A program made the position numbers and the translations under genes. Positions 1 through 64,000 of a DNA stretch of 64,000 nt are shown piece after piece. How positions within the stretch are numbered: position 1 is the stretch's first letter; every line of letters begins with the position of its first letter. The stretch is from Escherichia phage vB_EcoM_ESCO25. The notes under the pieces are model-generated. The model saw only the letters and a program-made list of their open reading frames with translations. It did not search any database and was not told the origin of the DNA. The DNA lies in sequence record OM386656.1; one strand, written 5' to 3'.

Positions 1-994
1 CTAACCACCAATCGCCATCCCTCTCTTCCAAATGACCATCATGTTTCTTAGCAAAATTGATCATATGGTTAGTTGGCTCTAAGTTCTTTTTAATTTGCAA
101 CTTAGGTGGAATAAAAGCCTTAAGATAGCCTTTTGTTGCTGGTTTAGGTGGCAAAATAGGCTCAACGAGTAAACGAAGACGCTCCATTTCTGCATCCAAA
201 AAAGCAAGGTTCTCTTCTGCTTGCTTCATGTTAAAAGCAAACCCACGGTGTTCCTGGCGTGTGATAATGTCTGCTACACGTTGTTCAAGTTCAAATGGAC
301 CTTCCCATTTATCATAATCACCCCATTCTTCCATGAGGTAATTATATACACTTGTGTTGGCTTTGTTATCATAGATACAGTAATAAAGCATATCCGCAGC
401 AAAAGTCTTAAATCGATCTTCTTCTGGAATCTCTTTACGGAAATCTATTTTTACATCCCCGCCTGCCTTTCGAGAAAGTGCTGCCAAGCTATGTCCTGAT
501 TTGCCCTCAATCTTTCGATCTGGGTTTAACACTTTACTCAAAATTAAGGAGTCAATAAGTTTTACCTTGCTTTTACCCCACGTGTTATATTTAACACTGT
601 AATCTAATCCATAAAACAGTTTTGTAGCCAACCAGTCATAGTTGATACCGTTGTGTGCCACAGCCATTTCAACCAAATATTCAGGCTTGTCTTTAAAATA
701 ACCTTCATGATTAATAAAATCTGGGAAATCTTTTAGTTGAAAATGTGTGTAATCTTGCGCCACATATTCTTTAAGAACATATGTATATTTATCATCTGAC
801 TCTTCATAAGGACGACCATCAAAAATGTATTTAGGGCCATCGTGGAAAGCTACTATTTCTCCTGTTTCATGGTTCTCTAAGACAATACAGTGCATTTGAA
901 ATGTGTCTTTGAGACGATAAGGACTAGCTAAATAATCAATAGTATCATTATTCAACAATCCATTTGCTTCAATATCCCATGTAAACTTACTCAC
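1..994 (-). CDS. DNA polymerase, family A (T7 gp5-like), N-terminal 3'-5' exonuclease part; partial, continues beyond window start
   Basis: Minus-strand translation from GTG at 994 (GGAGG upstream) gives VSKFTWDIEANGLL...FHDGPKYIFD...DSLILSKVLNPDRK...GHSLAALSRKAGG, which parallels the T7 DNA polymerase N-terminus (SDIEANALL, FHNGHKYD, DTLVLSRLIH, GSHALEAWG). Not on the ORF track because it runs off the edge. Confidence 0.8.
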   Translation of the reverse strand, partial: MSKFTWDIEANGLLNNDTIDYLASPYRLKDTFQMHCIVLENHETGEIVAFHDGPKYIFDGRPYEESDDKYTYVLKEYVAQDYTHFQLKDFPDFINHEGYFKDKPEYLVEMAVAHNGINYDWLATKLFYGLDYSVKYNTWGKSKVKLIDSLILSKVLNPDRKIEGKSGHSLAALSRKAGGDVKIDFRKEIPEEDRFKTFAADMLYYCIYDNKANTSVYNYLMEEWGDYDKWEGPFELEQRVADIITRQEHRGFAFNMKQAEENLAFLDAEMERLRLLVEPILPPKPATKGYLKAFIPPKLQIKKNLEPTNHMINFAKKHDGHLEERDGDWWL

Positions 995-1788
995 TATTCC
1001 TCCTTTCTAATGTTCTCCAGAACCCACTGAAGTTCTTTTAAACTTAAACTTCTTACTCCCGCAGTTTTACTAGCTTCAGTTTTAAGTAACGGGTAAGCCT
1101 CAATGATACGTGTTTTAAGATCAGAAGTCAAGGCTTTTAAAAAATAGGTAGATGCTTCAGATAAAGAATCTTCTTCTGTTAGCACTTTACCTGCGCTTGC
1201 TCCGGCTCTCCTAACAGCTATGTCGTAGTCTTTGCTGTTACCTAATACGAACAGTCGATTCTCTCCTAAAACAACGGGAGAACGCTTCTGGCTGCGTTTA
1301 ATCCATATTTGGAATACACAAGGAACATCCCAAGGTTCTCCATGAAGAATAAAAGATCCTTTGGGACACTCTTCTTCGTGAAGAAGATGCATATAAGGAT
1401 TTAGTTTGTGTGCAAAAAAGATTTTTTGAAATGTGCGAGGTAAGATAAAACAAATACCACCTTCGTTATCCAGCATTTCAGCACAATGGTTAAAGAACTT
1501 AATGGCAAGACTAGCGTTTTTTCCGAATGGAGGATTACCAACAAAAGCCGTTACACTACCAACAGACTCAACAGATTGAGCTAAAAAATCTGCCTCAATA
1601 CAATCTTCAAACTTAGGGTCAATATCAAAAGAAGTTATGTTTTTAAAACAAGAAGAGAAAGCTCCTTCTCCCGCAGATGGTTCTACGTAGTTAGCTTCCT
1701 CTCCAAAAATTTCTTTGATCTTATCACATAAGAACCCCGCATAAGCGGGGTTAGTGTAATATTGATCAAGTGTGTTCAACTTGCTCAA
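994..1788 (-). CDS. DNA amino-methyltransferase (N6-adenine or N4-cytosine type)
   Basis: 264 aa; motif X-like DQYYTNP, AdoMet motif I VEPSAGEGAF, catalytic motif IV NPPFG. Confidence 0.7.
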   Translation of the reverse strand: MSKLNTLDQYYTNPAYAGFLCDKIKEIFGEEANYVEPSAGEGAFSSCFKNITSFDIDPKFEDCIEADFLAQSVESVGSVTAFVGNPPFGKNASLAIKFFNHCAEMLDNEGGICFILPRTFQKIFFAHKLNPYMHLLHEEECPKGSFILHGEPWDVPCVFQIWIKRSQKRSPVVLGENRLFVLGNSKDYDIAVRRAGASAGKVLTEEDSLSEASTYFLKALTSDLKTRIIEAYPLLKTEASKTAGVRSLSLKELQWVLENIRKEE

Positions 1789-1797
1789 TAGTCCTCC

Positions 1798-2229
1798 TTA
1801 GTTGTTAGCGAACTCAATAGTGAGGTCAACTTTACCATCATCAGAAATAACCATGTTTTTGGTATTTTTAAAGATGATATCTACTTTACCTTCACTTACA
1901 CGACAGAATGCAACACCATCTGCAACTTTATCGATATAATATTTGTAAGAAAGAATACCCACTTTACTACGACCAGCACCTTTTGTGAAAGAAGGGCTTA
2001 CATCGAAACGAAAACCTTTAGAAGAAACAACACGGTAAGAACGTCCAGTTGGAAGATGTTCAATAACAGAGACATTGTTCTCAACAACTTTTACAGCAAA
2101 CTCTTCAGGATGATCCTCAACAATCATGTGTGGGATGGCAAATGCCAACGCTTGTTTGTGTTTAATAACACCAGCACCCAGAGCACCAGCAGCTTTAACT
2201 TTTGCATTCAGATCGATTGTCATACGCAT
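1798..2229 (-). CDS. hypothetical protein
   Basis: 143 aa ORF; consensus promoter and RBS agaggag upstream; function not recognised. Confidence 0.55.
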   Translation of the reverse strand: MRMTIDLNAKVKAAGALGAGVIKHKQALAFAIPHMIVEDHPEEFAVKVVENNVSVIEHLPTGRSYRVVSSKGFRFDVSPSFTKGAGRSKVGILSYKYYIDKVADGVAFCRVSEGKVDIIFKNTKNMVISDDGKVDLTIEFANN

Positions 2230-2262
2230 TTTTACTTCTCCTCTTGTTTGGTTGATGAGACA

Positions 2263-2291
2263 AGTATAAGTCCCTTCCGCAAAGTTGTCAA
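2263..2291 (-). promoter_or_regulatory. sigma70-like promoter (TTGACA-N17-TATACT) for gene 1798..2229
   Basis: Minus-strand reading: TTGACA (2291-2286), 17-nt spacer, TATACT (2268-2263), then RBS and ATG. Confidence 0.6.
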
Positions 2292-2295
2292 CAGG

Positions 2296-2321
2296 TATTT
2301 TTAATAAAAGGGCCGAAGCCC
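2296..2321 (-). terminator. intrinsic terminator after primase-helicase
   Basis: Minus strand: GGGC-TTCG-GCCC hairpin followed by TTTTATT, directly after the stop at 2322. Confidence 0.55.
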
Positions 2322-4100
2322 TTAGTAGTTGCTATCCGTAGGTAAGTTAGCAGGGTTGTTAAAATACTGCTCTTTGTCGTGAAGAGTTGCAGTTCTAATG
2401 TCATAGTAAAACTGCCCTGCTGGACCAGTCTCCGAGAACTCACGGTTTTTTAGGATAAAGCAATGAGTTGTATTACGTTCTACAGGATCTTCAGCAGCCT
2501 TATCTCGTTCCAAAGCCAAGGTAATACCAGCACCTTTAGCCAAGAAACTACTACCCATTGCATCGTCCTCTGTTAAGTGCTCATTGCCACCATTAGCTGA
2601 CTTCTTAACGTGTGAGATGACGATAATAGTTATAGCATACTCTTTCATGATTCGCTTCAACCATGTTGCTAACTCTTCCTGGGCTTGAACATCCATACCA
2701 GAAAGCAAATCAGAATAAGGGTCGATAACAAGAATTGTTACTCCAAAATAGATGATCATCTCCAAAACTTTTTCTTTGATAGACTCCACATCTGCTCCAC
2801 GATCATCACACACGTAAAAACGTGGTGATCCATCTTCTCTTTCGTAAAAATCTAGGATTTTTTCTTTATTCTCTTCCAAGATTTGAAATTTCTCTTCCGG
2901 TGTTTTCCTGTGTAGAGGAATGTGTAGGAAAGAGGATAACAGGTTACGAGAATACTTTTTATAAGTCGCTTCCAAGGACAGAATACCTAGGGTATGTTCT
3001 GGGTGTGCAACAATAATATGTTTGGTGATCTCGTTCACCATCAAAGTTTTACCGATACTGGTCTTTGCCAGGATGACTGTAATCTCTTCCTCTACTAAAC
3101 CACCACCCAACATGTTTGCAGCAACACGCATAAAAGGAGGCAAGGTAATCATCTTGGATTCCAAGCATTCCAATGCAGCTTCATACAAGACATTAGAAGC
3201 ATAAACACCTGCTGGGGTGTATAGACGAGCACTCCAAAAAGCTTTTACGAAATCTTTTGCACGGCCTTCTTCCAGATACTGATTGGCATCCTTAAGATCC
3301 ATCTGCATACGGTAGACTTTGTTACGAGGCAGCACCTTAACAATATTTTCAAATGCCTCGTTACCTGCTTTGTCGTTATCCATGCAAACAATAATCTTCT
3401 TAAATTTTTCAAAGAAAGGATATTGTGCCTGAACTTGTTTATACATACTGGTTTCACCAGTTGTGCCACTTACTACGGCTGGAAGCTCATATTTACTGTC
3501 CAAGTTTTCAGATAGCATTTGATAAGCTGCCAGAGCATCGTGTTCACCACCTGTAATTACAACAGTATGAGAACGATCTGCAAAACGAATTTGTCCAAAA
3601 AGATCTACATCTTTACCTACTTGACCAATAGGTTTACTGAAATCTTTAGGATGAATACGACGCTTAAAACCAACCAATTCTTTACCGATGGTAGTTGGAT
3701 ATAAACAACTTTCTACTACCATCTGATCCCCTTCCTGACGGTATTCATAACGAACACCATAGAAAGATGAAACTTTTTCTTTAATGCCTCGATAACCACG
3801 TGGGTTGGTTGATGTTTCTTGAACAATTTTACGATGAATCTGTTTATTAAATTCCGAACCCACAATCTCCTCCTCTTCTTCTAAAACTTCACCATTTTCT
3901 CGTAACCATTCTACGCTAGGAATAGTGTATTCACACGCAAAGCACTTAGCACCTTTATGCTCTCCATTAGAATCTAATCCATAAACCATCAGGTTATTAC
4001 GAGAGCGATCCTTGCCATTTTTCATGCAGCGCGGACAACCTGTATGTCCTTCCTTGCTAAGATCAACATCAAATCCATATTTAGTTATAATGTGCGACAC
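2322..4100 (-). CDS. bifunctional DNA primase-helicase (T7 gp4-like)
   Basis: 592 aa; N-terminal zinc ribbon CPRC...CFAC; TOPRIM-like VVITGGEHDALAAY and CMDNDKAGNEA; C-terminal helicase Walker A AKTSIGKT and Walker B-like VLVIDPYSD. Confidence 0.85.
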   Translation of the reverse strand: MSHIITKYGFDVDLSKEGHTGCPRCMKNGKDRSRNNLMVYGLDSNGEHKGAKCFACEYTIPSVEWLRENGEVLEEEEEIVGSEFNKQIHRKIVQETSTNPRGYRGIKEKVSSFYGVRYEYRQEGDQMVVESCLYPTTIGKELVGFKRRIHPKDFSKPIGQVGKDVDLFGQIRFADRSHTVVITGGEHDALAAYQMLSENLDSKYELPAVVSGTTGETSMYKQVQAQYPFFEKFKKIIVCMDNDKAGNEAFENIVKVLPRNKVYRMQMDLKDANQYLEEGRAKDFVKAFWSARLYTPAGVYASNVLYEAALECLESKMITLPPFMRVAANMLGGGLVEEEITVILAKTSIGKTLMVNEITKHIIVAHPEHTLGILSLEATYKKYSRNLLSSFLHIPLHRKTPEEKFQILEENKEKILDFYEREDGSPRFYVCDDRGADVESIKEKVLEMIIYFGVTILVIDPYSDLLSGMDVQAQEELATWLKRIMKEYAITIIVISHVKKSANGGNEHLTEDDAMGSSFLAKGAGITLALERDKAAEDPVERNTTHCFILKNREFSETGPAGQFYYDIRTATLHDKEQYFNNPANLPTDSNY

Positions 4101-4112
4101 TTTGTTCTCCTG

Positions 4113-4391
4113 TTAAAATGGTTCGTTAGTCTCCATCATATATTCTGCTTCTAGTTCTTCCATGTGCTTTCTAAATTGGAAAGCAATTTCTGCTACAGTT
4201 ACATTTAAATCTTTTTCAAAAACTTCTGTAGATCCTTCATAAAAACGAATACCGTCAATTAAAAGCCCTCCGTGGTAATCCCAATCGCTTTCACGAGAAA
4301 GTGGATTAGGTTCTTCATAATAGTAATCCACCTCCACGACCAAGGCTTTCCCGTTACGAGTGGTGTATTCAAAATCAAAAGTGTTAATCAT
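4113..4391 (-). CDS. hypothetical protein
   Basis: 92 aa ORF, co-oriented and abutting neighbours. Confidence 0.5.
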   Translation of the reverse strand: MINTFDFEYTTRNGKALVVEVDYYYEEPNPLSRESDWDYHGGLLIDGIRFYEGSTEVFEKDLNVTVAEIAFQFRKHMEELEAEYMMETNEPF

Positions 4392-5335
4392 TATAGCTCC
4401 TCAAATAAAAGTCTACGACGCTCATTCAACACATCAATGTGATAATGAGTCCTGACATACTTAGCTAATGCTAATCCTTTCTCCATGCAAACATCGGGAG
4501 CACTTAATAAGTATTCCGTAATATCTTTCCACTCGGAAGGTGTTTCAGCAAAGAATAACAAATCTTTAAACTCTTGTGTATGATAATTCTCACGAGGAGA
4601 GCAGATTAAAGGTAAACCCTTAGCACCTGCCTCAAGAATTTTAAGATTGCTTTTTGCATTATTAAACACGTTATCGATCAATGGTGCAAGACTGATTTGA
4701 TGACCATCGTAAGATTCCATGTAGTTGGCATATGGTCTTACACCTTCATAAACACAAGTTGGTGCTACATTTTCCCTGATTAAAGACCATTCACGACTAC
4801 TTAAAACTTCAGAATCCCTACGAAAACCACATATTGTAAGATCTTTACCAAAATCGGGCAAGATAGCCAAATCTTGTTTATGTGTTTCACTTCCAGCCCA
4901 GACTAATGGAGTTTTGGAGTAGCGATCACGGGTCAACACAAATTGACCTTCATCGTAAGGAAGTCCATTAGGGATTATGTGCACATTATCATTGTATTGT
5001 GAAAGTTCAACTTGCAAGGCAGGTGTCGTAGTTGTAACAAGATCACTGTGCTCTAAAAACCATTTTAAATGTTCACGAATACCTGATTCAAAAATACCTT
5101 CTAACATGTGTCCTTTTGGAATAACTAAAGAGTCATCCAAATCCATAACCATTTTAAAGCCCAGGTTTTTAAGGGCTAAAAAGCCCTCTTTACCTTTTGT
5201 TGGCACTCCGTTAAAAACGAAAACGTTGTGTTTAGGTTGTGAAGAGAACTGCCTTGAGTAAGGCAGCACTACCCTATGGAAATCGCAGACACTATAATTG
5301 ATTCCGTTACGATTGTCAAGAATTATTTGTCCCAT
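4391..5335 (-). CDS. glycosyltransferase (GT-B-like C-terminal motif)
   Basis: 314 aa; C-terminal NLKILEAGAKGLPLICS resembles the GT4 family E-x7-E/EAG motif; paralog of 5343..6291. Confidence 0.55.
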   Translation of the reverse strand: MGQIILDNRNGINYSVCDFHRVVLPYSRQFSSQPKHNVFVFNGVPTKGKEGFLALKNLGFKMVMDLDDSLVIPKGHMLEGIFESGIREHLKWFLEHSDLVTTTTPALQVELSQYNDNVHIIPNGLPYDEGQFVLTRDRYSKTPLVWAGSETHKQDLAILPDFGKDLTICGFRRDSEVLSSREWSLIRENVAPTCVYEGVRPYANYMESYDGHQISLAPLIDNVFNNAKSNLKILEAGAKGLPLICSPRENYHTQEFKDLLFFAETPSEWKDITEYLLSAPDVCMEKGLALAKYVRTHYHIDVLNERRRLLFEEL

Positions 5336-5342
5336 ACTTCAC

Positions 5343-6291
5343 CTACAAACTTTCAATAACCTGGCGTCGCAATTCGTTTGCATCTGCCAGATTATAATGT
5401 GTTCGAACATGTTCCGCTAAGAACAAGCCGCGATCTTCCCGATAGTTCGGATTTCGAAGAAGCTTAACAATTTCGTAATGCCATTCTGCTTTATTCTCTG
5501 CATAAGCAACAGCGCGAGCATCTACAGGGTTAAAATAAGGTAATACCTTAGAACAAACAATCGGAATACCTTTTGCCCCCAGCTTCAAGGATTTTGAGAT
5601 TACTTTTACAATTATTAAAATCATTATCTACCAAAGGAGCTATAGCAATAGCATGACTTTCGTAAACACTCATGTAATTATCTAAATCTTTTACAGCAGC
5701 TTTATATTTGGCATTTGGTAAATTTCTACGGATCTTAATCCACTCTTGCCCTGTGATACTCTGCGATGCTTCATATCCTGCAATAGTAAGAAGTTCATCA
5801 TCGAAAGTATTAGAGACTAGTCGTAAATCGGGTTCGTGACTAGCACCGCCAGCCCATACAACAGGGGTACCGGATGAACGATCATTTGACAAAGTGAATT
5901 GTCCGCTATCAAAAGGAAGTGCATTTCGGATCACAACAACATTCCTATTTAAGTGACGGATCTTATATGCCAAATATTCCGTAGTCACAATGACCACATC
6001 GGCAAGCTTAACCATAGCTACAATAGCATGAGTGTTTGACTCATATAAACTTGCTAAATAATGTTCTGGATTAAGTTGGTAGAAATCATCTAAATCTACA
6101 ACAATCTTAACACCTTGACGTTTCAGGGACAGAACATATTCTGCCCCTTTAGAATGAATACGGTTAAACACGACAACATCTTTCTTAGGCTGAAAATTAT
6201 TGTTGTTAAATGGTATAACAATACGATGATAATCACAACCACTGTGAGGTTTTGCATCAATTTTCAGTTTAGTCCATTTTTTATTTGACAT
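5343..6291 (-). pseudogene. glycosyltransferase paralog interrupted by a frameshift (two overlapping ORFs 5548..6330 and 5343..5624)
   Basis: N-part ends ...NLKILEAGGKRYSDCLF*; C-part in another frame reads KLGAKGIPIVCSKVLPYFNPVDARAVAYAE...HVRTHYNLADANELRRQVIESL, colinear with the C-terminus of paralog 4391..5335 (...AKYVRTHYHIDVLNERRRLLFEEL). Confidence 0.5.
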
Positions 6292-6964
6292 GTGCCAGTG
6301 CCTCCTCATAAGAAATTCGGATTTTCCCATTTTTAATATCTTCTAAAGACGCTTTATATTCTTCCCAGTTAATGCCAATAGCAGCTTCTTTCTCTTCTTT
6401 TGTCAGATTAGCAAAAGGCATAGGATTGTTTCCAAAAACATCGTCTGGGTGGATATAAGCCATGATACGAAGTGGACAAGGTATTGCCTGAATGCCCTGA
6501 TTCAAACCAGCAGCTTTCAAACGGTGTACCCATTCAGCATCTTCAAAACCATAGCCGTGAGTGTAAGGGCGGAAATAACCCATCTTCTCAACAACGGCAC
6601 GAGAATACATTGCAAATTGACACATTGCAAGTTCCCAGAGAATAACTTCTCCTTTACTCCCAACAACTTTATCTTTGAAATACTCCGGCATACCAAAGAA
6701 ATCCCATCCTCCAGAGACAGCTTGATCTACAAAATATGTTTCCCATCCCTCCATGATTGGGTAGCAATCGTCGTCAAAAATAAACCAATAATCATAACCT
6801 TCTTCATAAAACTGGTGCATAAGTTCATTCCTGGCGTAAGCTACACCTTTACGATCTGGATCGTTGAATACTCGAAAATCTGCATGTGGATCTGTTACAA
6901 GATAGTCTTTAAGTGGACGGACACCTACAGTGATAACACCCACTCCGATTTTAATATTTTCCAT
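6281..6964 (-). CDS. glycosyltransferase, GT-A fold (DDD motif)
   Basis: 227 aa; YWFIFDDDCYP acidic motif typical of GT-A nucleotide-sugar transferases. Confidence 0.5.
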   Translation of the reverse strand: MENIKIGVGVITVGVRPLKDYLVTDPHADFRVFNDPDRKGVAYARNELMHQFYEEGYDYWFIFDDDCYPIMEGWETYFVDQAVSGGWDFFGMPEYFKDKVVGSKGEVILWELAMCQFAMYSRAVVEKMGYFRPYTHGYGFEDAEWVHRLKAAGLNQGIQAIPCPLRIMAYIHPDDVFGNNPMPFANLTKEEKEAAIGINWEEYKASLEDIKNGKIRISYEEALAHVK

Positions 6965-6972
6965 TTTCTCTC

Positions 6973-7536
6973 CTAGATAGTTTTACTGTGATCGTGACAG
7001 TGTAATAAATGATGTATAGACCGTTGAGGATTTGTTTGACCTAATCTGTAAATGTGAAACAGATACATTCCCCGCATCAATCCTAACCTTTTTCCTTTTT
7101 CATGTAAAGTGCGAGAGAAAATTAGGTCGAATTGGATAGATTTTTCTTCGAAAGGAATTTCATTCCACAATGATTTTCTAAAAAGCAAAAAGAAACCTGC
7201 CAGAGGTGTTCCGAAAGGAACTTCTTCAACACTCACTTTATGATATTCTCTTGCAATCTTAGCATATTCTATATGGTTTAGAATATTTGGATCATCGTTA
7301 ATTTGGTTAGAGAAAAGCTGATAACCACTACCTAACCTGTTACAAGTTGCACCTATTACATCAAAAGGCGGGTTTGACATAATAAGCTCTTCAAGCATAG
7401 ATGGTTGATCAGGCAGGAGGAACATTGTATCGGTATCTCTTAAGCACACCCAACTATCATCTGGAAGAACGGCAATAGCTTCATTGATAGCCTTGCCGAT
7501 ATTTCCTGTCAGATAGGGAGTAATATAATAAATCAT
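6973..7536 (-). CDS. hypothetical protein, possible GT-A glycosyltransferase (DTD motif)
   Basis: 187 aa; VCLRDTDTMF DxD-like motif. Confidence 0.4.
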   Translation of the reverse strand: MIYYITPYLTGNIGKAINEAIAVLPDDSWVCLRDTDTMFLLPDQPSMLEELIMSNPPFDVIGATCNRLGSGYQLFSNQINDDPNILNHIEYAKIAREYHKVSVEEVPFGTPLAGFFLLFRKSLWNEIPFEEKSIQFDLIFSRTLHEKGKRLGLMRGMYLFHIYRLGQTNPQRSIHHLLHCHDHSKTI

Positions 7537-7552
7537 TCTCCCCTCCGTTATA

Positions 7553-7744
7553 TTAACTGTCAGCTACAATCCCACGTTTAATCATTTCTTGTTGGATTTG
7601 GATGACACGATCTCGTGCTTCCATATATTCTTTAAAAGATTCTTGGAGATGGTCACGAGCTACATCCCGTAGTTTAATCAGCTTGTCGTTTGTCACTTCT
7701 TGAAGAGAGATCTCGCCAGTTTCATTGGTCCCAAGCGTTTTCAT
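7553..7744 (-). CDS. hypothetical protein
   Basis: 63 aa ORF in operon. Confidence 0.45.
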   Translation of the reverse strand: MKTLGTNETGEISLQEVTNDKLIKLRDVARDHLQESFKEYMEARDRVIQIQQEMIKRGIVADS

Positions 7745-7952
7745 TTACAACCTCCTTAATAGCTACTGCACAGTTCTTACAAATACATTGACCTTTGTTC
7801 TTAGAAATTTCAATGTAAGGTTCATTTTCGTTTTCTCCGCGTCGTGAATCGTATATTACAGTATTGAAGCAGACAACGCAAATGTTTTTAATAACAACAT
7901 ATTTTTGCACTTTTTGTTTAGTGCGAAAATTTACTTCAATGACTTCTCCCAT
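7722..7952 (-). CDS. small Cys-rich protein (zinc-ribbon-like)
   Basis: Track ORF trimmed to internal ATG (MGEVIEV...) that overlaps the upstream stop as TGATG; CVVCFN...CICKNC Cys pairs. Confidence 0.45.
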   Translation of the reverse strand: MGEVIEVNFRTKQKVQKYVVIKNICVVCFNTVIYDSRRGENENEPYIEISKNKGQCICKNCAVAIKEVVNENAWDQ

Positions 7953-8236
7953 CAGTGAATCTCCCCTAAAATGTTGTTTTGAGACATTACTGCGGAGCAT
8001 TCTACAGCATCATGAGTCCTTGCAAAACGCTCCCACAGCACAGCATCTACTTTAAGAACCATACAAGGATAAATACTGTCGTTGATCATATCAATGCTAT
8101 ATTTATCTACATCCTTTTCATCTTCCATAAACAAAGTAGCGTATGCTTCCAAATGTTTACGGGTGTAGTATACGTCCTCTTCGGTAAGACCGACAACCAG
8201 GTAACTTGCTACAACAACAGTATTATCTTCTTGCAT
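7952..8236 (-). CDS. hypothetical protein
   Basis: Track ORF 7952..8299 trimmed to ATG at 8236 (MQEDNTVVV...) with RBS aaggggag. Confidence 0.5.
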   Translation of the reverse strand: MQEDNTVVVASYLVVGLTEEDVYYTRKHLEAYATLFMEDEKDVDKYSIDMINDSIYPCMVLKVDAVLWERFARTHDAVECSAVMSQNNILGEIH

Positions 8237-8237
8237 T

Positions 8238-8759
8238 TTAACTCCCCTTTGGTAGATAGAAACCATGCACTTTATCTCGATAAACAAGACGCATATCACG
8301 CTCCCAGTGTGTCCTTATATTCCGTTTCTTGAAGTATAGAGCACCTTTAGTAACATCTAAAACAGACCGCAATTCAGGAAAATGTTTCTCTAAATAAAGT
8401 AAACGCTCCGCTATTGCTTTTGCTTCCTGCCACTTATCTTTCTCTGTCACGTTAAAAGTTTTCGCATATGAGAATTGCCCTTTCTGGAACAAGACTCCCT
8501 TGACTGTGTTAGGGAAGTAGGCATCATTTCTTCTGTTGATTACCACATTCCCAACGGCATTCATTCCTTTTTTACCCAGACCGCGACCTTCTGCGTAAAT
8601 TGCACAAGCTAATAGAATTTTATCATTATATTGCTTTGTACATTTGTGAACTACTTTAGCGGTTTTTACGTTTGCAGCTTCGGCTTTCGCCACAACAGGT
8701 GTAAATGTAAAAGCAGTTAAGGATAGTAACGCAACTGTTACAAAGTTTTTTATCAGCAA
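8238..8759 (-). CDS. SleB-like cell-wall hydrolase with signal peptide
   Basis: TTG start with GGAGG 6 nt upstream; N-terminal signal peptide LLSLTAFTFTPVVAKA; LACAIYAEGRG...AVGNVVINRR matches the hydrolase_2 (SleB) core. Confidence 0.6.
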   Translation of the reverse strand: MLIKNFVTVALLSLTAFTFTPVVAKAEAANVKTAKVVHKCTKQYNDKILLACAIYAEGRGLGKKGMNAVGNVVINRRNDAYFPNTVKGVLFQKGQFSYAKTFNVTEKDKWQEAKAIAERLLYLEKHFPELRSVLDVTKGALYFKKRNIRTHWERDMRLVYRDKVHGFYLPKGS

Positions 8760-8791
8760 ATTTTGCCTCCTTTTTAAGTTAACGAACTTCT

Positions 8792-8820
8792 AGTATAACA
8801 CGATAGAGGCTTTATTGCAA
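8792..8820 (-). promoter_or_regulatory. sigma70-like promoter (TTGCAA-N17-TATACT) for the SleB-like gene
   Basis: Minus-strand TTGCAA (8820-8815), 17-nt spacer, TATACT (8797-8792). Confidence 0.5.
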
Positions 8821-8841
8821 GAGGGGGACTTCTCCCCCCTC
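8821..8841 (-). terminator. GC-rich stem-loop after terD (possible terminator or processing site)
   Basis: GAGGGGGA-cttc-TCCCCCCTC inverted repeat directly after the terD stop; weak T-tract. Confidence 0.4.
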
Positions 8842-8859
8842 AAAATCATTTGTTAATTA

Positions 8860-9462
8860 TTATGGACATTCATACCATTCTTTTTTACCACCGAAGGCCA
8901 TCACCACATCGCAAATATCCAGACCAGCTTTACCTACACCATATGCTTTCAGCTTCCATTCTCCATCTTCACGAACCAGGGAAGCCACGTGGCAGATTGT
9001 GTTGCCAGCTACTTCAGGAGCCAGGAAGTCAAAATCCAGAATTTCCACATTGCGCTCGGAGTCGAAGATTTTAAGCATACCTTCAGAAGCATGACCAAAA
9101 CGTTTCAGACCTGTATCATCATCAATGGTCAGAACAAAGGCAATCTCTTGTGCATCAGGAGAGATTTTAGCCAGAGTAATATCAATCTGCTCCATGCTGC
9201 CAGTTCCATCACGAACATCGTCACCAGCGAAGGTAGAACGTTCAGGATCAAACTTGTTAGCATAGCAAACCAGATGACGTGCAGACAGCATTTCAGGATT
9301 GCCAGCGGCATTGTGACGACAAACCAGTGCACTTACATCCAGATCCAGTTTAGAATCAGATTTCCAAGAGAATTCCAGACGCAGTTCTTTCAGAGCCGGA
9401 GCAACTTTCTTCAGGGAAATTTTTTCGCTAGAACCTTTTTTCAGGGAAATTTTATCAGTCAT
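8860..9462 (-). CDS. terD: TerD-family stress protein
   Basis: 200 aa; N-terminal KISLKK repeats, then LDLDVSAL, GDDVRDGTG, EIAFVLTIDD and REDGEWKLKAYGVGKAGL matching the TerD/TerE/TerZ fold signature. Confidence 0.8.
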   Translation of the reverse strand: MTDKISLKKGSSEKISLKKVAPALKELRLEFSWKSDSKLDLDVSALVCRHNAAGNPEMLSARHLVCYANKFDPERSTFAGDDVRDGTGSMEQIDITLAKISPDAQEIAFVLTIDDDTGLKRFGHASEGMLKIFDSERNVEILDFDFLAPEVAGNTICHVASLVREDGEWKLKAYGVGKAGLDICDVVMAFGGKKEWYECP

Positions 9463-9477
9463 CTTTTGTCTCCTCTA

Positions 9478-9747
9478 TTATTTAAGTGTAATACCAGTTA
9501 CAGTCAATTCTACTTCCAAAAGCTTAGATGTGTTTTGGATTGATACTAATTGTGCATGATGGTTTAGTTCTACAGCAGAATAATCATTTTCCCCATCATC
9601 TACTTTTAAATAAACAATGATTTCACTAAGGTCTAAACCATTTTCGTCAAATGCATTTTCATAGACGAAAGTATCTCCTACATCCAAATCTTTAATGGTA
9701 AGGCATCGTTTATTTACTTTTTGCTCATCAATTTCGAAGTTTAACAC
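9478..9747 (-). CDS. hypothetical protein, paralog of 10769..11065
   Basis: 89 aa; shares DLDVGDTFVYENAFDENGLD and C-terminal LEVELTVTGITLK with 10769..11065 (DLGIGATFMYYDAYEDAGLD, VEVDLEVTNITLK). Confidence 0.55.
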   Translation of the reverse strand: MLNFEIDEQKVNKRCLTIKDLDVGDTFVYENAFDENGLDLSEIIVYLKVDDGENDYSAVELNHHAQLVSIQNTSKLLEVELTVTGITLK

Positions 9748-9976
9748 TTCTTCCTCCTAATGTTATCTCCGGTTTGTATATACGAAGAATTATAGCATTT
9801 TCATTTTCTTTGTCAACCCATTCTTCATAATCAGGCCATACATGAATCTCTACTCTACTTACAATATCTTCCATTCGCACAGTCCCAATGAAATACTCTT
9901 TGAGACTGCGCATAATGAAAGCTTCTCTCTCGCGCCAATAATTTTCTATGACTTGAGAGGCAAGCTCGTCGATCAT
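9728..9976 (-). CDS. hypothetical protein
   Basis: 82 aa ORF in operon. Confidence 0.5.
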   Translation of the reverse strand: MIDELASQVIENYWREREAFIMRSLKEYFIGTVRMEDIVSRVEIHVWPDYEEWVDKENENAIILRIYKPEITLGGRSVKLRN

Positions 9977-10767
9977 TTTTTAGCACCTACTTTAACAACC
10001 CACTCTCCGAACTCTTCAGATAAGAGTTTGTCATAAAGCTCTGAATCTGTCAAGTCTAAATCTTTAATGCCAATAAAACCAACATTATCATAAGCATTTG
10101 CCAGTTCTTTCAGGAAGCCAAACTTCTCATTACCAACGCCAACCATGAACCAATAAATAGGTTTATTCTTATTCTCTTCAATAAGACGACGAACAGCACT
10201 AGGATCACCATTCTCACCATCCGTCTGGAAGAATACAACACCAGGGGTAACGTCAGCACCTGGTTCAGACACAGCTACAACCTTTTCACGCTCTACAGAT
10301 ACTGTTTCAGTTTTACCAAGCAGACGATTAAAGAAGCCTTTCTTTGGAGCCTCCTCTTGTACCACTTGTTTAGTGGTAATATATTTGGTAACAGTGCCAA
10401 AATACTCATCGTAGATATCTGCCATTACAGGGGCGTAATTTGTTCCACCTCCGATACGAACATTGCGCATACATTTACCAACATAGTCATCGTAAACGTC
10501 TGCTGTTGCTGGAGTAAGCTCTTGGGAACTCGTATTGAAGGCCCACATATCAATTTGTTGATTATCGTCGAACAGCATACCAAAAGGAAGCAGTTTACCT
10601 ACAAAATCACTCACTACCCCACTAGAATATAGACCATGCATACTACCAGAAATATCTAGAGCACATGCTACACGAAGAACAATCTTACCTTCATTCAGGT
10701 TCTTATTCTTTTTCAGAGAGAAAGCAAGGTTTTCTTGACGTTTTTTCAGGCTGATTTTCTCGGACAT
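9973..10767 (-). CDS. von Willebrand factor A (vWA) domain protein, TerY-like, with TerD-like ISLKK N-terminus
   Basis: 264 aa; N-terminal KISLKK...FSLKK, then a MIDAS-type ACALDISGSM (DxSxS), GGGTNYAPVM and VVFFQTDGENG. Confidence 0.7.
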   Translation of the reverse strand: MSEKISLKKRQENLAFSLKKNKNLNEGKIVLRVACALDISGSMHGLYSSGVVSDFVGKLLPFGMLFDDNQQIDMWAFNTSSQELTPATADVYDDYVGKCMRNVRIGGGTNYAPVMADIYDEYFGTVTKYITTKQVVQEEAPKKGFFNRLLGKTETVSVEREKVVAVSEPGADVTPGVVFFQTDGENGDPSAVRRLIEENKNKPIYWFMVGVGNEKFGFLKELANAYDNVGFIGIKDLDLTDSELYDKLLSEEFGEWVVKVGAKK

Positions 10768-10768
10768 A

Positions 10769-11065
10769 TTATTTCTCCTTCTTAAGTGTAATATTGGTAA
10801 CTTCTAAATCTACTTCCACCATATTTGTATCTGGCGGGATGCAATGAGTATAGCCTCGTTGTGCTAGTGATCCATTAATACAGATCGCACTGTTTGTGGA
10901 ATTTTTAATGAACACCAAGTTACGGTAGGTATCCAACCCTGCGTCTTCATAGGCATCATAATACATGAATGTGGCCCCTATGCCAAGATCTTCGAAAGCA
11001 ATAGGTAAATCCTGACACTTTTCTTCTTGAATATTGAATCTAAACACGCATACCTCCTCTACCAA
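10769..11065 (-). CDS. hypothetical protein, paralog of 9478..9747
   Basis: 98 aa; see paralog motifs above. Confidence 0.5.
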   Translation of the reverse strand: MVEEVCVFRFNIQEEKCQDLPIAFEDLGIGATFMYYDAYEDAGLDTYRNLVFIKNSTNSAICINGSLAQRGYTHCIPPDTNMVEVDLEVTNITLKKEK

Positions 11066-11603
11066 TTTTGAAGCCCAAATCGTAAGCTTCTTTAGTGATC
11101 TTTTGCAACTCGCTTATAGGAAGTGTTACAAGAGGATCATCTTCTTCAATTTCCATCTTGTCATCTTCTGTTTCAATGAGAGTATTATGCACTTTATGAT
11201 AAGGGTTGTCAACACGTTTAAACTTATTCTTTTCTGTGCTGAAGAAACAATCTGGATCTTCTTCACCATCACCCCAACCTTGATTAGGATCTCTGTCAGA
11301 TTGTTCTGTAGGGATCTCACCTGTAAAGTACTCTTCCAGCACCATAGCGATGCCGTCCCTTGGATTTGAGGAATGCATCAAATCACAAACCTTACTCCAA
11401 TCCATAGCCCAGTCGAACCGTTCACGAACGCCATTTTCATCCTCTTTTCCAGAGAAAACACAACCATAACTATCATAGTTGCCATACATCTCTTCAATAA
11501 CAACACCGTCCTTCAAAAGAAAGAGGTAGCAAGGTGATCCGTCGAAAGAAGTAGAAAGGGCAGCTTTGCCCGATTCTTTGCACAAAAAGCTAAAACAACC
11601 CAT
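11040..11603 (-). CDS. hypothetical acidic protein
   Basis: 187 aa ORF; Asp/Glu-rich. Confidence 0.5.
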   Translation of the reverse strand: MGCFSFLCKESGKAALSTSFDGSPCYLFLLKDGVVIEEMYGNYDSYGCVFSGKEDENGVRERFDWAMDWSKVCDLMHSSNPRDGIAMVLEEYFTGEIPTEQSDRDPNQGWGDGEEDPDCFFSTEKNKFKRVDNPYHKVHNTLIETEDDKMEIEEDDPLVTLPISELQKITKEAYDLGFKIGRGGMRV

Positions 11604-11806
11604 TACAAACCCTCCTTCAGATTATCAAGAGCTACAGTGGTTTCACAAAATTCTCCATAAGCTTTATGATGTTCCAGAAAAGCTTCGGGTCCACCCCAAT
11701 CATTGTCTTGTGTATTCCAGCCATCAATAAAAGCATCTTCAATGATTGTGATCAGTTCTTGTCGGGTTAACTGGATAATATTAGGGTCGTTATCGTAGTT
11801 AAACAT
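11603..11806 (-). CDS. hypothetical protein
   Basis: 67 aa ORF. Confidence 0.45.
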   Translation of the reverse strand: MFNYDNDPNIIQLTRQELITIIEDAFIDGWNTQDNDWGGPEAFLEHHKAYGEFCETTVALDNLKEGL

Positions 11807-11972
11807 CCTCTTCCTCCTCTAAAATATGGAACCCGTAATTACAATAGTCCTGAAAGGTTTCGTGTGCAAGATCTTCTATATCCTCTTGAGACATATCATC
11901 TTCAATTTCGATATCCACAACCTCATTGCATCCACACCAAGCAGTTTCAATATTCACTCGTAATATTTTCAT
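11799..11972 (-). CDS. hypothetical small protein (57 aa), not on ORF track
   Basis: Manual translation MKILRVNIETAWCGCNEVVDIEIEDDMSQEDIEDLAHETFQDYCNYGFHILEEEDV; start overlaps the upstream stop as TAATG with a GAGGAGG RBS; fills an otherwise unexplained gap. Confidence 0.4.
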   Translation of the reverse strand: MKILRVNIETAWCGCNEVVDIEIEDDMSQEDIEDLAHETFQDYCNYGFHILEEEEDV

Positions 11973-12169
11973 TACTCCTCCTCCTCATTGAAGTCAATAT
12001 CTGCAAGGAGTTCGAATTTACGGAAGTTACGACAACCTTCATAAATATAACAATCACGACAAACTGCTAGAACACTTGGGGGATATATGCCTCCCATCGG
12101 CGCGAATCGTTTTTCGTCATCATAACGGACACCAATGTCCTCATCAATTATATAGATACGGATTCTCAT
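11972..12169 (-). CDS. hypothetical protein (Cys-containing)
   Basis: 65 aa ORF. Confidence 0.45.
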   Translation of the reverse strand: MRIRIYIIDEDIGVRYDDEKRFAPMGGIYPPSVLAVCRDCYIYEGCRNFRKFELLADIDFNEEEE

Positions 12170-13278
12170 TTACCAAGCCCTCGTTTCACAGCAGCTACCA
12201 TCCCGTCTTCCAAAGATTGAACTTCATTAATATAATCAACACGAGCAGCACGGGCTTCCGTATTGATGCGGTTAGTTTCTTCCAACATCTTAACCAAGTT
12301 TTCCTGATCGTGACGCAGAGTTTCAATATCCAACACTTGACGGTTAGCCAGTGCTGCTGCTTCGATCTGATTCTGTGTGGCAAGATCGCTACCCAGTTTA
12401 ATTGCCAGGTTAAATTCATCAAGAACGTTATTCTGCGTCTCTGCTGCTTTCATTTGACGTAAGCTCTCGATATACATTGAGAAGTTAGCAGAGTAAGCAG
12501 GAATAACATTATTTACTATGTTACGCGCAGATCGCATTAAGCTTGCAGAAACTTTTTGCATACCTTGTACACGCGGTCCCATTTGGACACACAGTAGGCG
12601 CAATGCTTTTAAATCTGCAATACGAATCTCCAGAAGATCCAAAGTATCTCGGATCACTTGTCGCTGTTCTACTGCATCTTCTGGAAGAGCAGCCAAAGCT
12701 TGTTCTTCTTTTTCATAGGTTGCTGTTAGAAGCTGCATATCTCGGTTCAAACTTGCAGCATATTGTCCAATAGCTTGATGTAGCTTTTCAAGATATACCA
12801 AGGAATCTTCTTCTTTGCGAATATCCATTTGAAGGTTTTTTACCAACTCTTCAATACGGTTATTAACATTATCAAACTCCCCAAACAGATCTTCTTTCAT
12901 ACCCATAACTTTTTTAATGAGTTTAGTAATACCCTTGCTTTGTTTAATAGAGTTTGGATCAAGTTGTTTTGCCTGTTTAATCAAAGCTGTGAGTCGTTCA
13001 CTCATCTGATCGCCTTGATTACTACGTTGATGTTTTAATACCTCGGCATTCAAGGAACGCAAGGTTGTTCCTGCCTCTGCCCCAATCTCTTCGATCTCCT
13101 GTCGGGTCATAGAAGGCAAAACTGGAACTTCTTGCGGTGCCGCTGGTGCATAAACAGGACTGGCATCTAACACGCTTGGAGCGAATACAGATTTACTTGC
13201 ATCTGTTGTTGCAGCAAATACGCTCATTTCAGGTTTCTTCTGACAGCCAGTAGCTGCTTTTAAAAATGGACTTGTCAT
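12166..13278 (-). CDS. TelA-like toxic-anion-resistance family protein
   Basis: 370 aa, predicted all-helical; N-terminal EIEEIGAEAGTTLRSLNAEVLKHQRSNQGDQMSERLTALIKQAKQLDP parallels the conserved TelA/KlaA N-terminal block. Confidence 0.6.
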   Translation of the reverse strand: MTSPFLKAATGCQKKPEMSVFAATTDASKSVFAPSVLDASPVYAPAAPQEVPVLPSMTRQEIEEIGAEAGTTLRSLNAEVLKHQRSNQGDQMSERLTALIKQAKQLDPNSIKQSKGITKLIKKVMGMKEDLFGEFDNVNNRIEELVKNLQMDIRKEEDSLVYLEKLHQAIGQYAASLNRDMQLLTATYEKEEQALAALPEDAVEQRQVIRDTLDLLEIRIADLKALRLLCVQMGPRVQGMQKVSASLMRSARNIVNNVIPAYSANFSMYIESLRQMKAAETQNNVLDEFNLAIKLGSDLATQNQIEAAALANRQVLDIETLRHDQENLVKMLEETNRINTEARAARVDYINEVQSLEDGMVAAVKRGLGK

Positions 13279-13865
13279 TCTTCATTCTCCTCTTCTGCAT
13301 CTCTTATATATGGTGAAACACCGTACTCTTTAGCTACTTTAACCCAATCGTCCCATTTATACAACCATAATTTTCCTTCGGTCCCTTCTTTATCTGATTT
13401 CAACCACATATTAGGTTGCTTACCTGGGTACATGCGATTAGGTTTACGATTATAACCTCTAACACATCTTGTCGCAAACCTATCTACCAGAACAAGAACA
13501 TATTTATATTCGTGGTTCAACGGCTCTTTGGAAGTGGCTTTAGGATTAGCCCCTAACTCTGCTGCCAGTTTTTGCCAATGAGCACCGTGTCTACTAAACT
13601 TACCCATACAACCATCAATAGCATGAGCAATTTCGTGCTTCATTGTATCCACGATCATATCTCTTGTAGAGTTCTTATGCAAGTGCCAATTTACAACAAC
13701 AATTTTATCTCGGTAGTTGCACCAACCGAAAGAGTTATTCACTTTGTTTCTAACACAAGCTTTATATCCTGCTTCACGTAACATGTTGTAGTAAACAGGA
13801 AAATCTTCTTTTATTTCCTGCATCACTTCCCACCACAAGAGTTGCAAGTCTCTCTCGGTATACAT
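13275..13865 (-). CDS. SprT-like zinc metallopeptidase domain protein
   Basis: 196 aa; HExxH motif MKHEIAHAIDGCMGKFSRHGAHW with an SprT-like N-terminal region. Confidence 0.55.
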   Translation of the reverse strand: MYTERDLQLLWWEVMQEIKEDFPVYYNMLREAGYKACVRNKVNNSFGWCNYRDKIVVVNWHLHKNSTRDMIVDTMKHEIAHAIDGCMGKFSRHGAHWQKLAAELGANPKATSKEPLNHEYKYVLVLVDRFATRCVRGYNRKPNRMYPGKQPNMWLKSDKEGTEGKLWLYKWDDWVKVAKEYGVSPYIRDAEEENEE

Positions 13866-13868
13866 AAC

Positions 13869-14462
13869 TTACACCTTAAAAGTGAAATGCGTGGTCGTGG
13901 TTTCAAAATCAGGACCAGATAAACGTGCACTGAAATCTGAAATATTTGTAATTAAAAAGCTTTTATGCATACCTAACACAGCTACGCTTTCAATATCTTC
14001 TACTAACATTTCAATCATGTTAGAAACATGGCTGAACGTAGAGTTTTGTTTTTTGATGGTGTAGAAAGAAAGATTCCCACCTGCTGTATAAGATACCTCT
14101 TCAAAATCTTTAATGGTATATTGTGTGCCATCAGTAAAGAAAATGGTAGCTTTATTAGTAGCACGTTTCTTGTTTTTTGGTCCTTTTTTACGTTTACTGC
14201 GAGTAGGCAAACCGTTTGGGAACACCATAGCTACAAATTCTTCAGCAGAAACCTCCTTACCGAAATCATAACCATAAGAAACAGCGTCTATAAACTCGTC
14301 ATCTTCATTTTTAAAATAATGGAAATAGGGCCAATTTGAAAGATTATCAAGCATCTTATGCTCGTCCACAGCAGAGAATGTATCCCTCAAAGCGCGTGTG
14401 ATTTGCAAAGCATTAGGCAACCTTTTAACACCTACGATGGAAGTACGAATAGAAATTGTCAT
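13869..14462 (-). CDS. hypothetical protein
   Basis: 197 aa ORF. Confidence 0.5.
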   Translation of the reverse strand: MTISIRTSIVGVKRLPNALQITRALRDTFSAVDEHKMLDNLSNWPYFHYFKNEDDEFIDAVSYGYDFGKEVSAEEFVAMVFPNGLPTRSKRKKGPKNKKRATNKATIFFTDGTQYTIKDFEEVSYTAGGNLSFYTIKKQNSTFSHVSNMIEMLVEDIESVAVLGMHKSFLITNISDFSARLSGPDFETTTTHFTFKV

Positions 14463-14476
14463 TGTTTTTCTCCTTA

Positions 14477-14914
14477 TTAACGTCGCTTGCTACGAGATGA
14501 ACTCTTTTTACTTAAAGGGCTATTGTAAGATTTACGAGTTGTATAGCTACTATTTGTTTTAAAAGTTTGTCTCGGCTTTTCATAAGTTTTTATCTCTTGT
14601 TTAGGCTTACTATAAAAATTAGTTTTCGGTTTAGGTGTATTATAATGCTTATTAATAATCGTTCTGTTATCGTTATAATCCCCACTGCTACGATTACTAC
14701 CGCCACTCATCATATGCCCTAACAACATACCTGTAGCAAACTCACCAACACCGCTACTACTAGAACCGCCACCATTGTTGATAATAGTTGTATCTCCGTC
14801 AGATCCTTGTTGAGCGTATTGTTGAGGAGGTTGTTGGTATTGTGCAGGATTTGTCTCATCCTCGCAAGCTGTTAAAAAGATACAACCAATTAAAATCAGG
14901 GCTAGTTTTTTCAT
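14477..14914 (-). CDS. lipoprotein, low-complexity Q/G/S-rich
   Basis: Start trimmed to MKKLALILIGCIFLTAC (lipobox LTAC); the remainder is Gln/Gly/Ser/Lys-rich. Confidence 0.6.
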   Translation of the reverse strand: MKKLALILIGCIFLTACEDETNPAQYQQPPQQYAQQGSDGDTTIINNGGGSSSSGVGEFATGMLLGHMMSGGSNRSSGDYNDNRTIINKHYNTPKPKTNFYSKPKQEIKTYEKPRQTFKTNSSYTTRKSYNSPLSKKSSSRSKRR

Positions 14915-15101
14915 ATTTGCTTTCCTCGTTTTGGCTATTAATACATCTGTGTTTGAAATCTCCAGAGAAGCAATAAAGTTGCTCTCCATCTCGGTATAAA
15001 CTCACTTTACTGCCGTTGATTACGCTTGTCAATACAAAAATTACAACAAACAACCCTATTGCAAAACAAATATTTTCAAACACAACCAACAAGTATTTCA
15101 T
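14856..15101 (-). CDS. possible small membrane protein
   Basis: 81 aa ORF with hydrophobic N-terminus LLVVFENICFAIGLFVVIFVLTSVI; overlaps the lipoprotein start, so uncertain. Confidence 0.35.
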   Translation of the reverse strand: MKYLLVVFENICFAIGLFVVIFVLTSVINGSKVSLYRDGEQLYCFSGDFKHRCINSQNEESKYEKTSPDFNWLYLFNSLRG

Positions 15102-15448
15102 TTTAAAAATACCTCATCATCAGTTTCATTATCCCAGAAGAACAAGTCCCAACCATTCGGATCATTCCATTTAGCTGCTGGAGAAGTCCATATTTGCTCG
15201 ATATCAATATTCAAAACTTCACCGTTTCGTTTTGAAACAGCTTTAGTTAATTCCCAACGGGATACAGGCTCCACTTCCCCTGAACCACTCCCACAACAAG
15301 CTACCACATTAGGAGGCAAATTAATTGGATCTTTGGTCACGATCATAACGCTTACCCCAGGGTAAACTTTTGAAAGATAATCTAAAACGTAATCCACATC
15401 ACCAGATAAATCCCAAACAAGTTCTTGAATTTCATCAAAATTACTCAT
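15098..15448 (-). CDS. hypothetical protein
   Basis: 116 aa ORF; RBS aggagag. Confidence 0.5.
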   Translation of the reverse strand: MSNFDEIQELVWDLSGDVDYVLDYLSKVYPGVSVMIVTKDPINLPPNVVACCGSGSGEVEPVSRWELTKAVSKRNGEVLNIDIEQIWTSPAAKWNDPNGWDLFFWDNETDDEVFLK

Positions 15449-15454
15449 AAGTCT

Positions 15455-15484
15455 CTCCTATAAAATAGCCTCCCGAAGGAGGCT
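15455..15484 (-). terminator. intrinsic terminator after terC
   Basis: AGCCTCC-cgaa-GGAGGCT hairpin (15467-15484), followed on the minus strand by TATTTTATA. Confidence 0.55.
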
Positions 15485-15490
15485 CATTTA

Positions 15491-16465
15491 TTAAACAGTA
15501 GCTTCTTCTTTTTCAGGGAAGATAAAGCTTGCAATAACACCAAGAGATAATGTGCCTAGAACAATCATCAGACTTACGTTAGGGGAAATATCATGCGGGA
15601 GGAATGACCACTTGGCATGAAGTGTTTCACCGAACGGGTGATACATAAGTTTAGCACCAACAAACACCAGAACCACAGCAACAGCTTTCTCTAAGTGAAC
15701 CAGATATTTCACAGCTACACTTAACACAAAGAAAAGTGCACGTAAACCAAGAACAGCCATCAGCATTGCAGAATAAACTAGCAGAGGTTCTTGTGTCACA
15801 CCGATCACAGCCGGAACTGAATCAAAAGAGAAGACAATATCTGTAAGCTCAATAACAAACACACAAAGAAGAGCAGGAGTTGCATATTTAATACCATTCT
15901 TAATGGTGATGAACTTTTCACCATCCAGTGCATTGTGCACAGGCAGAACTTTACCTACTAAACGAACAGCCCAATGTTTAGAGTAATCAATATCCTCTTC
16001 TTTGTCACCACCTTTGATGATAGCCACGGCAGACCAAGCTACAATCAAACCGAACAACACTTGGACCGACCAATGAAGGTTAAACAAAGCGGTCCCTGCT
16101 GCAACAAAAATACCTCGGAAGACAATGGCTCCTGCAATCCCCCAAAGTAGAATCTTATGTTGGAGATGTGTGCTCTTAATTCCAAAGCTTGCAAAAATTG
16201 CCATGAACACCATTAGGTTATCTACAGAAAGACTCTTTTCCAACACATAGCCACTTAGGAAAAGCGCGGCAAACTCTTTACCATGTTCTACCCAAATGAA
16301 TGCGTAATACCCTAAAGCTAAAGCAATCCAAAAAACAGACCAAAGCAAAGCAGATTTAATTCCAATTTCTTTATTCTCTTTATGACCAAAGAAATCGATA
16401 CCAATAGACAATGCTAAAATACCAACTAAAACAACTACATCAATAATTGGGAAACCGAGTTGCAT
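15491..16465 (-). CDS. terC: TerC-family integral membrane protein
   Basis: 324 aa, multiple transmembrane helices; LSGYVLEKSLSVDNLMVFMAIF and downstream helices match the TerC/Alx signature (LSxDNxxVF). Confidence 0.8.
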   Translation of the reverse strand: MQLGFPIIDVVVLVGILALSIGIDFFGHKENKEIGIKSALLWSVFWIALALGYYAFIWVEHGKEFAALFLSGYVLEKSLSVDNLMVFMAIFASFGIKSTHLQHKILLWGIAGAIVFRGIFVAAGTALFNLHWSVQVLFGLIVAWSAVAIIKGGDKEEDIDYSKHWAVRLVGKVLPVHNALDGEKFITIKNGIKYATPALLCVFVIELTDIVFSFDSVPAVIGVTQEPLLVYSAMLMAVLGLRALFFVLSVAVKYLVHLEKAVAVVLVFVGAKLMYHPFGETLHAKWSFLPHDISPNVSLMIVLGTLSLGVIASFIFPEKEEATV

Positions 16466-16482
16466 TCTTTTCTCCTCTCTTT

Positions 16483-16541
16483 GCGGGGAACTATTCCCCG
16501 CTTCATGTGATATATCTTACTCTTTTTAAGAACTATGTCAA
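16483..16541 (-). promoter_or_regulatory. PeSL-like cassette (promoter plus 5' stem-loop) upstream of terC
   Basis: Minus strand: TTGACA (16541-16536), N16, TAAGAT (16519-16514), atatcacatgaa, hairpin GCGGGGAATAGTTCCCCGC (16501-16483), RBS gagaggag; same architecture as the plus-strand array at 38.3-48.2 kb. Confidence 0.6.
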
Positions 16542-16544
16542 CAC

Positions 16545-16766
16545 TTATTTTGTTGAATGAGAGGAAAAGATTCCTCGTAATACCGCCAAAATAAACGAAA
16601 CACAAACCACGGTCCAGAAGGTTACTGGGACAGTGATATCTGCATGACCCATAACTTCAGCAACATAGTTGTAAGCCAGCAACAGTAACCAAGCTGGAAT
16701 CAAACTAAGCATAAAAGCAATAACAAAAAAGCTTACCACTGCAACAATACCTGCAAAAACACCCAT
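16545..16766 (-). CDS. small membrane protein
   Basis: 73 aa, two or three hydrophobic helices. Confidence 0.5.
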   Translation of the reverse strand: MGVFAGIVAVVSFFVIAFMLSLIPAWLLLLAYNYVAEVMGHADITVPVTFWTVVCVSFILAVLRGIFSSHSTK

Positions 16767-16778
16767 ACTAATCTCCTC

Positions 16779-17252
16779 TTAAAGTTTATAAATAGTCACA
16801 TCGTGACCTGTTTTTACTAAAGTTTCTTCAATCATCACTTGGATGATAGCCCAATTACCTCCGGCATGTCCCGCTCCAATCATAGGTAAACCGATCTTAC
16901 ATTTTTGGTCACGGAGAAGCAAATCATTAGCCATAGCTATTAGTGCATCGTAAAGTGCATCATAGTCCAACTGACGACCTTTAGCATTGTATCCGTAACG
17001 GTATTGCCCGTATAGATTATATACCAAAGGGTCTGATTGTTCGTCTGGCACCCCTAAACTAAAAGAACCTAACTTACTTTGATCACCAGCCATTGTGTCT
17101 AAATCTGCCGCATATGCATAAGGGAATGCTCGTTTAATTTGCGGAGCAATTCCTGCTCCCATATTACACATACAATTGCAACAATGAGCAATAACAGTTA
17201 CTTCACCTGCTTTAGCGGCATCAATAAGATTACCTGTTTTCATTTTAAGCAT
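16779..17252 (-). CDS. macro domain protein (ADP-ribose binding or hydrolysing)
   Basis: Start set at MLKMK with AAGGAG RBS; VIAHCCNCMCNMGAGIAPQIKRAFP and GLPMIGAGHAGG resemble the macro-domain Gly-rich loops. Confidence 0.65.
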   Translation of the reverse strand: MLKMKTGNLIDAAKAGEVTVIAHCCNCMCNMGAGIAPQIKRAFPYAYAADLDTMAGDQSKLGSFSLGVPDEQSDPLVYNLYGQYRYGYNAKGRQLDYDALYDALIAMANDLLLRDQKCKIGLPMIGAGHAGGNWAIIQVMIEETLVKTGHDVTIYKL

Positions 17253-17265
17253 TTTTAGCTCCTTA

Positions 17266-18093
17266 TTACAGAATGTGTTGTTTTGTGTAACGATCCAAGA
17301 ATTCAAAGTTTTCAGCATACTTTGAAATTCGGTTGTAACCTTCTCCCAAACATCCGAAGAAAAGTTGCTCTACATAGTAGTGTGGCAATTGGCTAAGAAT
17401 GATTTTGAAGTCTTCGTGATTTTGGCCCATAAGATACTTAATAGGACGAACAAGACACTGTGCATCACGTTCTTCATTAATCATTTTAACAAACGCTTCT
17501 GGTGTATTGATGTAGTTAAAATTCAGTTTAGCTTCAGTATCTGCTTGATTACCTTCATATTTTGCAAAATACAAGAAGTAAACATCATTTTTAACTTGAT
17601 TTTCATCAAGAATCTCAATCAGTTTGTCTTCATGAGTTCCGGTGATATTTACATCATCAATGAACACAAGCTTCTTATCACCCCAGAATTCTTTGTTGCA
17701 GTAGAATGTATCCCCATCAATAAGTTTCTTACGACTAGCTTTATCCAAGAAACCATAATCGTTGATATAGCTAACTTTACGATGAATAATATCCAGTTCT
17801 GCTGAACGACCTTGATCATATTGTGCTTGCAACATATTAAAGTAATTAATAAAATGATCTGTCATCATTGTTGCAGCATTGTGCACATGGTTATAAGGAG
17901 AAGGGATGATAACAAATTGTTCCCCAATATGTTTCATTGCCACTTGAGCAAAAAACTGAAGTACCAATTCTTTACCCATACGACGCGCAGCTTGGTTACT
18001 ACCAAATTTCAATTTTGAATAGTCTTTGATATCAAAAGTAGCAGTTTCCAGGTCATCAAATTTATTTGCAAAAATTTGAGTTTGATTACGCAT
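17266..18093 (-). CDS. phosphoribosyltransferase-like protein (type I PRTase motif)
   Basis: 275 aa; KKLVFIDDVNITGTHEDKL resembles the PRPP-binding motif (hydrophobic-DD-x-ITTG-T). Confidence 0.45.
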   Translation of the reverse strand: MRNQTQIFANKFDDLETATFDIKDYSKLKFGSNQAARRMGKELVLQFFAQVAMKHIGEQFVIIPSPYNHVHNAATMMTDHFINYFNMLQAQYDQGRSAELDIIHRKVSYINDYGFLDKASRKKLIDGDTFYCNKEFWGDKKLVFIDDVNITGTHEDKLIEILDENQVKNDVYFLYFAKYEGNQADTEAKLNFNYINTPEAFVKMINEERDAQCLVRPIKYLMGQNHEDFKIILSQLPHYYVEQLFFGCLGEGYNRISKYAENFEFLDRYTKQHIL

Positions 18094-18742
18094 TTACAAT
18101 TTCTCCTCTTTTAAGTTTCTCTAGTAAGTCGTTAGGGTTCTTAATATGACAGAAGTTAATCCCTATGTCAACACATTTACCATCAAATTCTTCGCTGTCC
18201 CCAACATGTAAAATCTCTTCAGCCTTCAAAGGAATGCTTGAATATGTGGCGGTCCTAACAAAGAATCTAGGATCTGGTTTACATAACAGATGTTCGTCTG
18301 AAAAATGCATAAATTCAAAACAATTCCAACTGTCGAACATACAAGCACGACGCAAAATATCCCCAGATATAAAATTAGTATTGCTTTTAATACTAAGATC
18401 ATATTTACCAGACAAGTATAGCAAACAAACTGGCAAATCTAAAGCGATATGTGGAGGAAATTTAAGAAACCATTGCTCACACTCAAAACGCATTTGTGCA
18501 GATTCTACAGGGGTTAAACCTATCTTTCTTCCCAACATATTCCATGCATATGCTACACCTTCTGCACACCCATTTAGTGCAGCATTATCCATAATTTCTT
18601 TGGCATCTTTATATGCTTCTTTTGCCGCACGTTCAGACATTCTACCATATGTAGCAATAGTGTGCGTACGTGCATCTGCATAGTTTTGATTGGCAGAAAT
18701 AAGAGTATTCCATACATCAAAAGAAATATGTTTTATTGTCAT
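18086..18742 (-). CDS. HAD-superfamily hydrolase-like protein
   Basis: Start set at MTIKHISFDVWNTL; HAD motif I-like FDVWNTL (second Asp absent, as in dehalogenase-like members), motif III KPDP, motif IV HVGDSEEFD. Confidence 0.5.
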   Translation of the reverse strand: MTIKHISFDVWNTLISANQNYADARTHTIATYGRMSERAAKEAYKDAKEIMDNAALNGCAEGVAYAWNMLGRKIGLTPVESAQMRFECEQWFLKFPPHIALDLPVCLLYLSGKYDLSIKSNTNFISGDILRRACMFDSWNCFEFMHFSDEHLLCKPDPRFFVRTATYSSIPLKAEEILHVGDSEEFDGKCVDIGINFCHIKNPNDLLEKLKRGEIVNA

Positions 18743-18743
18743 A

Positions 18744-19349
18744 CTAGGCCCACCACGCATCAAGATTTAAGTTACTGTCTACCACAACTTGTTCTATGTG
18801 GTAGCCTTTTATCTGTATCCCACTGTTCAAGAGCATATCATATGCTTCATTGAAACGCAACTTATCTTCTGCGGAATATAAGCGAGCATTGTAAAATCGG
18901 TAATCAAGTTCTTCAGCATTAGAAGAAATACGGAAGAAGTTTGTTTCTACTTCAGGATCACTTGCTGAAGTTTTAATGTGAACTTCTCCGTAATTTTCTT
19001 TGCTTAGATCCATGAAAAGAACACAGGCAACATGTTTAAACATTCGTTCCAGTTTGTAACGAACAACATTGAAACCTGCGTTCTCAAGTTTTTCTACACA
19101 TTGCAACATTAACGTAGTGTCGAGATCGCTTTGATACTTTGTTAACATACGATCACGTTGAGACTTTGTATCCCGATGTAAATCAATTGTTGTGCATTTG
19201 GCACCAATGATCTTAGCTGCTTTCATCAACTCTTCAGAACTAACGTTAGATAAAGTAAGATGAAAATGGGCTTTCCACACTTTTTTAGCAGGGACACCAA
19301 AAGATTTATCCCCACTATTCGGCATGTTGACTACTACACTATGTTGCAT
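18744..19349 (-). CDS. hypothetical protein
   Basis: 201 aa ORF. Confidence 0.5.
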   Translation of the reverse strand: MQHSVVVNMPNSGDKSFGVPAKKVWKAHFHLTLSNVSSEELMKAAKIIGAKCTTIDLHRDTKSQRDRMLTKYQSDLDTTLMLQCVEKLENAGFNVVRYKLERMFKHVACVLFMDLSKENYGEVHIKTSASDPEVETNFFRISSNAEELDYRFYNARLYSAEDKLRFNEAYDMLLNSGIQIKGYHIEQVVVDSNLNLDAWWA

Positions 19350-19364
19350 TACTTATCTCCTCAC

Positions 19365-19556
19365 TTAAAATGGAAGTCTTTGAAGTTCATCTCCTCCGAT
19401 ATCAAGTAATTTAGCAACATCTCGATCAGAAAGCAACTCTTTTCTTTGTAAAATATCCACAAGGGTTGCAAGAATGTCCTTAACGTCCCGATCATTGTTC
19501 TTCAAAAGTTCTCCTGCCGTCCCTACCCTATCTCCTACAGCAAAATATGTAACCAT
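19365..19556 (-). CDS. hypothetical small protein
   Basis: Start trimmed to ATG with GGAGG 5 nt upstream (MVTYFAVGD...). Confidence 0.4.
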   Translation of the reverse strand: MVTYFAVGDRVGTAGELLKNNDRDVKDILATLVDILQRKELLSDRDVAKLLDIGGDELQRLPF

Positions 19557-19569
19557 AAAACCTCCTACG

Positions 19570-20040
19570 CTAATCTGATTGCCAACCACTCGCCGTTTTG
19601 GTCCATAATCTTTGATTATCTGACCCTCTGAAAGGTTTTGTGGTTGGATTGTTTATTTCATACTTTCCGTCTACAATAATGTCAACAAGATTTTTAATAT
19701 ACAAAGGCACTTCCTCAAAAGTATATCCTGTATACACCATTATATCTTTGCTTGACCCATAAACGTCTCTAACCTTTTCTATAAGGTTTTTAACATTGTA
19801 AATATTCTGCGGATCTAATGGTTCTCCTCCTAAAATTGTTAAACCTTTTACAAACGGTCTTGACAAATCTTTTAAAACTTGCTCTACATTTTCGTTAGTG
19901 AACGGTTTCCCATAAGAATAAGACCAGGCTTTCTGGTTAAAACAGCCACGACAACCGTGGCTACAACCACTAACCCAGAGGGAGCACCTAACTCCCTCAC
20001 CATTAATAAGATCTACAGGTTCATATCCTGCAAAATTCAA
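19570..20040 (-). CDS. nrdG: anaerobic ribonucleotide reductase activating protein (radical SAM)
   Basis: 156 aa; CSLWVSGCSHGCRGCFN cysteine cluster; overlaps nrdD by 4 nt. Confidence 0.85.
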   Translation of the reverse strand: MNFAGYEPVDLINGEGVRCSLWVSGCSHGCRGCFNQKAWSYSYGKPFTNENVEQVLKDLSRPFVKGLTILGGEPLDPQNIYNVKNLIEKVRDVYGSSKDIMVYTGYTFEEVPLYIKNLVDIIVDGKYEINNPTTKPFRGSDNQRLWTKTASGWQSD

Positions 20041-21851
20041 AGATGTTTCTCCCTTTGCAAAACTTCCTGCATTTTACCTTTGTTATAAGGCCGTGAATTA
20101 GGGGCAGAAAGATACCCTGATACACGTCTAACTACAGAAATAGTTTCTTCTTCATGGTTGCCACAATTAGGACACTCAAACCCTTTAGCCGTTGCCTTAA
20201 ATTCTCCATGAAAACCACACTTAAAGCATTGATCCACGGGCTGATTAATACCAAAATAGTGAATATGTTCATAAGCGTAGTCTACTAAAGTCTCCAAAGC
20301 TTCTAAGTTATTCTTTAAGTTTGGTGTTTCGACATAACTTATGTTACCACCATTGCTAATCTGTGCAAAACCTGCTTCATAATCCCATTTTTCAAAAGGA
20401 TTTGTTACCAACCATACAGGTTGATGAAAAGAATTAGTAAGATAGTCTCTTTCTACCAGACCTGGATATTTTTCATTTAAAGCTGTTGCAAATTTATAGC
20501 ACAAGGATTCTGCTGGAGTTCCATAAAGACTAAATGCCAACTTAGATCGTTCTTTAAACACAGCACACACATCTTTCATATGTTGCAGAATGTTTTTACC
20601 TAGTTCCTTTTTATCTTTTTCCTCTGGATAAAGGATTTCCAAAGCTTCGGCAAGACCTACATAACCAATACTAATAGAAGCATAACCACCTTCAAACAAA
20701 GCACCAATTTCATCGTTGGCATTTAAACGCGCTAAAGCCCCTTCCATGAAAAGAATAGGGTTTTCAGATGCTTTGGTATGTCTGATACGGTTTACACGTA
20801 GCATGTGAGCATCGTAGGCTATCTCCATATGTTTATTAAGAAGATCGGTGAAAGATTCTCCTTTACTTCTCGCTTCCGCAGCAATCAGAGGCAAGTTGAT
20901 AGAAACTACTCCAAGGTTGAATCGTCCATCATATTTTTCTCCTTGTTCGGTGGCATAGTACGACAAAAAGGAACGACAACCCATACTCGTAACGGTACCA
21001 TCTGCTGATCCCGTAACTTCTTTGTTCAAAGGAACAGAAATAAAATCTGGATAAATACGATCAGCACAACATGCCAAAGCTTGTTGCTTAAGGTCGTAGT
21101 TAGGATCACTAGGTTTCATGTTAACACCTTCTTGTAAAAAGAAAATAACTTTAGGGAATACAGGCGTTACATGATCTTTACCTAGACCGTTACTATGCAC
21201 TTTAAGATAGTTAGCTGTGATCATTCTGCCAAAAACAGAGGTATCCAGACCCATACTGATTGTAATAAAAGGAGATTGTCCATTAACACTCATTAAAGTG
21301 TTAACCTGATACAAAAGAGTTTGCATAGCGTCATATACATCTTGTTCGGTCATTTCTAGGGCTTCTTTCCTTGCATAACAACCGTAGCGACGTTTGGTTA
21401 TCTCCATGTTTTTAAGGAAACTGGCTTCAACATAAGGACTAAGACCTTTATCAATGTGCGCACACGTCTGACCTCCATACTGACTGGAGGCAACAGCTTG
21501 GATGATTTGAGTTAGCACTGTAGTAGCTACTCCAATAGATTTTGGTTTTTCTATCTGTGCAGCACCGATCTTAAAACCATTCTCTAACATATCTTGATAA
21601 TTAACAAGACAACAGTTTGTAAGAGGAGAGAGCAGATAATCCAAGTCGTGAATATGTCCAAAACCTTCTGTATGCCATTCTGACAAGTTTTTTGGCAGTA
21701 TCTGTGTCATTGCCATATGTTTGCTTAAAATCCCCGCCAAGAGATCCCTGTGCGTGTTAACAAGGTGGGAAGGTTTGTTTGCATTCTCTCTAGTGTATGT
21801 TTCTGAAGTGCGATCTAAAAAAGAAAAAACATCTTGGTACAAATCTTTCAT
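20037..21851 (-). CDS. nrdD: anaerobic ribonucleoside-triphosphate reductase (class III)
   Basis: 604 aa; C-terminal zinc ribbon CFKCG...CPNCG and glycyl-radical motif RRVSGYL. Confidence 0.9.
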   Translation of the reverse strand: MKDLYQDVFSFLDRTSETYTRENANKPSHLVNTHRDLLAGILSKHMAMTQILPKNLSEWHTEGFGHIHDLDYLLSPLTNCCLVNYQDMLENGFKIGAAQIEKPKSIGVATTVLTQIIQAVASSQYGGQTCAHIDKGLSPYVEASFLKNMEITKRRYGCYARKEALEMTEQDVYDAMQTLLYQVNTLMSVNGQSPFITISMGLDTSVFGRMITANYLKVHSNGLGKDHVTPVFPKVIFFLQEGVNMKPSDPNYDLKQQALACCADRIYPDFISVPLNKEVTGSADGTVTSMGCRSFLSYYATEQGEKYDGRFNLGVVSINLPLIAAEARSKGESFTDLLNKHMEIAYDAHMLRVNRIRHTKASENPILFMEGALARLNANDEIGALFEGGYASISIGYVGLAEALEILYPEEKDKKELGKNILQHMKDVCAVFKERSKLAFSLYGTPAESLCYKFATALNEKYPGLVERDYLTNSFHQPVWLVTNPFEKWDYEAGFAQISNGGNISYVETPNLKNNLEALETLVDYAYEHIHYFGINQPVDQCFKCGFHGEFKATAKGFECPNCGNHEEETISVVRRVSGYLSAPNSRPYNKGKMQEVLQREKHL

Positions 21852-21921
21852 TATTAATCCTTATTTTGTGAGTAGAACTATTATTCTACCTCTTTCAACC
21901 GAAAAAAGCTTTGAGGGAAAT

Positions 21922-21947
21922 CAAAAAAGGCGCAAAGTGCGCCTTTA
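21922..21947 (-). terminator. intrinsic terminator after gene 21955..23370
   Basis: GGCGCA-aag-TGCGCC hairpin; on the minus strand followed by TTTTTTGATTT. Confidence 0.6.
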
Positions 21948-21954
21948 AGTTTTA

Positions 21955-23370
21955 TCATTTGGAGAGGAATTGTCTTCCCATGATCTTACCGTTCTTCACA
22001 GCGGTCCCATCGTGTCCATTGTAATCCCAGGTTCCATCGATATTACGCAAGAAGCTATCACGAACAGTATAGGCTTTACCGTTCTCTACTTTACTTTCTT
22101 CCACAATGATTGCCATAACAAGCTTATTTTCAATTTCGGTAGTAACCGATTCTTTGATACCCTCTGTAACTTCACGATCATATTGGATATAAACTCGCTC
22201 CTCGGTTACTTGCACGTCTACCACATTTTTAAATGTGTAGGTCTGTTGCGTAGTGTAGAGGACACGAACGACACTCTTCTTACCTACCGGAGGCTTCTTA
22301 CGAGGCTTACGGTAACGTGGTTTAGGGTTGTTAGTTGGAAGCCAACCAACAATATCCCGATCATATCCAACATGACCCCAAGTGAAATGCGTAGCCGATC
22401 CACTATCCGTAGTTCCGTCACGAAAGAGAACTTCTACGTGACCACCACAAGGGCGGTGTCCACCATTATTATAGTTGTATTTTGCCGTGCGCGGGAGAAT
22501 GAAGTATTCTTTAATCGCCCACTCTTCCAGATTGTCGATATTCCAAGTGAATACTGTTCCCTTAGCAACATCTGTTTGACCATTGTTGAAGCGAACCTGC
22601 ACGAAATCTTCCGAAGGCATAACACCTGTGTTCGGCAGATATTCAAATGCAGTATCTTCCGCTACAAACTGTTCTTCCTCTTGCTCCTCAATACTTGGCA
22701 CAGGCGCAGCTTCATCGTATTTCGCAGCAAACATATTTTTAAATTCTTGAGCCGTGACTTCTACAAGGCCGCGATCACCAGTAGCAGCAGAGTGTGGGCG
22801 TGGTAAATCCCCAACTTCAATATGCATTGCATCTAAGCCTGCTTGACGATCAAAGAAGATAACCTTGCGGAATTGTTTATCTTTATATTGTGGCAGTTCA
22901 TACATACTTGGATCGATTGTCTTCAAACGTTCAGCATCTTCTGGCTTCCAGAAGCTTTTACCTGTTGCAAATCTAAAGTCTACCAGTAGTTTAACAACAT
23001 CTCCTAATGATAAACTATCTGCATCTACGAAAACGTCTTCGATTCCCAATAACCCTGATTTCTTAAGAATCAAATCTAACATGTAACCTCCTGTGGTTTG
23101 TTCTGCGTCTGGATAACGATCAACACTGGTGCTGGTTACACCGTTTATTTCACCAGTGGAGGCATTGTAGGAAATATATGGGAAGGTCATATCGTTCATT
23201 GCAAAATCACCTGAACAGGTTGGATCATCTTCTCCCTCCCAGCCATACACCTTCACAATACCTTCACACAATTTGTCATACACACCAGCGCGACGTGCTG
23301 CTTCAGCAACTTCCTGTTTACGGGCAAATTTATTAATCATGATTCCTCCTGTTAATTGCCATAGATGCAC
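21955..23370 (-). CDS. hypothetical protein (471 aa)
   Basis: Long ORF, co-oriented; no motif recognised. Confidence 0.55.
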   Translation of the reverse strand: MHLWQLTGGIMINKFARKQEVAEAARRAGVYDKLCEGIVKVYGWEGEDDPTCSGDFAMNDMTFPYISYNASTGEINGVTSTSVDRYPDAEQTTGGYMLDLILKKSGLLGIEDVFVDADSLSLGDVVKLLVDFRFATGKSFWKPEDAERLKTIDPSMYELPQYKDKQFRKVIFFDRQAGLDAMHIEVGDLPRPHSAATGDRGLVEVTAQEFKNMFAAKYDEAAPVPSIEEQEEEQFVAEDTAFEYLPNTGVMPSEDFVQVRFNNGQTDVAKGTVFTWNIDNLEEWAIKEYFILPRTAKYNYNNGGHRPCGGHVEVLFRDGTTDSGSATHFTWGHVGYDRDIVGWLPTNNPKPRYRKPRKKPPVGKKSVVRVLYTTQQTYTFKNVVDVQVTEERVYIQYDREVTEGIKESVTTEIENKLVMAIIVEESKVENGKAYTVRDSFLRNIDGTWDYNGHDGTAVKNGKIMGRQFLSK

Positions 23371-23890
23371 GAGGTTCGGCTATGGCTGTTGCATAAATAT
23401 ATGGATGACCTTGTGGGGACAATCTTGTTCCGAATGACCCTAATTCTAAACCATTCATGTCTTCCACGTCAAGCCCTATTTCTGTTTCTACAATTCTTGT
23501 TTGGACTTTGTAGTAGGTCCAGAAGAAGTATCGCATTTCTTCGGCATACTCTTTCACTTCACCAAAGCTGGGATAGAACTCAATCAACTCCAGCTTCAAG
23601 AAGATGTTGAAGTGAGAATCATCCAACACTTCCTCTGTGCGGTAACATGGTGTCAGGGCCATGTAGGGATGACCAGCGATAAACTCGTAGCCATCCTTTT
23701 CCATTTGCAAGAATGATTGCTCGGCACTGGCAACATAAAACTTCCCATTAGGATGCCCCAAAGGAGCATCTTCTTTGCCAGGTGGCAGTGTGAATGCCAA
23801 AATATCTGCATCCACTAAATAAGGAACATCTAACATTTCAGCAAAGCGTCCATAACTCTGGATGGCTTCGGCAATCACACCTGTGTTCAT
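23333..23890 (-). CDS. hypothetical protein
   Basis: 185 aa ORF. Confidence 0.5.
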   Translation of the reverse strand: MNTGVIAEAIQSYGRFAEMLDVPYLVDADILAFTLPPGKEDAPLGHPNGKFYVASAEQSFLQMEKDGYEFIAGHPYMALTPCYRTEEVLDDSHFNIFLKLELIEFYPSFGEVKEYAEEMRYFFWTYYKVQTRIVETEIGLDVEDMNGLELGSFGTRLSPQGHPYIYATAIAEPRASMAINRRNHD

Positions 23891-24138
23891 GACCTTCCTC
23901 CTGTGCTGAAAGCGCGTTTAGTAATGTTGGACATAATGATTAAATCTTGTAAAGTCATATCTGGGAACTGTTGTTCTAAAACTCCCTCGACAGCCCCTAT
24001 AATATCTGACAATTCAACAAGTTGCATTATTTTGCAATCCTGCTCAACAGCATCAAAAAGTTCTTCTACTTCCTCTTTAATCTTTTCTATGCTGCCATAA
24101 GGTTGTTTCTTAATGTCTGTTATGTGATACCCTGCCAT
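23887..24138 (-). CDS. possible MazG-like nucleotide pyrophosphohydrolase domain protein
   Basis: 83 aa; IKEEVEELFDAV...ELSDIIGAVEGV resembles the MazG E-x2-E / E-x2-D helices; weak. Confidence 0.35.
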   Translation of the reverse strand: MAGYHITDIKKQPYGSIEKIKEEVEELFDAVEQDCKIMQLVELSDIIGAVEGVLEQQFPDMTLQDLIIMSNITKRAFSTGGRS

Positions 24139-25731
24139 TTAACGATCCTCTCTGATTTGATTAATCTTACGAGCAAGGGCAGCTATAAGCTTATCTTCTT
24201 CAGATACAGGAGCCGTGCTCTTACCTAAACGATGCATGTCTAAAATCTCTTGAACAGTTCGGTTCCATTGCAGACATTTAATACAACGTGTATGTGCAAC
24301 ATACAGAAGATTTCGTTCTGATTCTTCAAGACCTACCCACTCACCCTTCTTATCGTAATTAGAAGGGAAGTCATTTGCAACAATAACCTGATCCCATTCC
24401 AAACCTTTTGATTTGTGGGCTGTAGTTAAAGTAACTTTAGCCGTTGGAGAGTTACGGTGCATACGTAAAGTGTATGCAATATTATTAGCTTTACCAGAAA
24501 CAACAATGTTTAAAAGTCGTTTTGCATCAGGATCTGATTCTGCACACTCTACAAATTCTTCCCAAGAAGTGTAAGGTAGAACTGTCTCATGCTTAACTTT
24601 GTCCAAATCACCTCTACGTAAAGCATTAACACTATCAACCATAGAAATGAAATCTTTGGTATCTACGTTAATAATAATCTCTTCTCCGTTAGCGATTCGG
24701 TCCATAGCTTCGAGCAACAGGGTCAAATTCTTACGGAAAATAATGGTGTAAGGTTTACTATAATCTACCACATCAGAATGAAAACTTCCAGTGACAGTAT
24801 CATAACCTTTCCCTACCAGCGGATGCTTCAGAGGTGAGCGATCAGAAAGGATCGCATTAGCAATGTCCGCAACTTTAGGACCAAAGCGAAAACAAGCTGT
24901 CAGAGGCAACTCAACCCCATATGTAGCCGTTTGCTTCATCATGTTCTGGCTTCCACGGAACTGATAAATACTCTGAAACTCATCACCCACAACAACAATA
25001 CGTTTAGCCGATTTAGCATTGCGAAGGATAGACAGGAATGCAGGGTTAACATCCTGGAATTCATCTCCAAAAATAATATCGTATCCTAAATCTTCTTTAC
25101 TCAATTCAAAGAGTTTCACATAGGTGTCATGAGTCATAATGGTTTCTGATTTAGGATCAATACGCTCACGCCAAAGTTGCTTCGCATATTTAACAACTTC
25201 GTTAATAAGTTTTTGTTCGTTGATGTTCTTACGTTTAAGATCTGACATATGCACTTTAGGAAAATGTTTATGTCCAATATGTTCATCGTCAGAAAACTCG
25301 TATTTAGCTAAAGTTTGTTTTACCATTAACCCGATCATTGCACGAGTCAGTAGCACTTTACCATTCTTATCAATCAAGTTCTGAATCTTGAATTTTTTGG
25401 CAATCTCACTACCAGTTCCAGCTACGTTAACATATTGACCTTCTGGACGAGACAATTTGTGTCGAAGGTTTTGTGGAAGACGCTGGTAACAGATTGAATG
25501 TAGCGTTCGGCACATAACATTAGGCGGCATTTTACGTCGAGCTTCCTCTGCCATACTTTTGTTAAACGCCAAGTATAGAATACTATCATTTGTGCCATTA
25601 GCCAACATATACAGCGTTGACGTTTTACCTGATCCAGATTTAGCTTGAATTGTAACGAAACGATTTTCTTGATACCCACTTTCAATAGCGTATTGTTCGT
25701 CGGTAGGTGTAAAACTCAATTGTGTAGACAC
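24139..25731 (-). CDS. UvrD/Rep-like superfamily 1 DNA helicase
   Basis: 530 aa; Walker A AKSGSGKTS, DEFQD box (IIFGDEFQDVNPAF), C-terminal VAHTRC. Confidence 0.7.
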   Translation of the reverse strand: MSTQLSFTPTDEQYAIESGYQENRFVTIQAKSGSGKTSTLYMLANGTNDSILYLAFNKSMAEEARRKMPPNVMCRTLHSICYQRLPQNLRHKLSRPEGQYVNVAGTGSEIAKKFKIQNLIDKNGKVLLTRAMIGLMVKQTLAKYEFSDDEHIGHKHFPKVHMSDLKRKNINEQKLINEVVKYAKQLWRERIDPKSETIMTHDTYVKLFELSKEDLGYDIIFGDEFQDVNPAFLSILRNAKSAKRIVVVGDEFQSIYQFRGSQNMMKQTATYGVELPLTACFRFGPKVADIANAILSDRSPLKHPLVGKGYDTVTGSFHSDVVDYSKPYTIIFRKNLTLLLEAMDRIANGEEIIINVDTKDFISMVDSVNALRRGDLDKVKHETVLPYTSWEEFVECAESDPDAKRLLNIVVSGKANNIAYTLRMHRNSPTAKVTLTTAHKSKGLEWDQVIVANDFPSNYDKKGEWVGLEESERNLLYVAHTRCIKCLQWNRTVQEILDMHRLGKSTAPVSEEDKLIAALARKINQIREDR

Positions 25732-25745
25732 GTGTTTCTCCTCTC

Positions 25746-26255
25746 TTAATAAAAACTCTTGACAATCCTCATCATTTCCTTAGCTCTGCTGGCATAAGGT
25801 TCTTTTAGATTAGGTGGCAAATGTGCATTAATGTATCCCATTTGTTTTTCCCATGTCCACTTATCTTTAAATCTTGGCATGGTATCTCCTGCTAAACTGT
25901 TTTCTTTTCGTGTTTGAATAATCCAATTACATGGAAAATGCACACCACCTTTACGGAAGGGAATATAATGTCCCAATGTGAATGCCTTATTGTTCTTTAA
26001 ACGTCCAGCTAAATTAAGATTAACAATAAGACTACGAAACACATAGTATTGATAAAGATTGTCAACAGTATATACAGAGTAGTATGCTCTAAGTGCATTA
26101 TCTCTACTAAGATTACCAACATCCAAACTGCACCAGTTTAAATTACTTGGATCATAGTTGTGATTATCAATCCATTCTTCTCTTTCCTCAAATTCTGCAT
26201 TAACAGCAGATTGCCCTGCTGTAGATACAAAAAGAGAATTTGCATCAAAGAACAT
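25746..26255 (-). CDS. hypothetical protein, possible HNH-like nuclease
   Basis: 169 aa; GHYIPFRKGGVHFPCNW is HNH-like (His...GG...N); weak. Confidence 0.35.
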   Translation of the reverse strand: MFFDANSLFVSTAGQSAVNAEFEEREEWIDNHNYDPSNLNWCSLDVGNLSRDNALRAYYSVYTVDNLYQYYVFRSLIVNLNLAGRLKNNKAFTLGHYIPFRKGGVHFPCNWIIQTRKENSLAGDTMPRFKDKWTWEKQMGYINAHLPPNLKEPYASRAKEMMRIVKSFY

Positions 26256-26265
26256 ACTCCCTCCT

Positions 26266-26676
26266 TTAGTTTACATCGTTTAGAGCATTACCAATCTTTA
26301 AGATAATAACATCGTTAAGGGCTTCTTCTCCATTAAGGCCAGAGAAAGCAGGAGTAACGAAAGTTACCATATAATAATGGTCTTCTTGTAGGATTGCGAT
26401 AACGCCGTCTAGTTTAACATCTCCTGTGAAACGAAAAACTTTCAACTTTTGTTCTAAAGGAAGATCTCCTTCAACATTTAAAACCATATCTCCAACACCA
26501 AACTTTTCTGCCCCGATGTAGATGTAAGCTTGGTCCTCTTTTTTATGATAATACAGTGTTGCTTGTTTGTCTTGTAGTGTTGTGATACCAAACACATCTA
26601 CATCAATAATATTTTTCAAAAATTCTCCTCCCAAATCCAATAATTGTCTACATAAGTAGGATGCCTTTTGTCCCAC
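26266..26676 (-). CDS. hypothetical protein
   Basis: 136 aa; 61-nt overlap with the upstream gene; an alternative TTG start overlapping the upstream TGA (TTTTGA) is possible. Confidence 0.45.
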   Translation of the reverse strand: MGQKASYLCRQLLDLGGEFLKNIIDVDVFGITTLQDKQATLYYHKKEDQAYIYIGAEKFGVGDMVLNVEGDLPLEQKLKVFRFTGDVKLDGVIAILQEDHYYMVTFVTPAFSGLNGEEALNDVIILKIGNALNDVN

Positions 26677-26984
26677 TCTTTTCTAGCCCAAGCCACGGCT
26701 GCTATCAATACATCTCCATGACAAGGTTGAGGGGAGCAGAAGCAAACTAAATCTTTCCCTTCTAGCTCTAATAAATCTTCAAGAGTGATCTTACCACAAC
26801 GAATTTGCTCCCACAACCACTCTTTATACCTTTGTATAGTTGATCCTCGTGGTTCATCATCTTTTAACTTAAAAGGGTTTGCAAACTTGGAGGCTTTTAG
26901 TCCCATGTGTGGCATTGCTCTACCAATATAAACAGCACCTTCTGGGATTGTTTTGCCTAAATGGTAAAAGTTTAATACCTTCAT
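26616..26984 (-). CDS. conserved Cys/His-motif protein (DUF4326-like)
   Basis: 122 aa; LVCFCSPQPCHGDVL motif. Confidence 0.4.
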   Translation of the reverse strand: MKVLNFYHLGKTIPEGAVYIGRAMPHMGLKASKFANPFKLKDDEPRGSTIQRYKEWLWEQIRCGKITLEDLLELEGKDLVCFCSPQPCHGDVLIAAVAWARKEWDKRHPTYVDNYWIWEENF

Positions 26985-26985
26985 A

Positions 26986-27348
26986 TTAACCTAAACACAT
27001 ACGTGCGATCAGACCTTGAATTAGTTTATCTGCTTCTTCTCGATCATAGTCGGTATCTTCTATACCACCATCTTCGTCACGATAAACTTTACCTTCCAGG
27101 TACCCAGCATCGATCAAACCAATAATCAAATCGAACTGCCAACAAGAATTACCGAAAGGACGTTTTCCACTGAAACTGTCTTCTTCTTCCCAAAGTGTAG
27201 AGAGCAGTCGTCTGAAATATTCACGCACAGTAACAGTGCCAAGATCATCGTCTTCAAAAACAACATCTAAAGCATCTGGTTCAGCTTTATCTACAACAGG
27301 CACATAACGTTGACCATTAATAACAACATCTACAATCGTTTCTCTCAT
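26986..27348 (-). CDS. hypothetical protein
   Basis: 120 aa ORF. Confidence 0.5.
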   Translation of the reverse strand: MRETIVDVVINGQRYVPVVDKAEPDALDVVFEDDDLGTVTVREYFRRLLSTLWEEEDSFSGKRPFGNSCWQFDLIIGLIDAGYLEGKVYRDEDGGIEDTDYDREEADKLIQGLIARMCLG

Positions 27349-27707
27349 TTTTCCTCCTTCTTGTATTCTAAGAACATGTCAACTTCATAAGCTGCCCGTT
27401 CATTAAATTTACTAGGATCTACTAAAATAAAAAGTTGTTTATTTATATCTTGAAACTCTTTTACTACAATGTAAAGGTGTTTCTTACAAGAGAAGCCTGT
27501 TGCTTGATAAGCATCGCCCCAATCATCCACACCTTTTAATGTTTCTACATACTTACATTTTATTTTATCTTTACCGTCTTGGTAAAGTGCTTCACCTCCG
27601 AACCATGTGAAGAATTTAGTGCGATCTGCCCCAACCTTAAAGCCGTCACGAGCAAAAACACCAGTAGAGGCTAATAACAGCAAGGCAAACAGCACTTTTC
27701 TCATCAC
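27345..27707 (-). CDS. secreted protein (signal peptide)
   Basis: MMRKVLFALLLLASTGVFA signal peptide. Confidence 0.55.
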   Translation of the reverse strand: MMRKVLFALLLLASTGVFARDGFKVGADRTKFFTWFGGEALYQDGKDKIKCKYVETLKGVDDWGDAYQATGFSCKKHLYIVVKEFQDINKQLFILVDPSKFNERAAYEVDMFLEYKKEEK

Positions 27708-28015
27708 ATCTCCTCGTCGGACTTCAAGGCTTTAGAGAATACTACATTAAACATTTCACCGCAACCATTATTAACATAATACATGATGTAATTATCATCT
27801 TCGTCTACAGGCGCACGATACTCCAATTCATAACTATACAGATTAGAATTACTTGTGCAACCTTGTGGATACCAAAAGTAAAGTTCACCACAAGATTCTA
27901 CCCATTTAAGACCAGTCCGATCTTCAAACACCAATGTAGAAGGGTTTTCTGAATCTTTCACAGCTTCTTCATACTGTTGATGTACCATAACTGCTAATGA
28001 TAATGTACTCATCAC
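27704..28015 (-). CDS. hypothetical protein
   Basis: 103 aa ORF. Confidence 0.5.
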   Translation of the reverse strand: MMSTLSLAVMVHQQYEEAVKDSENPSTLVFEDRTGLKWVESCGELYFWYPQGCTSNSNLYSYELEYRAPVDEDDNYIMYYVNNGCGEMFNVVFSKALKSDEEM

Positions 28016-28185
28016 GCCTCCAAATAGTGTTTACAAATGACAAAACGCCATGTTTGTTTATAATAGTCTCTTTTTTCAAGAGCCTCTTTGTAAGAGGGTA
28101 TACGTTGCGACAGAAGCATCCATTCACAATCTGCACCCATTCTTCCATAAAGCGCGTAACGGATGTTACTTTGTTTATCTCCCAT
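28009..28185 (-). CDS. hypothetical small protein (58 aa), not on ORF track
   Basis: Manual translation MGDKQSNIRYALYGRMGADCEWMLLSQRIPSYKEALEKRDYYKQTWRFVICKHYLEA; RBS aaggagg; ATGA overlap with the next gene. Confidence 0.4.
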
Positions 28186-28228
28186 AAATGCCTCCTTAAT
28201 CTTGTTTACAAGTATACCCTCTAATTAG

Positions 28229-28426
28229 TTACACTTTTTCCCAAGTACCAAAAGCACAGGAAGGGTAGATTCCAACTTGAGGGTTTCCGTTATCATCTTT
28301 GAAAGTAAAACTGTTGTTGTCTTTATCAAGAACTGTAGAATAAATCTTACCAACAGTAACGCAGTTGGAAGCTTGACCCAGTTCAGTAAGAGTAAGACAT
28401 TTCATTTTCTGTTTCTTTGTAGCCAT
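28229..28426 (-). CDS. hypothetical protein
   Basis: 65 aa ORF directly downstream of promoter 28457..28486; RBS aggagac. Confidence 0.5.
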   Translation of the reverse strand: MATKKQKMKCLTLTELGQASNCVTVGKIYSTVLDKDNNSFTFKDDNGNPQVGIYPSCAFGTWEKV

Positions 28427-28456
28427 TTATAAAGTCTCCTTAGTAAGTGAATCTTT

Positions 28457-28499
28457 ATTCTACACAAAGAGCTTTGCACATGTCAAGTAACTCTTTGTG
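28457..28499 (-). promoter_or_regulatory. sigma70-like promoter (TTGACA-N18-TAGAAT) flanked by a 9-bp inverted repeat
   Basis: Minus strand: TTGACA (28486-28481), TAGAAT (28462-28457); inverted repeat CACAAAGAG (28463-71) / CTCTTTGTG (28491-99) brackets the -35. Confidence 0.55.
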
Positions 28500-28508
28500 A
28501 GATTAATC

Positions 28509-28775
28509 TTAATGATTGATGTTGATGACGATCTTAGTTTCAACCTTAGCCCAACAGGAATCTGCTTCATTAAAACGACTATTTGCAATGTATTCTCCTG
28601 CACGAGAACCTGTTAAGCAAACTGCACCTGTATCTGTAGCTAAGTAGTAGTCCCGTTCTTGTTCATTTACTTCTGAGTTGTAGTAATAGAAAACAGACAT
28701 AGGTTCAATTTCAGATAAACGGTATAACTTTGGAACAGGGGATTTCTCGATAAACTCAACAGAAGTTTTACTCAT
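28509..28775 (-). CDS. hypothetical protein
   Basis: 88 aa ORF. Confidence 0.5.
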   Translation of the reverse strand: MSKTSVEFIEKSPVPKLYRLSEIEPMSVFYYYNSEVNEQERDYYLATDTGAVCLTGSRAGEYIANSRFNEADSCWAKVETKIVININH

Positions 28776-28969
28776 TTGTTTTCTCCTAGATCTAAACTAA
28801 TTAAGAAGTCACGAAGGATGATCATTTGTTCTGTAGACAATGATAATACACCTTCTCCATAAATATCACCAGACCATTCAGCAGTTAGATCTAGTGTACC
28901 AGTACCAGGAAACCAATCAATAGTGATCTGATTACCATTAGAGTCAGGTAGTATTTCACTGACTAACAT
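28772..28969 (-). CDS. hypothetical protein
   Basis: Start trimmed to ATG with RBS aggagag (MLVSEIL...). Confidence 0.45.
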   Translation of the reverse strand: MLVSEILPDSNGNQITIDWFPGTGTLDLTAEWSGDIYGEGVLSLSTEQMIILRDFLISLDLGENK

Positions 28970-29138
28970 AACACACTCTCCTATTATTGTTCTTGATCTT
29001 ACGATCATCTACCGATAAGAACAAGTACTTAAATCTCTGTTCTTCGAACATCTAACGATAGAGATTAATCTATTACATAATCTATACTCGCTATCGCTCG
29101 ACCCTTCGGGGTTAGGGTAGCATATTTTTTGAAAAAAG

Positions 29139-29462
29139 TCAACACTTATTTTTGGTAAGTAGATAAATCAATTGTTCACCTGCTTCTGGTGCATATAGTG
29201 CTTTAGTATCGAAGTCAAAGAAGTGAGTGACTCCTGTTACTTTGGATGCCTGAATAGATAATCGTGCAAGCTTAAGCAGATTATCCATTTCTGCAATCTT
29301 TGCACGAAACACTGCACGTGTAGCGTCAAAAGCTGCATGTGGCATGTATTTACGATTTAGACTACTACGTTTAAATTTACGATAATCTGCAATGATCTTG
29401 TTACGTTCTTTGTTCAAGTGCTTTACCAGTGCAGTGTATACATGTGGTTCTTTGTTAGCCAT
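29139..29462 (-). CDS. hypothetical protein
   Basis: Start trimmed to MANKEPHVYT with RBS gaggag. Confidence 0.5.
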   Translation of the reverse strand: MANKEPHVYTALVKHLNKERNKIIADYRKFKRSSLNRKYMPHAAFDATRAVFRAKIAEMDNLLKLARLSIQASKVTGVTHFFDFDTKALYAPEAGEQLIYLLTKNKC

Positions 29463-29667
29463 TGTTAATCTCCTCTTCATATGTTGGTAGTGCATGGTAT
29501 GCGATCACAGGTGCCAAGTCAAAATAAAAATGACCATTGATAACAGCTATCGTGCCATTGCGTGTTTTGTTAACTTCACAGAATCCCTTCTTGCCGTTTG
29601 CCATGATTACAAGCCACTCTCCGATAGGAACATCCTCGGTACCAGATACTTTAATCCATCCACTCAC
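29455..29667 (-). CDS. hypothetical protein
   Basis: 70 aa ORF. Confidence 0.5.
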   Translation of the reverse strand: MSGWIKVSGTEDVPIGEWLVIMANGKKGFCEVNKTRNGTIAVINGHFYFDLAPVIAYHALPTYEEEINNG

Positions 29668-29921
29668 TTTACTTCCCCTTTGTAATCGGACACTATACCA
29701 GGTCTTACTTTTGCCTTAAGATGTTTCAACTCTACCATAGGAGTTGCCACTTGTATAGGGCTAACTTCAACCTTGTAGATAGTATATTCATAAGTCGCAT
29801 ATTTACCGATGGAATGCAAATACTTAATTGCGTGTTCAGGGGAATCTGCTTCAACATACCCTAAATCTTTCGTAGTACGACCTTCGGTATCGCCTTCAGT
29901 GGTTACGTGATAAAGTGTCAT
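29664..29921 (-). CDS. hypothetical protein
   Basis: 85 aa ORF. Confidence 0.5.
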   Translation of the reverse strand: MTLYHVTTEGDTEGRTTKDLGYVEADSPEHAIKYLHSIGKYATYEYTIYKVEVSPIQVATPMVELKHLKAKVRPGIVSDYKGEVK

Positions 29922-30241
29922 AAAACCTCCTTCTGGTTGGCTGCTTCAATCATAACGTTAAGAGTCTCCATACCGCTTTCAACTGCTTGAGCAATCTCTT
30001 GGAACACTGTTTTCTTAAAGATGTATAAAGATCCTGCCTGTAAGCGTTGCACACAGCATAAGAGGGTTTGGTGATCCATAACAAAGTCTCCATAAGCACA
30101 ATCAATTTTCCCTGTGATTGGGTTGTCTCGTGAGCGAGGATCGTATTCTAATGTGATATGCGTTACACCAGGTAAAGTAACAAACTGACAACGGATGTTG
30201 ACACGTGGTGCAATTGACACGCTAAACAAACTGTTTGACAT
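29918..30241 (-). CDS. hypothetical protein
   Basis: 107 aa ORF; RBS ggagg. Confidence 0.5.
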   Translation of the reverse strand: MSNSLFSVSIAPRVNIRCQFVTLPGVTHITLEYDPRSRDNPITGKIDCAYGDFVMDHQTLLCCVQRLQAGSLYIFKKTVFQEIAQAVESGMETLNVMIEAANQKEVL

Positions 30242-30388
30242 TTAAACCTCCTCGTAGTAAGGCAAAGCTTTGATCAGCTGTTCTGAAGTGCCATTCTCTG
30301 TCCATGTAACCCCGTTGTCAAGAGAAACATACCCTTTCTTATCGATAAATTTACGGAGACAACCAGTGAACTTGTTTTTGTAGATCAT
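30242..30388 (-). CDS. hypothetical small protein (48 aa), not on ORF track
   Basis: Manual translation MIYKNKFTGCLRKFIDKKGYVSLDNGVTWTENGTSEQLIKALPYYEEV; ATGA overlap with the upstream stop. Confidence 0.4.
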   Translation of the reverse strand: MIYKNKFTGCLRKFIDKKGYVSLDNGVTWTENGTSEQLIKALPYYEEV

Positions 30389-30819
30389 TTCTTCTTTCCT
30401 TTCTTTAATTTGTTGTGACCTTTACCCTTATAAAGCTTGTGATTACGAGCAGATGGGTTATTTTGGTTCTCCAGTCGGCTAACAGGTGTATTCCAAAGAT
30501 TTCCTGCTACAAAAGATGCTGCCACAAGTTCTTCCAGGTATACAAAATCCAAAGCAGGTATCTTTGTTTCCCTCATCTTGCGTTCTACATTAGACAACAC
30601 GCCTTCTTCCTTACTGTCTTCTTTTTCAATTACAGACCAACCCTCTTCCTGCCAAGCTTCCCCTCTGAACCAAGTTTCCATGTTATAACCTTGTTCGTCG
30701 AGAATAACACCATCTCGCATCTCAAACCATTCACCACCGCAAAAATAACTGTGCTCAACACGTCTACCTTCCTTCATTGCTTCTTTAGCTTCGGTCCAAG
30801 TCAGTTTGATGTTTTGCAT
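30385..30819 (-). CDS. hypothetical protein (first gene of minus-strand block)
   Basis: 144 aa; RBS agaggag; Lys-rich C-terminus. Confidence 0.5.
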   Translation of the reverse strand: MQNIKLTWTEAKEAMKEGRRVEHSYFCGGEWFEMRDGVILDEQGYNMETWFRGEAWQEEGWSVIEKEDSKEEGVLSNVERKMRETKIPALDFVYLEELVAASFVAGNLWNTPVSRLENQNNPSARNHKLYKGKGHNKLKKGKKK

Positions 30820-30849
30820 TTGTTTTCTCCTCTTGTTTTGTATGAGTTG

Positions 30850-30877
30850 ATCTTAACAGGACTAAAAAGCATGTCAA
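30850..30877 (-). promoter_or_regulatory. sigma70-like promoter (TTGACA-N16-TAAGAT) driving the minus-strand block
   Basis: Minus strand: TTGACA (30877-30872), TAAGAT (30855-30850). Confidence 0.5.
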
Positions 30878-30880
30878 TAC

Positions 30881-30908
30881 TTGATCTGAAATTATTTTCA
30901 GGTATCAT
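30881..30908 (+). promoter_or_regulatory. candidate divergent promoter (TTGATC-N16-TATCAT) for the plus-strand block
   Basis: TTGATC at 30881-86, TATCAT around 30903-08; gene 30934 follows with RBS agagagg. Confidence 0.4.
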
Positions 30909-30933
30909 ATATGAACATTAACAAGAGAGGTAG

Positions 30934-31227
30934 ATGATGAACATTACTTTAGCAACTAAGAATATTTCTGAGACAATTAACGGTTTTGGTGTCATTGTAG
31001 CCTTACACGGTAACAACGAGAAATGGTTGGCTTCTTTTGAAGAGGATCGTCAGCACAACATTATTTTAGATGCTCCTATAAAAGTTATGCATATCGTTGG
31101 TGAAAGCAAAGTGCTCACTTCCTCCCGTTCAAAAGAACAAATTACAAATGAATTAGTAAAACTGCTTGACAATGTTCTTAACATGTTTGATAATGCACCC
31201 ATCGATACAAAACGTGTCTTAATGTGA
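30934..31227 (+). CDS. hypothetical protein
   Basis: 97 aa ORF. Confidence 0.5.
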   Translation: MMNITLATKNISETINGFGVIVALHGNNEKWLASFEEDRQHNIILDAPIKVMHIVGESKVLTSSRSKEQITNELVKLLDNVLNMFDNAPIDTKRVLM

Positions 31228-31239
31228 GAGGAGAACCAA

Positions 31240-31527
31240 ATGTATTATTCACAAAATGAAGTAGCAAACATTAAACTGGCAGTTGGCGATCTTATTGTGT
31301 CACCTAACTACCATTGGGATAACACAGACTTGGTTGAAGTAGTAACTCATGTTGGGTTTGAGGGTGTTGTGCTCTACACCCTGGGTGGAGGTGTTGTTGG
31401 GGAAATGGAACGTTATACAACGACCAAGAAACTGGTAAGTTCTTATCGTATGTTCTTGCATCAAGGCTCAGAAGAGTATGCAACCTTCTTGTTGAAATTG
31501 GACGCAGATCGGGAGAAGGCACGATGA
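31240..31527 (+). CDS. hypothetical protein
   Basis: 95 aa ORF; RBS gagaggag. Confidence 0.5.
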   Translation: MYYSQNEVANIKLAVGDLIVSPNYHWDNTDLVEVVTHVGFEGVVLYTLGGGVVGEMERYTTTKKLVSSYRMFLHQGSEEYATFLLKLDADREKAR

Positions 31528-31880
31528 AAATTGTACACGATGAAATTCAAATAGAAGAAAGTGACCTGATGGATTTGGATGCAGCTTTGGGGAAGGTAAT
31601 CTATGCAGGAATTAAAGCCTTCCGTGAGAAGGCAAACAATAGCACGTTTGTCATGATCCCCACTAAACTGATGCGTGTTTTGTATCCAAATAGAAGTGCG
31701 CCGTATACAGATGAAGAAGAGGAGACAGGTAGAAGAGAGTGGTTAAATATTTTAGAAAAGATGGAGAATGCTTTTATTGATAGTGGTAATCCAGAAATCG
31801 TGTATGCTGAAGATCAAAGGAAGGCACGGTTAGAGGGCCGTCTTTTATTCGCTAGTTATTTTGATAATCTTTGGAGCTAA
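31524..31880 (+). CDS. hypothetical protein
   Basis: 118 aa ORF; ATGA overlap. Confidence 0.5.
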   Translation: MKIVHDEIQIEESDLMDLDAALGKVIYAGIKAFREKANNSTFVMIPTKLMRVLYPNRSAPYTDEEEETGRREWLNILEKMENAFIDSGNPEIVYAEDQRKARLEGRLLFASYFDNLWS

Positions 31881-31882
31881 AT

Positions 31883-32059
31883 ATGTCTGAATTCTTCACA
31901 ATGGCTTTCTTAGGGATCTATCTGATTATTAGTGCTGTTGGCTTAATCATGTCTCTAATAGAGGAAATGGGAATTAAGTGGAATTGTGCATTCGGTATAG
32001 CTCTTATGCTCACTCCGGTTTGGATCTACATCTGCAAAGCAGTTGAACTCATTGGTTAA
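31883..32059 (+). CDS. small membrane protein
   Basis: Start trimmed to MSEFFTMAFLGIYLIISAVGLIM...; two hydrophobic helices. Confidence 0.45.
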   Translation: MSEFFTMAFLGIYLIISAVGLIMSLIEEMGIKWNCAFGIALMLTPVWIYICKAVELIG

Positions 32060-32069
32060 TGGAGGTAAT

Positions 32070-32408
32070 ATGTTTAGTAAAGAAATGAGAGAGGTGATCG
32101 CTACTCTGGTAGTAGATCATGGTGTTGAAGTTGAGCGTCACGTTTGGAAAGATGAGCCTCCTTTCTTTGATTTGGCATCACGGGCTAAAAGTCACATGTA
32201 TCTCCTTGAAGATGATAAGGATTTTATTCTGCGTATGCGTTATGATCGAGAGTTTAGAATTCCTCTTGACACAGATCCTGGTGATGTAGTATTGTGGTTG
32301 GCAGAGCATTTCGCATTTAACGCTCTACATGGAAGAAGTTTTGGTAATGAACGTTGGGATACCATTTGTCGTAAACATAATATTGAACCAGAATACGGGA
32401 GTATGTAA
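32070..32408 (+). CDS. hypothetical protein
   Basis: Start trimmed to MFSKEM with RBS ggaggt. Confidence 0.5.
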   Translation: MFSKEMREVIATLVVDHGVEVERHVWKDEPPFFDLASRAKSHMYLLEDDKDFILRMRYDREFRIPLDTDPGDVVLWLAEHFAFNALHGRSFGNERWDTICRKHNIEPEYGSM

Positions 32409-32659
32409 TGTTAAGTATCAAACCTAAAATGATTACTGAAGATCAAAAAGATTACATTTATAAATGTGGTCGGGTGTGGAAAGAATACACTAAAGGTAAT
32501 GAAGTTATTGTAGTTACGGAACATGCTATTTCTTTATCAGATCTTTTTGGTGATTATTTGCAAGTCATTAAAATTGGTATTGACAGAGGTTTGGTGCAGG
32601 TGTTAACATTATCCCAAGTTGAAGCAGAACACTTAGACAAAATCATTGTCGAGTTCTAA
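32408..32659 (+). CDS. hypothetical protein
   Basis: 83 aa ORF. Confidence 0.5.
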   Translation: MLSIKPKMITEDQKDYIYKCGRVWKEYTKGNEVIVVTEHAISLSDLFGDYLQVIKIGIDRGLVQVLTLSQVEAEHLDKIIVEF

Positions 32660-32672
32660 GAGGAGAAAGAAT

Positions 32673-32837
32673 ATGATCTCTTTAGAATCAATAGCTTTTA
32701 AGAAGGGGTATACCGCAGGGTTCAAGTTTGGTATGTTTAATAAAGTAAATCCATATTGTCCAATGACACACAAAAAGGAATTCGAAGAATGGGAAGATGG
32801 ATTTTCTAAAGGCTATCAGGCAAAAGGTTGGTTGTAA
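32673..32837 (+). CDS. hypothetical small protein
   Basis: Start trimmed to MISLES with RBS gaggagaa. Confidence 0.45.
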   Translation: MISLESIAFKKGYTAGFKFGMFNKVNPYCPMTHKKEFEEWEDGFSKGYQAKGWL

Positions 32838-32846
32838 GGAGAGAAT

Positions 32847-33011
32847 ATGATTTTAAACTTCATCATCAACTTGTGTTTGACATTGGGGTTACTCTGTGCA
32901 ATAGTATCCCCTTTGGTTGGTGAATATTGTTCTGAACTGGCGATGTTTATAGTTCTTGGTGCGGCTATTGCTAATATGTTTGTCGCTGCGATTTGTATGT
33001 TGTGGGAATAG
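32847..33011 (+). CDS. small hydrophobic membrane peptide (54 aa), not on ORF track
   Basis: Manual translation MILNFIINLCLTLGLLCAIVSPLVGEYCSELAMFIVLGAAIANMFVAAICMLWE; RBS aaggagag. Confidence 0.45.
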   Translation: MILNFIINLCLTLGLLCAIVSPLVGEYCSELAMFIVLGAAIANMFVAAICMLWE

Positions 33012-33022
33012 GAGGGAAGTTT

Positions 33023-33379
33023 ATGAAAAAACTAATCTTAGCCACATTGCTGGCTACCGTAAGCTTCACCACTTACGCTCAAAAATTTGTAGCAGTTAAA
33101 ACAGATATTGGTAAAGATGTTGTGATCACAGGCAACAAGTTTTACTATACACCTGGGAATGGTGTTCTAGAAGAGTGTAAAGATGTTGAGGCATATACGG
33201 GAAAAGAAGATAACACGGAACGTCCTTTTTATTCGATTATAGCTACTTGCAAAAATGAAATAGTAGCTATTAAACAATACAAAGATGCCCCTGGAGGAGA
33301 ATACTTATTAGTCAAGAATATTAAGAGTGAAAAAACTGCAAAGTTTACAGTAATTATTTTAAAAGGAGAAACGTTCTAA
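33023..33379 (+). CDS. secreted or periplasmic protein (signal peptide)
   Basis: MKKLILATLLATVSFTTYAQ signal peptide; RBS ggaggga. Confidence 0.55.
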   Translation: MKKLILATLLATVSFTTYAQKFVAVKTDIGKDVVITGNKFYYTPGNGVLEECKDVEAYTGKEDNTERPFYSIIATCKNEIVAIKQYKDAPGGEYLLVKNIKSEKTAKFTVIILKGETF

Positions 33380-34518
33380 TGAAATACACTATTTTTGGAG
33401 ATGTAGCTGTTGTAAATAAGGAATATGGCGTTGAAGCTAATAAACTTCCTGCTGGAGTTTGGGTTGTCAACTGCGATCCGCACGGTAACTACTCTTTAGT
33501 GCGTGGTGAAAGTTTCTCTCTTCCGAACACTCTTTATGGGGAAACTAAAGATCGCGCCGCACATGTTATTAAAACATTTGCTCGTCGTAGTAAAGAAGGT
33601 AAAAATACTGGGGTGTTACTGACAGGGACAAAAGGCAGTGGTAAGACGATGTTAGCTAAACTAATTAGCATGTCTCTAATGTCCACAGAAGGTTTAGGTA
33701 TTCCAACCATTTTGGTTACACAGCCTTACACAGATGCTGGCTTCTTAGAATTTATGAGTAAAATTACAGATCGGGCTGTTGTTTTATTTGACGAATTTGA
33801 TAAAGTGTACGCTAAGAAAGAAGATCAGGAAGCACTGTTGACCTTGTTGGATGGAACAGGAAGTGGGAATAAACTTTACATCCTCACTAAAAATAGTGGT
33901 TATATCTCGGAATATTTTGTAAACCGTCCTAGTCGTATCTACTACAGTTTCAATTACGATAAACTGTCTAGTGAAACTATGTTAGATTACTTGGATAAGA
34001 ACTTGGTAAATAAAAAGCACGTAGATAACTTCCAACGTTTATGGGATGTTAGCACAGAGTTGTCTTTCGATGTTATTCAAGGCATTGTAGAAGAATTGAA
34101 TTTCTATCCAAAAATGACTTTTAAAGAATGTCTTGAAATGATGGGTATTTCTTTAGGGAACGATGCTAAATGGAATGTGGCTTCTATCGTAGCTAATGGC
34201 AAAACCTTGAAGGTGAATTGGATCAATAACTGGCACGACTTCACCCCTACTAAGTTTTTGTCGGGTGCTTGTTCCCTGAACATCTATCTACAAAGTTTGA
34301 AAGATGATGAAGTGGAAGCAATGGAAACCAACAGTTATGTTATCCTGGATGAAGATGGTGATCCACATATTGATCTATGTGCAACGGCTGATGGTCTAAC
34401 TTGTGATCTGATTGAAGGTGGTAAGATTCTGGTTATGAGCACTACACCAGGAAACACTTTGCGAGTGGTGCTGGAGCCTGTAACACAACGTTCCACTACA
34501 CTTGGTAGCGTGTTCTAA
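33379..34518 (+). CDS. AAA+ ATPase
   Basis: 379 aa; Walker A LLTGTKGSGKTMLAK, Walker B VVLFDEFDK. Confidence 0.7.
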   Translation: MKYTIFGDVAVVNKEYGVEANKLPAGVWVVNCDPHGNYSLVRGESFSLPNTLYGETKDRAAHVIKTFARRSKEGKNTGVLLTGTKGSGKTMLAKLISMSLMSTEGLGIPTILVTQPYTDAGFLEFMSKITDRAVVLFDEFDKVYAKKEDQEALLTLLDGTGSGNKLYILTKNSGYISEYFVNRPSRIYYSFNYDKLSSETMLDYLDKNLVNKKHVDNFQRLWDVSTELSFDVIQGIVEELNFYPKMTFKECLEMMGISLGNDAKWNVASIVANGKTLKVNWINNWHDFTPTKFLSGACSLNIYLQSLKDDEVEAMETNSYVILDEDGDPHIDLCATADGLTCDLIEGGKILVMSTTPGNTLRVVLEPVTQRSTTLGSVF

Positions 34519-34523
34519 TAAAG

Positions 34524-34546
34524 ATGCCCCGCAAGGGGCATTTGTT
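34524..34546 (+). terminator. intrinsic terminator after the AAA ATPase gene
   Basis: ATGCCCC-gcaa-GGGGCAT hairpin followed by TTGTTAT. Confidence 0.55.
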
Positions 34547-34606
34547 ATGGAGGGATTTTAGTTATTCTTTTGTTGTAGGCTCGCACTAATAGCTAAAGGG
34601 GGAGGT

Positions 34607-36067
34607 GTGCCAAAAATAGTCACTTGGGAACAATATAAAACAGATATAAAACAAGCTTATCAAGGTAAGTCTTGGACTGTTGTAGATTATATTGAGCCGT
34701 GGAACGGCAATAAAACTAAACTTAGATGCATCTGTGCTCTGCATGGAGAATGGAAAACAACAAGCATAAATACCGCTAAACTAGGGAGGGGTTGTCCAGA
34801 ATGCGGTAGGGAGATTATAAGTAAAGCAGTATCTATAAACAAATCAAAAACCTGGGAGCAATATAAAGAAGAAGTGCAAACCACTTACAATCAGGCAGGT
34901 AAGTTTTGGACTGTTACAGGATGGCACGGAGAATGGAAAGGATGGAATACTAAACTGGTTTGTTGTTGTGCTTTACATGGGGAGTGGAGGTCTACTTCTA
35001 TATCTTCTGCGAAAAACGGGAGTGGATGCAGGAAGTGTATGGGAGAAGCAAACAGAGAAAGAACATCGATTGCATGGGAGAAACATAAAGAAGAAGTAGA
35101 AGAAGCTTATAAAGAAAAACCCTGGATTGTTAGAGGCTATGTGGAACCGTGGAACGGTTCCCGCACTAAGTTGATTTGTGAGTGTAAGGTTCATGGTCAA
35201 TGGTGCACTACCACTGTAAACAGTGCTAAACAAGGGACTGGATGCTACAGTTGTCAAAGAGAAATGACGAAACAAAGGAATACAATGGAGGATAAACAAC
35301 ATGTTGAAGATTTTATAAAAGCTTGTCCTGATAATGTAGAGCGTAAATATTATCGTAGCGATAGAGTAGATAGATTAGGTCGTCAGGTTTACTGGATTGT
35401 AGAATGTCCTATATGTGCAGAGGATGATTATTGTAAAGAAGGCTTATGCGATAATAAATTTGAGATGAAGATGAGTCATTTGAAAAGGGGTGGCCTTCCT
35501 TGCCGTTGTTCTAAATATTATCATTACACTCCTGAACAATGGGCCTACCGTATGACCAAAGCTTGCCAGGAACGAGGGGATCAATTTATAGGATTCATTG
35601 ATAAGGTAAGCAATAACAGCAAGTTTAAATATCTATGTAGGGAGCATGGAGAGCAAACGATCACACCTACCGATTATCTCAATGGGAAAGGTTGTCCAGG
35701 CTGTAAGAACAGAAATATGCAAGAATTTTACATCAATATTATTCTTGATGAGTACGGAGAAGACACGGGAGCTTACAAGTTGGGGATTGCAAAGGACAGT
35801 GATATCAGGATCAAAGGGCAGAATGCAAACAACAATTACTCTATGCGCCGTATAGCATTGTTCGATCTGCCGTCCTACCAAGCTTGCAGGGCGTTAGAGA
35901 GTAAGCTAAAGTCTAAGACTGATCAGATTCTACCGTCTATTGGCTGTGTAGAACGCTTGCACATGAAAGATGGTCATAGTGAAACCTTCCTGCGCGAGGA
36001 TTTGGCTATCGTCTTAAGTGCTATCAACCAAGCAGGTGGAATAATGAGAGAGGAGGAAACATGTTAG
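34607..36067 (+). CDS. Cys-rich tandem-repeat protein with C-terminal GIY-YIG/T5orf172-like region
   Basis: 486 aa; three ~70-aa repeats (W-E-Q-Y-K ... TKL-C-C-ALHGEW ... AK-G-GC-x-C) plus a fourth degenerate Cys module; C-terminal EFYINIIL...AYKLGIAKD...RRIALFDL resembles a GIY-YIG-like motif. GTG start. Confidence 0.5.
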   Translation: MPKIVTWEQYKTDIKQAYQGKSWTVVDYIEPWNGNKTKLRCICALHGEWKTTSINTAKLGRGCPECGREIISKAVSINKSKTWEQYKEEVQTTYNQAGKFWTVTGWHGEWKGWNTKLVCCCALHGEWRSTSISSAKNGSGCRKCMGEANRERTSIAWEKHKEEVEEAYKEKPWIVRGYVEPWNGSRTKLICECKVHGQWCTTTVNSAKQGTGCYSCQREMTKQRNTMEDKQHVEDFIKACPDNVERKYYRSDRVDRLGRQVYWIVECPICAEDDYCKEGLCDNKFEMKMSHLKRGGLPCRCSKYYHYTPEQWAYRMTKACQERGDQFIGFIDKVSNNSKFKYLCREHGEQTITPTDYLNGKGCPGCKNRNMQEFYINIILDEYGEDTGAYKLGIAKDSDIRIKGQNANNNYSMRRIALFDLPSYQACRALESKLKSKTDQILPSIGCVERLHMKDGHSETFLREDLAIVLSAINQAGGIMREEETC

Positions 36068-36426
36068 TTGACGTTCAAATTATGCGCAACGAAAGAATGG
36101 ACTTCTTTGAAGCAGTAGAGAAACATCTGATCAGATGGGACTATGAATTTGTTCCTGCTGGATGTGGACCAGTAGAGCATTTAGCGGAAGACGACGATGT
36201 ATACATGATCATTCGTCAAGTGTACCAGACAGACCAGTGTGAAGAAACTCCCGAACTGATTTTGTTTGAGTGTAAAGATCTTGCAAAATATTTTGACTAT
36301 GGCGGAAAAGAGGGTCATAATCTCTCCAGATACAATAAACGTCTACTTATCTTAGACTACATGCGGAACAACAAACACAAACTCATCGACGCAGACGCAG
36401 TTTATGGCTACTGGTGGATGGACTAA
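36061..36426 (+). CDS. hypothetical protein
   Basis: 121 aa ORF. Confidence 0.5.
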   Translation: MLVDVQIMRNERMDFFEAVEKHLIRWDYEFVPAGCGPVEHLAEDDDVYMIIRQVYQTDQCEETPELILFECKDLAKYFDYGGKEGHNLSRYNKRLLILDYMRNNKHKLIDADAVYGYWWMD

Positions 36427-36439
36427 CAAAGGAGAAACT

Positions 36440-36619
36440 ATGGCACGTTTAGCAGATCATGAAATCTTTAAACCTATTCTGAACCACTATGATGAACTTA
36501 AAGCAGTGTTGGATTGTTATAGAGAGGATGAAGAACGTTTGGAAGTCAATCTTAAGATAGTTCTGATGAAAGCTTTTCAAGACGGGCAAGCTAAAGTTTT
36601 AGAAGGCATGAAAAAATGA
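36440..36619 (+). CDS. hypothetical small protein
   Basis: Start trimmed to MARLADH with RBS aaaggagaa. Confidence 0.45.
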   Translation: MARLADHEIFKPILNHYDELKAVLDCYREDEERLEVNLKIVLMKAFQDGQAKVLEGMKK

Positions 36620-37158
36620 GAATAACTGATGAATATGTATTCTTCTTTTCACATAAAGATGTGTTTAGTAATTGGTATATTGCACCCTTTACAGAAACTG
36701 AACCAGGTTACAATGAGACTTTCTGTTGTGTTGAGCAATATATGATGTGGCGTAAGGCTTTGCTGTTCAAGGATCATGCGATTGCAGCAGCTATCCTTGA
36801 TCACTCAACTATACGTGACAACGAGAGGAAACAAGCATACTACAAACGTATGGGTCGAGCGGTATCTGGTTTTAATAATGATATGTGGGAAGAGAACCGT
36901 GAGCGTATTGTTATGCGAGGCTTATGCTTGAAATATGTACAGAATCCAGATTTGTATGCAGACTTACACCTTTACCAATACAAAACGTTTGTTGAAGCAA
37001 GTCCTTACGATAAGGTTTACGGTATTGGAATGGGAATGTATGAACCAGGGGTGCTAAACCCTGCTACCTGGAAAGGGCAGAATCTTTTAGGAAAATATCA
37101 TAATAAACTGATCGAAATACTTTTCCCAGACAAAATACCGCAAAGACGATATTTGTGA
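36616..37158 (+). CDS. NADAR (YbiA-like) domain protein
   Basis: 180 aa; FFFSHKDVFSNWY, CVEQYMMWRKALLF, RERIVMRGLCLKYVQNPDL and VEASPYDKVYGIGMG match the NADAR/DUF1768 signature. Confidence 0.7.
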   Translation: MRITDEYVFFFSHKDVFSNWYIAPFTETEPGYNETFCCVEQYMMWRKALLFKDHAIAAAILDHSTIRDNERKQAYYKRMGRAVSGFNNDMWEENRERIVMRGLCLKYVQNPDLYADLHLYQYKTFVEASPYDKVYGIGMGMYEPGVLNPATWKGQNLLGKYHNKLIEILFPDKIPQRRYL

Positions 37159-37213
37159 TATTTTAACTTTTTTCATTTTTAGAACAAAGGTGTCACTTTG
37201 TAGCACAGAAATA

Positions 37214-37249
37214 AGGCTCCTACAGCACCGTAGAGAGCCTGTTATTTTG
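37214..37249 (+). terminator. intrinsic terminator after the NADAR gene
   Basis: Nested hairpin AGGCTC-[CTAC-agcacc-GTAG]-a-GAGCCT followed by GTTATTTTG. Confidence 0.55.
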
Positions 37250-37400
37250 TCCTATACAAACCCTTGTCTTTTTCAGTTTGCATCACTAGGATTCGATCTG
37301 AGTGGGTTCCTGAAGGTTTACCAATAAGATTAAAGGTTATATCAAATTCCCACTATCTTTTATCTCAAAAATCCCTCAAATTATTTAAACTTTTTAAGAA

Positions 37401-37578
37401 TTTACAAAAGTGAAAGTTGAAAACCAAAATTTAAAGTTTAGGAAAATTATCTTAAAATATTAGATACAAAACAAAACTCAAAAGTCAAGGAAAATTTTAA
37501 AAATTTTGCGCGCCCACAGTATTTAAAGTTTTTTTGCTTTTACAAAAATGAAAGTACAAAAGCAAAATTTAAAGTTTA
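37401..37578. repeat. two ~40-bp AT-rich direct repeats (37401-37440 and 37539-37578)
   Basis: TTTACAAAAGTGAAAGTTGAAAACCAAAATTTAAAGTTTA versus TTTACAAAAATGAAAGTACAAAAGCAAAATTTAAAGTTTA, about 34/40 identical. Confidence 0.6.
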
Positions 37579-37600
37579 CAAAAATTTTTATGCAGGTGAA

Positions 37601-37707
37601 AATGAGAAGAGTTCTCATATGGAAATGCAAATGATAATGATTCGCATTTAAGTTTATAAATGAGATTGATTCTTATTTAATAAGGTAAATGACAATCATT
37701 CTCATTT
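37601..37707. promoter_or_regulatory. array of four ~20-bp AT-rich palindromes at ~29-bp spacing (operator or Fur-box-like)
   Basis: AATGAGAAgagTTCTCAT (37601), AATGATAATGATTCGCATT (37629, contains GATAATGAT), AATGAGATTGATTCTTATT (37658), AATGACAATCATTCTCATT (37687). Confidence 0.45.
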
Positions 37708-37966
37708 AGAGAATGACGCGCAGGGGCGGTGTTTGTCTCGCGCTCCCGTGTCCCCTCGCCATGTAATAAGAATAACAGATCCAGCCAGGAAAGCAAGCGA
37801 TTATTTTATCTTTACATTTCTTTACAAATATATAGCACCCAGCCTACCGGCGATCAACCTTCCAACCAGTGCCCCCTGGTATGTTAGCCCCGCCTTTACG
37901 CCGTGGGGTGGCGCTTCCTCTTCTGTATGTAAAACAGTATAAGCCCGATCCCTGGGCTTGTCAAGA

Positions 37967-38233
37967 TTATTTTTTGTTTTCTTGCCAGGATAGGACACCT
38001 AACCAAAAATACATATCGCCCCGCGCCCCTGGTGGTATCTTGCTTTCCCCGCCGCCACTGCAAGCCCATAGATAACCATTTGCGAACGTATCAAAATGAT
38101 CTATCTCTTCCACCTTATGATCGCCCAGGTTGAGAACGGTTTCAACCTTTAAGCCCGTTGCGCTTGCTACCTGGTGCACCGTGCCGCCTTGCCAGCCCAA
38201 TGAGTGCATAAGGTGTAATGTAGTATTTGTCAT
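37967..38233 (-). CDS. possible hypothetical protein in an otherwise non-coding GC-rich island
   Basis: 88 aa ORF with weak RBS (aaggg); no recognisable promoter; low confidence. Confidence 0.3.
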   Translation of the reverse strand: MTNTTLHLMHSLGWQGGTVHQVASATGLKVETVLNLGDHKVEEIDHFDTFANGYLWACSGGGESKIPPGARGDMYFWLGVLSWQENKK

Positions 38234-38419
38234 GATATCGCCCTTTCTTTGTTGTGCGCCCTGGTTGGCGCGGTAGAAAGATAATAGCCCTTTTCTTTAT
38301 ATATAGCAAGCAAAAAGAAAATAAAAAAGATTGAAAAATGGTTGACGTTAACCAGGCGGCGGCGTAGTATTCATCTTGTAGGGCGGCAATGGTGCCGCTC
38401 ACTATTTGGAGTTAAGATC

Positions 38420-38617
38420 ATGGCAACATTGCACATTGTGGCGAAAGCTGGACAAATCAACGTAGTGGTAAACGGTTTTACTGAGTTCAGTCACCCCCAG
38501 GATGATCATGAAACGGTTTTATCTTTCATTGATTCCCTGTTAGAAATGGGAGTCATTACAGAAGACCAGCACGCTACAAAATGCAAGCGCGTTAATCAAA
38601 TCGCAGGAATAGAATAA
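38420..38617 (+). CDS. hypothetical small protein (cassette gene)
   Basis: Start set at ATG after cassette hairpin (MATLHIVAKAG...); the track ORF began upstream of the promoter. Confidence 0.5.
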   Translation: MATLHIVAKAGQINVVVNGFTEFSHPQDDHETVLSFIDSLLEMGVITEDQHATKCKRVNQIAGIE

Positions 38618-38707
38618 AAACTATTGACAACAAACAACAACCTGATAAGATGTATCACATAGGGCGGGAAGTGGTTTCCCGCTCGTAACAGAAGAGAGAT
38701 TATCATC

Positions 38708-38980
38708 ATGGCATCATATAGCGCAACAATGATCGTAGCTGGCACAACTGGTAAACCTATGAGCGGTGGCGGATCTTTCGCTAATATCAATATTGACGGG
38801 CGTTTATCCCTGGACGCAGCGATCGCTATTGCACGGGAAACATTTAAGAAAGAATGTAATTTCAACAAGCAAGATTATCTCGGTTTCGCTATTGAAAAAA
38901 CCGCGCGCTTTGTTGATTATAAAAGCCCGAAAATGGTTGATACTACACTAAAAGCGCAAGATGTAGCGTTTTTGCTTTAA
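38708..38980 (+). CDS. hypothetical small protein (cassette gene)
   Basis: 90 aa ORF after cassette; RBS agagag. Confidence 0.5.
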   Translation: MASYSATMIVAGTTGKPMSGGGSFANINIDGRLSLDAAIAIARETFKKECNFNKQDYLGFAIEKTARFVDYKSPKMVDTTLKAQDVAFLL

Positions 38981-39056
38981 GGCTTGACATTAACGAATAA
39001 TTTGTTAATATGTTACATAAAGCGGGAATAGTTCCCGCTATTTGTAAGGTGGTAGA

Positions 39057-39314
39057 ATGTTTTACATCAAATTAAAAGGTCACGTGATCGCGTTCAAAGA
39101 TAACGCTTTTTACAGATTAGCAAAATATGCGTTAATACATCCCCACTATGTTTATATAAGGAGGCGTGATGAAATAAATATCTTTGATCAAACAACATGC
39201 GAGAACATCGAGATCCGCAAGGTTGGCGTACGTGATTATCGTACATCTTTCTACCCTTGCAAGGATTCAGCAAGTCTTTTTAAAGTATGCCAATTGTTGA
39301 AAAAAGGTGGTTAA
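39057..39314 (+). CDS. hypothetical small protein (cassette gene)
   Basis: 85 aa ORF after cassette. Confidence 0.5.
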   Translation: MFYIKLKGHVIAFKDNAFYRLAKYALIHPHYVYIRRRDEINIFDQTTCENIEIRKVGVRDYRTSFYPCKDSASLFKVCQLLKKGG

Positions 39315-39873
39315 TATGGGCCGCGAATATGTGATCCAGTCTTGGGTAAAACATGAAGCAGATGATCCGCGCATCATTCCCGATCATCTTATCGATGAAT
39401 CCACGGGATATAGCGGTGAGCAAATAGGTAACAGATTAGCACGTAGTAACGGCAACGTAAAAGCGCGTTATGTGCGCCCTGGTTGGCTGGCAAATGGTAA
39501 CGCTGATTTATCCAGTGCGGAAGATGCGAGCGACGGCGCGAAAGATAATCCTTTGTACAAAGTTGATCCGGCTTTTCGTGTCCTGGATGAATACCCCAGC
39601 AAGATAGCGGCGCTCGATCAGGCCCTGGAAAGTAAGCGCATCACCTGGACCGCTTACAACATGGCAAAAAACGTACTTGATGGTAAATTGATTCAAGCTG
39701 AAAGAAAATTAGCCAAAATTGCAGCCATAGCCCAGGAGGAAGACGAGGAGACAACGGAAGAGGAAGAGTACGAAGAGATCCCGCCGTTGTTGTGTGTTGA
39801 TGCTTTTCCTGATTATCAGCCGACAGAGGAAGAAAAAAGGATCGCACTAGAAAACTTTGAAAATAGTCTTTGA
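39307..39873 (+). CDS. hypothetical protein, acidic C-terminus
   Basis: 188 aa ORF; EEDEETTEEEEYEE tail. Confidence 0.5.
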   Translation: MVNMGREYVIQSWVKHEADDPRIIPDHLIDESTGYSGEQIGNRLARSNGNVKARYVRPGWLANGNADLSSAEDASDGAKDNPLYKVDPAFRVLDEYPSKIAALDQALESKRITWTAYNMAKNVLDGKLIQAERKLAKIAAIAQEEDEETTEEEEYEEIPPLLCVDAFPDYQPTEEEKRIALENFENSL

Positions 39874-39955
39874 CATATCGCCGCCACTGGCATAATATTT
39901 ACCACGTAGGGCGGCAATGGTGCCGCTCATAGTGAAATTATGCAAGAGGCTTACA

Positions 39956-40051
39956 ATGATTAATAAAGAAAATAGCTTGACGGTTGGAACGATTAACGCT
40001 ATCATTCTAGCCGTTCCATTTTGGATTGTAGTAGCGGCTATTATTTTCTAA
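39956..40051 (+). CDS. hydrophobic micro-ORF (31 aa), not on ORF track
   Basis: MINKENSLTVGTINAIILAVPFWIVVAAIIF, downstream of cassette 39870..39927. Confidence 0.35.
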   Translation: MINKENSLTVGTINAIILAVPFWIVVAAIIF

Positions 40052-40141
40052 AAATATTCTTGACAACGTTTTTTAATCTGATAAGATGTATCACATAGGG
40101 CGGCGGAATACTTCCCCGCCAAAACAAAAAAGGGTAACACA

Positions 40142-40504
40142 ATGAGCAAGCAAATCAATACTATCATGTTAAACCTGGTATCCTTCCGCGATGATATGAA
40201 AAATTTACCACGTGAAACGGTTGATATTCATGTTTCAGCTTATCGCGCCCTTATTGACATGTTACCGCTAAAACGTGATCAACATGCCGCTAACATGATG
40301 CTTAATGCTATGCTTAAAAAGATGATTCAAACGGATCTCATCCTGGCGTATGAGTATCAAGGGCGCTTATATGCTACTTACAACAAGGCGGTACCTGGTC
40401 TGGGAAGTACCGAAGAGTTGCACGGCTTAAACCTGGATCAGAACACTTGGGATAGTATGCGCCGCGTTATGGTATGGGCCGAAAGCGGTAAAATTTACGA
40501 ATAA
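40142..40504 (+). CDS. hypothetical protein (cassette gene)
   Basis: 120 aa ORF after cassette. Confidence 0.5.
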   Translation: MSKQINTIMLNLVSFRDDMKNLPRETVDIHVSAYRALIDMLPLKRDQHAANMMLNAMLKKMIQTDLILAYEYQGRLYATYNKAVPGLGSTEELHGLNLDQNTWDSMRRVMVWAESGKIYE

Positions 40505-40586
40505 AACGGTTGACACTGTTTAAAATTCTGGTATAGTTTATCACGTAGGGCGGCAATGGTGCCGCCAACAATAAAAGGTTAACATC

Positions 40587-40766
40587 ATGACTATCATTGC
40601 AAAAACTGAGATTATAGGTTTAGATTCGATCCTCCTGGCTTATGAGGAAACTTTAAAAATGTATGTAGTGACCTATGGTGATTATGTGCGTGAATACGAA
40701 TACATTGATCTTGCTTTCGAATGTTACATTCGCCAGGTCAATAAAGCCTATAACGATTATCGTTAA
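40587..40766 (+). CDS. hypothetical small protein (59 aa), not on ORF track
   Basis: MTIIAKTEIIGLDSILLAYEETLKMYVVTYGDYVREYEYIDLAFECYIRQVNKAYNDYR after cassette 40510..40566. Confidence 0.45.
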   Translation: MTIIAKTEIIGLDSILLAYEETLKMYVVTYGDYVREYEYIDLAFECYIRQVNKAYNDYR

Positions 40767-40863
40767 AAGTTTTAGTCTTATACTATTGACAATGAGTGAT
40801 AGTATAAGCATAATAACTTTTATCGGGAATACTTCCCACTAACCAAAAAAAGAGAGTAATATC

Positions 40864-41229
40864 ATGGCTATTAATATCAATGTTTCCTCTTATGCTACCC
40901 TGGCTGACACGGCTAAAATTGAATTATCCAGCATTGAGGCGGTGCATATTAGCGCCCGTCGTTGGTTTCAACAGTCCTACGGTAACACATATTTTTCTTT
41001 AATGGTTGACGTTGAGATCGGCGGTAAACTGATCGAGGTGGTTAACGTTCCGTTTCAATATGGTTATGGTGATCATTTTGATACCGTCGCCCTGGAAGAA
41101 TTTAGCAAGGTTATTAATATGGAAGGTAAAGAGTTTTCACGCGGCGCGTATCTTTCCCGTTTTTGCCGTGACAATGGGATCACTGTATACAGTCATGCAA
41201 GCGATGTTAAACGTAAAAAAGATTTATAA
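40864..41229 (+). CDS. hypothetical protein (cassette gene)
   Basis: 121 aa ORF after cassette. Confidence 0.5.
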   Translation: MAININVSSYATLADTAKIELSSIEAVHISARRWFQQSYGNTYFSLMVDVEIGGKLIEVVNVPFQYGYGDHFDTVALEEFSKVINMEGKEFSRGAYLSRFCRDNGITVYSHASDVKRKKDL

Positions 41230-41321
41230 AAAGCATTGACAGCACGAATAAAAAGAGTAAACTGTATTACATCAAGGCGGCGGAATGGTCCACCGCCTAA
41301 CAAAGAGAAGAGGAAAACATC

Positions 41322-41489
41322 ATGATCACTTTCGCTACCCGTGAAGCCGCTCGCAACGTTGCCCGTAAAGTTAACGCCGCCAACCTGGGCGCTACGCTTA
41401 AAGCCCCTGTAAAAGATGAATCAGGAAAATGGATCTTCCCTGGTCTGCGTCATGCTGACAAGTTAGGTACTTTAAGCCTTAAAAAATAA
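41322..41489 (+). CDS. hypothetical small basic protein (55 aa), not on ORF track
   Basis: MITFATREAARNVARKVNAANLGATLKAPVKDESGKWIFPGLRHADKLGTLSLKK; shares the first 15 coding nt and RBS context with the next gene. Confidence 0.45.
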   Translation: MITFATREAARNVARKVNAANLGATLKAPVKDESGKWIFPGLRHADKLGTLSLKK

Positions 41490-41563
41490 TCGTTGACTTT
41501 TCGTTATAGCGCCTTATAATGGGCGCTATAGAGAAGAGAAACCACTACTAACAAGGAAACATC

Positions 41564-41785
41564 ATGATCACTTTCGCTATTGTCGCCGTTGTCGCTGGTC
41601 AGGTTTACATAAACGATACATTCACCACAGAAGACAAGGCCGCAGGAGACATAACCGCCGTTTACAATGAGTGCAAGGCAGTAGAAAGGATGTTAGCGCC
41701 TTGTATGCTAATGAGTGAACGCCAGGACGGGATAACAGTATTTACTAACATTGAAACAGGGTACCAAATGGTAGTAACAAAATAA
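41564..41785 (+). CDS. hypothetical small protein (cassette gene)
   Basis: 73 aa ORF; starts MITFA, identical 5' junction to the previous gene. Confidence 0.5.
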   Translation: MITFAIVAVVAGQVYINDTFTTEDKAAGDITAVYNECKAVERMLAPCMLMSERQDGITVFTNIETGYQMVVTK

Positions 41786-41864
41786 AGCTTGACACGGATT
41801 TAATTTTTAGTAAACTGTTACACGTAGGGCGGGAATAGTTCCCGCTCAAAAAGAGAGAAAGACC

Positions 41865-42218
41865 ATGAAAGCACAAAATGCAATTAAAGAGTACATCCTT
41901 GCCGCTATCGATTTTAATGATTACGGTATTACAACCGAAAAAGAGAAGATCGCGGAATTGATGCGCCGTTTTAATTCCGAGTACTGGTACCCTGATAACC
42001 AATCACGTTTTAATTATAGTATTGTTAAAGCACTTGCATCATGGTTACAAGGCTTGCCATCAGATATCAATATCGCTTTCGAATATTGGGAAATTGATCG
42101 CCTGTTAACATCCTGGGGATACATTAAAGAGAATAGCAGCGATGATAAAATCCAACGAGAAAGGGAAAATTATTGGCTTTATATTGCAGGCGTGATCCTT
42201 GCTTGCTCTTATGAATGA
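41865..42218 (+). CDS. hypothetical protein (cassette gene)
   Basis: 117 aa ORF. Confidence 0.5.
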   Translation: MKAQNAIKEYILAAIDFNDYGITTEKEKIAELMRRFNSEYWYPDNQSRFNYSIVKALASWLQGLPSDINIAFEYWEIDRLLTSWGYIKENSSDDKIQRERENYWLYIAGVILACSYE

Positions 42219-42297
42219 TAAACCTTGACAATTTTACAAAACAGTTTAAATTAACAATATAGCGGCAATGGTGCCGCTCATATGAAGAGGAAACAAA

Positions 42298-42444
42298 ATG
42301 AATACATCTAATCGCGCAGAAAAAATTCAATCTTCCAAGATCCGCAAGGCCTGGAACGAGGAAGTGATCCGCAAAGGCGACAAGCGCAATAAAACAAAGC
42401 GTGGGAAGAGTGACAAATATAATTGGATGGATTTAGAGGATTAA
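42298..42444 (+). CDS. hypothetical small basic protein (48 aa), not on ORF track
   Basis: MNTSNRAEKIQSSKIRKAWNEEVIRKGDKRNKTKRGKSDKYNWMDLED; followed by a terminator. Confidence 0.4.
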   Translation: MNTSNRAEKIQSSKIRKAWNEEVIRKGDKRNKTKRGKSDKYNWMDLED

Positions 42445-42452
42445 CATAACAA

Positions 42453-42479
42453 GGGGCGCACCAAGCGCCCTTTCTTTTT
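42453..42479 (+). terminator. intrinsic terminator (copy 1 of a repeated terminator)
   Basis: GGGGCGCACCAAGCGCCC followed by TTTCTTTTT; identical to the copy at 48656. Confidence 0.65.
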
Positions 42480-42500
42480 ACATGTAGAGGATAAACAAAG

Positions 42501-42686
42501 ATGACTTTAAGCGAGCTTAAAACAGCCTACAACGCAACGTTAAAAATAGCCGTGCGTTACCGTGACGAATACGGTTTTATTGCGCAGGGCGTGATCCTGG
42601 GCTTTTCTGACGATGGTTTGATCTATGTTGATGCACATCACAATAAGGTTAAACCTGAAAACGTCATTAGCATAAAATATCTTTAA
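42501..42686 (+). CDS. hypothetical small protein
   Basis: 61 aa ORF; RBS agagga. Confidence 0.45.
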   Translation: MTLSELKTAYNATLKIAVRYRDEYGFIAQGVILGFSDDGLIYVDAHHNKVKPENVISIKYL

Positions 42687-42770
42687 AAGTGGTTGACACC
42701 ATAACCGGACCTGTTAAACTGTATTACATCAGGCGGGGAATAGTTCCCACCATACAAAAAGGTAAATATT

Positions 42771-42977
42771 ATGATCACCGCAAAACAAGAAAAAATCATT
42801 ATCGACGTTGCAGCCGTTGCTGCTATTGCTATTATTGGATCTTATTATGACACCGCGCGTCCTTCCTCCTTGCATGAGGTCGCCGCCGTTGCATCAGTTG
42901 GCGTACTGTTTTACGTTGGTAAACGCTATTTATCACCAATGATTAACAAGCTGACACCGTGGAAAAATAAAGGTTGA
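42771..42977 (+). CDS. small membrane protein (cassette gene)
   Basis: 68 aa; hydrophobic IIIDVAAVAAIAIIGSYY. Confidence 0.5.
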   Translation: MITAKQEKIIIDVAAVAAIAIIGSYYDTARPSSLHEVAAVASVGVLFYVGKRYLSPMINKLTPWKNKG

Positions 42978-43048
42978 TCCTGTTTTATATTGTGTTATAG
43001 TTATCGTGTAGGGCGGCAATGGTGCCGCGCCCTTTTGAGGATGCAATC

Positions 43049-43333
43049 ATGAGTAAAGCTAACACCGTGCTAATGTTTTCCCTGATTAATGATTCCGCTT
43101 ACTTGTCCAACATGACGCAGGAGGGTAACACATTAACGGCAACATTCACCAATAAGCTTGACCGGGTGATCATCGTCTCACTGAAAACAGTTAGTAAAGG
43201 CTTTTACTCGTTAGCTTATCATTGGATCACCGATACCGATGAGACAAGCCAGGACTATAGCACCCCTTTCCCTGAATCAATGGCACGGGAGGTCATCGCC
43301 GCCGTTGTAAATGATGGTTTGTTTACTGCATAA
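43049..43333 (+). CDS. hypothetical protein (cassette gene)
   Basis: Start trimmed to MSKANTVLMF. Confidence 0.5.
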   Translation: MSKANTVLMFSLINDSAYLSNMTQEGNTLTATFTNKLDRVIIVSLKTVSKGFYSLAYHWITDTDETSQDYSTPFPESMAREVIAAVVNDGLFTA

Positions 43334-43431
43334 AATAATTTAGAAAAAGGCTTGCAATCATTTTGAGATAGTGTATATTTAATTCATAGGGCGGCGGGAA
43401 TAGTTCCCAAAGCAAACGAGAGGATTACACG

Positions 43432-43551
43432 ATGAGCAAGTACACAGTAGAATACACGGTAGAGAATCCGGCAGTATCCGAAGGTAAAAAGATGACATTT
43501 GCCATCAGTATAATCGCTTTCGTTGTCACTATCTTATCAATCATCTTATAA
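43432..43551 (+). CDS. hydrophobic micro-ORF (39 aa), not on ORF track
   Basis: MSKYTVEYTVENPAVSEGKKMTFAISIIAFVVTILSIIL after cassette 43352..43408. Confidence 0.4.
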   Translation: MSKYTVEYTVENPAVSEGKKMTFAISIIAFVVTILSIIL

Positions 43552-43561
43552 GGTGCACACC

Positions 43562-43723
43562 ATGAAAACAACAGATATTATCAAAGAGATCGCCCTTGCC
43601 GCTGACGTTGAGATCGAGGAAGTGATCGCGCTCAATCTTACAGAAAACGATCTGCGCAACTATGAAGCGGAAAGCGTGAAAGCAAGTGGCGCGGTCCTGG
43701 CATATAATCCGGCTAACAAATAG
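43562..43723 (+). CDS. hypothetical small protein
   Basis: Start trimmed to MKTTDIIKEI. Confidence 0.45.
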   Translation: MKTTDIIKEIALAADVEIEEVIALNLTENDLRNYEAESVKASGAVLAYNPANK

Positions 43724-43803
43724 TTTGACAAGCTGAATCAACCTGATAAGATGTATCACATAGGGGCGACAAGCGCCCCGCCTAACAGAAGAGAGAAAAA
43801 ATC

Positions 43804-44082
43804 ATGACCATCGTTAAATTAACAACCGAAGAAATGAAAACAATGTTAACCACTAATTTACAAAATTGGAAAATTGGTGTTGACGTTGAAACAGTGTGCA
43901 AGTTGAACGACAAACTAACACCGGACGACATTGAAACGATCATCCGTGCAGATTTCTATGATGCTTTATACGATGATTCCACAGTCCTTGAAACGATGTT
44001 GGATAACGCTTGGATCAATCCCGATTTGGCGGCTTATGGTCATCTTGCCTTTGAAGCCATCCATAATGTTTATAATCGTTAA
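43804..44082 (+). CDS. hypothetical protein (cassette gene)
   Basis: 92 aa ORF. Confidence 0.5.
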   Translation: MTIVKLTTEEMKTMLTTNLQNWKIGVDVETVCKLNDKLTPDDIETIIRADFYDALYDDSTVLETMLDNAWINPDLAAYGHLAFEAIHNVYNR

Positions 44083-44092
44083 GGGGGATAAC

Positions 44093-44203
44093 ATGAATCC
44101 GAAAGATATGCAAGCATGGAAAGGGTACGACGATCTAAGCGCCTTGCGCAATAAGTCAAGCCGTAACCTTAGACGGTTGGAAGCAAAGAAAAAGAAAAAA
44201 TAG
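44093..44203 (+). CDS. hypothetical small basic protein (36 aa)
   Basis: MNPKDMQAWKGYDDLSALRNKSSRNLRRLEAKKKKK; RBS aaggggga. Confidence 0.4.
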   Translation: MNPKDMQAWKGYDDLSALRNKSSRNLRRLEAKKKKK

Positions 44204-44281
44204 TTTGACAAGTCCGCCTAGTCTGATAATATGTATCTTGTAGGGCGGCAATGGTGCCGCTCACAAGAAGAGAGAAAAATC

Positions 44282-44566
44282 ATGAAAATCACAAAAAGCC
44301 TGACTAATTATGCAGCACGTCGCGGATTATGTTTAACCGTTGAAAACTTAGGGAAAGAAGACTTTTTGTGTTTTTGGGAGCTTGAAAATGATTGCGAGTG
44401 GATGTTTTCTTATTCTATCTGCGAAGATCAAAACGGTTGTTTGTTAACCTGGCGCGGTAATATCTATTTACCGGAAGAAATTAAAGAAGAGTTACCAGGT
44501 ACGATCATGACAGAGAGACAGCTTAAGGAAGTGATCAATTTTGTAGGGCAAAACATTAAAAAATAA
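44282..44566 (+). CDS. hypothetical protein (cassette gene)
   Basis: Start trimmed to MKITKSLTNY. Confidence 0.5.
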   Translation: MKITKSLTNYAARRGLCLTVENLGKEDFLCFWELENDCEWMFSYSICEDQNGCLLTWRGNIYLPEEIKEELPGTIMTERQLKEVINFVGQNIKK

Positions 44567-44651
44567 TTTGACAGTAGGCAAACAACGTAGTAAAGTTTAT
44601 TACATAGGGCGGCGGAATGGTCCACCGCTCACAACAGAAGAGAAACAAATC

Positions 44652-44822
44652 ATGATCCCGACTATGTTTTATGTATCGCGCAAAGGTCATAATATTTTTT
44701 GGTCTGAAGATTTAAATGAAGCCATGACGTTTGCCCGTGATCGTGTCGCTATCGGTGGCGTTAACATCACCGTAACCGATGAAAACGGCATTGAATACTA
44801 TAACGGCAACGATGAAGAGTAA
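44652..44822 (+). CDS. hypothetical small protein (cassette gene)
   Basis: Start trimmed to MIPTMFYVSRKG. Confidence 0.5.
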   Translation: MIPTMFYVSRKGHNIFWSEDLNEAMTFARDRVAIGGVNITVTDENGIEYYNGNDEE

Positions 44823-44866
44823 TCAACAAGGCGGGATTAATCCCGCCTGTATTAAAGGGTAATATA

Positions 44867-45013
44867 ATGAAAACTTTCAACGCAACAGCCTCGACAATTG
44901 GTTATATTATTACAGTGCAAGCCGTGGATCTGGTAGCAGCAACAAACAAGATTAAAAGAATGATCCCGATAGGCAGTGAATTTTCCGTTTGGGAAGTAAA
45001 AAATAAATCTTGA
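44867..45013 (+). CDS. hypothetical small protein (48 aa), not on ORF track
   Basis: MKTFNATASTIGYIITVQAVDLVAATNKIKRMIPIGSEFSVWEVKNKS; preceded by hairpin GGCGGGATTAATCCCGCC. Confidence 0.4.
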   Translation: MKTFNATASTIGYIITVQAVDLVAATNKIKRMIPIGSEFSVWEVKNKS

Positions 45014-45089
45014 CGATAATTTGTTATCTGATAGAATGTATTTCGTAGGGCGGGGCAATAAGGCAACGCCCATTAATGAGGGTAGAATC

Positions 45090-45194
45090 ATGTTAGAGAA
45101 AATTTTCACGGTTGTAGTAGTTGGCCTGGCGTTATCGGTTGGAGTGGTTGCAACTATGGCTAACATGATCCTATCTTCCCACGGTATCGGTTAA
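45090..45194 (+). CDS. hydrophobic micro-ORF (34 aa), not on ORF track
   Basis: MLEKIFTVVVVGLALSVGVVATMANMILSSHGIG after cassette 45010..45070. Confidence 0.4.
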   Translation: MLEKIFTVVVVGLALSVGVVATMANMILSSHGIG

Positions 45195-45195
45195 G

Positions 45196-45420
45196 GTGAA
45201 ACAAATGATCACGAACAAAACAGGCAAAACGGAATTTTTACGCGGCTTACAAGTTGGTAAGCCTGAGATCTGGCATTGCACGAAGTCCGCGCATAATGAA
45301 ATGAAAGATTTCACCGCTACTTTACAACGTGTTAAAATATCTATCACACAGAAAAAAGCCTTGTTGGTAGTAGAAAACGAGATCCCGCAAACTATTATTA
45401 TTGTCGAGCGTACAGCATGA
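45196..45420 (+). CDS. hypothetical small protein
   Basis: 74 aa ORF (GTG start; ATG at 45205 is an alternative). Confidence 0.45.
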   Translation: MKQMITNKTGKTEFLRGLQVGKPEIWHCTKSAHNEMKDFTATLQRVKISITQKKALLVVENEIPQTIIIVERTA

Positions 45421-45803
45421 AAACAGAAATCATTAACGAAATCATCAACGGCTATAAAGAAGCCTTTATTTTTGCTGAATCAGCAAGGGATCATGAAGGT
45501 AATTTTATTGATAACTTAGACGATTATGATTTTTCTCCTAGCGCGGACGAACGGATCGCCCAGGATGTAACAGCCTTTATTAATGCTAATCTTGCCGCTA
45601 TCTCTGAGGCAATGAGCGACGGCGCAACAGCCAACCAGATCGGGAATGATTTACATTTTACCCGTAACAGTCACGGCGTAGGCTTTTGGGATCGCCCTGA
45701 AATATACACCACTAACACGGCGAACCGCCTAACCAATGCAGCTAAGTTTATGCCGAACGTGTCGGCTTACATTGGTGAAGATAATTTGATTTATATTGAA
45801 TAA
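45417..45803 (+). CDS. hypothetical protein
   Basis: 128 aa ORF; ATGA overlap. Confidence 0.5.
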   Translation: MKTEIINEIINGYKEAFIFAESARDHEGNFIDNLDDYDFSPSADERIAQDVTAFINANLAAISEAMSDGATANQIGNDLHFTRNSHGVGFWDRPEIYTTNTANRLTNAAKFMPNVSAYIGEDNLIYIE

Positions 45804-45884
45804 AAAGTATTGACACAGATCGCCAGTGTGCTAATATTTACCACGTAGGGCGGCAATGGTGCCGCCGATAATGAGGAAAGTAAA

Positions 45885-46184
45885 ATGGAAACTATCGCTA
45901 TTGTTACCGTAGAAAAACTGGTTGTTGGTGATGTATTCGCGTTAATGGTGCCTAACAGCAGCAAACTGGGTGCTTATGAAGTAATGGATCATAAAAATGA
46001 ATCATTTGGCGACGGTTGCACAATGGCGGTAAAATCTTTAAAGGATGGAATCATCCGCCAGGCTAACTGGCACAAAGGGAATCAAGTCGGTTTAATATCA
46101 GCTAATTTCTTGCCAGAAGAGCAAACGTTAGACCAACTATCAGGCGGTAAGACGTTAGCCGAACTACTGGAAACAGCGATCTAA
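45885..46184 (+). CDS. hypothetical protein (cassette gene)
   Basis: 99 aa ORF. Confidence 0.5.
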   Translation: METIAIVTVEKLVVGDVFALMVPNSSKLGAYEVMDHKNESFGDGCTMAVKSLKDGIIRQANWHKGNQVGLISANFLPEEQTLDQLSGGKTLAELLETAI

Positions 46185-46228
46185 TCAACAAAGGGGCGGC
46201 AACGCCCCACATCAGAAAGGAAAAGATT

Positions 46229-46465
46229 ATGAGTATTGCAACAGTATTAAACGCCGTTAAAACCGCTGAATCATCCGGCTTGCATGTTGAGCTTATAGAT
46301 CAACCAGGTGGCGATCTCCTTGTCCAGGTTTACCCGCCGAAAGTAGGGGATGATTATTATTGGGCTTATTCTGATACGTTCGAACAAGTAGACACGAAAG
46401 CGATCACGGCTTTTATTTTAAAAGCTATTGAAGAAAATAACTTTCATCATAACATCAATCAATAA
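46229..46465 (+). CDS. hypothetical protein
   Basis: 78 aa ORF after hairpin GGGGCGGCAACGCCCC. Confidence 0.5.
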   Translation: MSIATVLNAVKTAESSGLHVELIDQPGGDLLVQVYPPKVGDDYYWAYSDTFEQVDTKAITAFILKAIEENNFHHNINQ

Positions 46466-46519
46466 ACCATAAGCGGGGCGGTAACGCCCCATTAAACGCA
46501 ATAGGAAGAGGATAGGCGC

Positions 46520-46804
46520 ATGAAAAAGATGATCGCAGTAGTTGCCCTGGTTGTTGGTATTAACGCGCCTGTAATGGCGAAAGAGTTGCCAGAATCCATC
46601 ACGTTAACCGATATTAACGCAGTGAACCGGATCGGCGTTAATTATCGCCTATACCTTGCCGCTAAAACTTTCCAGGACGGCACAACAGAGTACTACGGAT
46701 TCGAGGGTGTCCGGTGCGGTGAGCTTGCACGCGACCTTAAGGAAGATCCAGACCTTGAGGCCATACCGATGACCGTAAACGGTAAAGCCCAGGTAAACCG
46801 CTAA
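46520..46804 (+). CDS. secreted protein (signal peptide)
   Basis: MKKMIAVVALVVGINAPVMA signal peptide. Confidence 0.55.
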   Translation: MKKMIAVVALVVGINAPVMAKELPESITLTDINAVNRIGVNYRLYLAAKTFQDGTTEYYGFEGVRCGELARDLKEDPDLEAIPMTVNGKAQVNR

Positions 46805-46806
46805 CC

Positions 46807-46941
46807 ATGAGAAAGGTAATCATCACAATGGGGATCGTAGTAGCAACGCTGGCGCTTATCCCCTTCATGGTTGAATATGTGCTGATTAATGTTGTCCTGG
46901 TAGTCAGTGACCTATTGGAAACGGTTGGCACCTGGTTTTAA
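46807..46941 (+). CDS. hydrophobic micro-ORF (44 aa), not on ORF track
   Basis: MRKVIITMGIVVATLALIPFMVEYVLINVVLVVSDLLETVGTWF. Confidence 0.4.
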   Translation: MRKVIITMGIVVATLALIPFMVEYVLINVVLVVSDLLETVGTWF

Positions 46942-46953
46942 GGAGTAATAAAA

Positions 46954-47145
46954 ATGAATGCAGAACAAGTTAGAAAGGTATTAGCAGCGTTGCGGTATCA
47001 CAACCATAGCAAGGTAAAAAATGATCCTGATTATGTGGATTCAAGCCTGGAAGAAGACACATTGCAAGCTATAAGCCATATGCAAGAATTGTTTAAGCGT
47101 ATGACAGAGAAGAACAGATCTGATTATATAGGTGACGAGATCTAA
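46954..47145 (+). CDS. hypothetical small protein
   Basis: 63 aa ORF; RBS aaggag. Confidence 0.5.
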   Translation: MNAEQVRKVLAALRYHNHSKVKNDPDYVDSSLEEDTLQAISHMQELFKRMTEKNRSDYIGDEI

Positions 47146-47154
47146 TCTTTACAA

Positions 47155-47186
47155 AAACAGGGCTTGCTTTTGTCCTGTTTTTTGTT
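47155..47186 (+). terminator. intrinsic terminator
   Basis: AACAGG-gcttgcttttgt-CCTGTT followed by TTTTTG. Confidence 0.5.
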
Positions 47187-47399
47187 ATGCTTATTGAACG
47201 GGCGGCACTTGGGAGCAGGGGAAGATAATCACCGGAAGACCCCGCTATATATTGATAGCTAATACCTATCAAACAACAAAACATCAAAGAGATAAACTAT
47301 CAAATCTTTACAATCCCACCTATTGACACCGGATCACGCTTACATTATTATTTATCACGTAGGGCGGGAATGTTTCCCACCTGATTTAGGAGTCATATC

Positions 47400-47633
47400 A
47401 TGATCGAACAAATTAAAAGCACTACACCAAATGTTAACGGTAATGTTTCTCACTTTATCAGGGATAATGAAAGAGGTACACCGTACGCCGCCGTAACCGT
47501 TCAACCTAACGGGGATTATTGGTTTACCGTGTACGGATCTTACTCTTTTGGACGTTCGGCACATGATAAGATCTTGCAAGTGGTTAAGCCTACTGGGAAG
47601 AATATCACAGCAGAAAAATTTTATAAAAAATAA
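47400..47633 (+). CDS. hypothetical protein (cassette gene)
   Basis: 77 aa ORF; RBS aggag. Confidence 0.5.
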   Translation: MIEQIKSTTPNVNGNVSHFIRDNERGTPYAAVTVQPNGDYWFTVYGSYSFGRSAHDKILQVVKPTGKNITAEKFYKK

Positions 47634-47711
47634 CTTGCTTTATAGCTCCTGTTAACTTATAGTTATTGCGTAGGGCGAGCAATACAGCAAGCCCACAAAG
47701 AGGAAAATAAA

Positions 47712-48080
47712 ATGAGCAAATCAGCAATTAAAGCACTTGAAAAAGCACAAGAAGTGATCGCAACGTCAACCACTGGCGCAAAGGTTAATCTCGTTGGTTA
47801 TCTGACAGATGAAACTATCCGTAAAAATTGGCGTAATGCTGATTTACTGGCTTGCTTATTGATTAATAGTGTCGCTAATGCTTTCCAGTGTGAAACAGCC
47901 GAGAGCCTGGAGGAAAACTTGTTTGATAATATGGATCAAGCCATTGAAACCTATATACAATCAAACCTGGATAGCTGGAACAGTAAAACATGGCCCGACA
48001 ATTTACGCGATACAACTGATCAACTGATCCGCCTTGCCCTGATGGTTGAACGCGATAACGTTCACAACCGCACAAAGTAA
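47712..48080 (+). CDS. hypothetical protein (cassette gene)
   Basis: 122 aa ORF. Confidence 0.5.
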   Translation: MSKSAIKALEKAQEVIATSTTGAKVNLVGYLTDETIRKNWRNADLLACLLINSVANAFQCETAESLEENLFDNMDQAIETYIQSNLDSWNSKTWPDNLRDTTDQLIRLALMVERDNVHNRTK

Positions 48081-48090
48081 GATTATACAA

Positions 48091-48112
48091 GGGGCGCACT
48101 AAGCGCCCTTTA
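48091..48112 (+). terminator. stem-loop/terminator, near-copy of the 42453 element
   Basis: GGGGCGCACTAAGCGCCC followed by TTTAACG (weak T-tract). Confidence 0.45.
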
Positions 48113-48220
48113 ACGTAAAGAAATGTAAATAATGCGCTATCCCCTATTGACAGGGGATCGGCGTTATATTATATTTAACTCACTGGCAGCAAACAACGAA
48201 ACGAAACAAAGGACAACATC

Positions 48221-48640
48221 ATGAACATTAAATCAAATAATCCAGCTTACTCCTTCGATAACGCTTTTTGTCACGGTAGCGCCGCCAAAGGCTTCGAAAT
48301 CGATGGTAAATTGGTTATCGTGAACGTTGACGGGGAAGAGGTTGCAGTGTATCCGGTAAACGATGTTAAAAGCCGTTTACAATGCCGCATGGATGTTACC
48401 GCATATCAGCTTGATCCGGTCCGTGTAGTTGCCCTGGTATTAGAGGAAGAGATCAAAGCAATGCATCACAGTAATAAGTTTATTGGTGACGCGCAGGATA
48501 ATATGAACGTTTGCCGCCATAAAGTTAACGAAGCATTGAAAGAATACGGTTTTAAGGATCTGATGATCAAACGTGATGAAAAATTCCGCTTTCGTAATGA
48601 CCTGGCAAACCGGATCTACTCAATCTATGAAGCTTTATAA
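48221..48640 (+). CDS. hypothetical protein (last cassette gene)
   Basis: 139 aa ORF. Confidence 0.5.
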   Translation: MNIKSNNPAYSFDNAFCHGSAAKGFEIDGKLVIVNVDGEEVAVYPVNDVKSRLQCRMDVTAYQLDPVRVVALVLEEEIKAMHHSNKFIGDAQDNMNVCRHKVNEALKEYGFKDLMIKRDEKFRFRNDLANRIYSIYEAL

Positions 48641-48655
48641 TCAACAACAAAACAA

Positions 48656-48682
48656 GGGGCGCACCAAGCGCCCTTTCTTTTT
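48656..48682 (+). terminator. intrinsic terminator (copy 2 of the repeated terminator)
   Basis: GGGGCGCACCAAGCGCCC followed by TTTCTTTTT. Confidence 0.65.
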
Positions 48683-48888
48683 GCCCGAACAATGTTGATA
48701 GCTTTCGCCTATGAAAAACCGACACAGAACAAAACTGAATAAATCGCGGTATCGAGCTAATCAACCAGCAAACGAATAACCATACCTCCCAGGGTTACAG
48801 GCTGTTAGAGAGCTATTTAGAGCGGTTAAAATCGATCAACAACCAACAACAAACCATCAAAAACACCCTTTTACCTCCTTTCTAGTGC

Positions 48889-48906
48889 AATGATAACCAT
48901 TATCAT
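48889..48906. promoter_or_regulatory. Fur-box-like palindrome
   Basis: AATGATAACCATTATCAT, close to the Fur consensus core AATGATAATCATTATC. Confidence 0.4.
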
Positions 48907-50102
48907 CTACCCATGATTATCTATGCAATATAAGCGCATAATTATAATGTTGATAATAGTTCGCAACAACTAACCAACAAACAACATAAAACAATAAGCA
49001 AACTAATCATAATCAAAGGAATAATAGCAAGATGATTGATAACGACAAACAATCAAACCATGATGAATACTAAGCAAAATAACGATAACACGACAAAACA
49101 ACCAACTAACGAACAATAACAAACGAAACCATTAAAATAATAACTATTAGCAAAATAGTGCCTGAATGAAATCATTACAAAACGAATCATTCACAGAGTC
49201 ATCATTAGCACGCTATGCCGGACACATAGCGAGCTAATAATAAGCCAACTACACCCCAACAATCATAACCATCGGTGATGGTTATTTCTTGTTACTGCGT
49301 AGCTTGCAATAATTGCAAGCGTAATGACGCTTACACTTATTGCGCTGGCTTATTATTAGCATTATATGTAATTACCAAGATCATAACATTAGCGCAATAA
49401 CAATAATCATTGTAATAATTATGTAAGGAAATAATTAACATGGCAATAATTATGGGGGCGAAATGTTACCGCCACAGGCGGGAATGTTGAGCAAGTTCTC
49501 TTAAACGTAAATAAAATCAGAAAATTCTTGATTTATTTTAGTTTTTATGTTAATAAACGTTTAAATAATAATCATTCTCATATAAATAATAGTCCGTCTG
49601 TCATGAGCGGCATTAGTTGACATTGTTCCGTCATATGATGAAGTTGCCAAGCCATTGATAAATAAGTGTTTGTGTGATTTATAATCAGGTGGCCCACCTT
49701 GTCGCTATGTTGGCATGAGCCTTGCATAAGTCATTGAATACGAATGATAATTATTCTCATTCGCATGATATTTGGGAATTGTCGCTGCGTGGACCTGACG
49801 GCCCGAAAATTCGCGTTAAGCACTTCTTACGTATGCGCCATGATTTTTGCCATATCATATTGATTCTATTAGATATTCTTGCCATGATTGCCATGAAACA
49901 GGGTGTCCCGAAATAATCTCTCCCCGTAGATATTTTGGGTTACTTTTTATACAAGAGCGGGGTGTCAAAAATAATCGGTATATATGGGATAATTGATAGG
50001 AATCCCCTATGATAATTCGATTGTAATTCCCTAAGATTGATCGTATGATGTTGGTGATTGATGATTGCCATGAAAGATGGCTAACGATGAGAGGAGATTG
50101 TC

Positions 50103-50447
50103 ATGCAAGAGAGTAAAAATGTTCCGTTGAGTAGTTTACGTCTAATGAAGTTTTACAAAGCTTGGCTTGCTGGTGAGGTAGAAGGTCACACAACGAGTGG
50201 TTTGTGCATATGTTTGATTAAGTATGTAGAGGGAACATACCCTGATGAACTGTTACCTCGTCTACAACAAGAGATGAAATCACAGTTTATTGGTGCAGGA
50301 TTGGATTACAATTTCCCGTTTAATGAAGGTGGTTATGAGGAATACACCTTTGAACATAAAAAACATATTTGCCATAAAAACAAACATCGTATACAATGGG
50401 TGCTAGATAGAATTCAAGATTATGAAGGAGAGAAAGATGACAAATAG
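50103..50447 (+). CDS. paralog family A member 1 (GLC...WV-D-R small protein)
   Basis: 114 aa; FYKAWL...TSGLCICL...GLDYNFPF...RIQWVLDR; RBS gagaggag. Confidence 0.55.
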   Translation: MQESKNVPLSSLRLMKFYKAWLAGEVEGHTTSGLCICLIKYVEGTYPDELLPRLQQEMKSQFIGAGLDYNFPFNEGGYEEYTFEHKKHICHKNKHRIQWVLDRIQDYEGEKDDK

Positions 50448-50805
50448 TATTCCGTTGAGCAGTGCAACATTGCTTCGCTTCTATAAAGCATGGATTGCCA
50501 ACTATCCTGCAATGAATCGCACAACGAGTGGCTTATGTGGTTGTCTGGTAGATTATGTAGATGATTTTGTTGGTGATACACCTAGAGAAGAAGATAGAAA
50601 ATGGCGTGATCATTTGTTGGACCGTTTGAAATATGAAATGAGGAAACAATTTACATGTGCAGGGCTGGACTACAATCTTCCGTTCAATGTGGATTGCATG
50701 GATTACCTTTCAGAGTGTATAAACTTGGCGTGTCATACCAACACGTTACGTCTTCAGTGGGTGAAAGATCGGATTGAAGATGCAAATAATGCTTGCATTG
50801 AATAA
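50437..50805 (+). CDS. paralog family A member 2
   Basis: Start trimmed to MTNSIPLSS; FYKAWI...TSGLCGCL...GLDYNLPF...RLQWVKDR. Confidence 0.55.
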   Translation: MTNSIPLSSATLLRFYKAWIANYPAMNRTTSGLCGCLVDYVDDFVGDTPREEDRKWRDHLLDRLKYEMRKQFTCAGLDYNLPFNVDCMDYLSECINLACHTNTLRLQWVKDRIEDANNACIE

Positions 50806-50854
50806 AGATGTTTGTATAATGGATGACATAACAGATAGCCAATGAGGAGGTGAA

Positions 50855-51064
50855 ATGAAGAATTTGAAAACTGTCGCAATGTTCTTGACTGATCCTACAC
50901 GTGTGCAAGCACTGGCTAAAGCCAGCCGTGTAGCTGTAGAATTCCAAAACTTTAAGCCGTCCGTTGTGACAGGCAGTGAAACGTGTGTTATCGATTTCAT
51001 TAACGAATACTTCCGAGGGAATCCGGTTGGTCGTTACTTTATTAAGGGTCTGAAGGATGCATAA
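50855..51064 (+). CDS. hypothetical protein
   Basis: 69 aa ORF; RBS gaggagg. Confidence 0.5.
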   Translation: MKNLKTVAMFLTDPTRVQALAKASRVAVEFQNFKPSVVTGSETCVIDFINEYFRGNPVGRYFIKGLKDA

Positions 51065-51065
51065 C

Positions 51066-51287
51066 ATGAAACGCATGAAAATTCGTATTGAGAATGATGG
51101 TGGTTATAAAGGATTGGCACATGCAAAATTTCCACTTGTGTTGGAAGCTACTGTGGAATACAGTGGGCTTGCTCATGTGCGATTCTCGAAGATGATGGAA
51201 GTGCAGGAATGGTTTTGGGACGAGATAGATGCACGAGAAGGGGAAGATTATGTTTTCTTTCCTCACGAATATGAAATTGTCTATTAA
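51066..51287 (+). CDS. hypothetical protein, paralog of 56151..56372
   Basis: WFWDEIDAREGEDYVFFPHEYEIV versus WEWFEEDVWEGCDYVFFSDEVKVL. Confidence 0.5.
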   Translation: MKRMKIRIENDGGYKGLAHAKFPLVLEATVEYSGLAHVRFSKMMEVQEWFWDEIDAREGEDYVFFPHEYEIVY

Positions 51288-51299
51288 GGGTTGTGTGCA

Positions 51300-51539
51300 A
51301 TGATCACACCACAACAGAATGAAGCAGCAATGGATCTTCTCGATAGTTTGTATTTCGATAATTGGTACTCTGAATGTGAATGGATGAATATGCAAACTCT
51401 GAAAGAGAAGACAGAAGCGTTGATTACAGCAGATCAATTTCTTGCAGAGACGGAAAGAATGAATTATGATATGGCATCTCGCGCACGACGCGTTTCCATT
51501 TTCAATAAAATGTTAGCATTATGGGGAGGTAGAAAATGA
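51300..51539 (+). CDS. hypothetical protein
   Basis: ORF 51291..51539 with probable ATG at 51300. Confidence 0.45.
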   Translation: MITPQQNEAAMDLLDSLYFDNWYSECEWMNMQTLKEKTEALITADQFLAETERMNYDMASRARRVSIFNKMLALWGGRK

Positions 51540-51997
51540 GACAATTCACTATACTGGCAGCTTATGTGCAATGTGTTCACGATTATGTTAGTGCTCATAC
51601 AGGTTTGCTGGAAGTTACCAGTAAAATTGAAGGTAATATGGGTACTGTCTGTGTGCAACATACTTTATCCAATGTGCCGTTTAAAGTGTTCACTGTTGTA
51701 GCTGCCGATTACAATCGTGTAGATGTGCGTTTCTTGGATCATAATTTTCGTAACGCACTAGATAATATTGAAGATTATCTTCCCGTGAAACCTTTGTCAT
51801 TTCCACCAAGTCGTGCAAATAATGTAGTGACAAATCTTAATGAAAGAAATGTGGCTATGCACAAAAAAGTCCGTCAATTGAAAATGCTGATGGAAATGCA
51901 AGAAGAGATTGAAAAAGAGCTAAAAGAAGATTTTGGTATGCTTCCAAAAGACGCTTTGAAATGGTATGATGAACTAGGAGGAGAGAGCAATGTTTAA
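51536..51997 (+). CDS. hypothetical protein
   Basis: 153 aa ORF; ATGA overlap. Confidence 0.5.
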   Translation: MRQFTILAAYVQCVHDYVSAHTGLLEVTSKIEGNMGTVCVQHTLSNVPFKVFTVVAADYNRVDVRFLDHNFRNALDNIEDYLPVKPLSFPPSRANNVVTNLNERNVAMHKKVRQLKMLMEMQEEIEKELKEDFGMLPKDALKWYDELGGESNV

Positions 51998-52448
51998 AGA
52001 AGGTCATGTCTACCGTTTCCAGGATGAGGATTATATGCGACTATATTCTACCTTTGATAACAGTATTGCGGCTATCATTGGAGAGAATTTTTTCGAGGTG
52101 TTGAGCACTGATGCAAATGGTAATATCTTGTCAATGGTTGTAATAGGTATGAGAGATGGTATTATCACTGCTGGTGATGGGGATCGTTACATAATCAATT
52201 CTGCTCATATAGATTATTTTGTTGACGGCGGTGTTCGTGGTGGTCGTGGAAAACCCCAAGAAGAACCTGTTGATACAACAAAAGAAGAGTGGTATGTTGT
52301 AATGACTGGTGACACCTGTATTTCTGGATCTCAAAATTATGAAGAAGCTTTGAAAGAAGCAGCGGAGCATAAAATGGCTAATCCTACAGAAGAGGTTGAA
52401 GTTTATAAACGTTTGGTTGTTGCTACCATCGGCGTATCTTTTGTTTAA
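51990..52448 (+). CDS. MFK-family paralog 1
   Basis: 152 aa; N-terminal MFKEGHVYRFQDEDY shared with the next two genes. Confidence 0.5.
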   Translation: MFKEGHVYRFQDEDYMRLYSTFDNSIAAIIGENFFEVLSTDANGNILSMVVIGMRDGIITAGDGDRYIINSAHIDYFVDGGVRGGRGKPQEEPVDTTKEEWYVVMTGDTCISGSQNYEEALKEAAEHKMANPTEEVEVYKRLVVATIGVSFV

Positions 52449-52460
52449 AAGGAGAATGTT

Positions 52461-53246
52461 ATGTTTAAAGTAGGTTTTGTTTACAACTTCAAATCGGAAG
52501 ATACCAAAAACAATTTTGGTAAAGCTAGTATTCGTAATGCCTTTTTTGTAGGTTGCATCCAAGATAGTAAATTTAAAGTTTTGGATGTTGATTTTCTTGG
52601 TTCTGTATCCAAGGTGAAGGTATTAGACACAAATAAAATCATCGAAGGTGGTTCTGGGCTTTTCCCTGAAGGTTATAAGCTTGTAAGTTGTATGGATTAT
52701 ACTCGTTTTGAAGAACATACCCCTGAAGATTATGAAGATTCTCCTACAGGAGGCTGTGTCTTTGTAGAAGGTGGTGTCTATAAGTTTGCAAGTGAACAAG
52801 ATCGTAAGCTTTTCGCCAATTATATTGACGGAGGACAAACGACAAACAATGTAAACCGAAAAATTTCCGATCTTATTGGTGATGATCCTTTCGTGATCAC
52901 AAAGATGGTTGGACAAGATGTAACAGCAATCCGTAGGCTTGTATGTAATACAAATCATGTAGCAGGTGAAGGTTGGTTCAAGGAAGCTTGTGCGCTGCTA
53001 ATCAAAAGCGATAACCCTTATTTTAAAAATATTAAAGATGTTGTTGAGCCTAAACAAGAGGAATCCGCAGCGAATTTTAAACACTATGCTATTGTTAAAG
53101 GTATGAATGTCCAACTGGTGTCACATTCTTACGAAGAGATCGCCACAGAAGCAAAAAAGATGAAAGAAGAATACCCAATTTCTACTGTTGAGATCTATGA
53201 GCGTATTGGTGTTGTTAGTATTGAGCCTACTGCGGTAATAAAATAA
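52461..53246 (+). CDS. MFK-family paralog 2 (internally duplicated)
   Basis: 261 aa; MFKVGFVYNFKSEDTKNNF and an internal second copy VFVEGGVYKFASEQDRKLF. Confidence 0.5.
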   Translation: MFKVGFVYNFKSEDTKNNFGKASIRNAFFVGCIQDSKFKVLDVDFLGSVSKVKVLDTNKIIEGGSGLFPEGYKLVSCMDYTRFEEHTPEDYEDSPTGGCVFVEGGVYKFASEQDRKLFANYIDGGQTTNNVNRKISDLIGDDPFVITKMVGQDVTAIRRLVCNTNHVAGEGWFKEACALLIKSDNPYFKNIKDVVEPKQEESAANFKHYAIVKGMNVQLVSHSYEEIATEAKKMKEEYPISTVEIYERIGVVSIEPTAVIK

Positions 53247-53255
53247 GGAGCTATT

Positions 53256-53693
53256 ATGTTCAAAGCTAATGCTGTTTACTGTTTCAAAAGCAAAGCTGCA
53301 TGTGAAGCTTTCTCTACAATCTCTGATGAAAATTTCAAAATGGCAGCTTTGATTGAAGGGTCTTGTTTCCGCGTCGAAGATGTTAGTGAATCAGGATCTG
53401 TTTGCTCGTTGACTTTATTGGACAGCGGAGATATTATTGAAGCTGGACAGTATCCGTTCAGAAGTTGGGAGATATTGTTAGCTCGCGGAGAGCGTAACTT
53501 TTTTATGTGCGTGTCTGCGGGGGAAGTTGTGAAAGAAACTAAGGATGTTTCTGTTTACAATTCTGAATTTATAAGTTATAGTGAGTATCAACATCTGGAA
53601 GGCATTGTTGGTCACTTGTTATCTCTGATTGACATTGAATGTGACTTGCCTGAATCATTGAAAGAAGAGTTGAAAGCATTAGATCTGCTGTAA
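53256..53693 (+). CDS. MFK-family paralog 3
   Basis: 145 aa; MFKANAVYCFKSKAACEAF. Confidence 0.5.
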   Translation: MFKANAVYCFKSKAACEAFSTISDENFKMAALIEGSCFRVEDVSESGSVCSLTLLDSGDIIEAGQYPFRSWEILLARGERNFFMCVSAGEVVKETKDVSVYNSEFISYSEYQHLEGIVGHLLSLIDIECDLPESLKEELKALDLL

Positions 53694-53720
53694 TGTTCCG
53701 CACAACGAAAGGAGAATAAA

Positions 53721-54020
53721 ATGAATCTGACCGAACAGTTACGCCGTATTGCAAAAGAAGCTTCCTTCAACTTCCCTGTTGAAGAAGTGATCGAGACATG
53801 TTTTGCTGAAGCACGAGCGGGAAACTCTTCAAGAAATTTCACGCCATCTGATTTTGGTCTGGATAATTCCCCTACCCACCCAGGGGAGATCTACAATCAG
53901 GTGAAGTGGATGGATGAAGCAGTAGCAATTCTTCGTGAGCGTGGGCTTATTGTTTATAAAGAAATGGATCTGAACGGGGCATACGAGTGGATCACTATTG
54001 ATTGGTCGGAGGTGAAATAA
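53721..54020 (+). CDS. hypothetical protein
   Basis: 99 aa ORF; RBS aaggagaa. Confidence 0.5.
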   Translation: MNLTEQLRRIAKEASFNFPVEEVIETCFAEARAGNSSRNFTPSDFGLDNSPTHPGEIYNQVKWMDEAVAILRERGLIVYKEMDLNGAYEWITIDWSEVK

Positions 54021-54229
54021 TGGTTACTATCACATTGACAGTTACACAAGAGCAAGCAGAAGAATTACGTGATGCAGTGGCATACATGGGACGCTCTTAT
54101 TATATGCCTTATAAATCACAAGATGTTTTTGCTACAGCCATTGAGAAAGCTTTAAACAAATATCGAGAAACTCATGCCGTTCCTAAAGTATCAGCAGAAG
54201 AGTTTGGCACTTGGCACGAAGTTAACTAA
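54020..54229 (+). CDS. hypothetical small protein
   Basis: Start trimmed to MVTITLTV with RBS ggaggtg. Confidence 0.45.
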   Translation: MVTITLTVTQEQAEELRDAVAYMGRSYYMPYKSQDVFATAIEKALNKYRETHAVPKVSAEEFGTWHEVN

Positions 54230-54239
54230 GGAGGTATCG

Positions 54240-54473
54240 ATGAAAGGTAACAAGATGAAAGTTAATCAGGTACCGAGTGCATACACTTTGTGGCTTGCGC
54301 GAGCGTTACACCAGACGATCAAAAATCCTAAGAAGCCAATGAAGAGTGGGAAGAAGTTTATGTCTAAGGGCAAAACAACCTTTGGCTTCACTCGTATGTC
54401 TGTTAAGATGAAAAGGCTGGGGTATAAGCCAAACTACGCTCGTTACCCTTCTGAATACAACTGGTTTGACTAA
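54240..54473 (+). CDS. hypothetical small basic protein
   Basis: Start trimmed to MKGNKMKV with RBS aaggagg. Confidence 0.45.
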   Translation: MKGNKMKVNQVPSAYTLWLARALHQTIKNPKKPMKSGKKFMSKGKTTFGFTRMSVKMKRLGYKPNYARYPSEYNWFD

Positions 54474-54488
54474 AAAGGAGAACAAAAC

Positions 54489-54707
54489 ATGAAAACATCT
54501 ATTCGCGTGAAACATGATCCGAACAGCAGTTACCCATACGTGTATGTTGAACGTCATGAAGGGGACTATTACACCATAAAACGTAAAGTCCCAACTGATA
54601 CAGGGTTTAACTTTGATGTTATTGCGCTGGATGATCAAGGTGTTGATAATCTGGTGAATGCATTACTCGCATTGAAGGAAGTACGATATGAAAATCAGAC
54701 TAATTGA
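54489..54707 (+). CDS. hypothetical protein
   Basis: 72 aa ORF; RBS aaggaga. Confidence 0.5.
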   Translation: MKTSIRVKHDPNSSYPYVYVERHEGDYYTIKRKVPTDTGFNFDVIALDDQGVDNLVNALLALKEVRYENQTN

Positions 54708-54879
54708 AAAGGGTGATACCATCTTCGAAACCCGTAAAGGTGAAATCACAGAGGTTCCAGAAGAAAGATCAACAATTCTTGTCGATGGTGTTTTGAAATA
54801 TTGCTGTAGTGTCTATAAATCTTACGAGAAGGATCAGTATGGCGATCCAGAAATCTGGTTTGTAGGTGATGTGTATTAA
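54688..54879 (+). CDS. hypothetical small protein
   Basis: 63 aa ORF. Confidence 0.45.
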   Translation: MKIRLIEKGDTIFETRKGEITEVPEERSTILVDGVLKYCCSVYKSYEKDQYGDPEIWFVGDVY

Positions 54880-54888
54880 GGGGGTAAA

Positions 54889-55248
54889 ATGAGCGGAGAA
54901 TTTCGTAAAGTAAAAGATATCTCCCTCTTTGAGGGAGACGTTGTTCGGATCAATGGGAGATTGTTAAAATTTCACCAGTTGATGTATCCAAGTACATCTC
55001 GTAATGTGATGGTGATCTTCCAGGACGCTTTTGCTGCAAGCGATTACACTCCGTATTCAGCAGAAACTGAAGTATATTTTGAAGGATATGTTGATCGACC
55101 ACTTGCAAAAGAGATGTGGGACAAGTATCATATAAACATTACAGATTCACAGGGTGTCTTCTGGAACTACCCTAGTGAAGGTAAGATGGCTTTCGATTCT
55201 TGTGATCGTTTAGCCGAAGAGATTGCCGAATGGCGTGATACTCACTAA
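54889..55248 (+). CDS. hypothetical protein
   Basis: 119 aa ORF. Confidence 0.5.
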   Translation: MSGEFRKVKDISLFEGDVVRINGRLLKFHQLMYPSTSRNVMVIFQDAFAASDYTPYSAETEVYFEGYVDRPLAKEMWDKYHINITDSQGVFWNYPSEGKMAFDSCDRLAEEIAEWRDTH

Positions 55249-55263
55249 AACAGGAGAAAGATT

Positions 55264-55440
55264 ATGGCTACTTTTCAACAATTGAAAGATGTTTCACGTT
55301 TAGTAAGAAAAATCCGAGAAGCAGACGCTGCTGTGCGGAATGCATTAACGCCAGCAGAGCGTGAAGATCTTGAAGAGGAGGTGAAAACAGCCGAGAATGC
55401 TTTTGCTGTGTATCTTTCGACACTGCATACAGGAGGTTAA
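55264..55440 (+). CDS. hypothetical small protein (58 aa), not on ORF track
   Basis: MATFQQLKDVSRLVRKIREADAAVRNALTPAEREDLEEEVKTAENAFAVYLSTLHTGG; RBS caggaga. Confidence 0.4.
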   Translation: MATFQQLKDVSRLVRKIREADAAVRNALTPAEREDLEEEVKTAENAFAVYLSTLHTGG

Positions 55441-55755
55441 ATGTCAGAGGAACTTAAAGAATTTTATCAGGCATATCATAACTGGCTATTAGCTGGTGCT
55501 CCAGATAATAATCCTTTCTGGCATGATAAAGGATTATGTAGTTGCCTCTATCTTTGGTCTGGTGGTTATGATGACCTAAATTATGAAATGCAAATGCAAT
55601 TTCGAGAAGCAGGATTGTCTGAAGAATACCCGTTTGATGACGGAGACTGGTTTAAATATGATTTTGCACAAAGAAACGGGCTATTGCATTTGAATGCTGC
55701 CCGTATAAAATGGGTAAAAGATCATGCTACACAGGAGGATGTGCAATGCCAATAG
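55441..55755 (+). CDS. paralog family A member 3
   Basis: 104 aa; FYQAYHNWL...KGLCSCL...AGLSEEYPF...RIKWVKDH. Confidence 0.55.
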   Translation: MSEELKEFYQAYHNWLLAGAPDNNPFWHDKGLCSCLYLWSGGYDDLNYEMQMQFREAGLSEEYPFDDGDWFKYDFAQRNGLLHLNAARIKWVKDHATQEDVQCQ

Positions 55756-55946
55756 TGTTTAGTTTCTTGGTAATTGTTATGGTTGTTCTTTTCGCGGCAT
55801 GGCTTTGGGATTTTGACCCAGGAGCAGCGCAGCAAAGAGCTACAGACTGGAAAGAACAATGTATTGTGCTCAAACATGAACGAAATGCGGAGAAATTTCT
55901 TGACCTGGAGTGTGATCGCCTTGTAAGATACAAGCAAGACAAATAA
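55746..55946 (+). CDS. small membrane protein
   Basis: Start trimmed to MPIVFSFLVIVMVVLFAAWLW; RBS caggagga. Confidence 0.45.
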   Translation: MPIVFSFLVIVMVVLFAAWLWDFDPGAAQQRATDWKEQCIVLKHERNAEKFLDLECDRLVRYKQDK

Positions 55947-55960
55947 CCTTGAGGTGCAAA

Positions 55961-56149
55961 ATGGTAATTGAGATTAAACTTGAGTATGCTGGCGCTGTTG
56001 CTCTGATCGCACAAATGCTTGGAGCAAAGATTGAAGAAGTGTATATCAACGCTTGGAGCGTAGAGATTGATGTTCCTATGGACAACATTGCTAATCGCTT
56101 GCTGGTGGCAGAGTGTGAACGCACCAACATAATCTACAAAGGAGCATAA
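55961..56149 (+). CDS. hypothetical small protein
   Basis: Start trimmed to MVIEIKLEY. Confidence 0.45.
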   Translation: MVIEIKLEYAGAVALIAQMLGAKIEEVYINAWSVEIDVPMDNIANRLLVAECERTNIIYKGA

Positions 56150-56150
56150 T

Positions 56151-56372
56151 ATGAAAATTAGAGTTTGTGATGTATTGGGTTATGTTGGTTTTGAGAATGT
56201 TCAGATTCCTTTTGTTGTTGAAGCACATCTTGTTAGTGAGGATATGACAACATTCTTTGTTACGATAGAAGAAATGTCCAAAGTCGAGGGATGGGAGTGG
56301 TTTGAAGAAGATGTTTGGGAAGGTTGTGATTACGTATTCTTCTCTGACGAAGTGAAGGTTCTTGCGGAGTAG
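56151..56372 (+). CDS. hypothetical protein, paralog of 51066..51287
   Basis: 73 aa; see paralog motif above. Confidence 0.5.
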   Translation: MKIRVCDVLGYVGFENVQIPFVVEAHLVSEDMTTFFVTIEEMSKVEGWEWFEEDVWEGCDYVFFSDEVKVLAE

Positions 56373-56374
56373 GC

Positions 56375-56581
56375 ATGTCTTGTTTTACGAAAGCAGTGTC
56401 CATATGTAAGAAACAGTATGAAAGTGATTACGGAATATTTAATATTCCTGCGGATCATACAGAGTATTGTTCATGCGGTGGCAGAATGAAGAAAACAGTG
56501 ATTTATGCGGATAATGGAGATGAACTTGTTCCGGTTATTGTTTGCAAAGCTTGTCATTCTGTTAAAACATTAAAAGCGTAA
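56375..56581 (+). CDS. small Cys-containing protein
   Basis: 68 aa; CSCGG...CKAC. Confidence 0.45.
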   Translation: MSCFTKAVSICKKQYESDYGIFNIPADHTEYCSCGGRMKKTVIYADNGDELVPVIVCKACHSVKTLKA

Positions 56582-56676
56582 GGAGTCGGGACACCCGACG
56601 ATTGGAGCTAAAAATTTTGCGTACAACCCTTTCCGCCCAACAGGGGCGCGTCGGGTAAATAAAGAGGAGAGTTTAT

Positions 56677-57075
56677 ATGAAAAAGATCATTGTAGGTTTA
56701 TTGCTACTCGTTGCATCACTTGGAACAGCAAATGCGTCTCAAGTTTATGAGTGTGTGTCAGATGTGGTTGTTAAAAATCTGAAAGGTGAAGTGATTTCTG
56801 GTCCTAAGAAAATGGCTTCTGTTGTCATTAATAAAGATAACTCCTTTATCCTTAAAAATTCAGGTGGTGCTTTGATGAGTGGCATTCTGCAATACACAGG
56901 AGAAAAAAGTAAAGATGGTAGTGCTATGTACGGTTCACAACAATTTATTGGCACTACTGAAGTAGTAATGATGCGCACAGAGTATCGAGACACTTTGGCT
57001 TGGTTTGCATTTCTAAAAAATGATAAAACAATAACGAATGTTCTTACTCTAGAAGCTGATTGTACGCAACGATAA
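56677..57075 (+). CDS. secreted protein (signal peptide)
   Basis: MKKIIVGLLLLVASLGTANA signal peptide; RBS agaggaga. Confidence 0.55.
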   Translation: MKKIIVGLLLLVASLGTANASQVYECVSDVVVKNLKGEVISGPKKMASVVINKDNSFILKNSGGALMSGILQYTGEKSKDGSAMYGSQQFIGTTEVVMMRTEYRDTLAWFAFLKNDKTITNVLTLEADCTQR

Positions 57076-57084
57076 GGGGGATTT

Positions 57085-57531
57085 ATGACTAAAATGAGAC
57101 ATTACGCTGTAAACTGCAACGATGTTTGGCGTTTGTGTCCTGATGATCCGACAGAAGGCACATTTGTAAGATATGAGGATTATAAAGAGTTATCGGATGC
57201 TGTAGTCGCATTGTTAACAGATATCCGTTCACGTTATCCAGGACAAGATTTCACTTGCCCTCACATCAAACTTCTTGCCCTTCTGGTAGAAGGTGAGAAA
57301 GAAGTGGAAGATGGCTTCAAGCGTGTAGAGTATCAAGGTGAAACTTTAGAGGTTCCTGAATTTGTTAATTATATTGCAACAGATTCGAGTGGCGAGCGTT
57401 ATGGCTACAGCCATAAGCCAGAGATTCCTGATTGGATTCCCGCTTGGAGATATTCCGTTAGTACCGGAGACTATATCTTCCTTGGTGTAGGTAGTAGTAA
57501 GGATTGGCGTTTCTCTTTGACAGAGGTTTAA
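57085..57531 (+). CDS. hypothetical protein
   Basis: 148 aa ORF; RBS aaggggga. Confidence 0.5.
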   Translation: MTKMRHYAVNCNDVWRLCPDDPTEGTFVRYEDYKELSDAVVALLTDIRSRYPGQDFTCPHIKLLALLVEGEKEVEDGFKRVEYQGETLEVPEFVNYIATDSSGERYGYSHKPEIPDWIPAWRYSVSTGDYIFLGVGSSKDWRFSLTEV

Positions 57532-57535
57532 TAAT

Positions 57536-57799
57536 ATGAAAGAGACATTGCCAGCAGCATACCGTTTGAATGATGAACGTATTTGGGAGTGGACCGACGT
57601 TTCTTGTTTTTACCCTGAAATAGTTCAATATTGGCGAGCAAAAGGGTGTGTTGTAGTTATCAACCCTTGTGGACCAGTGGATGAAGATTGCTTGTATCTC
57701 GATGGAAAGTGGCACAGTTATTGTCGCTGGCCTTTTGAGTGGATGTGTAAAGAAGATCTCCCAGAGGGTTGGGAGTATCCAAAAGCAAATAGGAGATAA
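57536..57799 (+). CDS. hypothetical protein
   Basis: 87 aa ORF. Confidence 0.5.
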   Translation: MKETLPAAYRLNDERIWEWTDVSCFYPEIVQYWRAKGCVVVINPCGPVDEDCLYLDGKWHSYCRWPFEWMCKEDLPEGWEYPKANRR

Positions 57800-57800
57800 T

Positions 57801-58163
57801 ATGTCTAAAGATTTTGTTGAAGTGTTTGTCAAAGATGAAGAAACTGGTTTAGGCACGGGTTTCATTTGTGAAGAAACTTTTAAACGTGAACAAGAAAAAG
57901 CTATCCTTATGCGAAACTATGATCATGCATTAGAACAATGGAAAAATGCAGAACAAAAATGCAAAAACCTTTATGCAGAAAATAGAAAACTACAAGATCA
58001 AATGGAGTTGTTAGCTATCAGTTTACGATCTCTCATTTTGGCTGTAGAAGACGGTTTTAAAAATCCAGATGGTTTTCCTGTGAGCGATATTGAACATGAT
58101 TTGTATCTTGCTCGTGGTGCTTACTTTTATGTTAAACAGAAGTCTGTAGAAGGAGAGAAGTGA
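57801..58163 (+). CDS. hypothetical protein
   Basis: Start trimmed to MSKDFVEVFV with RBS ataggaga. Confidence 0.5.
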   Translation: MSKDFVEVFVKDEETGLGTGFICEETFKREQEKAILMRNYDHALEQWKNAEQKCKNLYAENRKLQDQMELLAISLRSLILAVEDGFKNPDGFPVSDIEHDLYLARGAYFYVKQKSVEGEK

Positions 58164-58360
58164 TGGAAGAAAAACTGGAACGTATTATCGAGTTAGCCAT
58201 GTCTATTGGCTACGACGATTGTTTTCTCCAAACTATTGGAGAAACACAGAACGATTACGACTCTTGGGTGAAAGAGTTGGAAGAACTCAAAACTTCCTTG
58301 ATTGCTGACTTTGCTGAAGCCGAGGATAAAGCAGATCGTTACAACTATCTGTGTCGATAA
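58160..58360 (+). CDS. hypothetical small protein
   Basis: 66 aa ORF; ATGA overlap. Confidence 0.45.
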   Translation: MMEEKLERIIELAMSIGYDDCFLQTIGETQNDYDSWVKELEELKTSLIADFAEAEDKADRYNYLCR

Positions 58361-58422
58361 GCCTTGACATTTATTTTATGTATGGTATACATACATTATC
58401 AACGTGAGCAAGGTGGTGTAAT

Positions 58423-58695
58423 ATGAATAAAGATCGGTTTCTTTCTTTAGTCGCGGAAGCTCCTTTTGATGTTCTTGGGGTGAGATTATGGAAAGACAGA
58501 AACTATGGGTTAGATGTTCAAACATATTCTCTTTGGTTGGTTGGGGAGCACAGCTTAGATGAAAGCTTGTGCATGGGTAGGGATTCTCGTTCCCTTTGTT
58601 TAAAGTTCAGAAGCTTAGAACGCGCAAACAAAGAGCAAGAAAAACTAACGAGGTGGCTAAATGAAAACAAGCACAGGGTTGATGGAGTTTTATAA
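58423..58695 (+). CDS. hypothetical protein
   Basis: 90 aa ORF; candidate promoter TTGACA at 58374 upstream. Confidence 0.5.
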   Translation: MNKDRFLSLVAEAPFDVLGVRLWKDRNYGLDVQTYSLWLVGEHSLDESLCMGRDSRSLCLKFRSLERANKEQEKLTRWLNENKHRVDGVL

Positions 58696-58987
58696 AATTT
58701 ATCTAGCATGGATTGATGTTGGTGCTCCTGATGGTAAACCTTTTCGGCGGGATTGTGGTTTGTGTGCCAACTTGTTCGATTATGTGCACAGAGGTAATTA
58801 CAACCCCATTATAACAACCTTGTCAGATGAAATGCACGCACAGTTTTACCATAAAGGGTTGAATCAAGGACTCCCTTTCAATGAGAACTACGATGCATAT
58901 GTCTTAGAGTCAGATGCAGATGCCTGTCACCTGAACGTGGACAGAATTAATTGGGTAAGAGATCGTATTGCAGAGGAGGATGAATAA
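58661..58987 (+). CDS. paralog family A member 4
   Basis: 108 aa; FYKIYLAWI...CGLCANL...KGLNQGLPF...RINWVRDR. Confidence 0.55.
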   Translation: MKTSTGLMEFYKIYLAWIDVGAPDGKPFRRDCGLCANLFDYVHRGNYNPIITTLSDEMHAQFYHKGLNQGLPFNENYDAYVLESDADACHLNVDRINWVRDRIAEEDE

Positions 58988-59214
58988 TGTCGGATTATAA
59001 CTGGTATGAACTTGAAGCTGTTTGTCAGTTTTATGATTCAATAGTTCTACGTGATCCAATCTGTCAAGAATTGAGTCGCCGTGCAAGTGCATTGGCAATC
59101 CGTGTTAAAATAAATGGTTGGAACCCAGACTTGGAAAAAGAGTTGGAATTTCTCTTAGAAACAACACGTGTCTTCCACAAAGTGTTCCCTGAATGGTTCG
59201 AGATGGAAGAATGA
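58987..59214 (+). CDS. hypothetical protein
   Basis: 75 aa ORF. Confidence 0.5.
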   Translation: MSDYNWYELEAVCQFYDSIVLRDPICQELSRRASALAIRVKINGWNPDLEKELEFLLETTRVFHKVFPEWFEMEE

Positions 59215-59432
59215 TCATGTGGATTGTACGTCTTAAATATGATGGCCCTGATCCTTGGGTGCATAACGTTTGCGGTTGTGATTCCGAAGAAGCAGCACAT
59301 AAAGCAGGAAGAGCAGCAAGTGCCTTCTATAATGACAAACCTTTTTGTTTAGAAATGGCAGGTGTGGTTTGTATGAGCATGTTCGAATACTACTCTTATG
59401 AAATCAAAGAACACCAAGGGGAATGGAAATAA
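59211..59432 (+). CDS. hypothetical small Cys-containing protein
   Basis: Start trimmed to MIMWIVRLKY. Confidence 0.4.
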   Translation: MIMWIVRLKYDGPDPWVHNVCGCDSEEAAHKAGRAASAFYNDKPFCLEMAGVVCMSMFEYYSYEIKEHQGEWK

Positions 59433-59494
59433 ATCGTTGACAGAAGGATCTGTCTTTGTCATAATCATCTCATCGAAACAAAGAGGAGAAAATC

Positions 59495-60049
59495 ATGAAA
59501 AAGTTTATTTGCACCCGTTCCACTAACAGTGATATCCTTGTAGGTAAGGTTATCAAAGGAGAACTCTTCCATGCAAACGGTAAGAAATATATTCTGCTGA
59601 AAGATTCTTTCAACGGGGAATATCCGCGCTGCACTTTCTTCAATTACAACACTCCATTTGCTTTAGAAGGAGATGCTTGGGACTGGGCTGAACTTCATCC
59701 TTTCTGTGAAGATGGACAGACAGAAGAGCAGGAAGAATCTACGGGAAGTTTACGTGATAAACTGCGTAATAAAGCACTGCAAGCAAATTCCCATTTTACT
59801 GAAATGGTAGACGCCGTTCTATTAGAGATTGAAGATTGTGCGGAACAAGGGAAGTTTGAAAAATACTTTGAACCTTCCAGTTTTGGTTTGTGCAATAACC
59901 CTTCTTCTTATGAACAGATAAGTGAACAGAAAAGAGGGGCAAATGTTGTAGCTACAATGCTACGTGCAAAAGGTTTGGATGTAACATTGGCAACCGCAGA
60001 GCACAGTATTTTTGGGATTATCAAACACATCATTATTAGTTGGAACTAA
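59495..60049 (+). CDS. hypothetical protein
   Basis: 184 aa ORF; candidate promoter (ttgaca at 59447) and RBS agaggaga upstream. Confidence 0.5.
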   Translation: MKKFICTRSTNSDILVGKVIKGELFHANGKKYILLKDSFNGEYPRCTFFNYNTPFALEGDAWDWAELHPFCEDGQTEEQEESTGSLRDKLRNKALQANSHFTEMVDAVLLEIEDCAEQGKFEKYFEPSSFGLCNNPSSYEQISEQKRGANVVATMLRAKGLDVTLATAEHSIFGIIKHIIISWN

Positions 60050-60060
60050 AGGAGATAGAT

Positions 60061-60360
60061 ATGCAAGTTGAAGACCTGATCAAAATTTTGAATAAAGCAA
60101 AAGAAAAAGGTGCTATCAAGGACTGGAAACGTGAAACAAGTGAAGACCTATCTCACTGTTGCCGAGAATTTTACATCGAAGGTATTGCTGACGATCATTA
60201 TATTATCGAATGGTATATCAACTTAATGACTCTTAAGCACGGTTCGTTTGAGGTTTGGTTTGATGACATTGATGTAAATGGTTTTCATCCTGGCTATAAA
60301 ATCGCTATGCAGTTATCTTATCGTAGAGAAGTTGTAGCACATTTGGGTTTACATAACTAA
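60061..60360 (+). CDS. hypothetical protein
   Basis: Start trimmed to MQVEDLIKIL with RBS aaggaga. Confidence 0.5.
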   Translation: MQVEDLIKILNKAKEKGAIKDWKRETSEDLSHCCREFYIEGIADDHYIIEWYINLMTLKHGSFEVWFDDIDVNGFHPGYKIAMQLSYRREVVAHLGLHN

Positions 60361-60370
60361 GGAGAAAAGA

Positions 60371-60694
60371 ATGCAAGCAGTTGTTAACGAAGCTATTATG
60401 AACTTATCCTTTTTGTTAGCTGGTTTAGGAGGTGTTCTCATAGGTTTGGCTCTTATCTGGTGTATTCGTCGATTAATCGGGTACCGACAAAAAGGTGTTT
60501 CATGTTTTGTATCTTACAATTTTACAACTGCTTACAGCAATGAGGTTGGATCTGGCAATGCTCAAGCATTTTTACCAACATATCCTCCTACGGTGGAAGA
60601 TATTCGAAACTTGGAAGTAGAACTTATGGGACTAAGTGATAACTATACATCTCTAGTTATTCAAAATATTTTTCGACTAAAACAGGAGGCGTGA
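60371..60694 (+). CDS. membrane-anchored protein
   Basis: 107 aa; N-terminal helix LSFLLAGLGGVLIGLALIWCI. Confidence 0.5.
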   Translation: MQAVVNEAIMNLSFLLAGLGGVLIGLALIWCIRRLIGYRQKGVSCFVSYNFTTAYSNEVGSGNAQAFLPTYPPTVEDIRNLEVELMGLSDNYTSLVIQNIFRLKQEA

Positions 60695-60907
60695 ATGAAG
60701 GTACATTACCCTCATCCCTTTGATCCTAAAAACAAAGCCGTAATTCTTCGTCAGTGGCAACGGGTTTGTCGTACTAAATGTCCAATCAATAGCCCACACA
60801 ATGTAGACAAGGACTATCTTGGGACATTTGTTGAATACACTTACATAGACAAAAACAAGCGTAAACAACATGTCGAGGAATACTGCTTAAGAGTAGAATG
60901 GCTGTAA
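60695..60907 (+). CDS. hypothetical small protein
   Basis: 70 aa ORF. Confidence 0.45.
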   Translation: MKVHYPHPFDPKNKAVILRQWQRVCRTKCPINSPHNVDKDYLGTFVEYTYIDKNKRKQHVEEYCLRVEWL

Positions 60908-60977
60908 ATAATAAATACCTTGACAAGTGTTTATTCGTTTTGTAAAGTGAGGATACAGCAATGGTTTAGGAGTGGTT

Positions 60978-61649
60978 ATGAAAAAGTTTGTTGTTTACAG
61001 TCGTCTTTCTAAACAGAAAAAAGGTGAGGCACAATATGGTATGGAGAGCCAAGAGAATGATATCCGTTACTTCTTAGACTCTGTGCCTGATGCGGAAGTT
61101 ATTGGTCAATTTTCTGAATACTATTCGGGTAAGGGCGATTGGAAGCAACGTAAGGAACTGGTTAAAGCGGTTGAAATGTGTAAAGCTACCGGAGCAACTT
61201 TATTGGTAGCTAAAGTTGACCGCTTGGGTCGTAACAACGCCTCCGTAGCAACTCTTCTAGAAATGATTGATGTTAAGATAGCCATCATGCCAGACGCAGA
61301 TAAAATGGTTATACAGCTTCTGTCTGTTCTGGCTGAACAAGAAGTTAGAGGTATTGCTGATCGTATTAAAAAGGGTCTTGCTGTAGCAAAAAGCAAAGGT
61401 GTTTTATTAGGCAGTGCTAATCCTAAAACTGCCGCTGCACGTAGAAAAGGAAAAATGGAATACAATTCTGTTAAAGCAGACGCTTTTGCAGAGACATTTC
61501 GTGAACGCTTGGAGATCCTTAGAGATTTAAATACACCTTACAAAACTATTGCTGAAAAATTCAATAGTAAGAAAATAGCAACAGCACGTGGTGGTAAATG
61601 GGATGCTAAAACTGTTTCTCGTTTGTGTGCCAGACTGAACATTAAATAG
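60978..61649 (+). CDS. small serine recombinase (resolvase/invertase family)
   Basis: Start trimmed to MKKFVVYSRLSKQKKGEAQYGMESQ (catalytic-Ser region), LLVAKVDRLGRN, C-terminal HTH-like region; own promoter (ttgacaagtg...) at about 60921. Confidence 0.65.
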   Translation: MKKFVVYSRLSKQKKGEAQYGMESQENDIRYFLDSVPDAEVIGQFSEYYSGKGDWKQRKELVKAVEMCKATGATLLVAKVDRLGRNNASVATLLEMIDVKIAIMPDADKMVIQLLSVLAEQEVRGIADRIKKGLAVAKSKGVLLGSANPKTAAARRKGKMEYNSVKADAFAETFRERLEILRDLNTPYKTIAEKFNSKKIATARGGKWDAKTVSRLCARLNIK

Positions 61650-61657
61650 GAGAGGAT

Positions 61658-62068
61658 ATGAAACAAGAAAATGAATCTGTAGATCACTTAATCATGCTGT
61701 CAGCCCTTTTTGCCGGATGGGAGGTATTTTTTGAAAATTTGTTCAATTCTGCTACAGATGGTTCTGATTTTATGCGCCAATTTAAACGACGAACTGTTGA
61801 GGACTATACTTTCTATTCAGGTCGGATTGAAAAAGGTTACGAAGATATAGATACAATACTTACAATTAAAGTTTTAGATGTGATGTTTAGTGTTATAGAT
61901 GCTATCGATGAAAGTCTTCCGATTTTAGAAGATTGCAATACGAAAGCTTATGTTTACAAAATAGCCCGTGCTTATGTGTCTGCAAACAGTTGTCTTCTTT
62001 CCACCCAAATTGCGGTGAACAATCTTGCCAACTTGTTCGATGAAGGAGAAACTTTTTATGACAATTGA
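61658..62068 (+). CDS. hypothetical protein
   Basis: 136 aa ORF; RBS aggagagga. Confidence 0.5.
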   Translation: MKQENESVDHLIMLSALFAGWEVFFENLFNSATDGSDFMRQFKRRTVEDYTFYSGRIEKGYEDIDTILTIKVLDVMFSVIDAIDESLPILEDCNTKAYVYKIARAYVSANSCLLSTQIAVNNLANLFDEGETFYDN

Positions 62069-62423
62069 TTTGAAGTGTAAGAGGATTCTTTTAGATTTCT
62101 ATAATAATTGGTTAGAACACCTCCGTCTCTTTCCACGAGAAAGTGGTTACGCTGATGTTGGCTTATGCCGAGGTCTACGTATGTATATAAGTGATGAATT
62201 TCGAGCCGATCATTCTTTAGCATATTCTGTTTATGGTATGCAATTAGCCAGTTTTGAAAATGCTGGTTTAGATACAACTTTCCCGTTTAACACAGCAAAA
62301 TCTTTTGAGCAAGAGTGTAAGGAAAAACGTTGCATGTTTAATGAAAAACGTGTACAGTGGGTTAAGGATCGAGTTAAACAACTGGAACAAGAGTTGGATT
62401 TCTTCTATGATGAGGCAGAATAA
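62058..62423 (+). CDS. paralog family A member 5
   Basis: Start trimmed to MTIDLKCKRILLDFYNNWL; ...VGLCRGL...AGLDTTFPF...RVQWVKDR. Confidence 0.55.
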   Translation: MTIDLKCKRILLDFYNNWLEHLRLFPRESGYADVGLCRGLRMYISDEFRADHSLAYSVYGMQLASFENAGLDTTFPFNTAKSFEQECKEKRCMFNEKRVQWVKDRVKQLEQELDFFYDEAE

Positions 62424-62695
62424 TGGATAGACAAACCTTAAAAACAATGGCAGATGCCACTAATTCCCCGTACTTTGAAAAAGTAAGTAAATTGGTAGCT
62501 CAAGCCGCAGAGGAAGGATATTATAACATAAACATCCACAACCCAAGTCTTATACTAGAAATGCCAAGTGATAAGAAGATACAAGAGAGTATCTGTGAAG
62601 GTATTGTTAGTTACTGGCGCGAGCGTGGGTGTGGTGCAAACATGGCTTTAGACAGTGCAAACATTGTAAGATATATAAATATTTCTTGGGGGTGA
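62423..62695 (+). CDS. hypothetical protein
   Basis: 90 aa ORF. Confidence 0.5.
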   Translation: MDRQTLKTMADATNSPYFEKVSKLVAQAAEEGYYNINIHNPSLILEMPSDKKIQESICEGIVSYWRERGCGANMALDSANIVRYINISWG

Positions 62696-62700
62696 TTTTT

Positions 62701-63312
62701 ATGATCCAATGCACTCATATCCAAATTACTTGGAGAGATGAACTTTACCATTTAGGACAATTTACTGTAGGGGAAACATACCCTGTCATTAAACATAATC
62801 CTAACATCGCAAACTTTGACAGGATGGTTCTTGTTGAGGACGATCTAGGTCAAACTTATTCTTTAGATCTAAAATATCCGTTTTCTTACGGCTACGATTG
62901 GATCGTTACTTTTGAAGACGTGGAGGAAAATAAAGCAATGAACGAAAAAAATTCTTGGTATTATCGTTGTGAACTGCCGCCAGTAGGTGAAAAGGTTATC
63001 TTTGTTCCTGATTTGGAAAGATATTCTTGGGACAGTTCTTATTCTGTTCCTAAAGAAGGCACCGAAGTTGAAGTTATTGCACATCGCACAACTTCGCATG
63101 GTAACGATGTAGCAGTTGTTTTCTGGGATGATGAAGGCGCTGCTTGTGCAGGTGGCTTTGTTGCAGGTAATTTTGAACCCCTGCCAGATCCTTTGAAGGA
63201 GGCAATTTTAGGCGTAGCTTCTTTTGGACTCTCTTACACATCTGCACAAGAGATCGTAGAAGGTATTTTAAACGGTACCGTTCCAAACGAAATTTTTAAA
63301 CAGATTAAATAA
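62701..63312 (+). CDS. hypothetical protein
   Basis: Start trimmed to MIQCTHIQITW. Confidence 0.5.
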   Translation: MIQCTHIQITWRDELYHLGQFTVGETYPVIKHNPNIANFDRMVLVEDDLGQTYSLDLKYPFSYGYDWIVTFEDVEENKAMNEKNSWYYRCELPPVGEKVIFVPDLERYSWDSSYSVPKEGTEVEVIAHRTTSHGNDVAVVFWDDEGAACAGGFVAGNFEPLPDPLKEAILGVASFGLSYTSAQEIVEGILNGTVPNEIFKQIK

Positions 63313-63363
63313 TAGTTGCACCCCGTTCTGCGGGGTGTTATTGTATACGTAAAGGAGGCGCTA

Positions 63364-63702
63364 ATGTATTACACTGAAGACTACATATTGTATAACTTTT
63401 TTAAAGGCTGGTTGGAATGGGCGGAAAAAGCTCCTGTTGGAGATTGTGTTTTTCCTTGGGACTCTCGTCAAGGTTTGTGTCGTTGTTTGGAAGACTGGCT
63501 TATAACCACAAGCTACAATTCAGAGACTAAGAAATCTACATCAAAGAGACTAAAAATGTTATTTGAAGAAGATGGTTTAGATCCGATTTATCCTTTCGGT
63601 GCTGAAAGCTTCCACAATGGTCTTTTTCTTGGCACTCAACATTATGACAAAGATCGCGTAGATTGGGTAAAAGAAAAGGTAGCACAATATGAATGGGGCT
63701 AA
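63364..63702 (+). CDS. paralog family A member 6
   Basis: Start trimmed to MYYTEDYILYNFFKGWL (RBS aaggagg); ...QGLCRCL...DGLDPIYPF...RVDWVKEK. Confidence 0.55.
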   Translation: MYYTEDYILYNFFKGWLEWAEKAPVGDCVFPWDSRQGLCRCLEDWLITTSYNSETKKSTSKRLKMLFEEDGLDPIYPFGAESFHNGLFLGTQHYDKDRVDWVKEKVAQYEWG

Positions 63703-63892
63703 GATTTATCATCGTTGGTTAGAAAGTTATATTAAGAAATGTGAACTTGGTGTTCCAGGCTATACTTACGACACGGACGAGATTCTTGATGAAATGGAAG
63801 TTTGGTTTAAAGAGCCTCGTGAACTATTGGAAAACATTCTAATGGCTTGGAATGGTACGGCACAAAGCATCGGAGGAGGTAGAAATGAGTAA
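63689..63892 (+). CDS. hypothetical small protein
   Basis: 67 aa ORF. Confidence 0.45.
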   Translation: MNGAKIYHRWLESYIKKCELGVPGYTYDTDEILDEMEVWFKEPRELLENILMAWNGTAQSIGGGRNE

Positions 63893-64000
63893 GAAATTGT
63901 TTAATATTCGTGAGAATCGTGATGGATCGTTCTCTGTAGTCAATGAGTTTAACGTTTCGGTTGGGACTTTTATTACTAAACGTCAAGCAGAACAAGTAAG
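63885..64000 (+). CDS. hypothetical protein, partial (runs off window end)
   Basis: ATG at 63885 after RBS ggaggagg; MSKKLFNIRENRDGSFSVVNEFNVSVGTFITKRQAEQV... Confidence 0.4.
   Translation, partial: MSKKLFNIRENRDGSFSVVNEFNVSVGTFITKRQAEQV

What the first reader, a model, noticed from the sequence alone, without database searches (positions are those of the whole stretch)
33379..36067. AAA+ ATPase followed by a Cys-rich tandem-repeat protein with a GIY-YIG-like C-terminus: candidate two-gene system
The AAA+ ATPase (Walker A GTKGSGKT, Walker B VVLFDEFDK) is followed, after a terminator hairpin, by a 486-aa protein built from three nearly identical ~70-aa Cys-containing repeats plus a fourth degenerate module and a C-terminal region resembling GIY-YIG/T5orf172 nuclease-like domains. 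ATPase plus nuclease-like effector pairs are a common architecture for conflict systems (defence, exclusion or homing). The DNA-level triplication (about 34620-35290) is itself unusual.
Basis: partly seen in the sequence, partly recalled or inferred. Interest (0 to 1): 0.55.

Follow-up and report, generated by a model that had tools for sequence, protein, structure and literature searches.

The report
Homing-type nuclease beside unrelated phage ATPase
The Cys-rich repeat protein is a phage homing-type endonuclease of an already described family (zinc-finger DNA-binding modules plus a GIY-YIG/T5orf172 nuclease domain), and the evidence indicates it is a swappable cassette inserted next to a widespread phage AAA+ ATPase that does not depend on it, so this is an ordinary selfish gene and not a new two-gene system.

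Summary

The repeats are 43-50% identical in protein and 62-65% in DNA, not "nearly identical".

The two-gene idea fails on several counts:
- The ~1.5-kb cassette (34549-36050) sits exactly between the ATPase's terminator hairpin and the next gene's ribosome-binding site.
- phiWec188 has the ATPase and an empty site.
- Phage ukendt has a 378/379-identical ATPase but a nuclease only 35% identical.
- Slot alleles can be closer across genera than within a genus.
- ATPase homologues in four distant phages lack a nuclease neighbour.
- Nuclease homologues sit in unrelated contexts.
- The nuclease has no PADLOC hit; the ATPase has only weak generic P-loop matches.

The ATPase is a generic classical AAA+ protein of unknown role. 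Verdict: a new member of a known kind, of low interest. The near-universal occupancy of the slot by very divergent alleles is the only mildly notable point.

The parts
33379..34518 (+). AAA+ ATPase gene (379 aa). It is a neighbour of the cassette, not part of it. It belongs to a widespread phage family (phrog_2376) and has a classical-clade AAA+ fold with small N- and C-terminal beta-rich domains.
34524..34547 (+). Terminator-like hairpin ATGCCCCGCAAGGGGCAT plus a T-rich tail. It belongs to the ATPase gene and forms the left border of the insertion. It is conserved in the empty-site genome.
   Evidence: Homology with ukendt ends at 34548 and with phiWec188 at 34543.
34549..36050 (+). Allele-specific (mobile) cassette DNA of about 1.5 kb. 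It is absent from phiWec188 and replaced by unrelated-looking DNA of a different length in other Phapecoctavirus genomes.
34607..36067 (+). CapR-T5orf172 endonuclease ORF (486 aa, GTG start). The stop codon TAG (36065-36067) overlaps the ATG of the next gene.
   Evidence: phrog_681 'endonuclease', 8.8e-84; RefSeq annotates it as 'endonuclease'.
34619..34840 (+). Zinc module M1 (residues 5-78; C43-x2-H46 ... C63-x2-C66).
34847..35068 (+). Zinc module M2 (residues 81-154; C121-x2-H124 ... C141-x2-C144).
35069..35284 (+). Zinc module M3 (residues 155-226; C193-x2-H196 ... C213-x2-C216). This is the first module shared by all slot alleles.
35285..35524 (+). Zinc module M4 (residues 227-306; C267-x2-C270 ... 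C299-x-C301). It has the canonical published CapR ligand pattern, and these cysteines are invariant in the family alignment.
   Evidence: (best CapR stretch 257-302); PMC8096241.
35525..35713 (+). Zinc module M5 (residues 307-369; C344-x2-H347 ... C363-x2-C366).
35714..36064 (+). GIY-YIG/T5orf172-type nuclease domain (residues 370-486). Conserved positions are Y375-I-N, K391-x-G393, R401, Q405, E431 and D455-G-x-x-E459-T.
36052..36059 (+). Ribosome-binding site GGAGGAAA of the downstream 121-aa gene. It forms the right border of the insertion, and the endonuclease ORF reads through it (encoding ...EEETC*).
36061..36426 (+). Downstream 121-aa gene (phrog_24465, function unknown). In the empty-site phage it directly follows the ATPase.

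Best explanation
ORF 34607-36067 is a free-standing homing-type endonuclease gene of the CapR-T5orf172 family. It is inserted as a self-contained ~1.5-kb cassette into the short spacer between a conserved phage AAA+ ATPase gene and the next gene.

Inferred mechanism:
1. The five zinc modules act as 'beads on a string' and together read a long DNA target.
2. The C-terminal GIY-YIG-type domain uses the conserved Arg401 and Glu459 to cut nearby DNA in a co-infecting relative that lacks this allele.
3. Recombinational repair from the nuclease-carrying genome then copies the cassette and its flanking markers into the cut genome (homing, or marker exclusion).

The ATPase is simply the conserved neighbour. 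It may contain or adjoin the target site, but it is not a functional partner.

Shown here: domain identities, the nuclease fold, conserved catalytic-type residues, precise insertion borders, an empty site, allele replacement, and incongruence with the flanks.

Inferred, not shown: DNA binding, cleavage, the target site, and actual homing.
For: (1) Domains. Pfam CapR scores 99.3 bits in 5 stretches, and phrog_681 'endonuclease' matches the full length.

(2) Nuclease domain.
- The AF2 model has pLDDT 90.5 and pTM 0.83 with a beta-beta-alpha-beta-alpha core.
- BFVD hits include 'Homing endonuclease', 'GIY-YIG domain-containing', 'T5 Orf172 DNA-binding domain-containing' and 'MUG113' proteins at E of 1e-4 to 1e-7.
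- Pfam T5orf172 is matched by 7 of 22 family members. The PD06 allele scores 22.1 bits, above the gathering score of 20, and the window domain scores 13.7 bits over profile positions 3-86 of 101.
- K391, G393, R401, E431, D455, G456, E459 and T460 are invariant among 25 sequences.

(3) Homology. tblastn gives 2e-23 over residues 175-479 to ICP1 Gp165, which is named as a CapR-domain T5orf172 putative homing endonuclease in PMC8096241. The multi-module architecture is described in PMC10448857. A T5orf172 domain (Odn) cleaves DNA in a manner dependent on the conserved Glu (PMC8263062).

(4) Mobility signatures.
- phiWec188 has an empty site.
- The insertion borders fall at the terminator and the ribosome-binding site.
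- At least 5 size and sequence classes occupy the same slot among 70 Phapecoctavirus records.
- The window and ukendt ATPases are 378/379 identical, but their nucleases are 35% identical. The ukendt nuclease is 46-49% identical to Justusliebigvirus alleles.
- PD06 nuclease DNA is about 77% identical to the phAPEC8 and nepoznato alleles, while the flanking genes do not match at that level.

(5) Relatives sit in other classic HEG positions, for example between the ssDNA-binding protein gene and frd in a T4-like Krischvirus.
Against: - No cleavage or homing assay exists for this protein or any slot allele.
- The window protein on its own does not reach Pfam's T5orf172 threshold (E = 0.09 for the isolated domain, and no hit on the full-length protein).
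- Only two empty-site records (phiWec188 and phiWec190) were seen among about 140 records in two genera. Classical theory predicts decay of a homing gene after fixation, yet the ORFs are intact. That fits ongoing selection, through competition between alleles or a benefit to the phage.
- The family is single-copy in the one genome checked completely (PaulScherrer), so there is no sign of intragenomic spread in this lineage.
- No sigma-70-like promoter was found in front of the gene.
Confidence: 0.75

Rival explanations
1. Domesticated nuclease. The slot gene is kept by selection because it benefits the phage, and self-propagation is secondary. It could exclude co-infecting related phages, act against a satellite as ICP1 Odn does, or double as a transcriptional regulator as I-TevI and CapR do.
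For: - The slot is occupied in nearly all Phapecoctavirus and all listed Justusliebigvirus records, with intact ORFs.
- Alleles diverge extremely and vary in module number between near-identical genomes, which suggests diversifying selection.
- The gene is single-copy per genome in the one genome checked.
Against: - There is no RepA_N or other satellite-derived targeting domain; only CapR-type modules are present.
- Catalytic-type residues are conserved, so it is not a pure repressor.
- Two phages do without it.
- Marker exclusion is itself what free-standing homing endonucleases do, so this rival overlaps the best explanation more than it replaces it.
Confidence: 0.15
2. First reader's model. 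The AAA+ ATPase and the nuclease form one two-gene conflict system, with an ATPase sensor or motor and a nuclease effector.
For: - The two genes are adjacent and on the same strand in two genera, in about 120 or more records.
- ATPase plus nuclease is a common defence architecture (general knowledge).
- There is a weak PADLOC mad8 hit at 4.4e-5.
Against: - phiWec188 keeps the ATPase without the nuclease.
- There is no co-variation: the ATPase is 378/379 identical while the nuclease is 35% identical.
- A terminator hairpin belonging to the ATPase gene lies between the two genes and is present in the empty site too.
- The ATPase family has 735 or more homologues (394 phage records) in very diverse phages. 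All four distant examples inspected lack a nuclease neighbour.
- In all four distant nuclease-family contexts inspected, no gene annotated as an ATPase lies within the stretch shown (2-3.5 kb on each side).
- The nuclease has no PADLOC hit.
Confidence: 0.05
3. Decaying relic. The gene is an inactive remnant of a homing endonuclease that happens to remain an open reading frame.
For: - The Pfam T5orf172 score is sub-threshold for this allele.
- Homing genes are expected to degenerate after fixation (general theory).
Against: - The 486-aa ORF is intact and 96-100% conserved in DNA across the 22 records that carry this allele.
- All zinc ligands and the Arg and Glu positions are conserved.
- The nuclease domain model is confident and compact.
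Confidence: 0.05

Closest known systems
ICP1 Gp165 and Gp174 family (CapR-domain T5orf172 putative homing endonucleases of Vibrio phage ICP1; PMC8096241, PMC10448857)
   Same: Direct sequence homology over zinc modules M3-M5 plus the nuclease domain (2e-23, 28% identity). Same order of parts: N-terminal repeated CapR zinc modules followed by a C-terminal T5orf172 domain. Same genomic behaviour: the locus is variable, and the gene sits at a boundary of sequence similarity between related phages.
   Different: Different phage lineage (Stephanstirmvirinae coliphages). Five zinc modules. The nuclease domain is more divergent from the Pfam T5orf172 model. It lives in a single fixed slot that is almost always occupied by one of several very divergent alleles.
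PLE CapR (satellite-encoded repressor of the ICP1 capsid operon)
   Same: Shares the CapR zinc-finger DNA-binding module that gives the Pfam family its name (PMC8096241).
   Different: CapR corresponds to the DNA-binding domain of these endonucleases and acts as a repressor. The window protein retains a nuclease domain with conserved catalytic-type residues.
ICP1 Odn (Gp88), an origin-directed T5orf172 nuclease (PMC8263062)
   Same: Same nuclease domain class. It provides the experimental evidence that a T5orf172 domain cuts DNA using the conserved Glu.
   Different: Odn targets DNA through a RepA_N domain captured from a satellite. The window protein has only CapR-type zinc modules and no RepA_N.
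T4 GIY-YIG homing endonucleases (I-TevI; free-standing Seg proteins)
   Different: Domain order is reversed: I-TevI has an N-terminal nuclease and a C-terminal DNA-binding region. The DNA-binding modules are different (CapR zinc modules as opposed to a zinc finger plus helix-turn-helix). The domain belongs to the T5orf172 subfamily, which has K-x-G in place of Y-I-G.
SLX1 structure-specific endonuclease (GIY-YIG/URI domain)
   Different: Only 10-12% sequence identity. SLX1 is a eukaryotic repair nuclease with a RING/PHD partner domain and an SLX4 partner. The resemblance is one of fold, not of family membership.

Membership tests
T5orf172 / GIY-YIG superfamily nuclease domain | Match to Pfam PF10544 (T5orf172) or PF13455 (MUG113) above the curated threshold | tested here: inconclusive
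   The window domain alone scores 13.7 bits (E = 0.094) against a cutoff of 20, but it aligns over profile positions 3-86 of 101. The full-length protein gives no hit. Among homologues, PD06 scores 22.1 bits (passes), ICP1 Gp165 18.0, and ukendt 16.6 plus MUG113 17.7. Seven of 22 family members match at E <= 0.05.
T5orf172 / GIY-YIG superfamily nuclease domain | GIY-YIG fold (three-stranded sheet with a beta-beta-alpha-beta-alpha core) | tested here: met
T5orf172 / GIY-YIG superfamily nuclease domain | Conserved catalytic Arg and Glu, plus the first-strand Tyr | tested here: met
   R401, E431 and E459 are invariant among 22 family sequences, and Y375 is nearly invariant. R401 and E459 remain invariant among 25 sequences. 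The assignment of E459 as the catalytic Glu (matching Odn E180 and the I-TevI Glu) rests on its motif position (...DG-x-[ST]-E-T) and was not checked by structural superposition.
T5orf172 / GIY-YIG superfamily nuclease domain | Metal-dependent DNA cleavage | not testable with these tools
   This needs purified protein and an E459A control.
CapR-type zinc-finger DNA-binding domain (PF21817) | Pfam match above threshold | tested here: met
   99.3 bits against a cutoff of 24.2, in 5 stretches. All 22 family members match.
CapR-type zinc-finger DNA-binding domain (PF21817) | Paired Cys/His zinc ligands (published CxxC...CxC motif) | tested here: met
   M4 has C267-x2-C270 ... C299-x-C301, all invariant. 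M1-M3 and M5 have CxxH...CxxC. The motif is described in PMC8096241.
CapR-type zinc-finger DNA-binding domain (PF21817) | Sequence-specific DNA binding | not testable with these tools
   This needs EMSA or footprinting.
Free-standing homing endonuclease gene | Presence/absence polymorphism at one locus in otherwise syntenic genomes | tested here: met
   In phiWec188 the ATPase is followed after 45 nt by the 121-aa gene. phiWec190 gives the same match pattern.
Free-standing homing endonuclease gene | Discrete insertion that leaves the neighbouring genes intact | tested here: met
   The borders are at 34543-34548 (after the terminator) and 36051-36052 (at the ribosome-binding site). The same borders hold for two different alleles.
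Free-standing homing endonuclease gene | Evolutionary history incongruent with the flanking genes (horizontal movement) | tested here: met
   Identity matrices. There is about 77% nucleotide identity between nuclease alleles of different genera where the flanks do not match.
Free-standing homing endonuclease gene | Cleavage of the nuclease-less allele and biased inheritance in crosses | not testable with these tools
   This needs in vitro cleavage assays and co-infection crosses.
ATPase + nuclease two-gene defence or conflict system | The two genes co-occur wherever either family is found | tested here: not met
   The ATPase occurs without the nuclease in phiWec188, GAP32, Bcp1, EF24C and Aeromonas 4_4572. 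The nuclease occurs with no annotated ATPase within the stretch shown in ICP1, FENT2, CBB and Delraymugoa.
ATPase + nuclease two-gene defence or conflict system | Match to a known defence-system model | tested here: not met
   In PADLOC the nuclease has no hit, and the ATPase has only weak generic P-loop hits (best mad8, 4.4e-5).
ATPase + nuclease two-gene defence or conflict system | Co-variation of the partners | tested here: not met
   The ATPase is 378/379 identical while the nuclease is 35% identical (window against ukendt).

The most novel reading that the evidence does not exclude
The spacer after the ATPase terminator is a long-lived 'nuclease arena' of the Stephanstirmvirinae. Under this reading, intact CapR-T5orf172 nucleases with one to three extra zinc modules are kept by diversifying selection as weapons for inter-phage competition (marker exclusion) or against satellites. 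Each allele would cut genomes carrying rival alleles, so near-universal occupancy by 35-50%-identical alleles reflects an ongoing arms race and not a fixed selfish gene. A weaker version is that the target lies in the ATPase gene, so that the nuclease drives the sharp drop in similarity seen at this point between phiWec188 and the window.
Probability: 0.2. Interest if true: 0.45.

Novelty: new member of a known kind. Interest (0 to 1): 0.2.

Why it matters
It matters little beyond correct annotation. Many GenBank records for these therapeutic-candidate coliphages label the gene 'hypothetical protein', and Pfam's T5orf172 model misses this allele. Showing that it is a CapR-T5orf172 homing-type nuclease prevents it from being misread as a defence system.

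The slot is a clean natural example of the published idea that nuclease genes mark boundaries of genetic exchange between phages. It has one empty site, at least five divergent alleles, and variable zinc-module number. That makes it usable as a test bed for how zinc-module arrays set target specificity. It does not open a new question.

Tried and rejected
- Tandem Repeats Finder on 33000-37000 found no ~225-nt array. The 'DNA-level triplication' is too diverged to count as a tandem repeat.
- NCBIfam and PADLOC gave nothing for the nuclease.
- Sequence searches of the PDB, with the whole protein and with a C-terminal-domain profile, found nothing meaningful. The fold had to be tested by structure prediction.
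- A profile search of the 5.8-billion-protein set with the C-terminal domain added only 9 proteins. One of them is named a GIY-YIG nuclease family protein by NCBI.
- The afdb50 fold library was unavailable.
- I first read 'places_in_record = 2-3' as several paralogues per genome. After fetching the whole PaulScherrer genome and running tblastn, all 'places' turned out to be register-shifted matches of the repeat modules inside the one slot gene. I dropped that argument.
- No sigma-70-like promoter lies upstream of the nuclease gene.
- Rfam and tRNA scans of the ORF-free region downstream were negative.
Full report
**Where we are.** Window 33000-37200 is 100% identical to Phapecoctavirus DIJ07P1 and 99.8-99.9% identical to ESCO13, nieznany, Schickermooser and others. 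These are phAPEC8-like E. coli myoviruses of the subfamily Stephanstirmvirinae. RefSeq already annotates the two genes as 'ATPase' and 'endonuclease'.

**Checking the observation.**
- Both ORFs are present at the stated coordinates.
- The ATPase (33379-34518, 379 aa) has the quoted Walker A and B motifs. It matches Pfam AAA above threshold and phrog_2376 over its full length.
- A hairpin ATGCCCCGCAAGGGGCAT followed by TTTGTT lies at 34524-34547.
- The second ORF (34607-36067, 486 aa) has 28 cysteines.
- The repeats are real, but the description overstates them. M1, M2 and M3 share 43-50% amino-acid identity (z = 24-30 against shuffled sequences) and 62-65% DNA identity. TRF sees no array, and the repeat finder sees only short stretches at 66-76% identity.
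- Pfam CapR (PF21817) matches five stretches at 1.4e-28, so there are five zinc modules. M1-M3 and M5 have CxxH...CxxC ligands. M4 has CxxC...CxC, which is the motif published for CapR (PMC8096241).

**What the second protein is.**
- phrog_681 'endonuclease' matches the whole length at 8.8e-84.
- tblastn against 50,697 phage records finds relatives in 419 records. These include Vibrio phage ICP1 'putative homing endonuclease' at 2e-23 over residues 175-479.
- That ICP1 gene is Gp165. Netter et al. 2021 (PMC8096241) name it among the CapR-homology T5orf172 putative homing endonucleases.
- Barth et al. 2023 (PMC10448857) describe exactly this architecture. It consists of repeated CapR, DUF723 or DUF4397 zinc modules arranged as 'beads on a string' plus a T5orf172 domain, with recombination between the repeats changing module number.

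**Is the C-terminus really a nuclease domain?** Pfam does not call T5orf172 on the full-length window protein.
- The isolated domain scores 13.7 bits (E = 0.094) but aligns over profile positions 3-86 of 101. Homologues reach or approach the threshold: PD06 22.1 bits against a gathering score of 20, Gp165 18.0, and ukendt 16.6 plus MUG113 17.7. Seven of 22 aligned family members match T5orf172 at E <= 0.05.
- PDB sequence searches were empty.
- An AF2 model of residues 362-486, built from a 25-sequence alignment, is confident (pLDDT 90.5, pTM 0.83) with a beta-beta-alpha-beta-alpha core.
- Foldseek against BFVD returns phage CapR-domain proteins first. It then returns proteins named 'Homing endonuclease', 'GIY-YIG domain-containing', 'Bacteriophage T5 Orf172 DNA-binding domain-containing', 'Meiotically up-regulated gene 113' and Bro-N fusions, at E of 1e-4 to 1e-7.
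- Y375-I-N, K391-x-G393, R401, Q405, E431 and D455-G-x-x-E459-T are invariant or nearly so.
- For the T5orf172 nuclease Odn, DNA cleavage depends on the conserved Glu (PMC8263062).
- I therefore accept the domain as a divergent T5orf172/GIY-YIG nuclease domain with catalytic-type residues intact.

**Is it a two-gene system with the ATPase?** Six lines of evidence say no.
1. *Empty site.* In phiWec188 the ATPase (80% identical) is followed after 45 nt by the 121-aa gene, with no nuclease. phiWec190 shows the same match pattern.
2. *Borders.* The empty site reads: ATPase stop, hairpin, about 9 nt, ribosome-binding site GGAGGAAA, ATG. In the window and in phage ukendt, the insert lies exactly between the hairpin and that ribosome-binding site. 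Homology ends at 34543-34548 and resumes at 36051-36052. The nuclease ORF reads through the ribosome-binding site (...EEETC*), and its stop overlaps the next ATG. The hairpin therefore belongs to the ATPase gene, not to a shared operon design. Justusliebigvirus genomes show the same layout with a different terminator.
3. *Allele replacement without co-variation.* Among 70 Phapecoctavirus records, 22 carry the window allele. The others carry at least four other length classes in the same slot. The window and ukendt ATPases are 378/379 identical, while their nucleases are 35% identical. The ukendt allele is closer (46-49%) to alleles of the other genus. PD06 nuclease DNA is about 77% identical to the phAPEC8 and nepoznato alleles, although the flanks do not match at that level.
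4. *Independent distribution of the ATPase.* The ATPase family has at least 735 homologues in the protein collection (394 phage records), in jumbo phages, Herelleviridae, Aeromonas phages and others. In GAP32, Bcp1, EF24C and Aeromonas 4_4572 it has no nuclease neighbour.
5. *Independent distribution of the nuclease.* Nuclease relatives sit among small ORFs in ICP1, near structural and endonuclease VII genes in FENT2, near a sigma factor in CBB, and between the ssDNA-binding protein gene and frd in a T4-like Krischvirus.
6. *No defence-system match.* PADLOC has no hit for the nuclease and only weak generic P-loop hits for the ATPase.

**A correction to my own reasoning.** I initially took 'places_in_record = 2-3' as evidence for several paralogues per genome. 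After fetching the complete PaulScherrer genome and running tblastn, all 'places' turned out to be register-shifted alignments of the repeat modules within the single slot gene. So in this lineage the family is single-copy and confined to this slot. The slot is occupied in nearly all records of two genera. This is the one feature that goes beyond a textbook homing gene. Intact, highly divergent alleles at a nearly fixed site suggest continuing selection, through competition between alleles, marker exclusion, or a benefit to the phage. I keep that as the main rival and as the novel reading.

**Mechanism (inferred).** The zinc-module array binds an extended target, and the GIY-YIG-type domain cuts nearby DNA in a co-infecting genome that lacks this allele. 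Repair from the nuclease-carrying genome then co-converts the cassette and its flanks. This is consistent with the sharp change in similarity at the slot between the window and phiWec188: 74% nucleotide identity across the ATPase on the left, against 84-91% on the right. Barth et al. generalised this pattern as 'nuclease genes occupy boundaries of genetic exchange' (PMC10448857). The target site, the cleavage chemistry and actual homing remain untested.

**Verdict.** The domain inference is correct. The two-gene interpretation is not supported. The gene is a new, divergent member of the known CapR-T5orf172 homing-endonuclease family, and interest is low.

Noticed in passing
window 37160-38340: About 1.2 kb with no convincing ORF. 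It is AT-rich, and it is more conserved between genera (85% against Justusliebigvirus, 90% against phiWec188) than the neighbouring coding DNA (70-75%). It contains four palindromic ~23-nt units (AAATGAGAnnnnTTCTCATTT-like) spaced 29 nt apart at 37600-37708. It also has a 72-nt direct repeat 138 nt apart (37377-37448 and 37515-37586) and 12 sigma-70-like sites against 3.2 expected. There is no Rfam or tRNA hit. The 'inny' record annotates a repeat_region in the equivalent place. It is a candidate replication origin or regulatory hub.
   Followed up: partly
window 36616-37158 (+): A NADAR/YbiA-like gene (Pfam NADAR, 3.4e-35) lies two genes downstream of the nuclease. Several GenBank records label it 'GTP cyclohydrolase II', which looks like a carried-over misannotation. 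In Justusliebigvirus it directly follows the nuclease slot.
   Followed up: partly
L004 (GAP32), L013 (EF24C), L014 (Aeromonas 4_4572): In three very distant phages the homologous AAA+ ATPase gene lies next to tRNA genes: tRNA-Ser and tRNA-Trp, a cluster of five tRNAs, and tRNA-Met. This may be coincidence, or it may be a hint about the ATPase's unknown role. No tRNA is found in this window.
   Followed up: no
protein P0002 (669 aa, metagenomic contig of 22 kb): A relative of the window nuclease is a head-to-tail fusion of two complete units, each with zinc modules plus a nuclease domain, in one ORF. The two nuclease domains are divergent from each other.
   Followed up: no
L012 (Escherichia phage Delraymugoa, Krischvirus) 2246-3874: A 542-aa member of the same family sits between the ssDNA-binding protein gene (gp32 equivalent) and frd. 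From memory, T4-like phages carry other free-standing homing endonucleases in this kind of position.
   Followed up: no
window ~30820-30934: This is a divergent transcription point. Genes to the left are on the minus strand and genes to the right are on the plus strand, and the GC skew changes sign at about 30 kb. The ATPase and nuclease therefore lie about 2.5-4 kb into a rightward block of small genes.
   Followed up: no
L015 41715-45029 and L017 18293-21067 (PaulScherrer): The related Justusliebigvirus carries inteins in its DNA polymerase and its UvrD/Rep helicase. These are further selfish elements in this phage lineage, seen only in the record's annotation.
   Followed up: no

What the first reader, a model, noticed from the sequence alone, without database searches (positions are those of the whole stretch)
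37385..37590. AT-rich non-coding region with two ~40-bp direct repeats: candidate origin or packaging-related element
Between the NADAR terminator and the first cassette lies about 1.1 kb without convincing genes, containing two 40-bp direct repeats (37401-37440 and 37539-37578, about 85 percent identical) 138 bp apart, followed by the palindrome array and a GC-rich island (37720-38100). Direct repeats in AT-rich DNA flanked by strong promoters are typical of replication origins or pac/cos-proximal regions.
Basis: inference. Interest (0 to 1): 0.45.

Follow-up and report, generated by a model that had tools for sequence, protein, structure and literature searches.

The report
Conserved phage control region, not packaging site
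The two AT-rich repeats are real and belong to a three-unit array inside a conserved non-coding control region of rV5/phAPEC8-like phages, which lies 12 kb from the mapped genome ends, so it is not a packaging site, and may be a replication origin although that is unproven.

Summary
The repeats are real: 59 of 72 nt match, against a maximum of 48 in 500 shuffles. They are units 1 and 3 of a three-unit array with a period of about 69 bp (37377-37586). This is the most AT-rich 200-300 nt of the window, and its motifs occur nowhere else in a 143-kb sister genome.

The window is a Phapecoctavirus. The array is the left arm of a non-coding locus conserved across Stephanstirmvirinae and Vequintavirinae. 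From left to right the locus holds:
- a lineage-specific three-unit array;
- four Fur-box palindromes exactly 29 bp apart;
- leftward sigma-70 promoter P2, preceded by a CpxR-type box and followed by a conserved hairpin;
- a roughly 90-nt structured domain with compensatory changes, absent from Rfam;
- leftward promoter P1;
- an 88-aa gene.

The packaging reading is refuted. The genus has a 329-bp direct terminal repeat at window 49490-49818, 12 kb away. Relatives reported as circularly permuted keep the same locus.

The whole-genome GC-skew minimum lies at about 30.8 kb and only follows gene orientation.

The origin reading is neither shown nor excluded. I rank a transcription-activated origin first, at about 0.35.

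The Fur-box palindromes are shared with the T5 injection-stop region.

The parts
37214..37248 (+). Intrinsic terminator of the upstream rightward operon (NADAR gene). The hairpin has a T-rich tract on both sides, so it may also stop leftward transcripts.
   Evidence: Hairpin AGGCTCCTAC...GTAGAGAGCCT followed by GTTATTTTG. The same site is annotated as an ARNold terminator in phAPEC8.
37377..37448 (.). Array unit 1: box A TTATTTAAACTTTTT and box B AAAACCAAAATTTAAAGTTT.
   Evidence: It is 100% identical in phAPEC8 and TSP7_1, and 81% identical in phiWec186 where the flank is 63%.
37449..37514 (.). Array unit 2, decayed in this genus and intact in phi92, Tr1 and phi1_175008. It ends with an AAAATTTTAAAAATTTT tract and a short GC clamp.
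   Evidence: (family D2, 79%) and the alignment.
37515..37586 (.). Array unit 3: box A GTATTTAAAGTTTTT and box B AAAAGCAAAATTTAAAGTTT.
   Evidence: This unit is also conserved in phi92-like phages (their match starts at window 37495).
37601..37706 (.). Four Fur-box-type 19-bp palindromes at 37601, 37630, 37659 and 37688, exactly 29 bp apart.
   Evidence: The consensus AATGAgAATcATTctCATT is the published Fur box of the Xanthomonas Fur regulon (PMC1790865). One to six copies sit at the same place in all relatives. T5-like phages share the sequence.
37718..37762 (-). Leader hairpin of promoter P2, with the conserved apical loop GAGACAAACACC.
   Evidence: It folds in every genus with different stems and is aligned. 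The module is duplicated in rV5-like EmilHeitz.
37769..37796 (-). Promoter P2 (sigma-70 type): TTGCTT-16-TATTCT.
   Evidence: The hexamers are conserved and the spacer is free to vary across genera: TTGATC-16-TATTAT in PVP-SE1 and GAP31, TTGCAA-17-TATATT in phiTE (read from the alignments). Inferred; no transcript data.
37811..37825 (-). CpxR-type box GTAAAGAAATGTAAA, directly upstream of P2.
   Evidence: There are only two exact GTAAA-N5-GTAAA matches in 64 kb, and they are the same 15-mer. Each lies upstream of a -35 element on the same strand. The box is conserved in all genera that have P2. The consensus is cited in PMC9603713.
37844..37927 (-). Structured domain downstream of P1. It has a hairpin H3, a long-range helix H1, and a helix H2 that crosses H1, which makes a pseudoknot.
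   Evidence: In 26 distinct sequences, 94.8% of cells are paired against 88.2% in shuffles (0/500). There are 25 compensatory cells against 6.9 (0/500), and slid controls reach at most 49.3%. H2 occurs as CCCC/GGGG, CCAA/UUGG, CCAG/CUGG and CUCC/GGGG. There is no Rfam match.
37936..37964 (-). Promoter P1 (sigma-70 type): TTGACA-17-TATACT, 11/12 to consensus.
   Evidence: It is conserved with a variable spacer: TTGCAA-17-TATAGT in PVP-SE1, TTGACG-18-TATACT in phiTE, TTGACA-17-CATAAT in Tr1, TTGACG-18-TACAAT in the Erwinia phage.
37967..38233 (-). 88-aa gene of unknown function.
   Evidence: phrog_19316; 21 homologues; AlphaFold2 pLDDT 93.9; no structural match. It is annotated in ESCO13 and phi92.
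38281..38309 (-). Promoter-like site for the 88-aa gene, TTGCTA-17-TATTAT, divergent from the first rightward cassette promoter at 38342.

Best explanation
SHOWN. The two repeats are the outer units of a three-unit AT-rich array with a period of about 69 bp. Each unit carries a box A (TTATTTAAAsTTTTT) and a box B (AAAAsCAAAATyTAAAGTTT). The array is unique in the genome and is the left arm of a roughly 0.75-kb non-coding locus conserved in rV5-like and phAPEC8-like phages. The locus reads, in window orientation: array, then four phased Fur-box palindromes, then leftward promoter P2 with a CpxR-type box and a conserved leader hairpin, then a structured pseudoknotted domain, then leftward promoter P1. 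It lies 12 kb inside the right genome end and is not the packaging site.

INFERRED (most likely function). The locus is a transcription-activated replication origin. Host RNA polymerase would start at P1 and P2 early in infection and transcribe leftward through the Fur-box array into the array, the most easily melted DNA of the region. A lineage-specific phage protein would bind the three units. Transcription, or a persistent RNA-DNA hybrid left by the G-rich P2 leader, would open the DNA or prime it for the phage replisome, as at the T4 oriF/oriG and T7 primary origins. Iron-loaded Fur on the phased boxes, and phosphorylated CpxR at P2, would modulate how much transcription reaches the array.
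For: Identity and conservation. The window is a Phapecoctavirus. The locus is syntenic in phAPEC8, ESCO13, phi92, Tr1, phi1_175008, PVP-SE1, GAP31, phiTE, an Erwinia Henunavirus and rV5-like EmilHeitz.

The array. Three units are present in every lineage I read, but their sequence differs by lineage: ATTATTTAAAGTTTTT-type in Stephanstirmvirinae and GGTACTCGATC-type in Vequintavirinae. This is the pattern expected for a co-evolving phage DNA-binding protein. Units 1 and 3 are better conserved than their flanks. Boxes A and B occur nowhere else in a 143-kb sister genome. The stretch 37378-37677 is the most AT-rich 200-300 nt of the 64-kb window, at 21-23% GC. As a single strand the array folds no better than shuffles (z = +0.36), which argues for a duplex-DNA role rather than an RNA structure.

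The promoters. P1 and P2 keep their hexamers while their spacers vary, across subfamilies. Both point into the array.

The ends. The locus is kept in phages with short terminal repeats and in phages reported as circularly permuted (PMC3475682). Its role therefore does not depend on genome ends.

Status in the literature. No origin has been defined in this phage group (PMC3606486).
Against: There is no replication data of any kind.

Units of 69-100 bp are much longer and more widely spaced than classical 17-22-bp iterons.

No initiator gene was recognised nearby. The AAA+ ATPase at 33379-34518 gives only generic AAA hits, and the adjacent 88-aa protein has no recognisable DNA-binding fold.

There are no DnaA boxes and no IHF consensus in 37150-37750.

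The global GC-skew minimum lies elsewhere, although it is uninformative here.

The Fur-box palindromes shared with T5 lie in a T5 region not thought to be its origin (bioRxiv 10.1101/866236).

Transcription from P1 and P2, and Fur and CpxR binding, are predicted from sequence only.
Confidence: 0.35

Rival explanations
1. Small-RNA or leader-RNA locus. P1 and P2 make regulatory non-coding RNAs: the pseudoknotted P1 domain and the P2 hairpin with its conserved GAGACAAACACC loop as a seed. These would act in trans on host or phage targets, or in cis as a put- or nut-like antitermination element. The AT-rich array would be only the untranslated 3' region where these transcripts stop, or an insulator that protects the upstream rightward operon from convergent transcription.
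For: Compensatory base changes support a structure in the P1 domain. The P2 hairpin keeps its loop while its stems vary. In rV5-like EmilHeitz the promoter-hairpin-Fur-box module is duplicated as a unit. The P1 motif is specific to phages and absent from Rfam. A terminator with T-tracts on both sides closes the unit at 37214-37248.
Against: This does not explain why a three-unit array with lineage-specific boxes is kept at the same place in all genera and is better conserved than its flanks. The array shows no fold signal. No strong terminator follows either RNA domain. Pair statistics do not decide the strand: 5 G-U against 3 A-C cells. This reading can also be true alongside the origin reading.
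Confidence: 0.25
2. Host-factor decoy or sensor. The phased Fur boxes, and the CpxR-type boxes, serve mainly to titrate or read host Fur and CpxR. This would couple early phage transcription to iron status and envelope stress, or de-repress the host Fur regulon as genome copies accumulate. The array would be accessory bent DNA.
For: In a 143-kb genome all seven Fur-box matches with at most 3 mismatches lie in the two non-coding regions that bracket the terminal early cassettes. Four of them are phased at exactly 29 bp. Shuffled windows give a mean of 3.3 hits at 4 or fewer mismatches, against 12 observed. The motif equals a published Fur-box consensus. Both exact CpxR-type boxes sit upstream of promoters.
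Against: Binding was not tested. The boxes at 37.6 kb lie downstream of P2 rather than over a promoter. The reading gives no role to the repeats the finding is about.
Confidence: 0.12
3. T5-like boundary of a first-entering terminal segment. The right end would enter first, and DNA transfer would pause at the Fur-box and repeat region after the roughly 12-kb block of sigma-70-driven small early genes, as at the T5 injection stop signal.
For: T5-like phages carry the same palindromes: 84-87% identity over 55 nt to window 37623-37677. In the T5-like phage chee24 they lie within the left terminal repeat, about 300 bp from its inner end. That region corresponds to Davison's Repeat Region 3 of T5, his candidate injection stop signal. 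Here the locus lies 12.2 kb, about 8% of the genome, from a fixed end. It closes a block of cassettes with near-consensus host promoters. T5-like phages and Vequintavirinae share sensitivity to daunorubicin (PMC13250531), which is only circumstantial.
Against: The same locus exists in phiTE and PVP-SE1, which are reported as circularly permuted and so have no fixed entering end. The distance to the end varies: 8.3 kb in DIJ07P1. The T5 DnaA-box pairs are absent. Fur boxes also lie inside the terminal repeat itself. The cassette genes point towards the end. Two-step transfer has never been reported for these myophages.
Confidence: 0.08
4. Packaging (pac/cos) recognition site.
For: Only the general resemblance of repeats in AT-rich DNA. 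Three spaced sites recall the three R sites of lambda cosB (from my own knowledge, not tested here).
Against: The ends map to window 49490-49818. The first and last 329 nt of the Schickermooser record are identical, and a 328-bp repeat was reported for it (PMC6563267). Ten further distinct phage records break at about 49809-49818. The terminal repeat of the phi92-like phage BME3 maps to the same second non-coding region.
Confidence: 0.02
5. A non-functional local duplication in an AT-rich spacer.
For: The middle unit has decayed in this genus.
Against: Units 1 and 3 are 100% identical in phages whose flanks differ by 3-4%, and 81-82% identical where the flanks are 59-63%. Three-unit arrays sit at the same place in distant genera.
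Confidence: 0.03

Closest known systems
Transcription-dependent phage origins: T4 oriF/oriG (promoter plus downstream unwinding element, R-loop primer) and the T7 primary origin (promoters followed by AT-rich DNA). From established knowledge; not tested here.
   Same: Promoters point into the most AT-rich DNA of the region. The leader is G-rich. The phage is a virulent one that encodes its own replisome.
   Different: Those origins have no three-unit repeat array, no Fur or CpxR sites and no conserved pseudoknotted leader. No replication data exist for this locus.
Iteron origins of lambdoid phages and of plasmids such as lambda ori, P1 oriR and pSC101.
   Same: Direct repeats with lineage-specific sequence lie next to AT-rich DNA and candidate host-factor sites, at a single locus in the genome.
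   Different: The units are 69-100 bp with two boxes each, not 17-22-bp iterons about two helical turns apart. No initiator gene overlaps or adjoins the array. DnaA and IHF sites are absent.
Repeat Region 3 of the T5 left terminal repeat, the candidate injection stop signal (Davison, bioRxiv 10.1101/866236).
   Same: It has the same family of 19-bp palindromes, with 84-87% identity over 55 nt, followed by a GC hairpin and an array of direct repeats. It borders a terminal block of host-promoter-driven early genes.
   Different: The T5 region lies inside a 10-kb terminal repeat, carries paired DnaA boxes and nine 15-bp DRD repeats, and has no P1/P2 leader module. Here the terminal repeat is 329 bp and 12 kb away.
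Fur boxes (9-1-9 consensus AATGAtAATnATTaTCATT; Xanthomonas form AATGAgAATcATTctCATT, PMC1790865).
   Same: There are exact or near-exact matches with 0-3 mismatches, and many copies carry GATAAT half-sites.
   Different: Known Fur boxes overlap promoters of iron genes. These form phased arrays in non-coding DNA of a virulent phage, downstream of a promoter.
CpxR-P activator sites (GTAAA-N4-8-GTAAA, PMC9603713).
   Same: A perfect tandem pentamer with a 5-nt spacer lies upstream of the -35 element and is conserved across genera.
   Different: The distance to the -35 element varies (5, 14 and 19 nt). Binding was not tested, and another direct-repeat-binding regulator could be the real partner.

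Membership tests
pac/cos packaging site | Coincides with, or adjoins, the physical genome ends | tested here: not met
   The ends are at window 49490-49818, a 329-bp terminal repeat 12 kb away.
pac/cos packaging site | Present only in phages that use that end-formation mode | tested here: not met
   The same locus is found in phages with short terminal repeats and in relatives reported as circularly permuted.
Iteron-type or transcription-activated replication origin | Cluster of direct repeats, unique in the genome | tested here: met
   Three units are present, and boxes A and B occur nowhere else in 143 kb.
Iteron-type or transcription-activated replication origin | Adjacent or overlapping easily melted AT-rich DNA | tested here: met
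   It is the lowest-GC 200-300 nt of the window, at 21-23%.
Iteron-type or transcription-activated replication origin | Promoter directing transcription into the element | tested here: inconclusive
   The conserved consensus promoters P1 and P2 point into it, but there are no transcript data.
Iteron-type or transcription-activated replication origin | Cognate initiator protein encoded nearby | tested here: inconclusive
   The neighbouring AAA+ ATPase and the 88-aa protein could not be assigned.
Iteron-type or transcription-activated replication origin | Replication initiates there or the fragment supports replication | not testable with these tools
   This needs marker-frequency analysis, 2D gels or a plasmid assay.
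Iteron-type or transcription-activated replication origin | Strand-composition switch at the site | tested here: not met
   The cumulative GC-skew minimum is at about 30.8 kb. It coincides with the switch in gene orientation, so it is of little weight.
Fur box | 19-bp 9-1-9 inverted repeat matching the consensus | tested here: met
   Four sites match with 1-3 mismatches, and one site at 49743 matches with none.
Fur box | Overlaps a promoter that it represses | tested here: inconclusive
   The boxes lie 45-160 nt downstream of the predicted P2 start. No convincing overlapping promoter was found.
Fur box | Bound by Fur-Fe2+ | not testable with these tools
   This needs a gel-shift, footprint or ChIP experiment.
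CpxR box | GTAAA-N4-8-GTAAA tandem repeat upstream of a promoter | tested here: met
   There are two exact sites in 64 kb, both upstream of a -35 element on the same strand.
CpxR box | Bound by CpxR-P and responsive to it | not testable with these tools
   This needs binding assays and a cpxR mutant host.
T5 injection stop region (Repeat Region 3) | Shared palindromes | tested here: met
   84-87% identity over 55 nt.
T5 injection stop region (Repeat Region 3) | Paired DnaA boxes | tested here: not met
   There is no TTATNCACA match with 1 mismatch or fewer between 36617 and 38203.
T5 injection stop region (Repeat Region 3) | Lies at the inner edge of a long terminal repeat | tested here: not met
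   The terminal repeat here is 329 bp and 12 kb away.
T5 injection stop region (Repeat Region 3) | Two-step DNA transfer | not testable with these tools
   This needs entry-kinetics experiments.
Any Rfam RNA family | Covariance-model match | tested here: not met
   Nothing reaches E below 0.5, and every match is far below its gathering score. No tRNA or tmRNA was found.

The most novel reading that the evidence does not exclude
Two unrelated groups of virulent coliphages, T5-like siphoviruses and rV5/phAPEC8-like myoviruses, use the same phased arrays of host Fur boxes as a nucleoprotein landmark at the inner border of their terminal host-takeover gene block. In the phAPEC8-like phages this landmark would pause DNA entry, or gate leftward transcription, after the roughly 12-kb right-terminal segment, in a T5-like two-step infection. 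It would be controlled by iron status (Fur) and envelope stress (CpxR) and accompanied by a new pseudoknotted leader RNA.
Probability: 0.08. Interest if true: 0.85.

Novelty: new variant of a known kind. Interest (0 to 1): 0.5.

Why it matters
No replication origin has been defined for the rV5-like, phi92-like or phAPEC8-like phages, which are common in sewage and widely used in phage therapy cocktails. This locus is the obvious place to test.

Whatever the array does, the work gives four concrete leads:
- a conserved structured RNA domain that is not in Rfam;
- a promoter-hairpin-Fur-box module that is duplicated in rV5-like phages;
- the observation that the long-unexplained palindromes of the T5 injection-stop region match the Fur-box consensus;
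- a possible wiring of early phage transcription to host iron and envelope-stress regulators.

It also places the genome ends for this window, which corrects the packaging idea.

Tried and rejected
- Rfam scan of 36900-38700 at E up to 5 gave only chance hits. There are no tRNA or tmRNA genes in the window.
- Coding potential of the GC-rich core: the ORFs differ between phages and are broken by indels. Rejected.
- Classical 19-mer Fur consensus GATAATGATAATCATTATC at 3 mismatches or fewer gave no hits. The right register is the 9-1-9 form.
- DnaA boxes and the IHF consensus are absent from the locus.
- The phiTE pseudo-ToxI repeat locus was considered because phiTE has repeats at the syntenic place. 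It maps elsewhere, at 106.7 kb. Rejected.
- The AAA+ ATPase upstream, as a possible initiator, gives only generic AAA similarity.
- The 88-aa protein, as a possible DNA binder, gives a confident model with no fold match.
- GC skew, both in the window and over a whole sister genome, follows transcription blocks only.
- A scan of bacterial genomes for the P1 motif returned one short metagenome-assembled contig.
- The G-U against A-C count, used to pick the transcribed strand, was 5 against 3 and is not decisive.
- Folding the array as single-stranded DNA gave no signal.
- The BME3 GenBank record is internally redundant at its ends, so I used it only to place its terminal repeat in the second non-coding region.
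- Literature searches for transcriptomes of these phages found nothing usable.

Full report
**What the window is.** Megablast of 36600-38700 finds 68 phage records that cover it almost fully at 92-99.9% identity. All are Phapecoctavirus (phAPEC8, ESCO13, Schickermooser and others; Stephanstirmvirinae), E. coli myophages of about 150 kb. In those records the stretch between the NADAR gene and the first small rightward cassette is annotated inconsistently or left empty.

**Check of the observation.** The repeats exist.
- The similarity extends to 72 nt (37377-37448 and 37515-37586), 59/72 identical.
- In 500 first-order shuffles of the same AT-rich stretch the best 72-nt match never exceeded 48.
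- A third, weaker copy lies between them (family D2).
- Alignment with phiWec186, phi92, Citrobacter phage Tr1 and Klebsiella phage phi1_175008 shows three units in all of them. Each unit has a box A (TTATTTAAAsTTTTT) and a box B (AAAAsCAAAATyTAAAGTTT). In this genus the middle unit has decayed.

The finding is therefore a three-unit array with a period of about 69 bp (37377-37586). Units 1 and 3 are identical in phAPEC8 and TSP7_1, whose flanks differ by 3-4%. They are 81-82% identical in phiWec186, where the flank and unit 2 are 59-63%. Boxes A and B occur nowhere else in a complete 143-kb sister genome. The stretch 37378-37677 is the most AT-rich 200-300 nt of the whole window. As a single strand the array folds no better than shuffles.

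**The surroundings are a conserved composite locus.** A sensitive blastn shows that the part conserved furthest, about 72% identity into Vequintavirinae (PVP-SE1, GAP31, KB57, phiTE, Erwinia and Cronobacter phages), is window 37659-37933. I read the syntenic loci and contigs fetched from IMG/VR by pattern. The same order recurs in every lineage I read:
- rightward genes and a terminator;
- a three-unit repeat array whose sequence is lineage-specific: GGTACTCGATC-type units of about 100 bp in PVP-SE1, GAP31, the rV5-like phage and the Erwinia phage, and a run of at least seven GGGTCTCGATC-type copies in phiTE;
- one to six 19-bp palindromes;
- a GC-rich core;
- a small leftward ORF;
- a divergent promoter and rightward cassettes.

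**The palindromes are Fur boxes by sequence.**
- The four copies here start at 37601, 37630, 37659 and 37688, exactly 29 bp apart. Tandem Repeats Finder reports the period of 29.
- Their consensus AATGAGAATCATTCTCATT is letter for letter the Fur-box consensus derived from the Fur-regulated TonB-dependent receptor genes of Xanthomonas. That paper also reports it as 84% identical to the Shewanella and Bacillus Fur consensuses (PMC1790865).
- Many phage copies carry the canonical GATAAT half-site.
- In the whole 143-kb genome only seven sites match with 3 mismatches or fewer. These are the four here, plus 48889, 49564 and 49743 in the second large non-coding region.
- Fur binding itself was not tested.

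**The GC-rich core is two leftward promoters with structured leaders.**
- P1 (37964-37936, TTGACA-17-TATACT) keeps both hexamers in every genus while its spacer changes freely.
- P2 (37796-37769, TTGCTT-16-TATTCT) behaves the same way: TTGATC-16-TATTAT in PVP-SE1 and GAP31, TTGCAA-17-TATATT in phiTE.
- Directly upstream of P2 lies GTAAAGAAATGTAAA, a perfect match to the E. coli CpxR consensus GTAAA(N)4-8GTAAA (PMC9603713).
- The only other exact match in 64 kb is the same 15-mer at 48115, again upstream of a consensus promoter on the same strand.
- Downstream of P2, every genus folds a hairpin with the conserved loop GAGACAAACACC and different stems. rV5-like EmilHeitz has this promoter-hairpin-Fur-box module twice and lacks the P1 domain.
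- Downstream of P1 lies an 84-nt domain (37927-37844) with three helices. On 26 distinct sequences, 94.8% of cells pair against 88.2% in shuffles (0/500). Compensatory cells number 25 against 6.9 (0/500). Slid controls pair in at most 49.3% of cells.
- Helix H2 occurs as CCCC/GGGG, CCAA/UUGG, CCAG/CUGG and CUCC/GGGG. It crosses helix H1, so the fold is a pseudoknot.
- Pair types do not decide the strand: 5 G-U against 3 A-C cells. The minus strand is assigned from the promoters.
- The domain has no Rfam match and is essentially absent from bacterial genomes.

The ORF at 37967-38233 (minus strand) is a real gene. It has 21 homologues and a confident five-helix model (pLDDT 93.9), but no structural relative.

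**Packaging is excluded.**
- Korf et al. reported a 328-bp terminal repeat for Schickermooser (PMC6563267).
- The first and last 329 nt of that record are identical and map to window 49490-49818.
- Ten further distinct phage records break at about 49809-49818.
- The phi92-like phage BME3 has a 342-bp terminal repeat that maps to the same second non-coding region.

The finding is therefore 12 kb inside the right end. PhiTE and PVP-SE1 were reported as terminally redundant and circularly permuted (PMC3475682) and still carry the locus. Its role therefore cannot depend on the ends.

**GC skew.** On a complete sister genome (DIJ07P1) the cumulative GC skew has its minimum at window position about 30.8 kb and its maximum 16.9 kb from the left end. 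Both are switches of gene orientation, and nothing happens at 37.4 kb. The rV5 authors reached the same conclusion and left the origin undefined (PMC3606486).

**The link to T5.** T5-like phages match window 37623-37677 at 84-87% identity. In chee24 the match lies inside the left terminal repeat, about 300 bp from its inner end. The surrounding chee24 sequence has at least six such palindromes. Paired DnaA-type boxes lie upstream, and a GC hairpin and nine DRD repeats follow. This corresponds to Davison's Repeat Region 3 of T5, his candidate injection stop signal, for which no function of the palindromes is given and Fur is not mentioned. Here the locus closes the right-terminal 12 kb of small genes with host-type promoters. 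That makes a T5-like two-step entry thinkable. The permuted relatives, the variable distance to the end (8.3 kb in DIJ07P1) and the missing DnaA boxes argue against it.

**Most likely mechanism.** The following is shown: a unique, conserved, lineage-specific three-unit array in the most meltable DNA, candidate host-factor sites, and two conserved promoters aimed at the array.

The following is inferred: the locus is a transcription-activated origin. An unidentified phage protein would bind the units. Leftward transcription from P1 and P2 would open or prime the DNA, and Fur and CpxR would modulate it. I give this 0.35.

The rivals are listed here. The first two are compatible with an origin.
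- A small-RNA or leader-RNA locus, with the array as its 3' region or an insulator: 0.25.
- A Fur/CpxR decoy or sensor: 0.12.
- A T5-like entry boundary: 0.08.
- Decayed duplication: 0.03.
- Packaging: 0.02.

**Verdict.** The locus as a whole is a new variant of known kinds of control region. It contains a structured RNA domain that I could not find described and an unnoticed Fur-box link to T5. The locus is of moderate interest.

Noticed in passing
window 48641-50102: This is a second large non-coding region. It contains the genus' 329-bp direct terminal repeat (49490-49818), the other three good Fur boxes of the genome (48889, 49564, 49743; the last two inside the repeat), and the AT-richest 100 nt of the window right at the left genome end (49492-49591, 17% GC).
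   Followed up: partly
window 48115-48177: A second exact copy of the CpxR-type 15-mer GTAAAGAAATGTAAA lies 19 nt upstream of a TTGACA-17-TATATT promoter for ORF 48221-48640 (phrog_12277, function unknown).
   Followed up: partly
window 37967-38233 (minus strand): An 88-aa gene with a conserved LGWQGGTVHQVA motif gives a confident five-helix predicted fold with no match in the PDB. A terminator-like hairpin (37959-37941) sits in the spacer of promoter P1.
   Followed up: yes
window 34607-36067: A 486-aa protein is built of five CapR-homology repeats (PF21817). It falls in a PHROG family (phrog_681) labelled 'endonuclease'; the function is unclear.
   Followed up: no
window 30820-30933: A 114-nt divergent intergenic gap coincides with the global cumulative GC-skew minimum of the genome. 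An exact DnaA-box consensus (TTATTCACA) lies at 31245; about two such matches are expected by chance in the window.
   Followed up: partly
L007 (T5-like phage chee24) 2040-2850: The region corresponding to the T5 injection stop region contains at least six palindromes that fit the Fur-box consensus. They are followed by a GC hairpin with a T-run and nine TGTGCGAATCCGACA repeats. The paper on this region that I read (bioRxiv 10.1101/866236) does not mention Fur.
   Followed up: partly
L029 (rV5-like phage EmilHeitz) 2040-2300: The promoter-hairpin-Fur-box module is present twice in tandem, and the P1 structured domain is missing.
   Followed up: partly
window 43670-48612: This part of the early cassette block is absent from the otherwise 95-98% identical phage DIJ07P1, so about 5 kb of terminal cassettes are dispensable or variable.
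   Followed up: no
window 38340-48640: The cassettes share a repeated promoter-plus-stem-loop module, for example TGATAAGATGTATCA at 38643, 40079 and 43744. These correspond to the host-dependent and PHIRE promoters annotated in phAPEC8.
   Followed up: no
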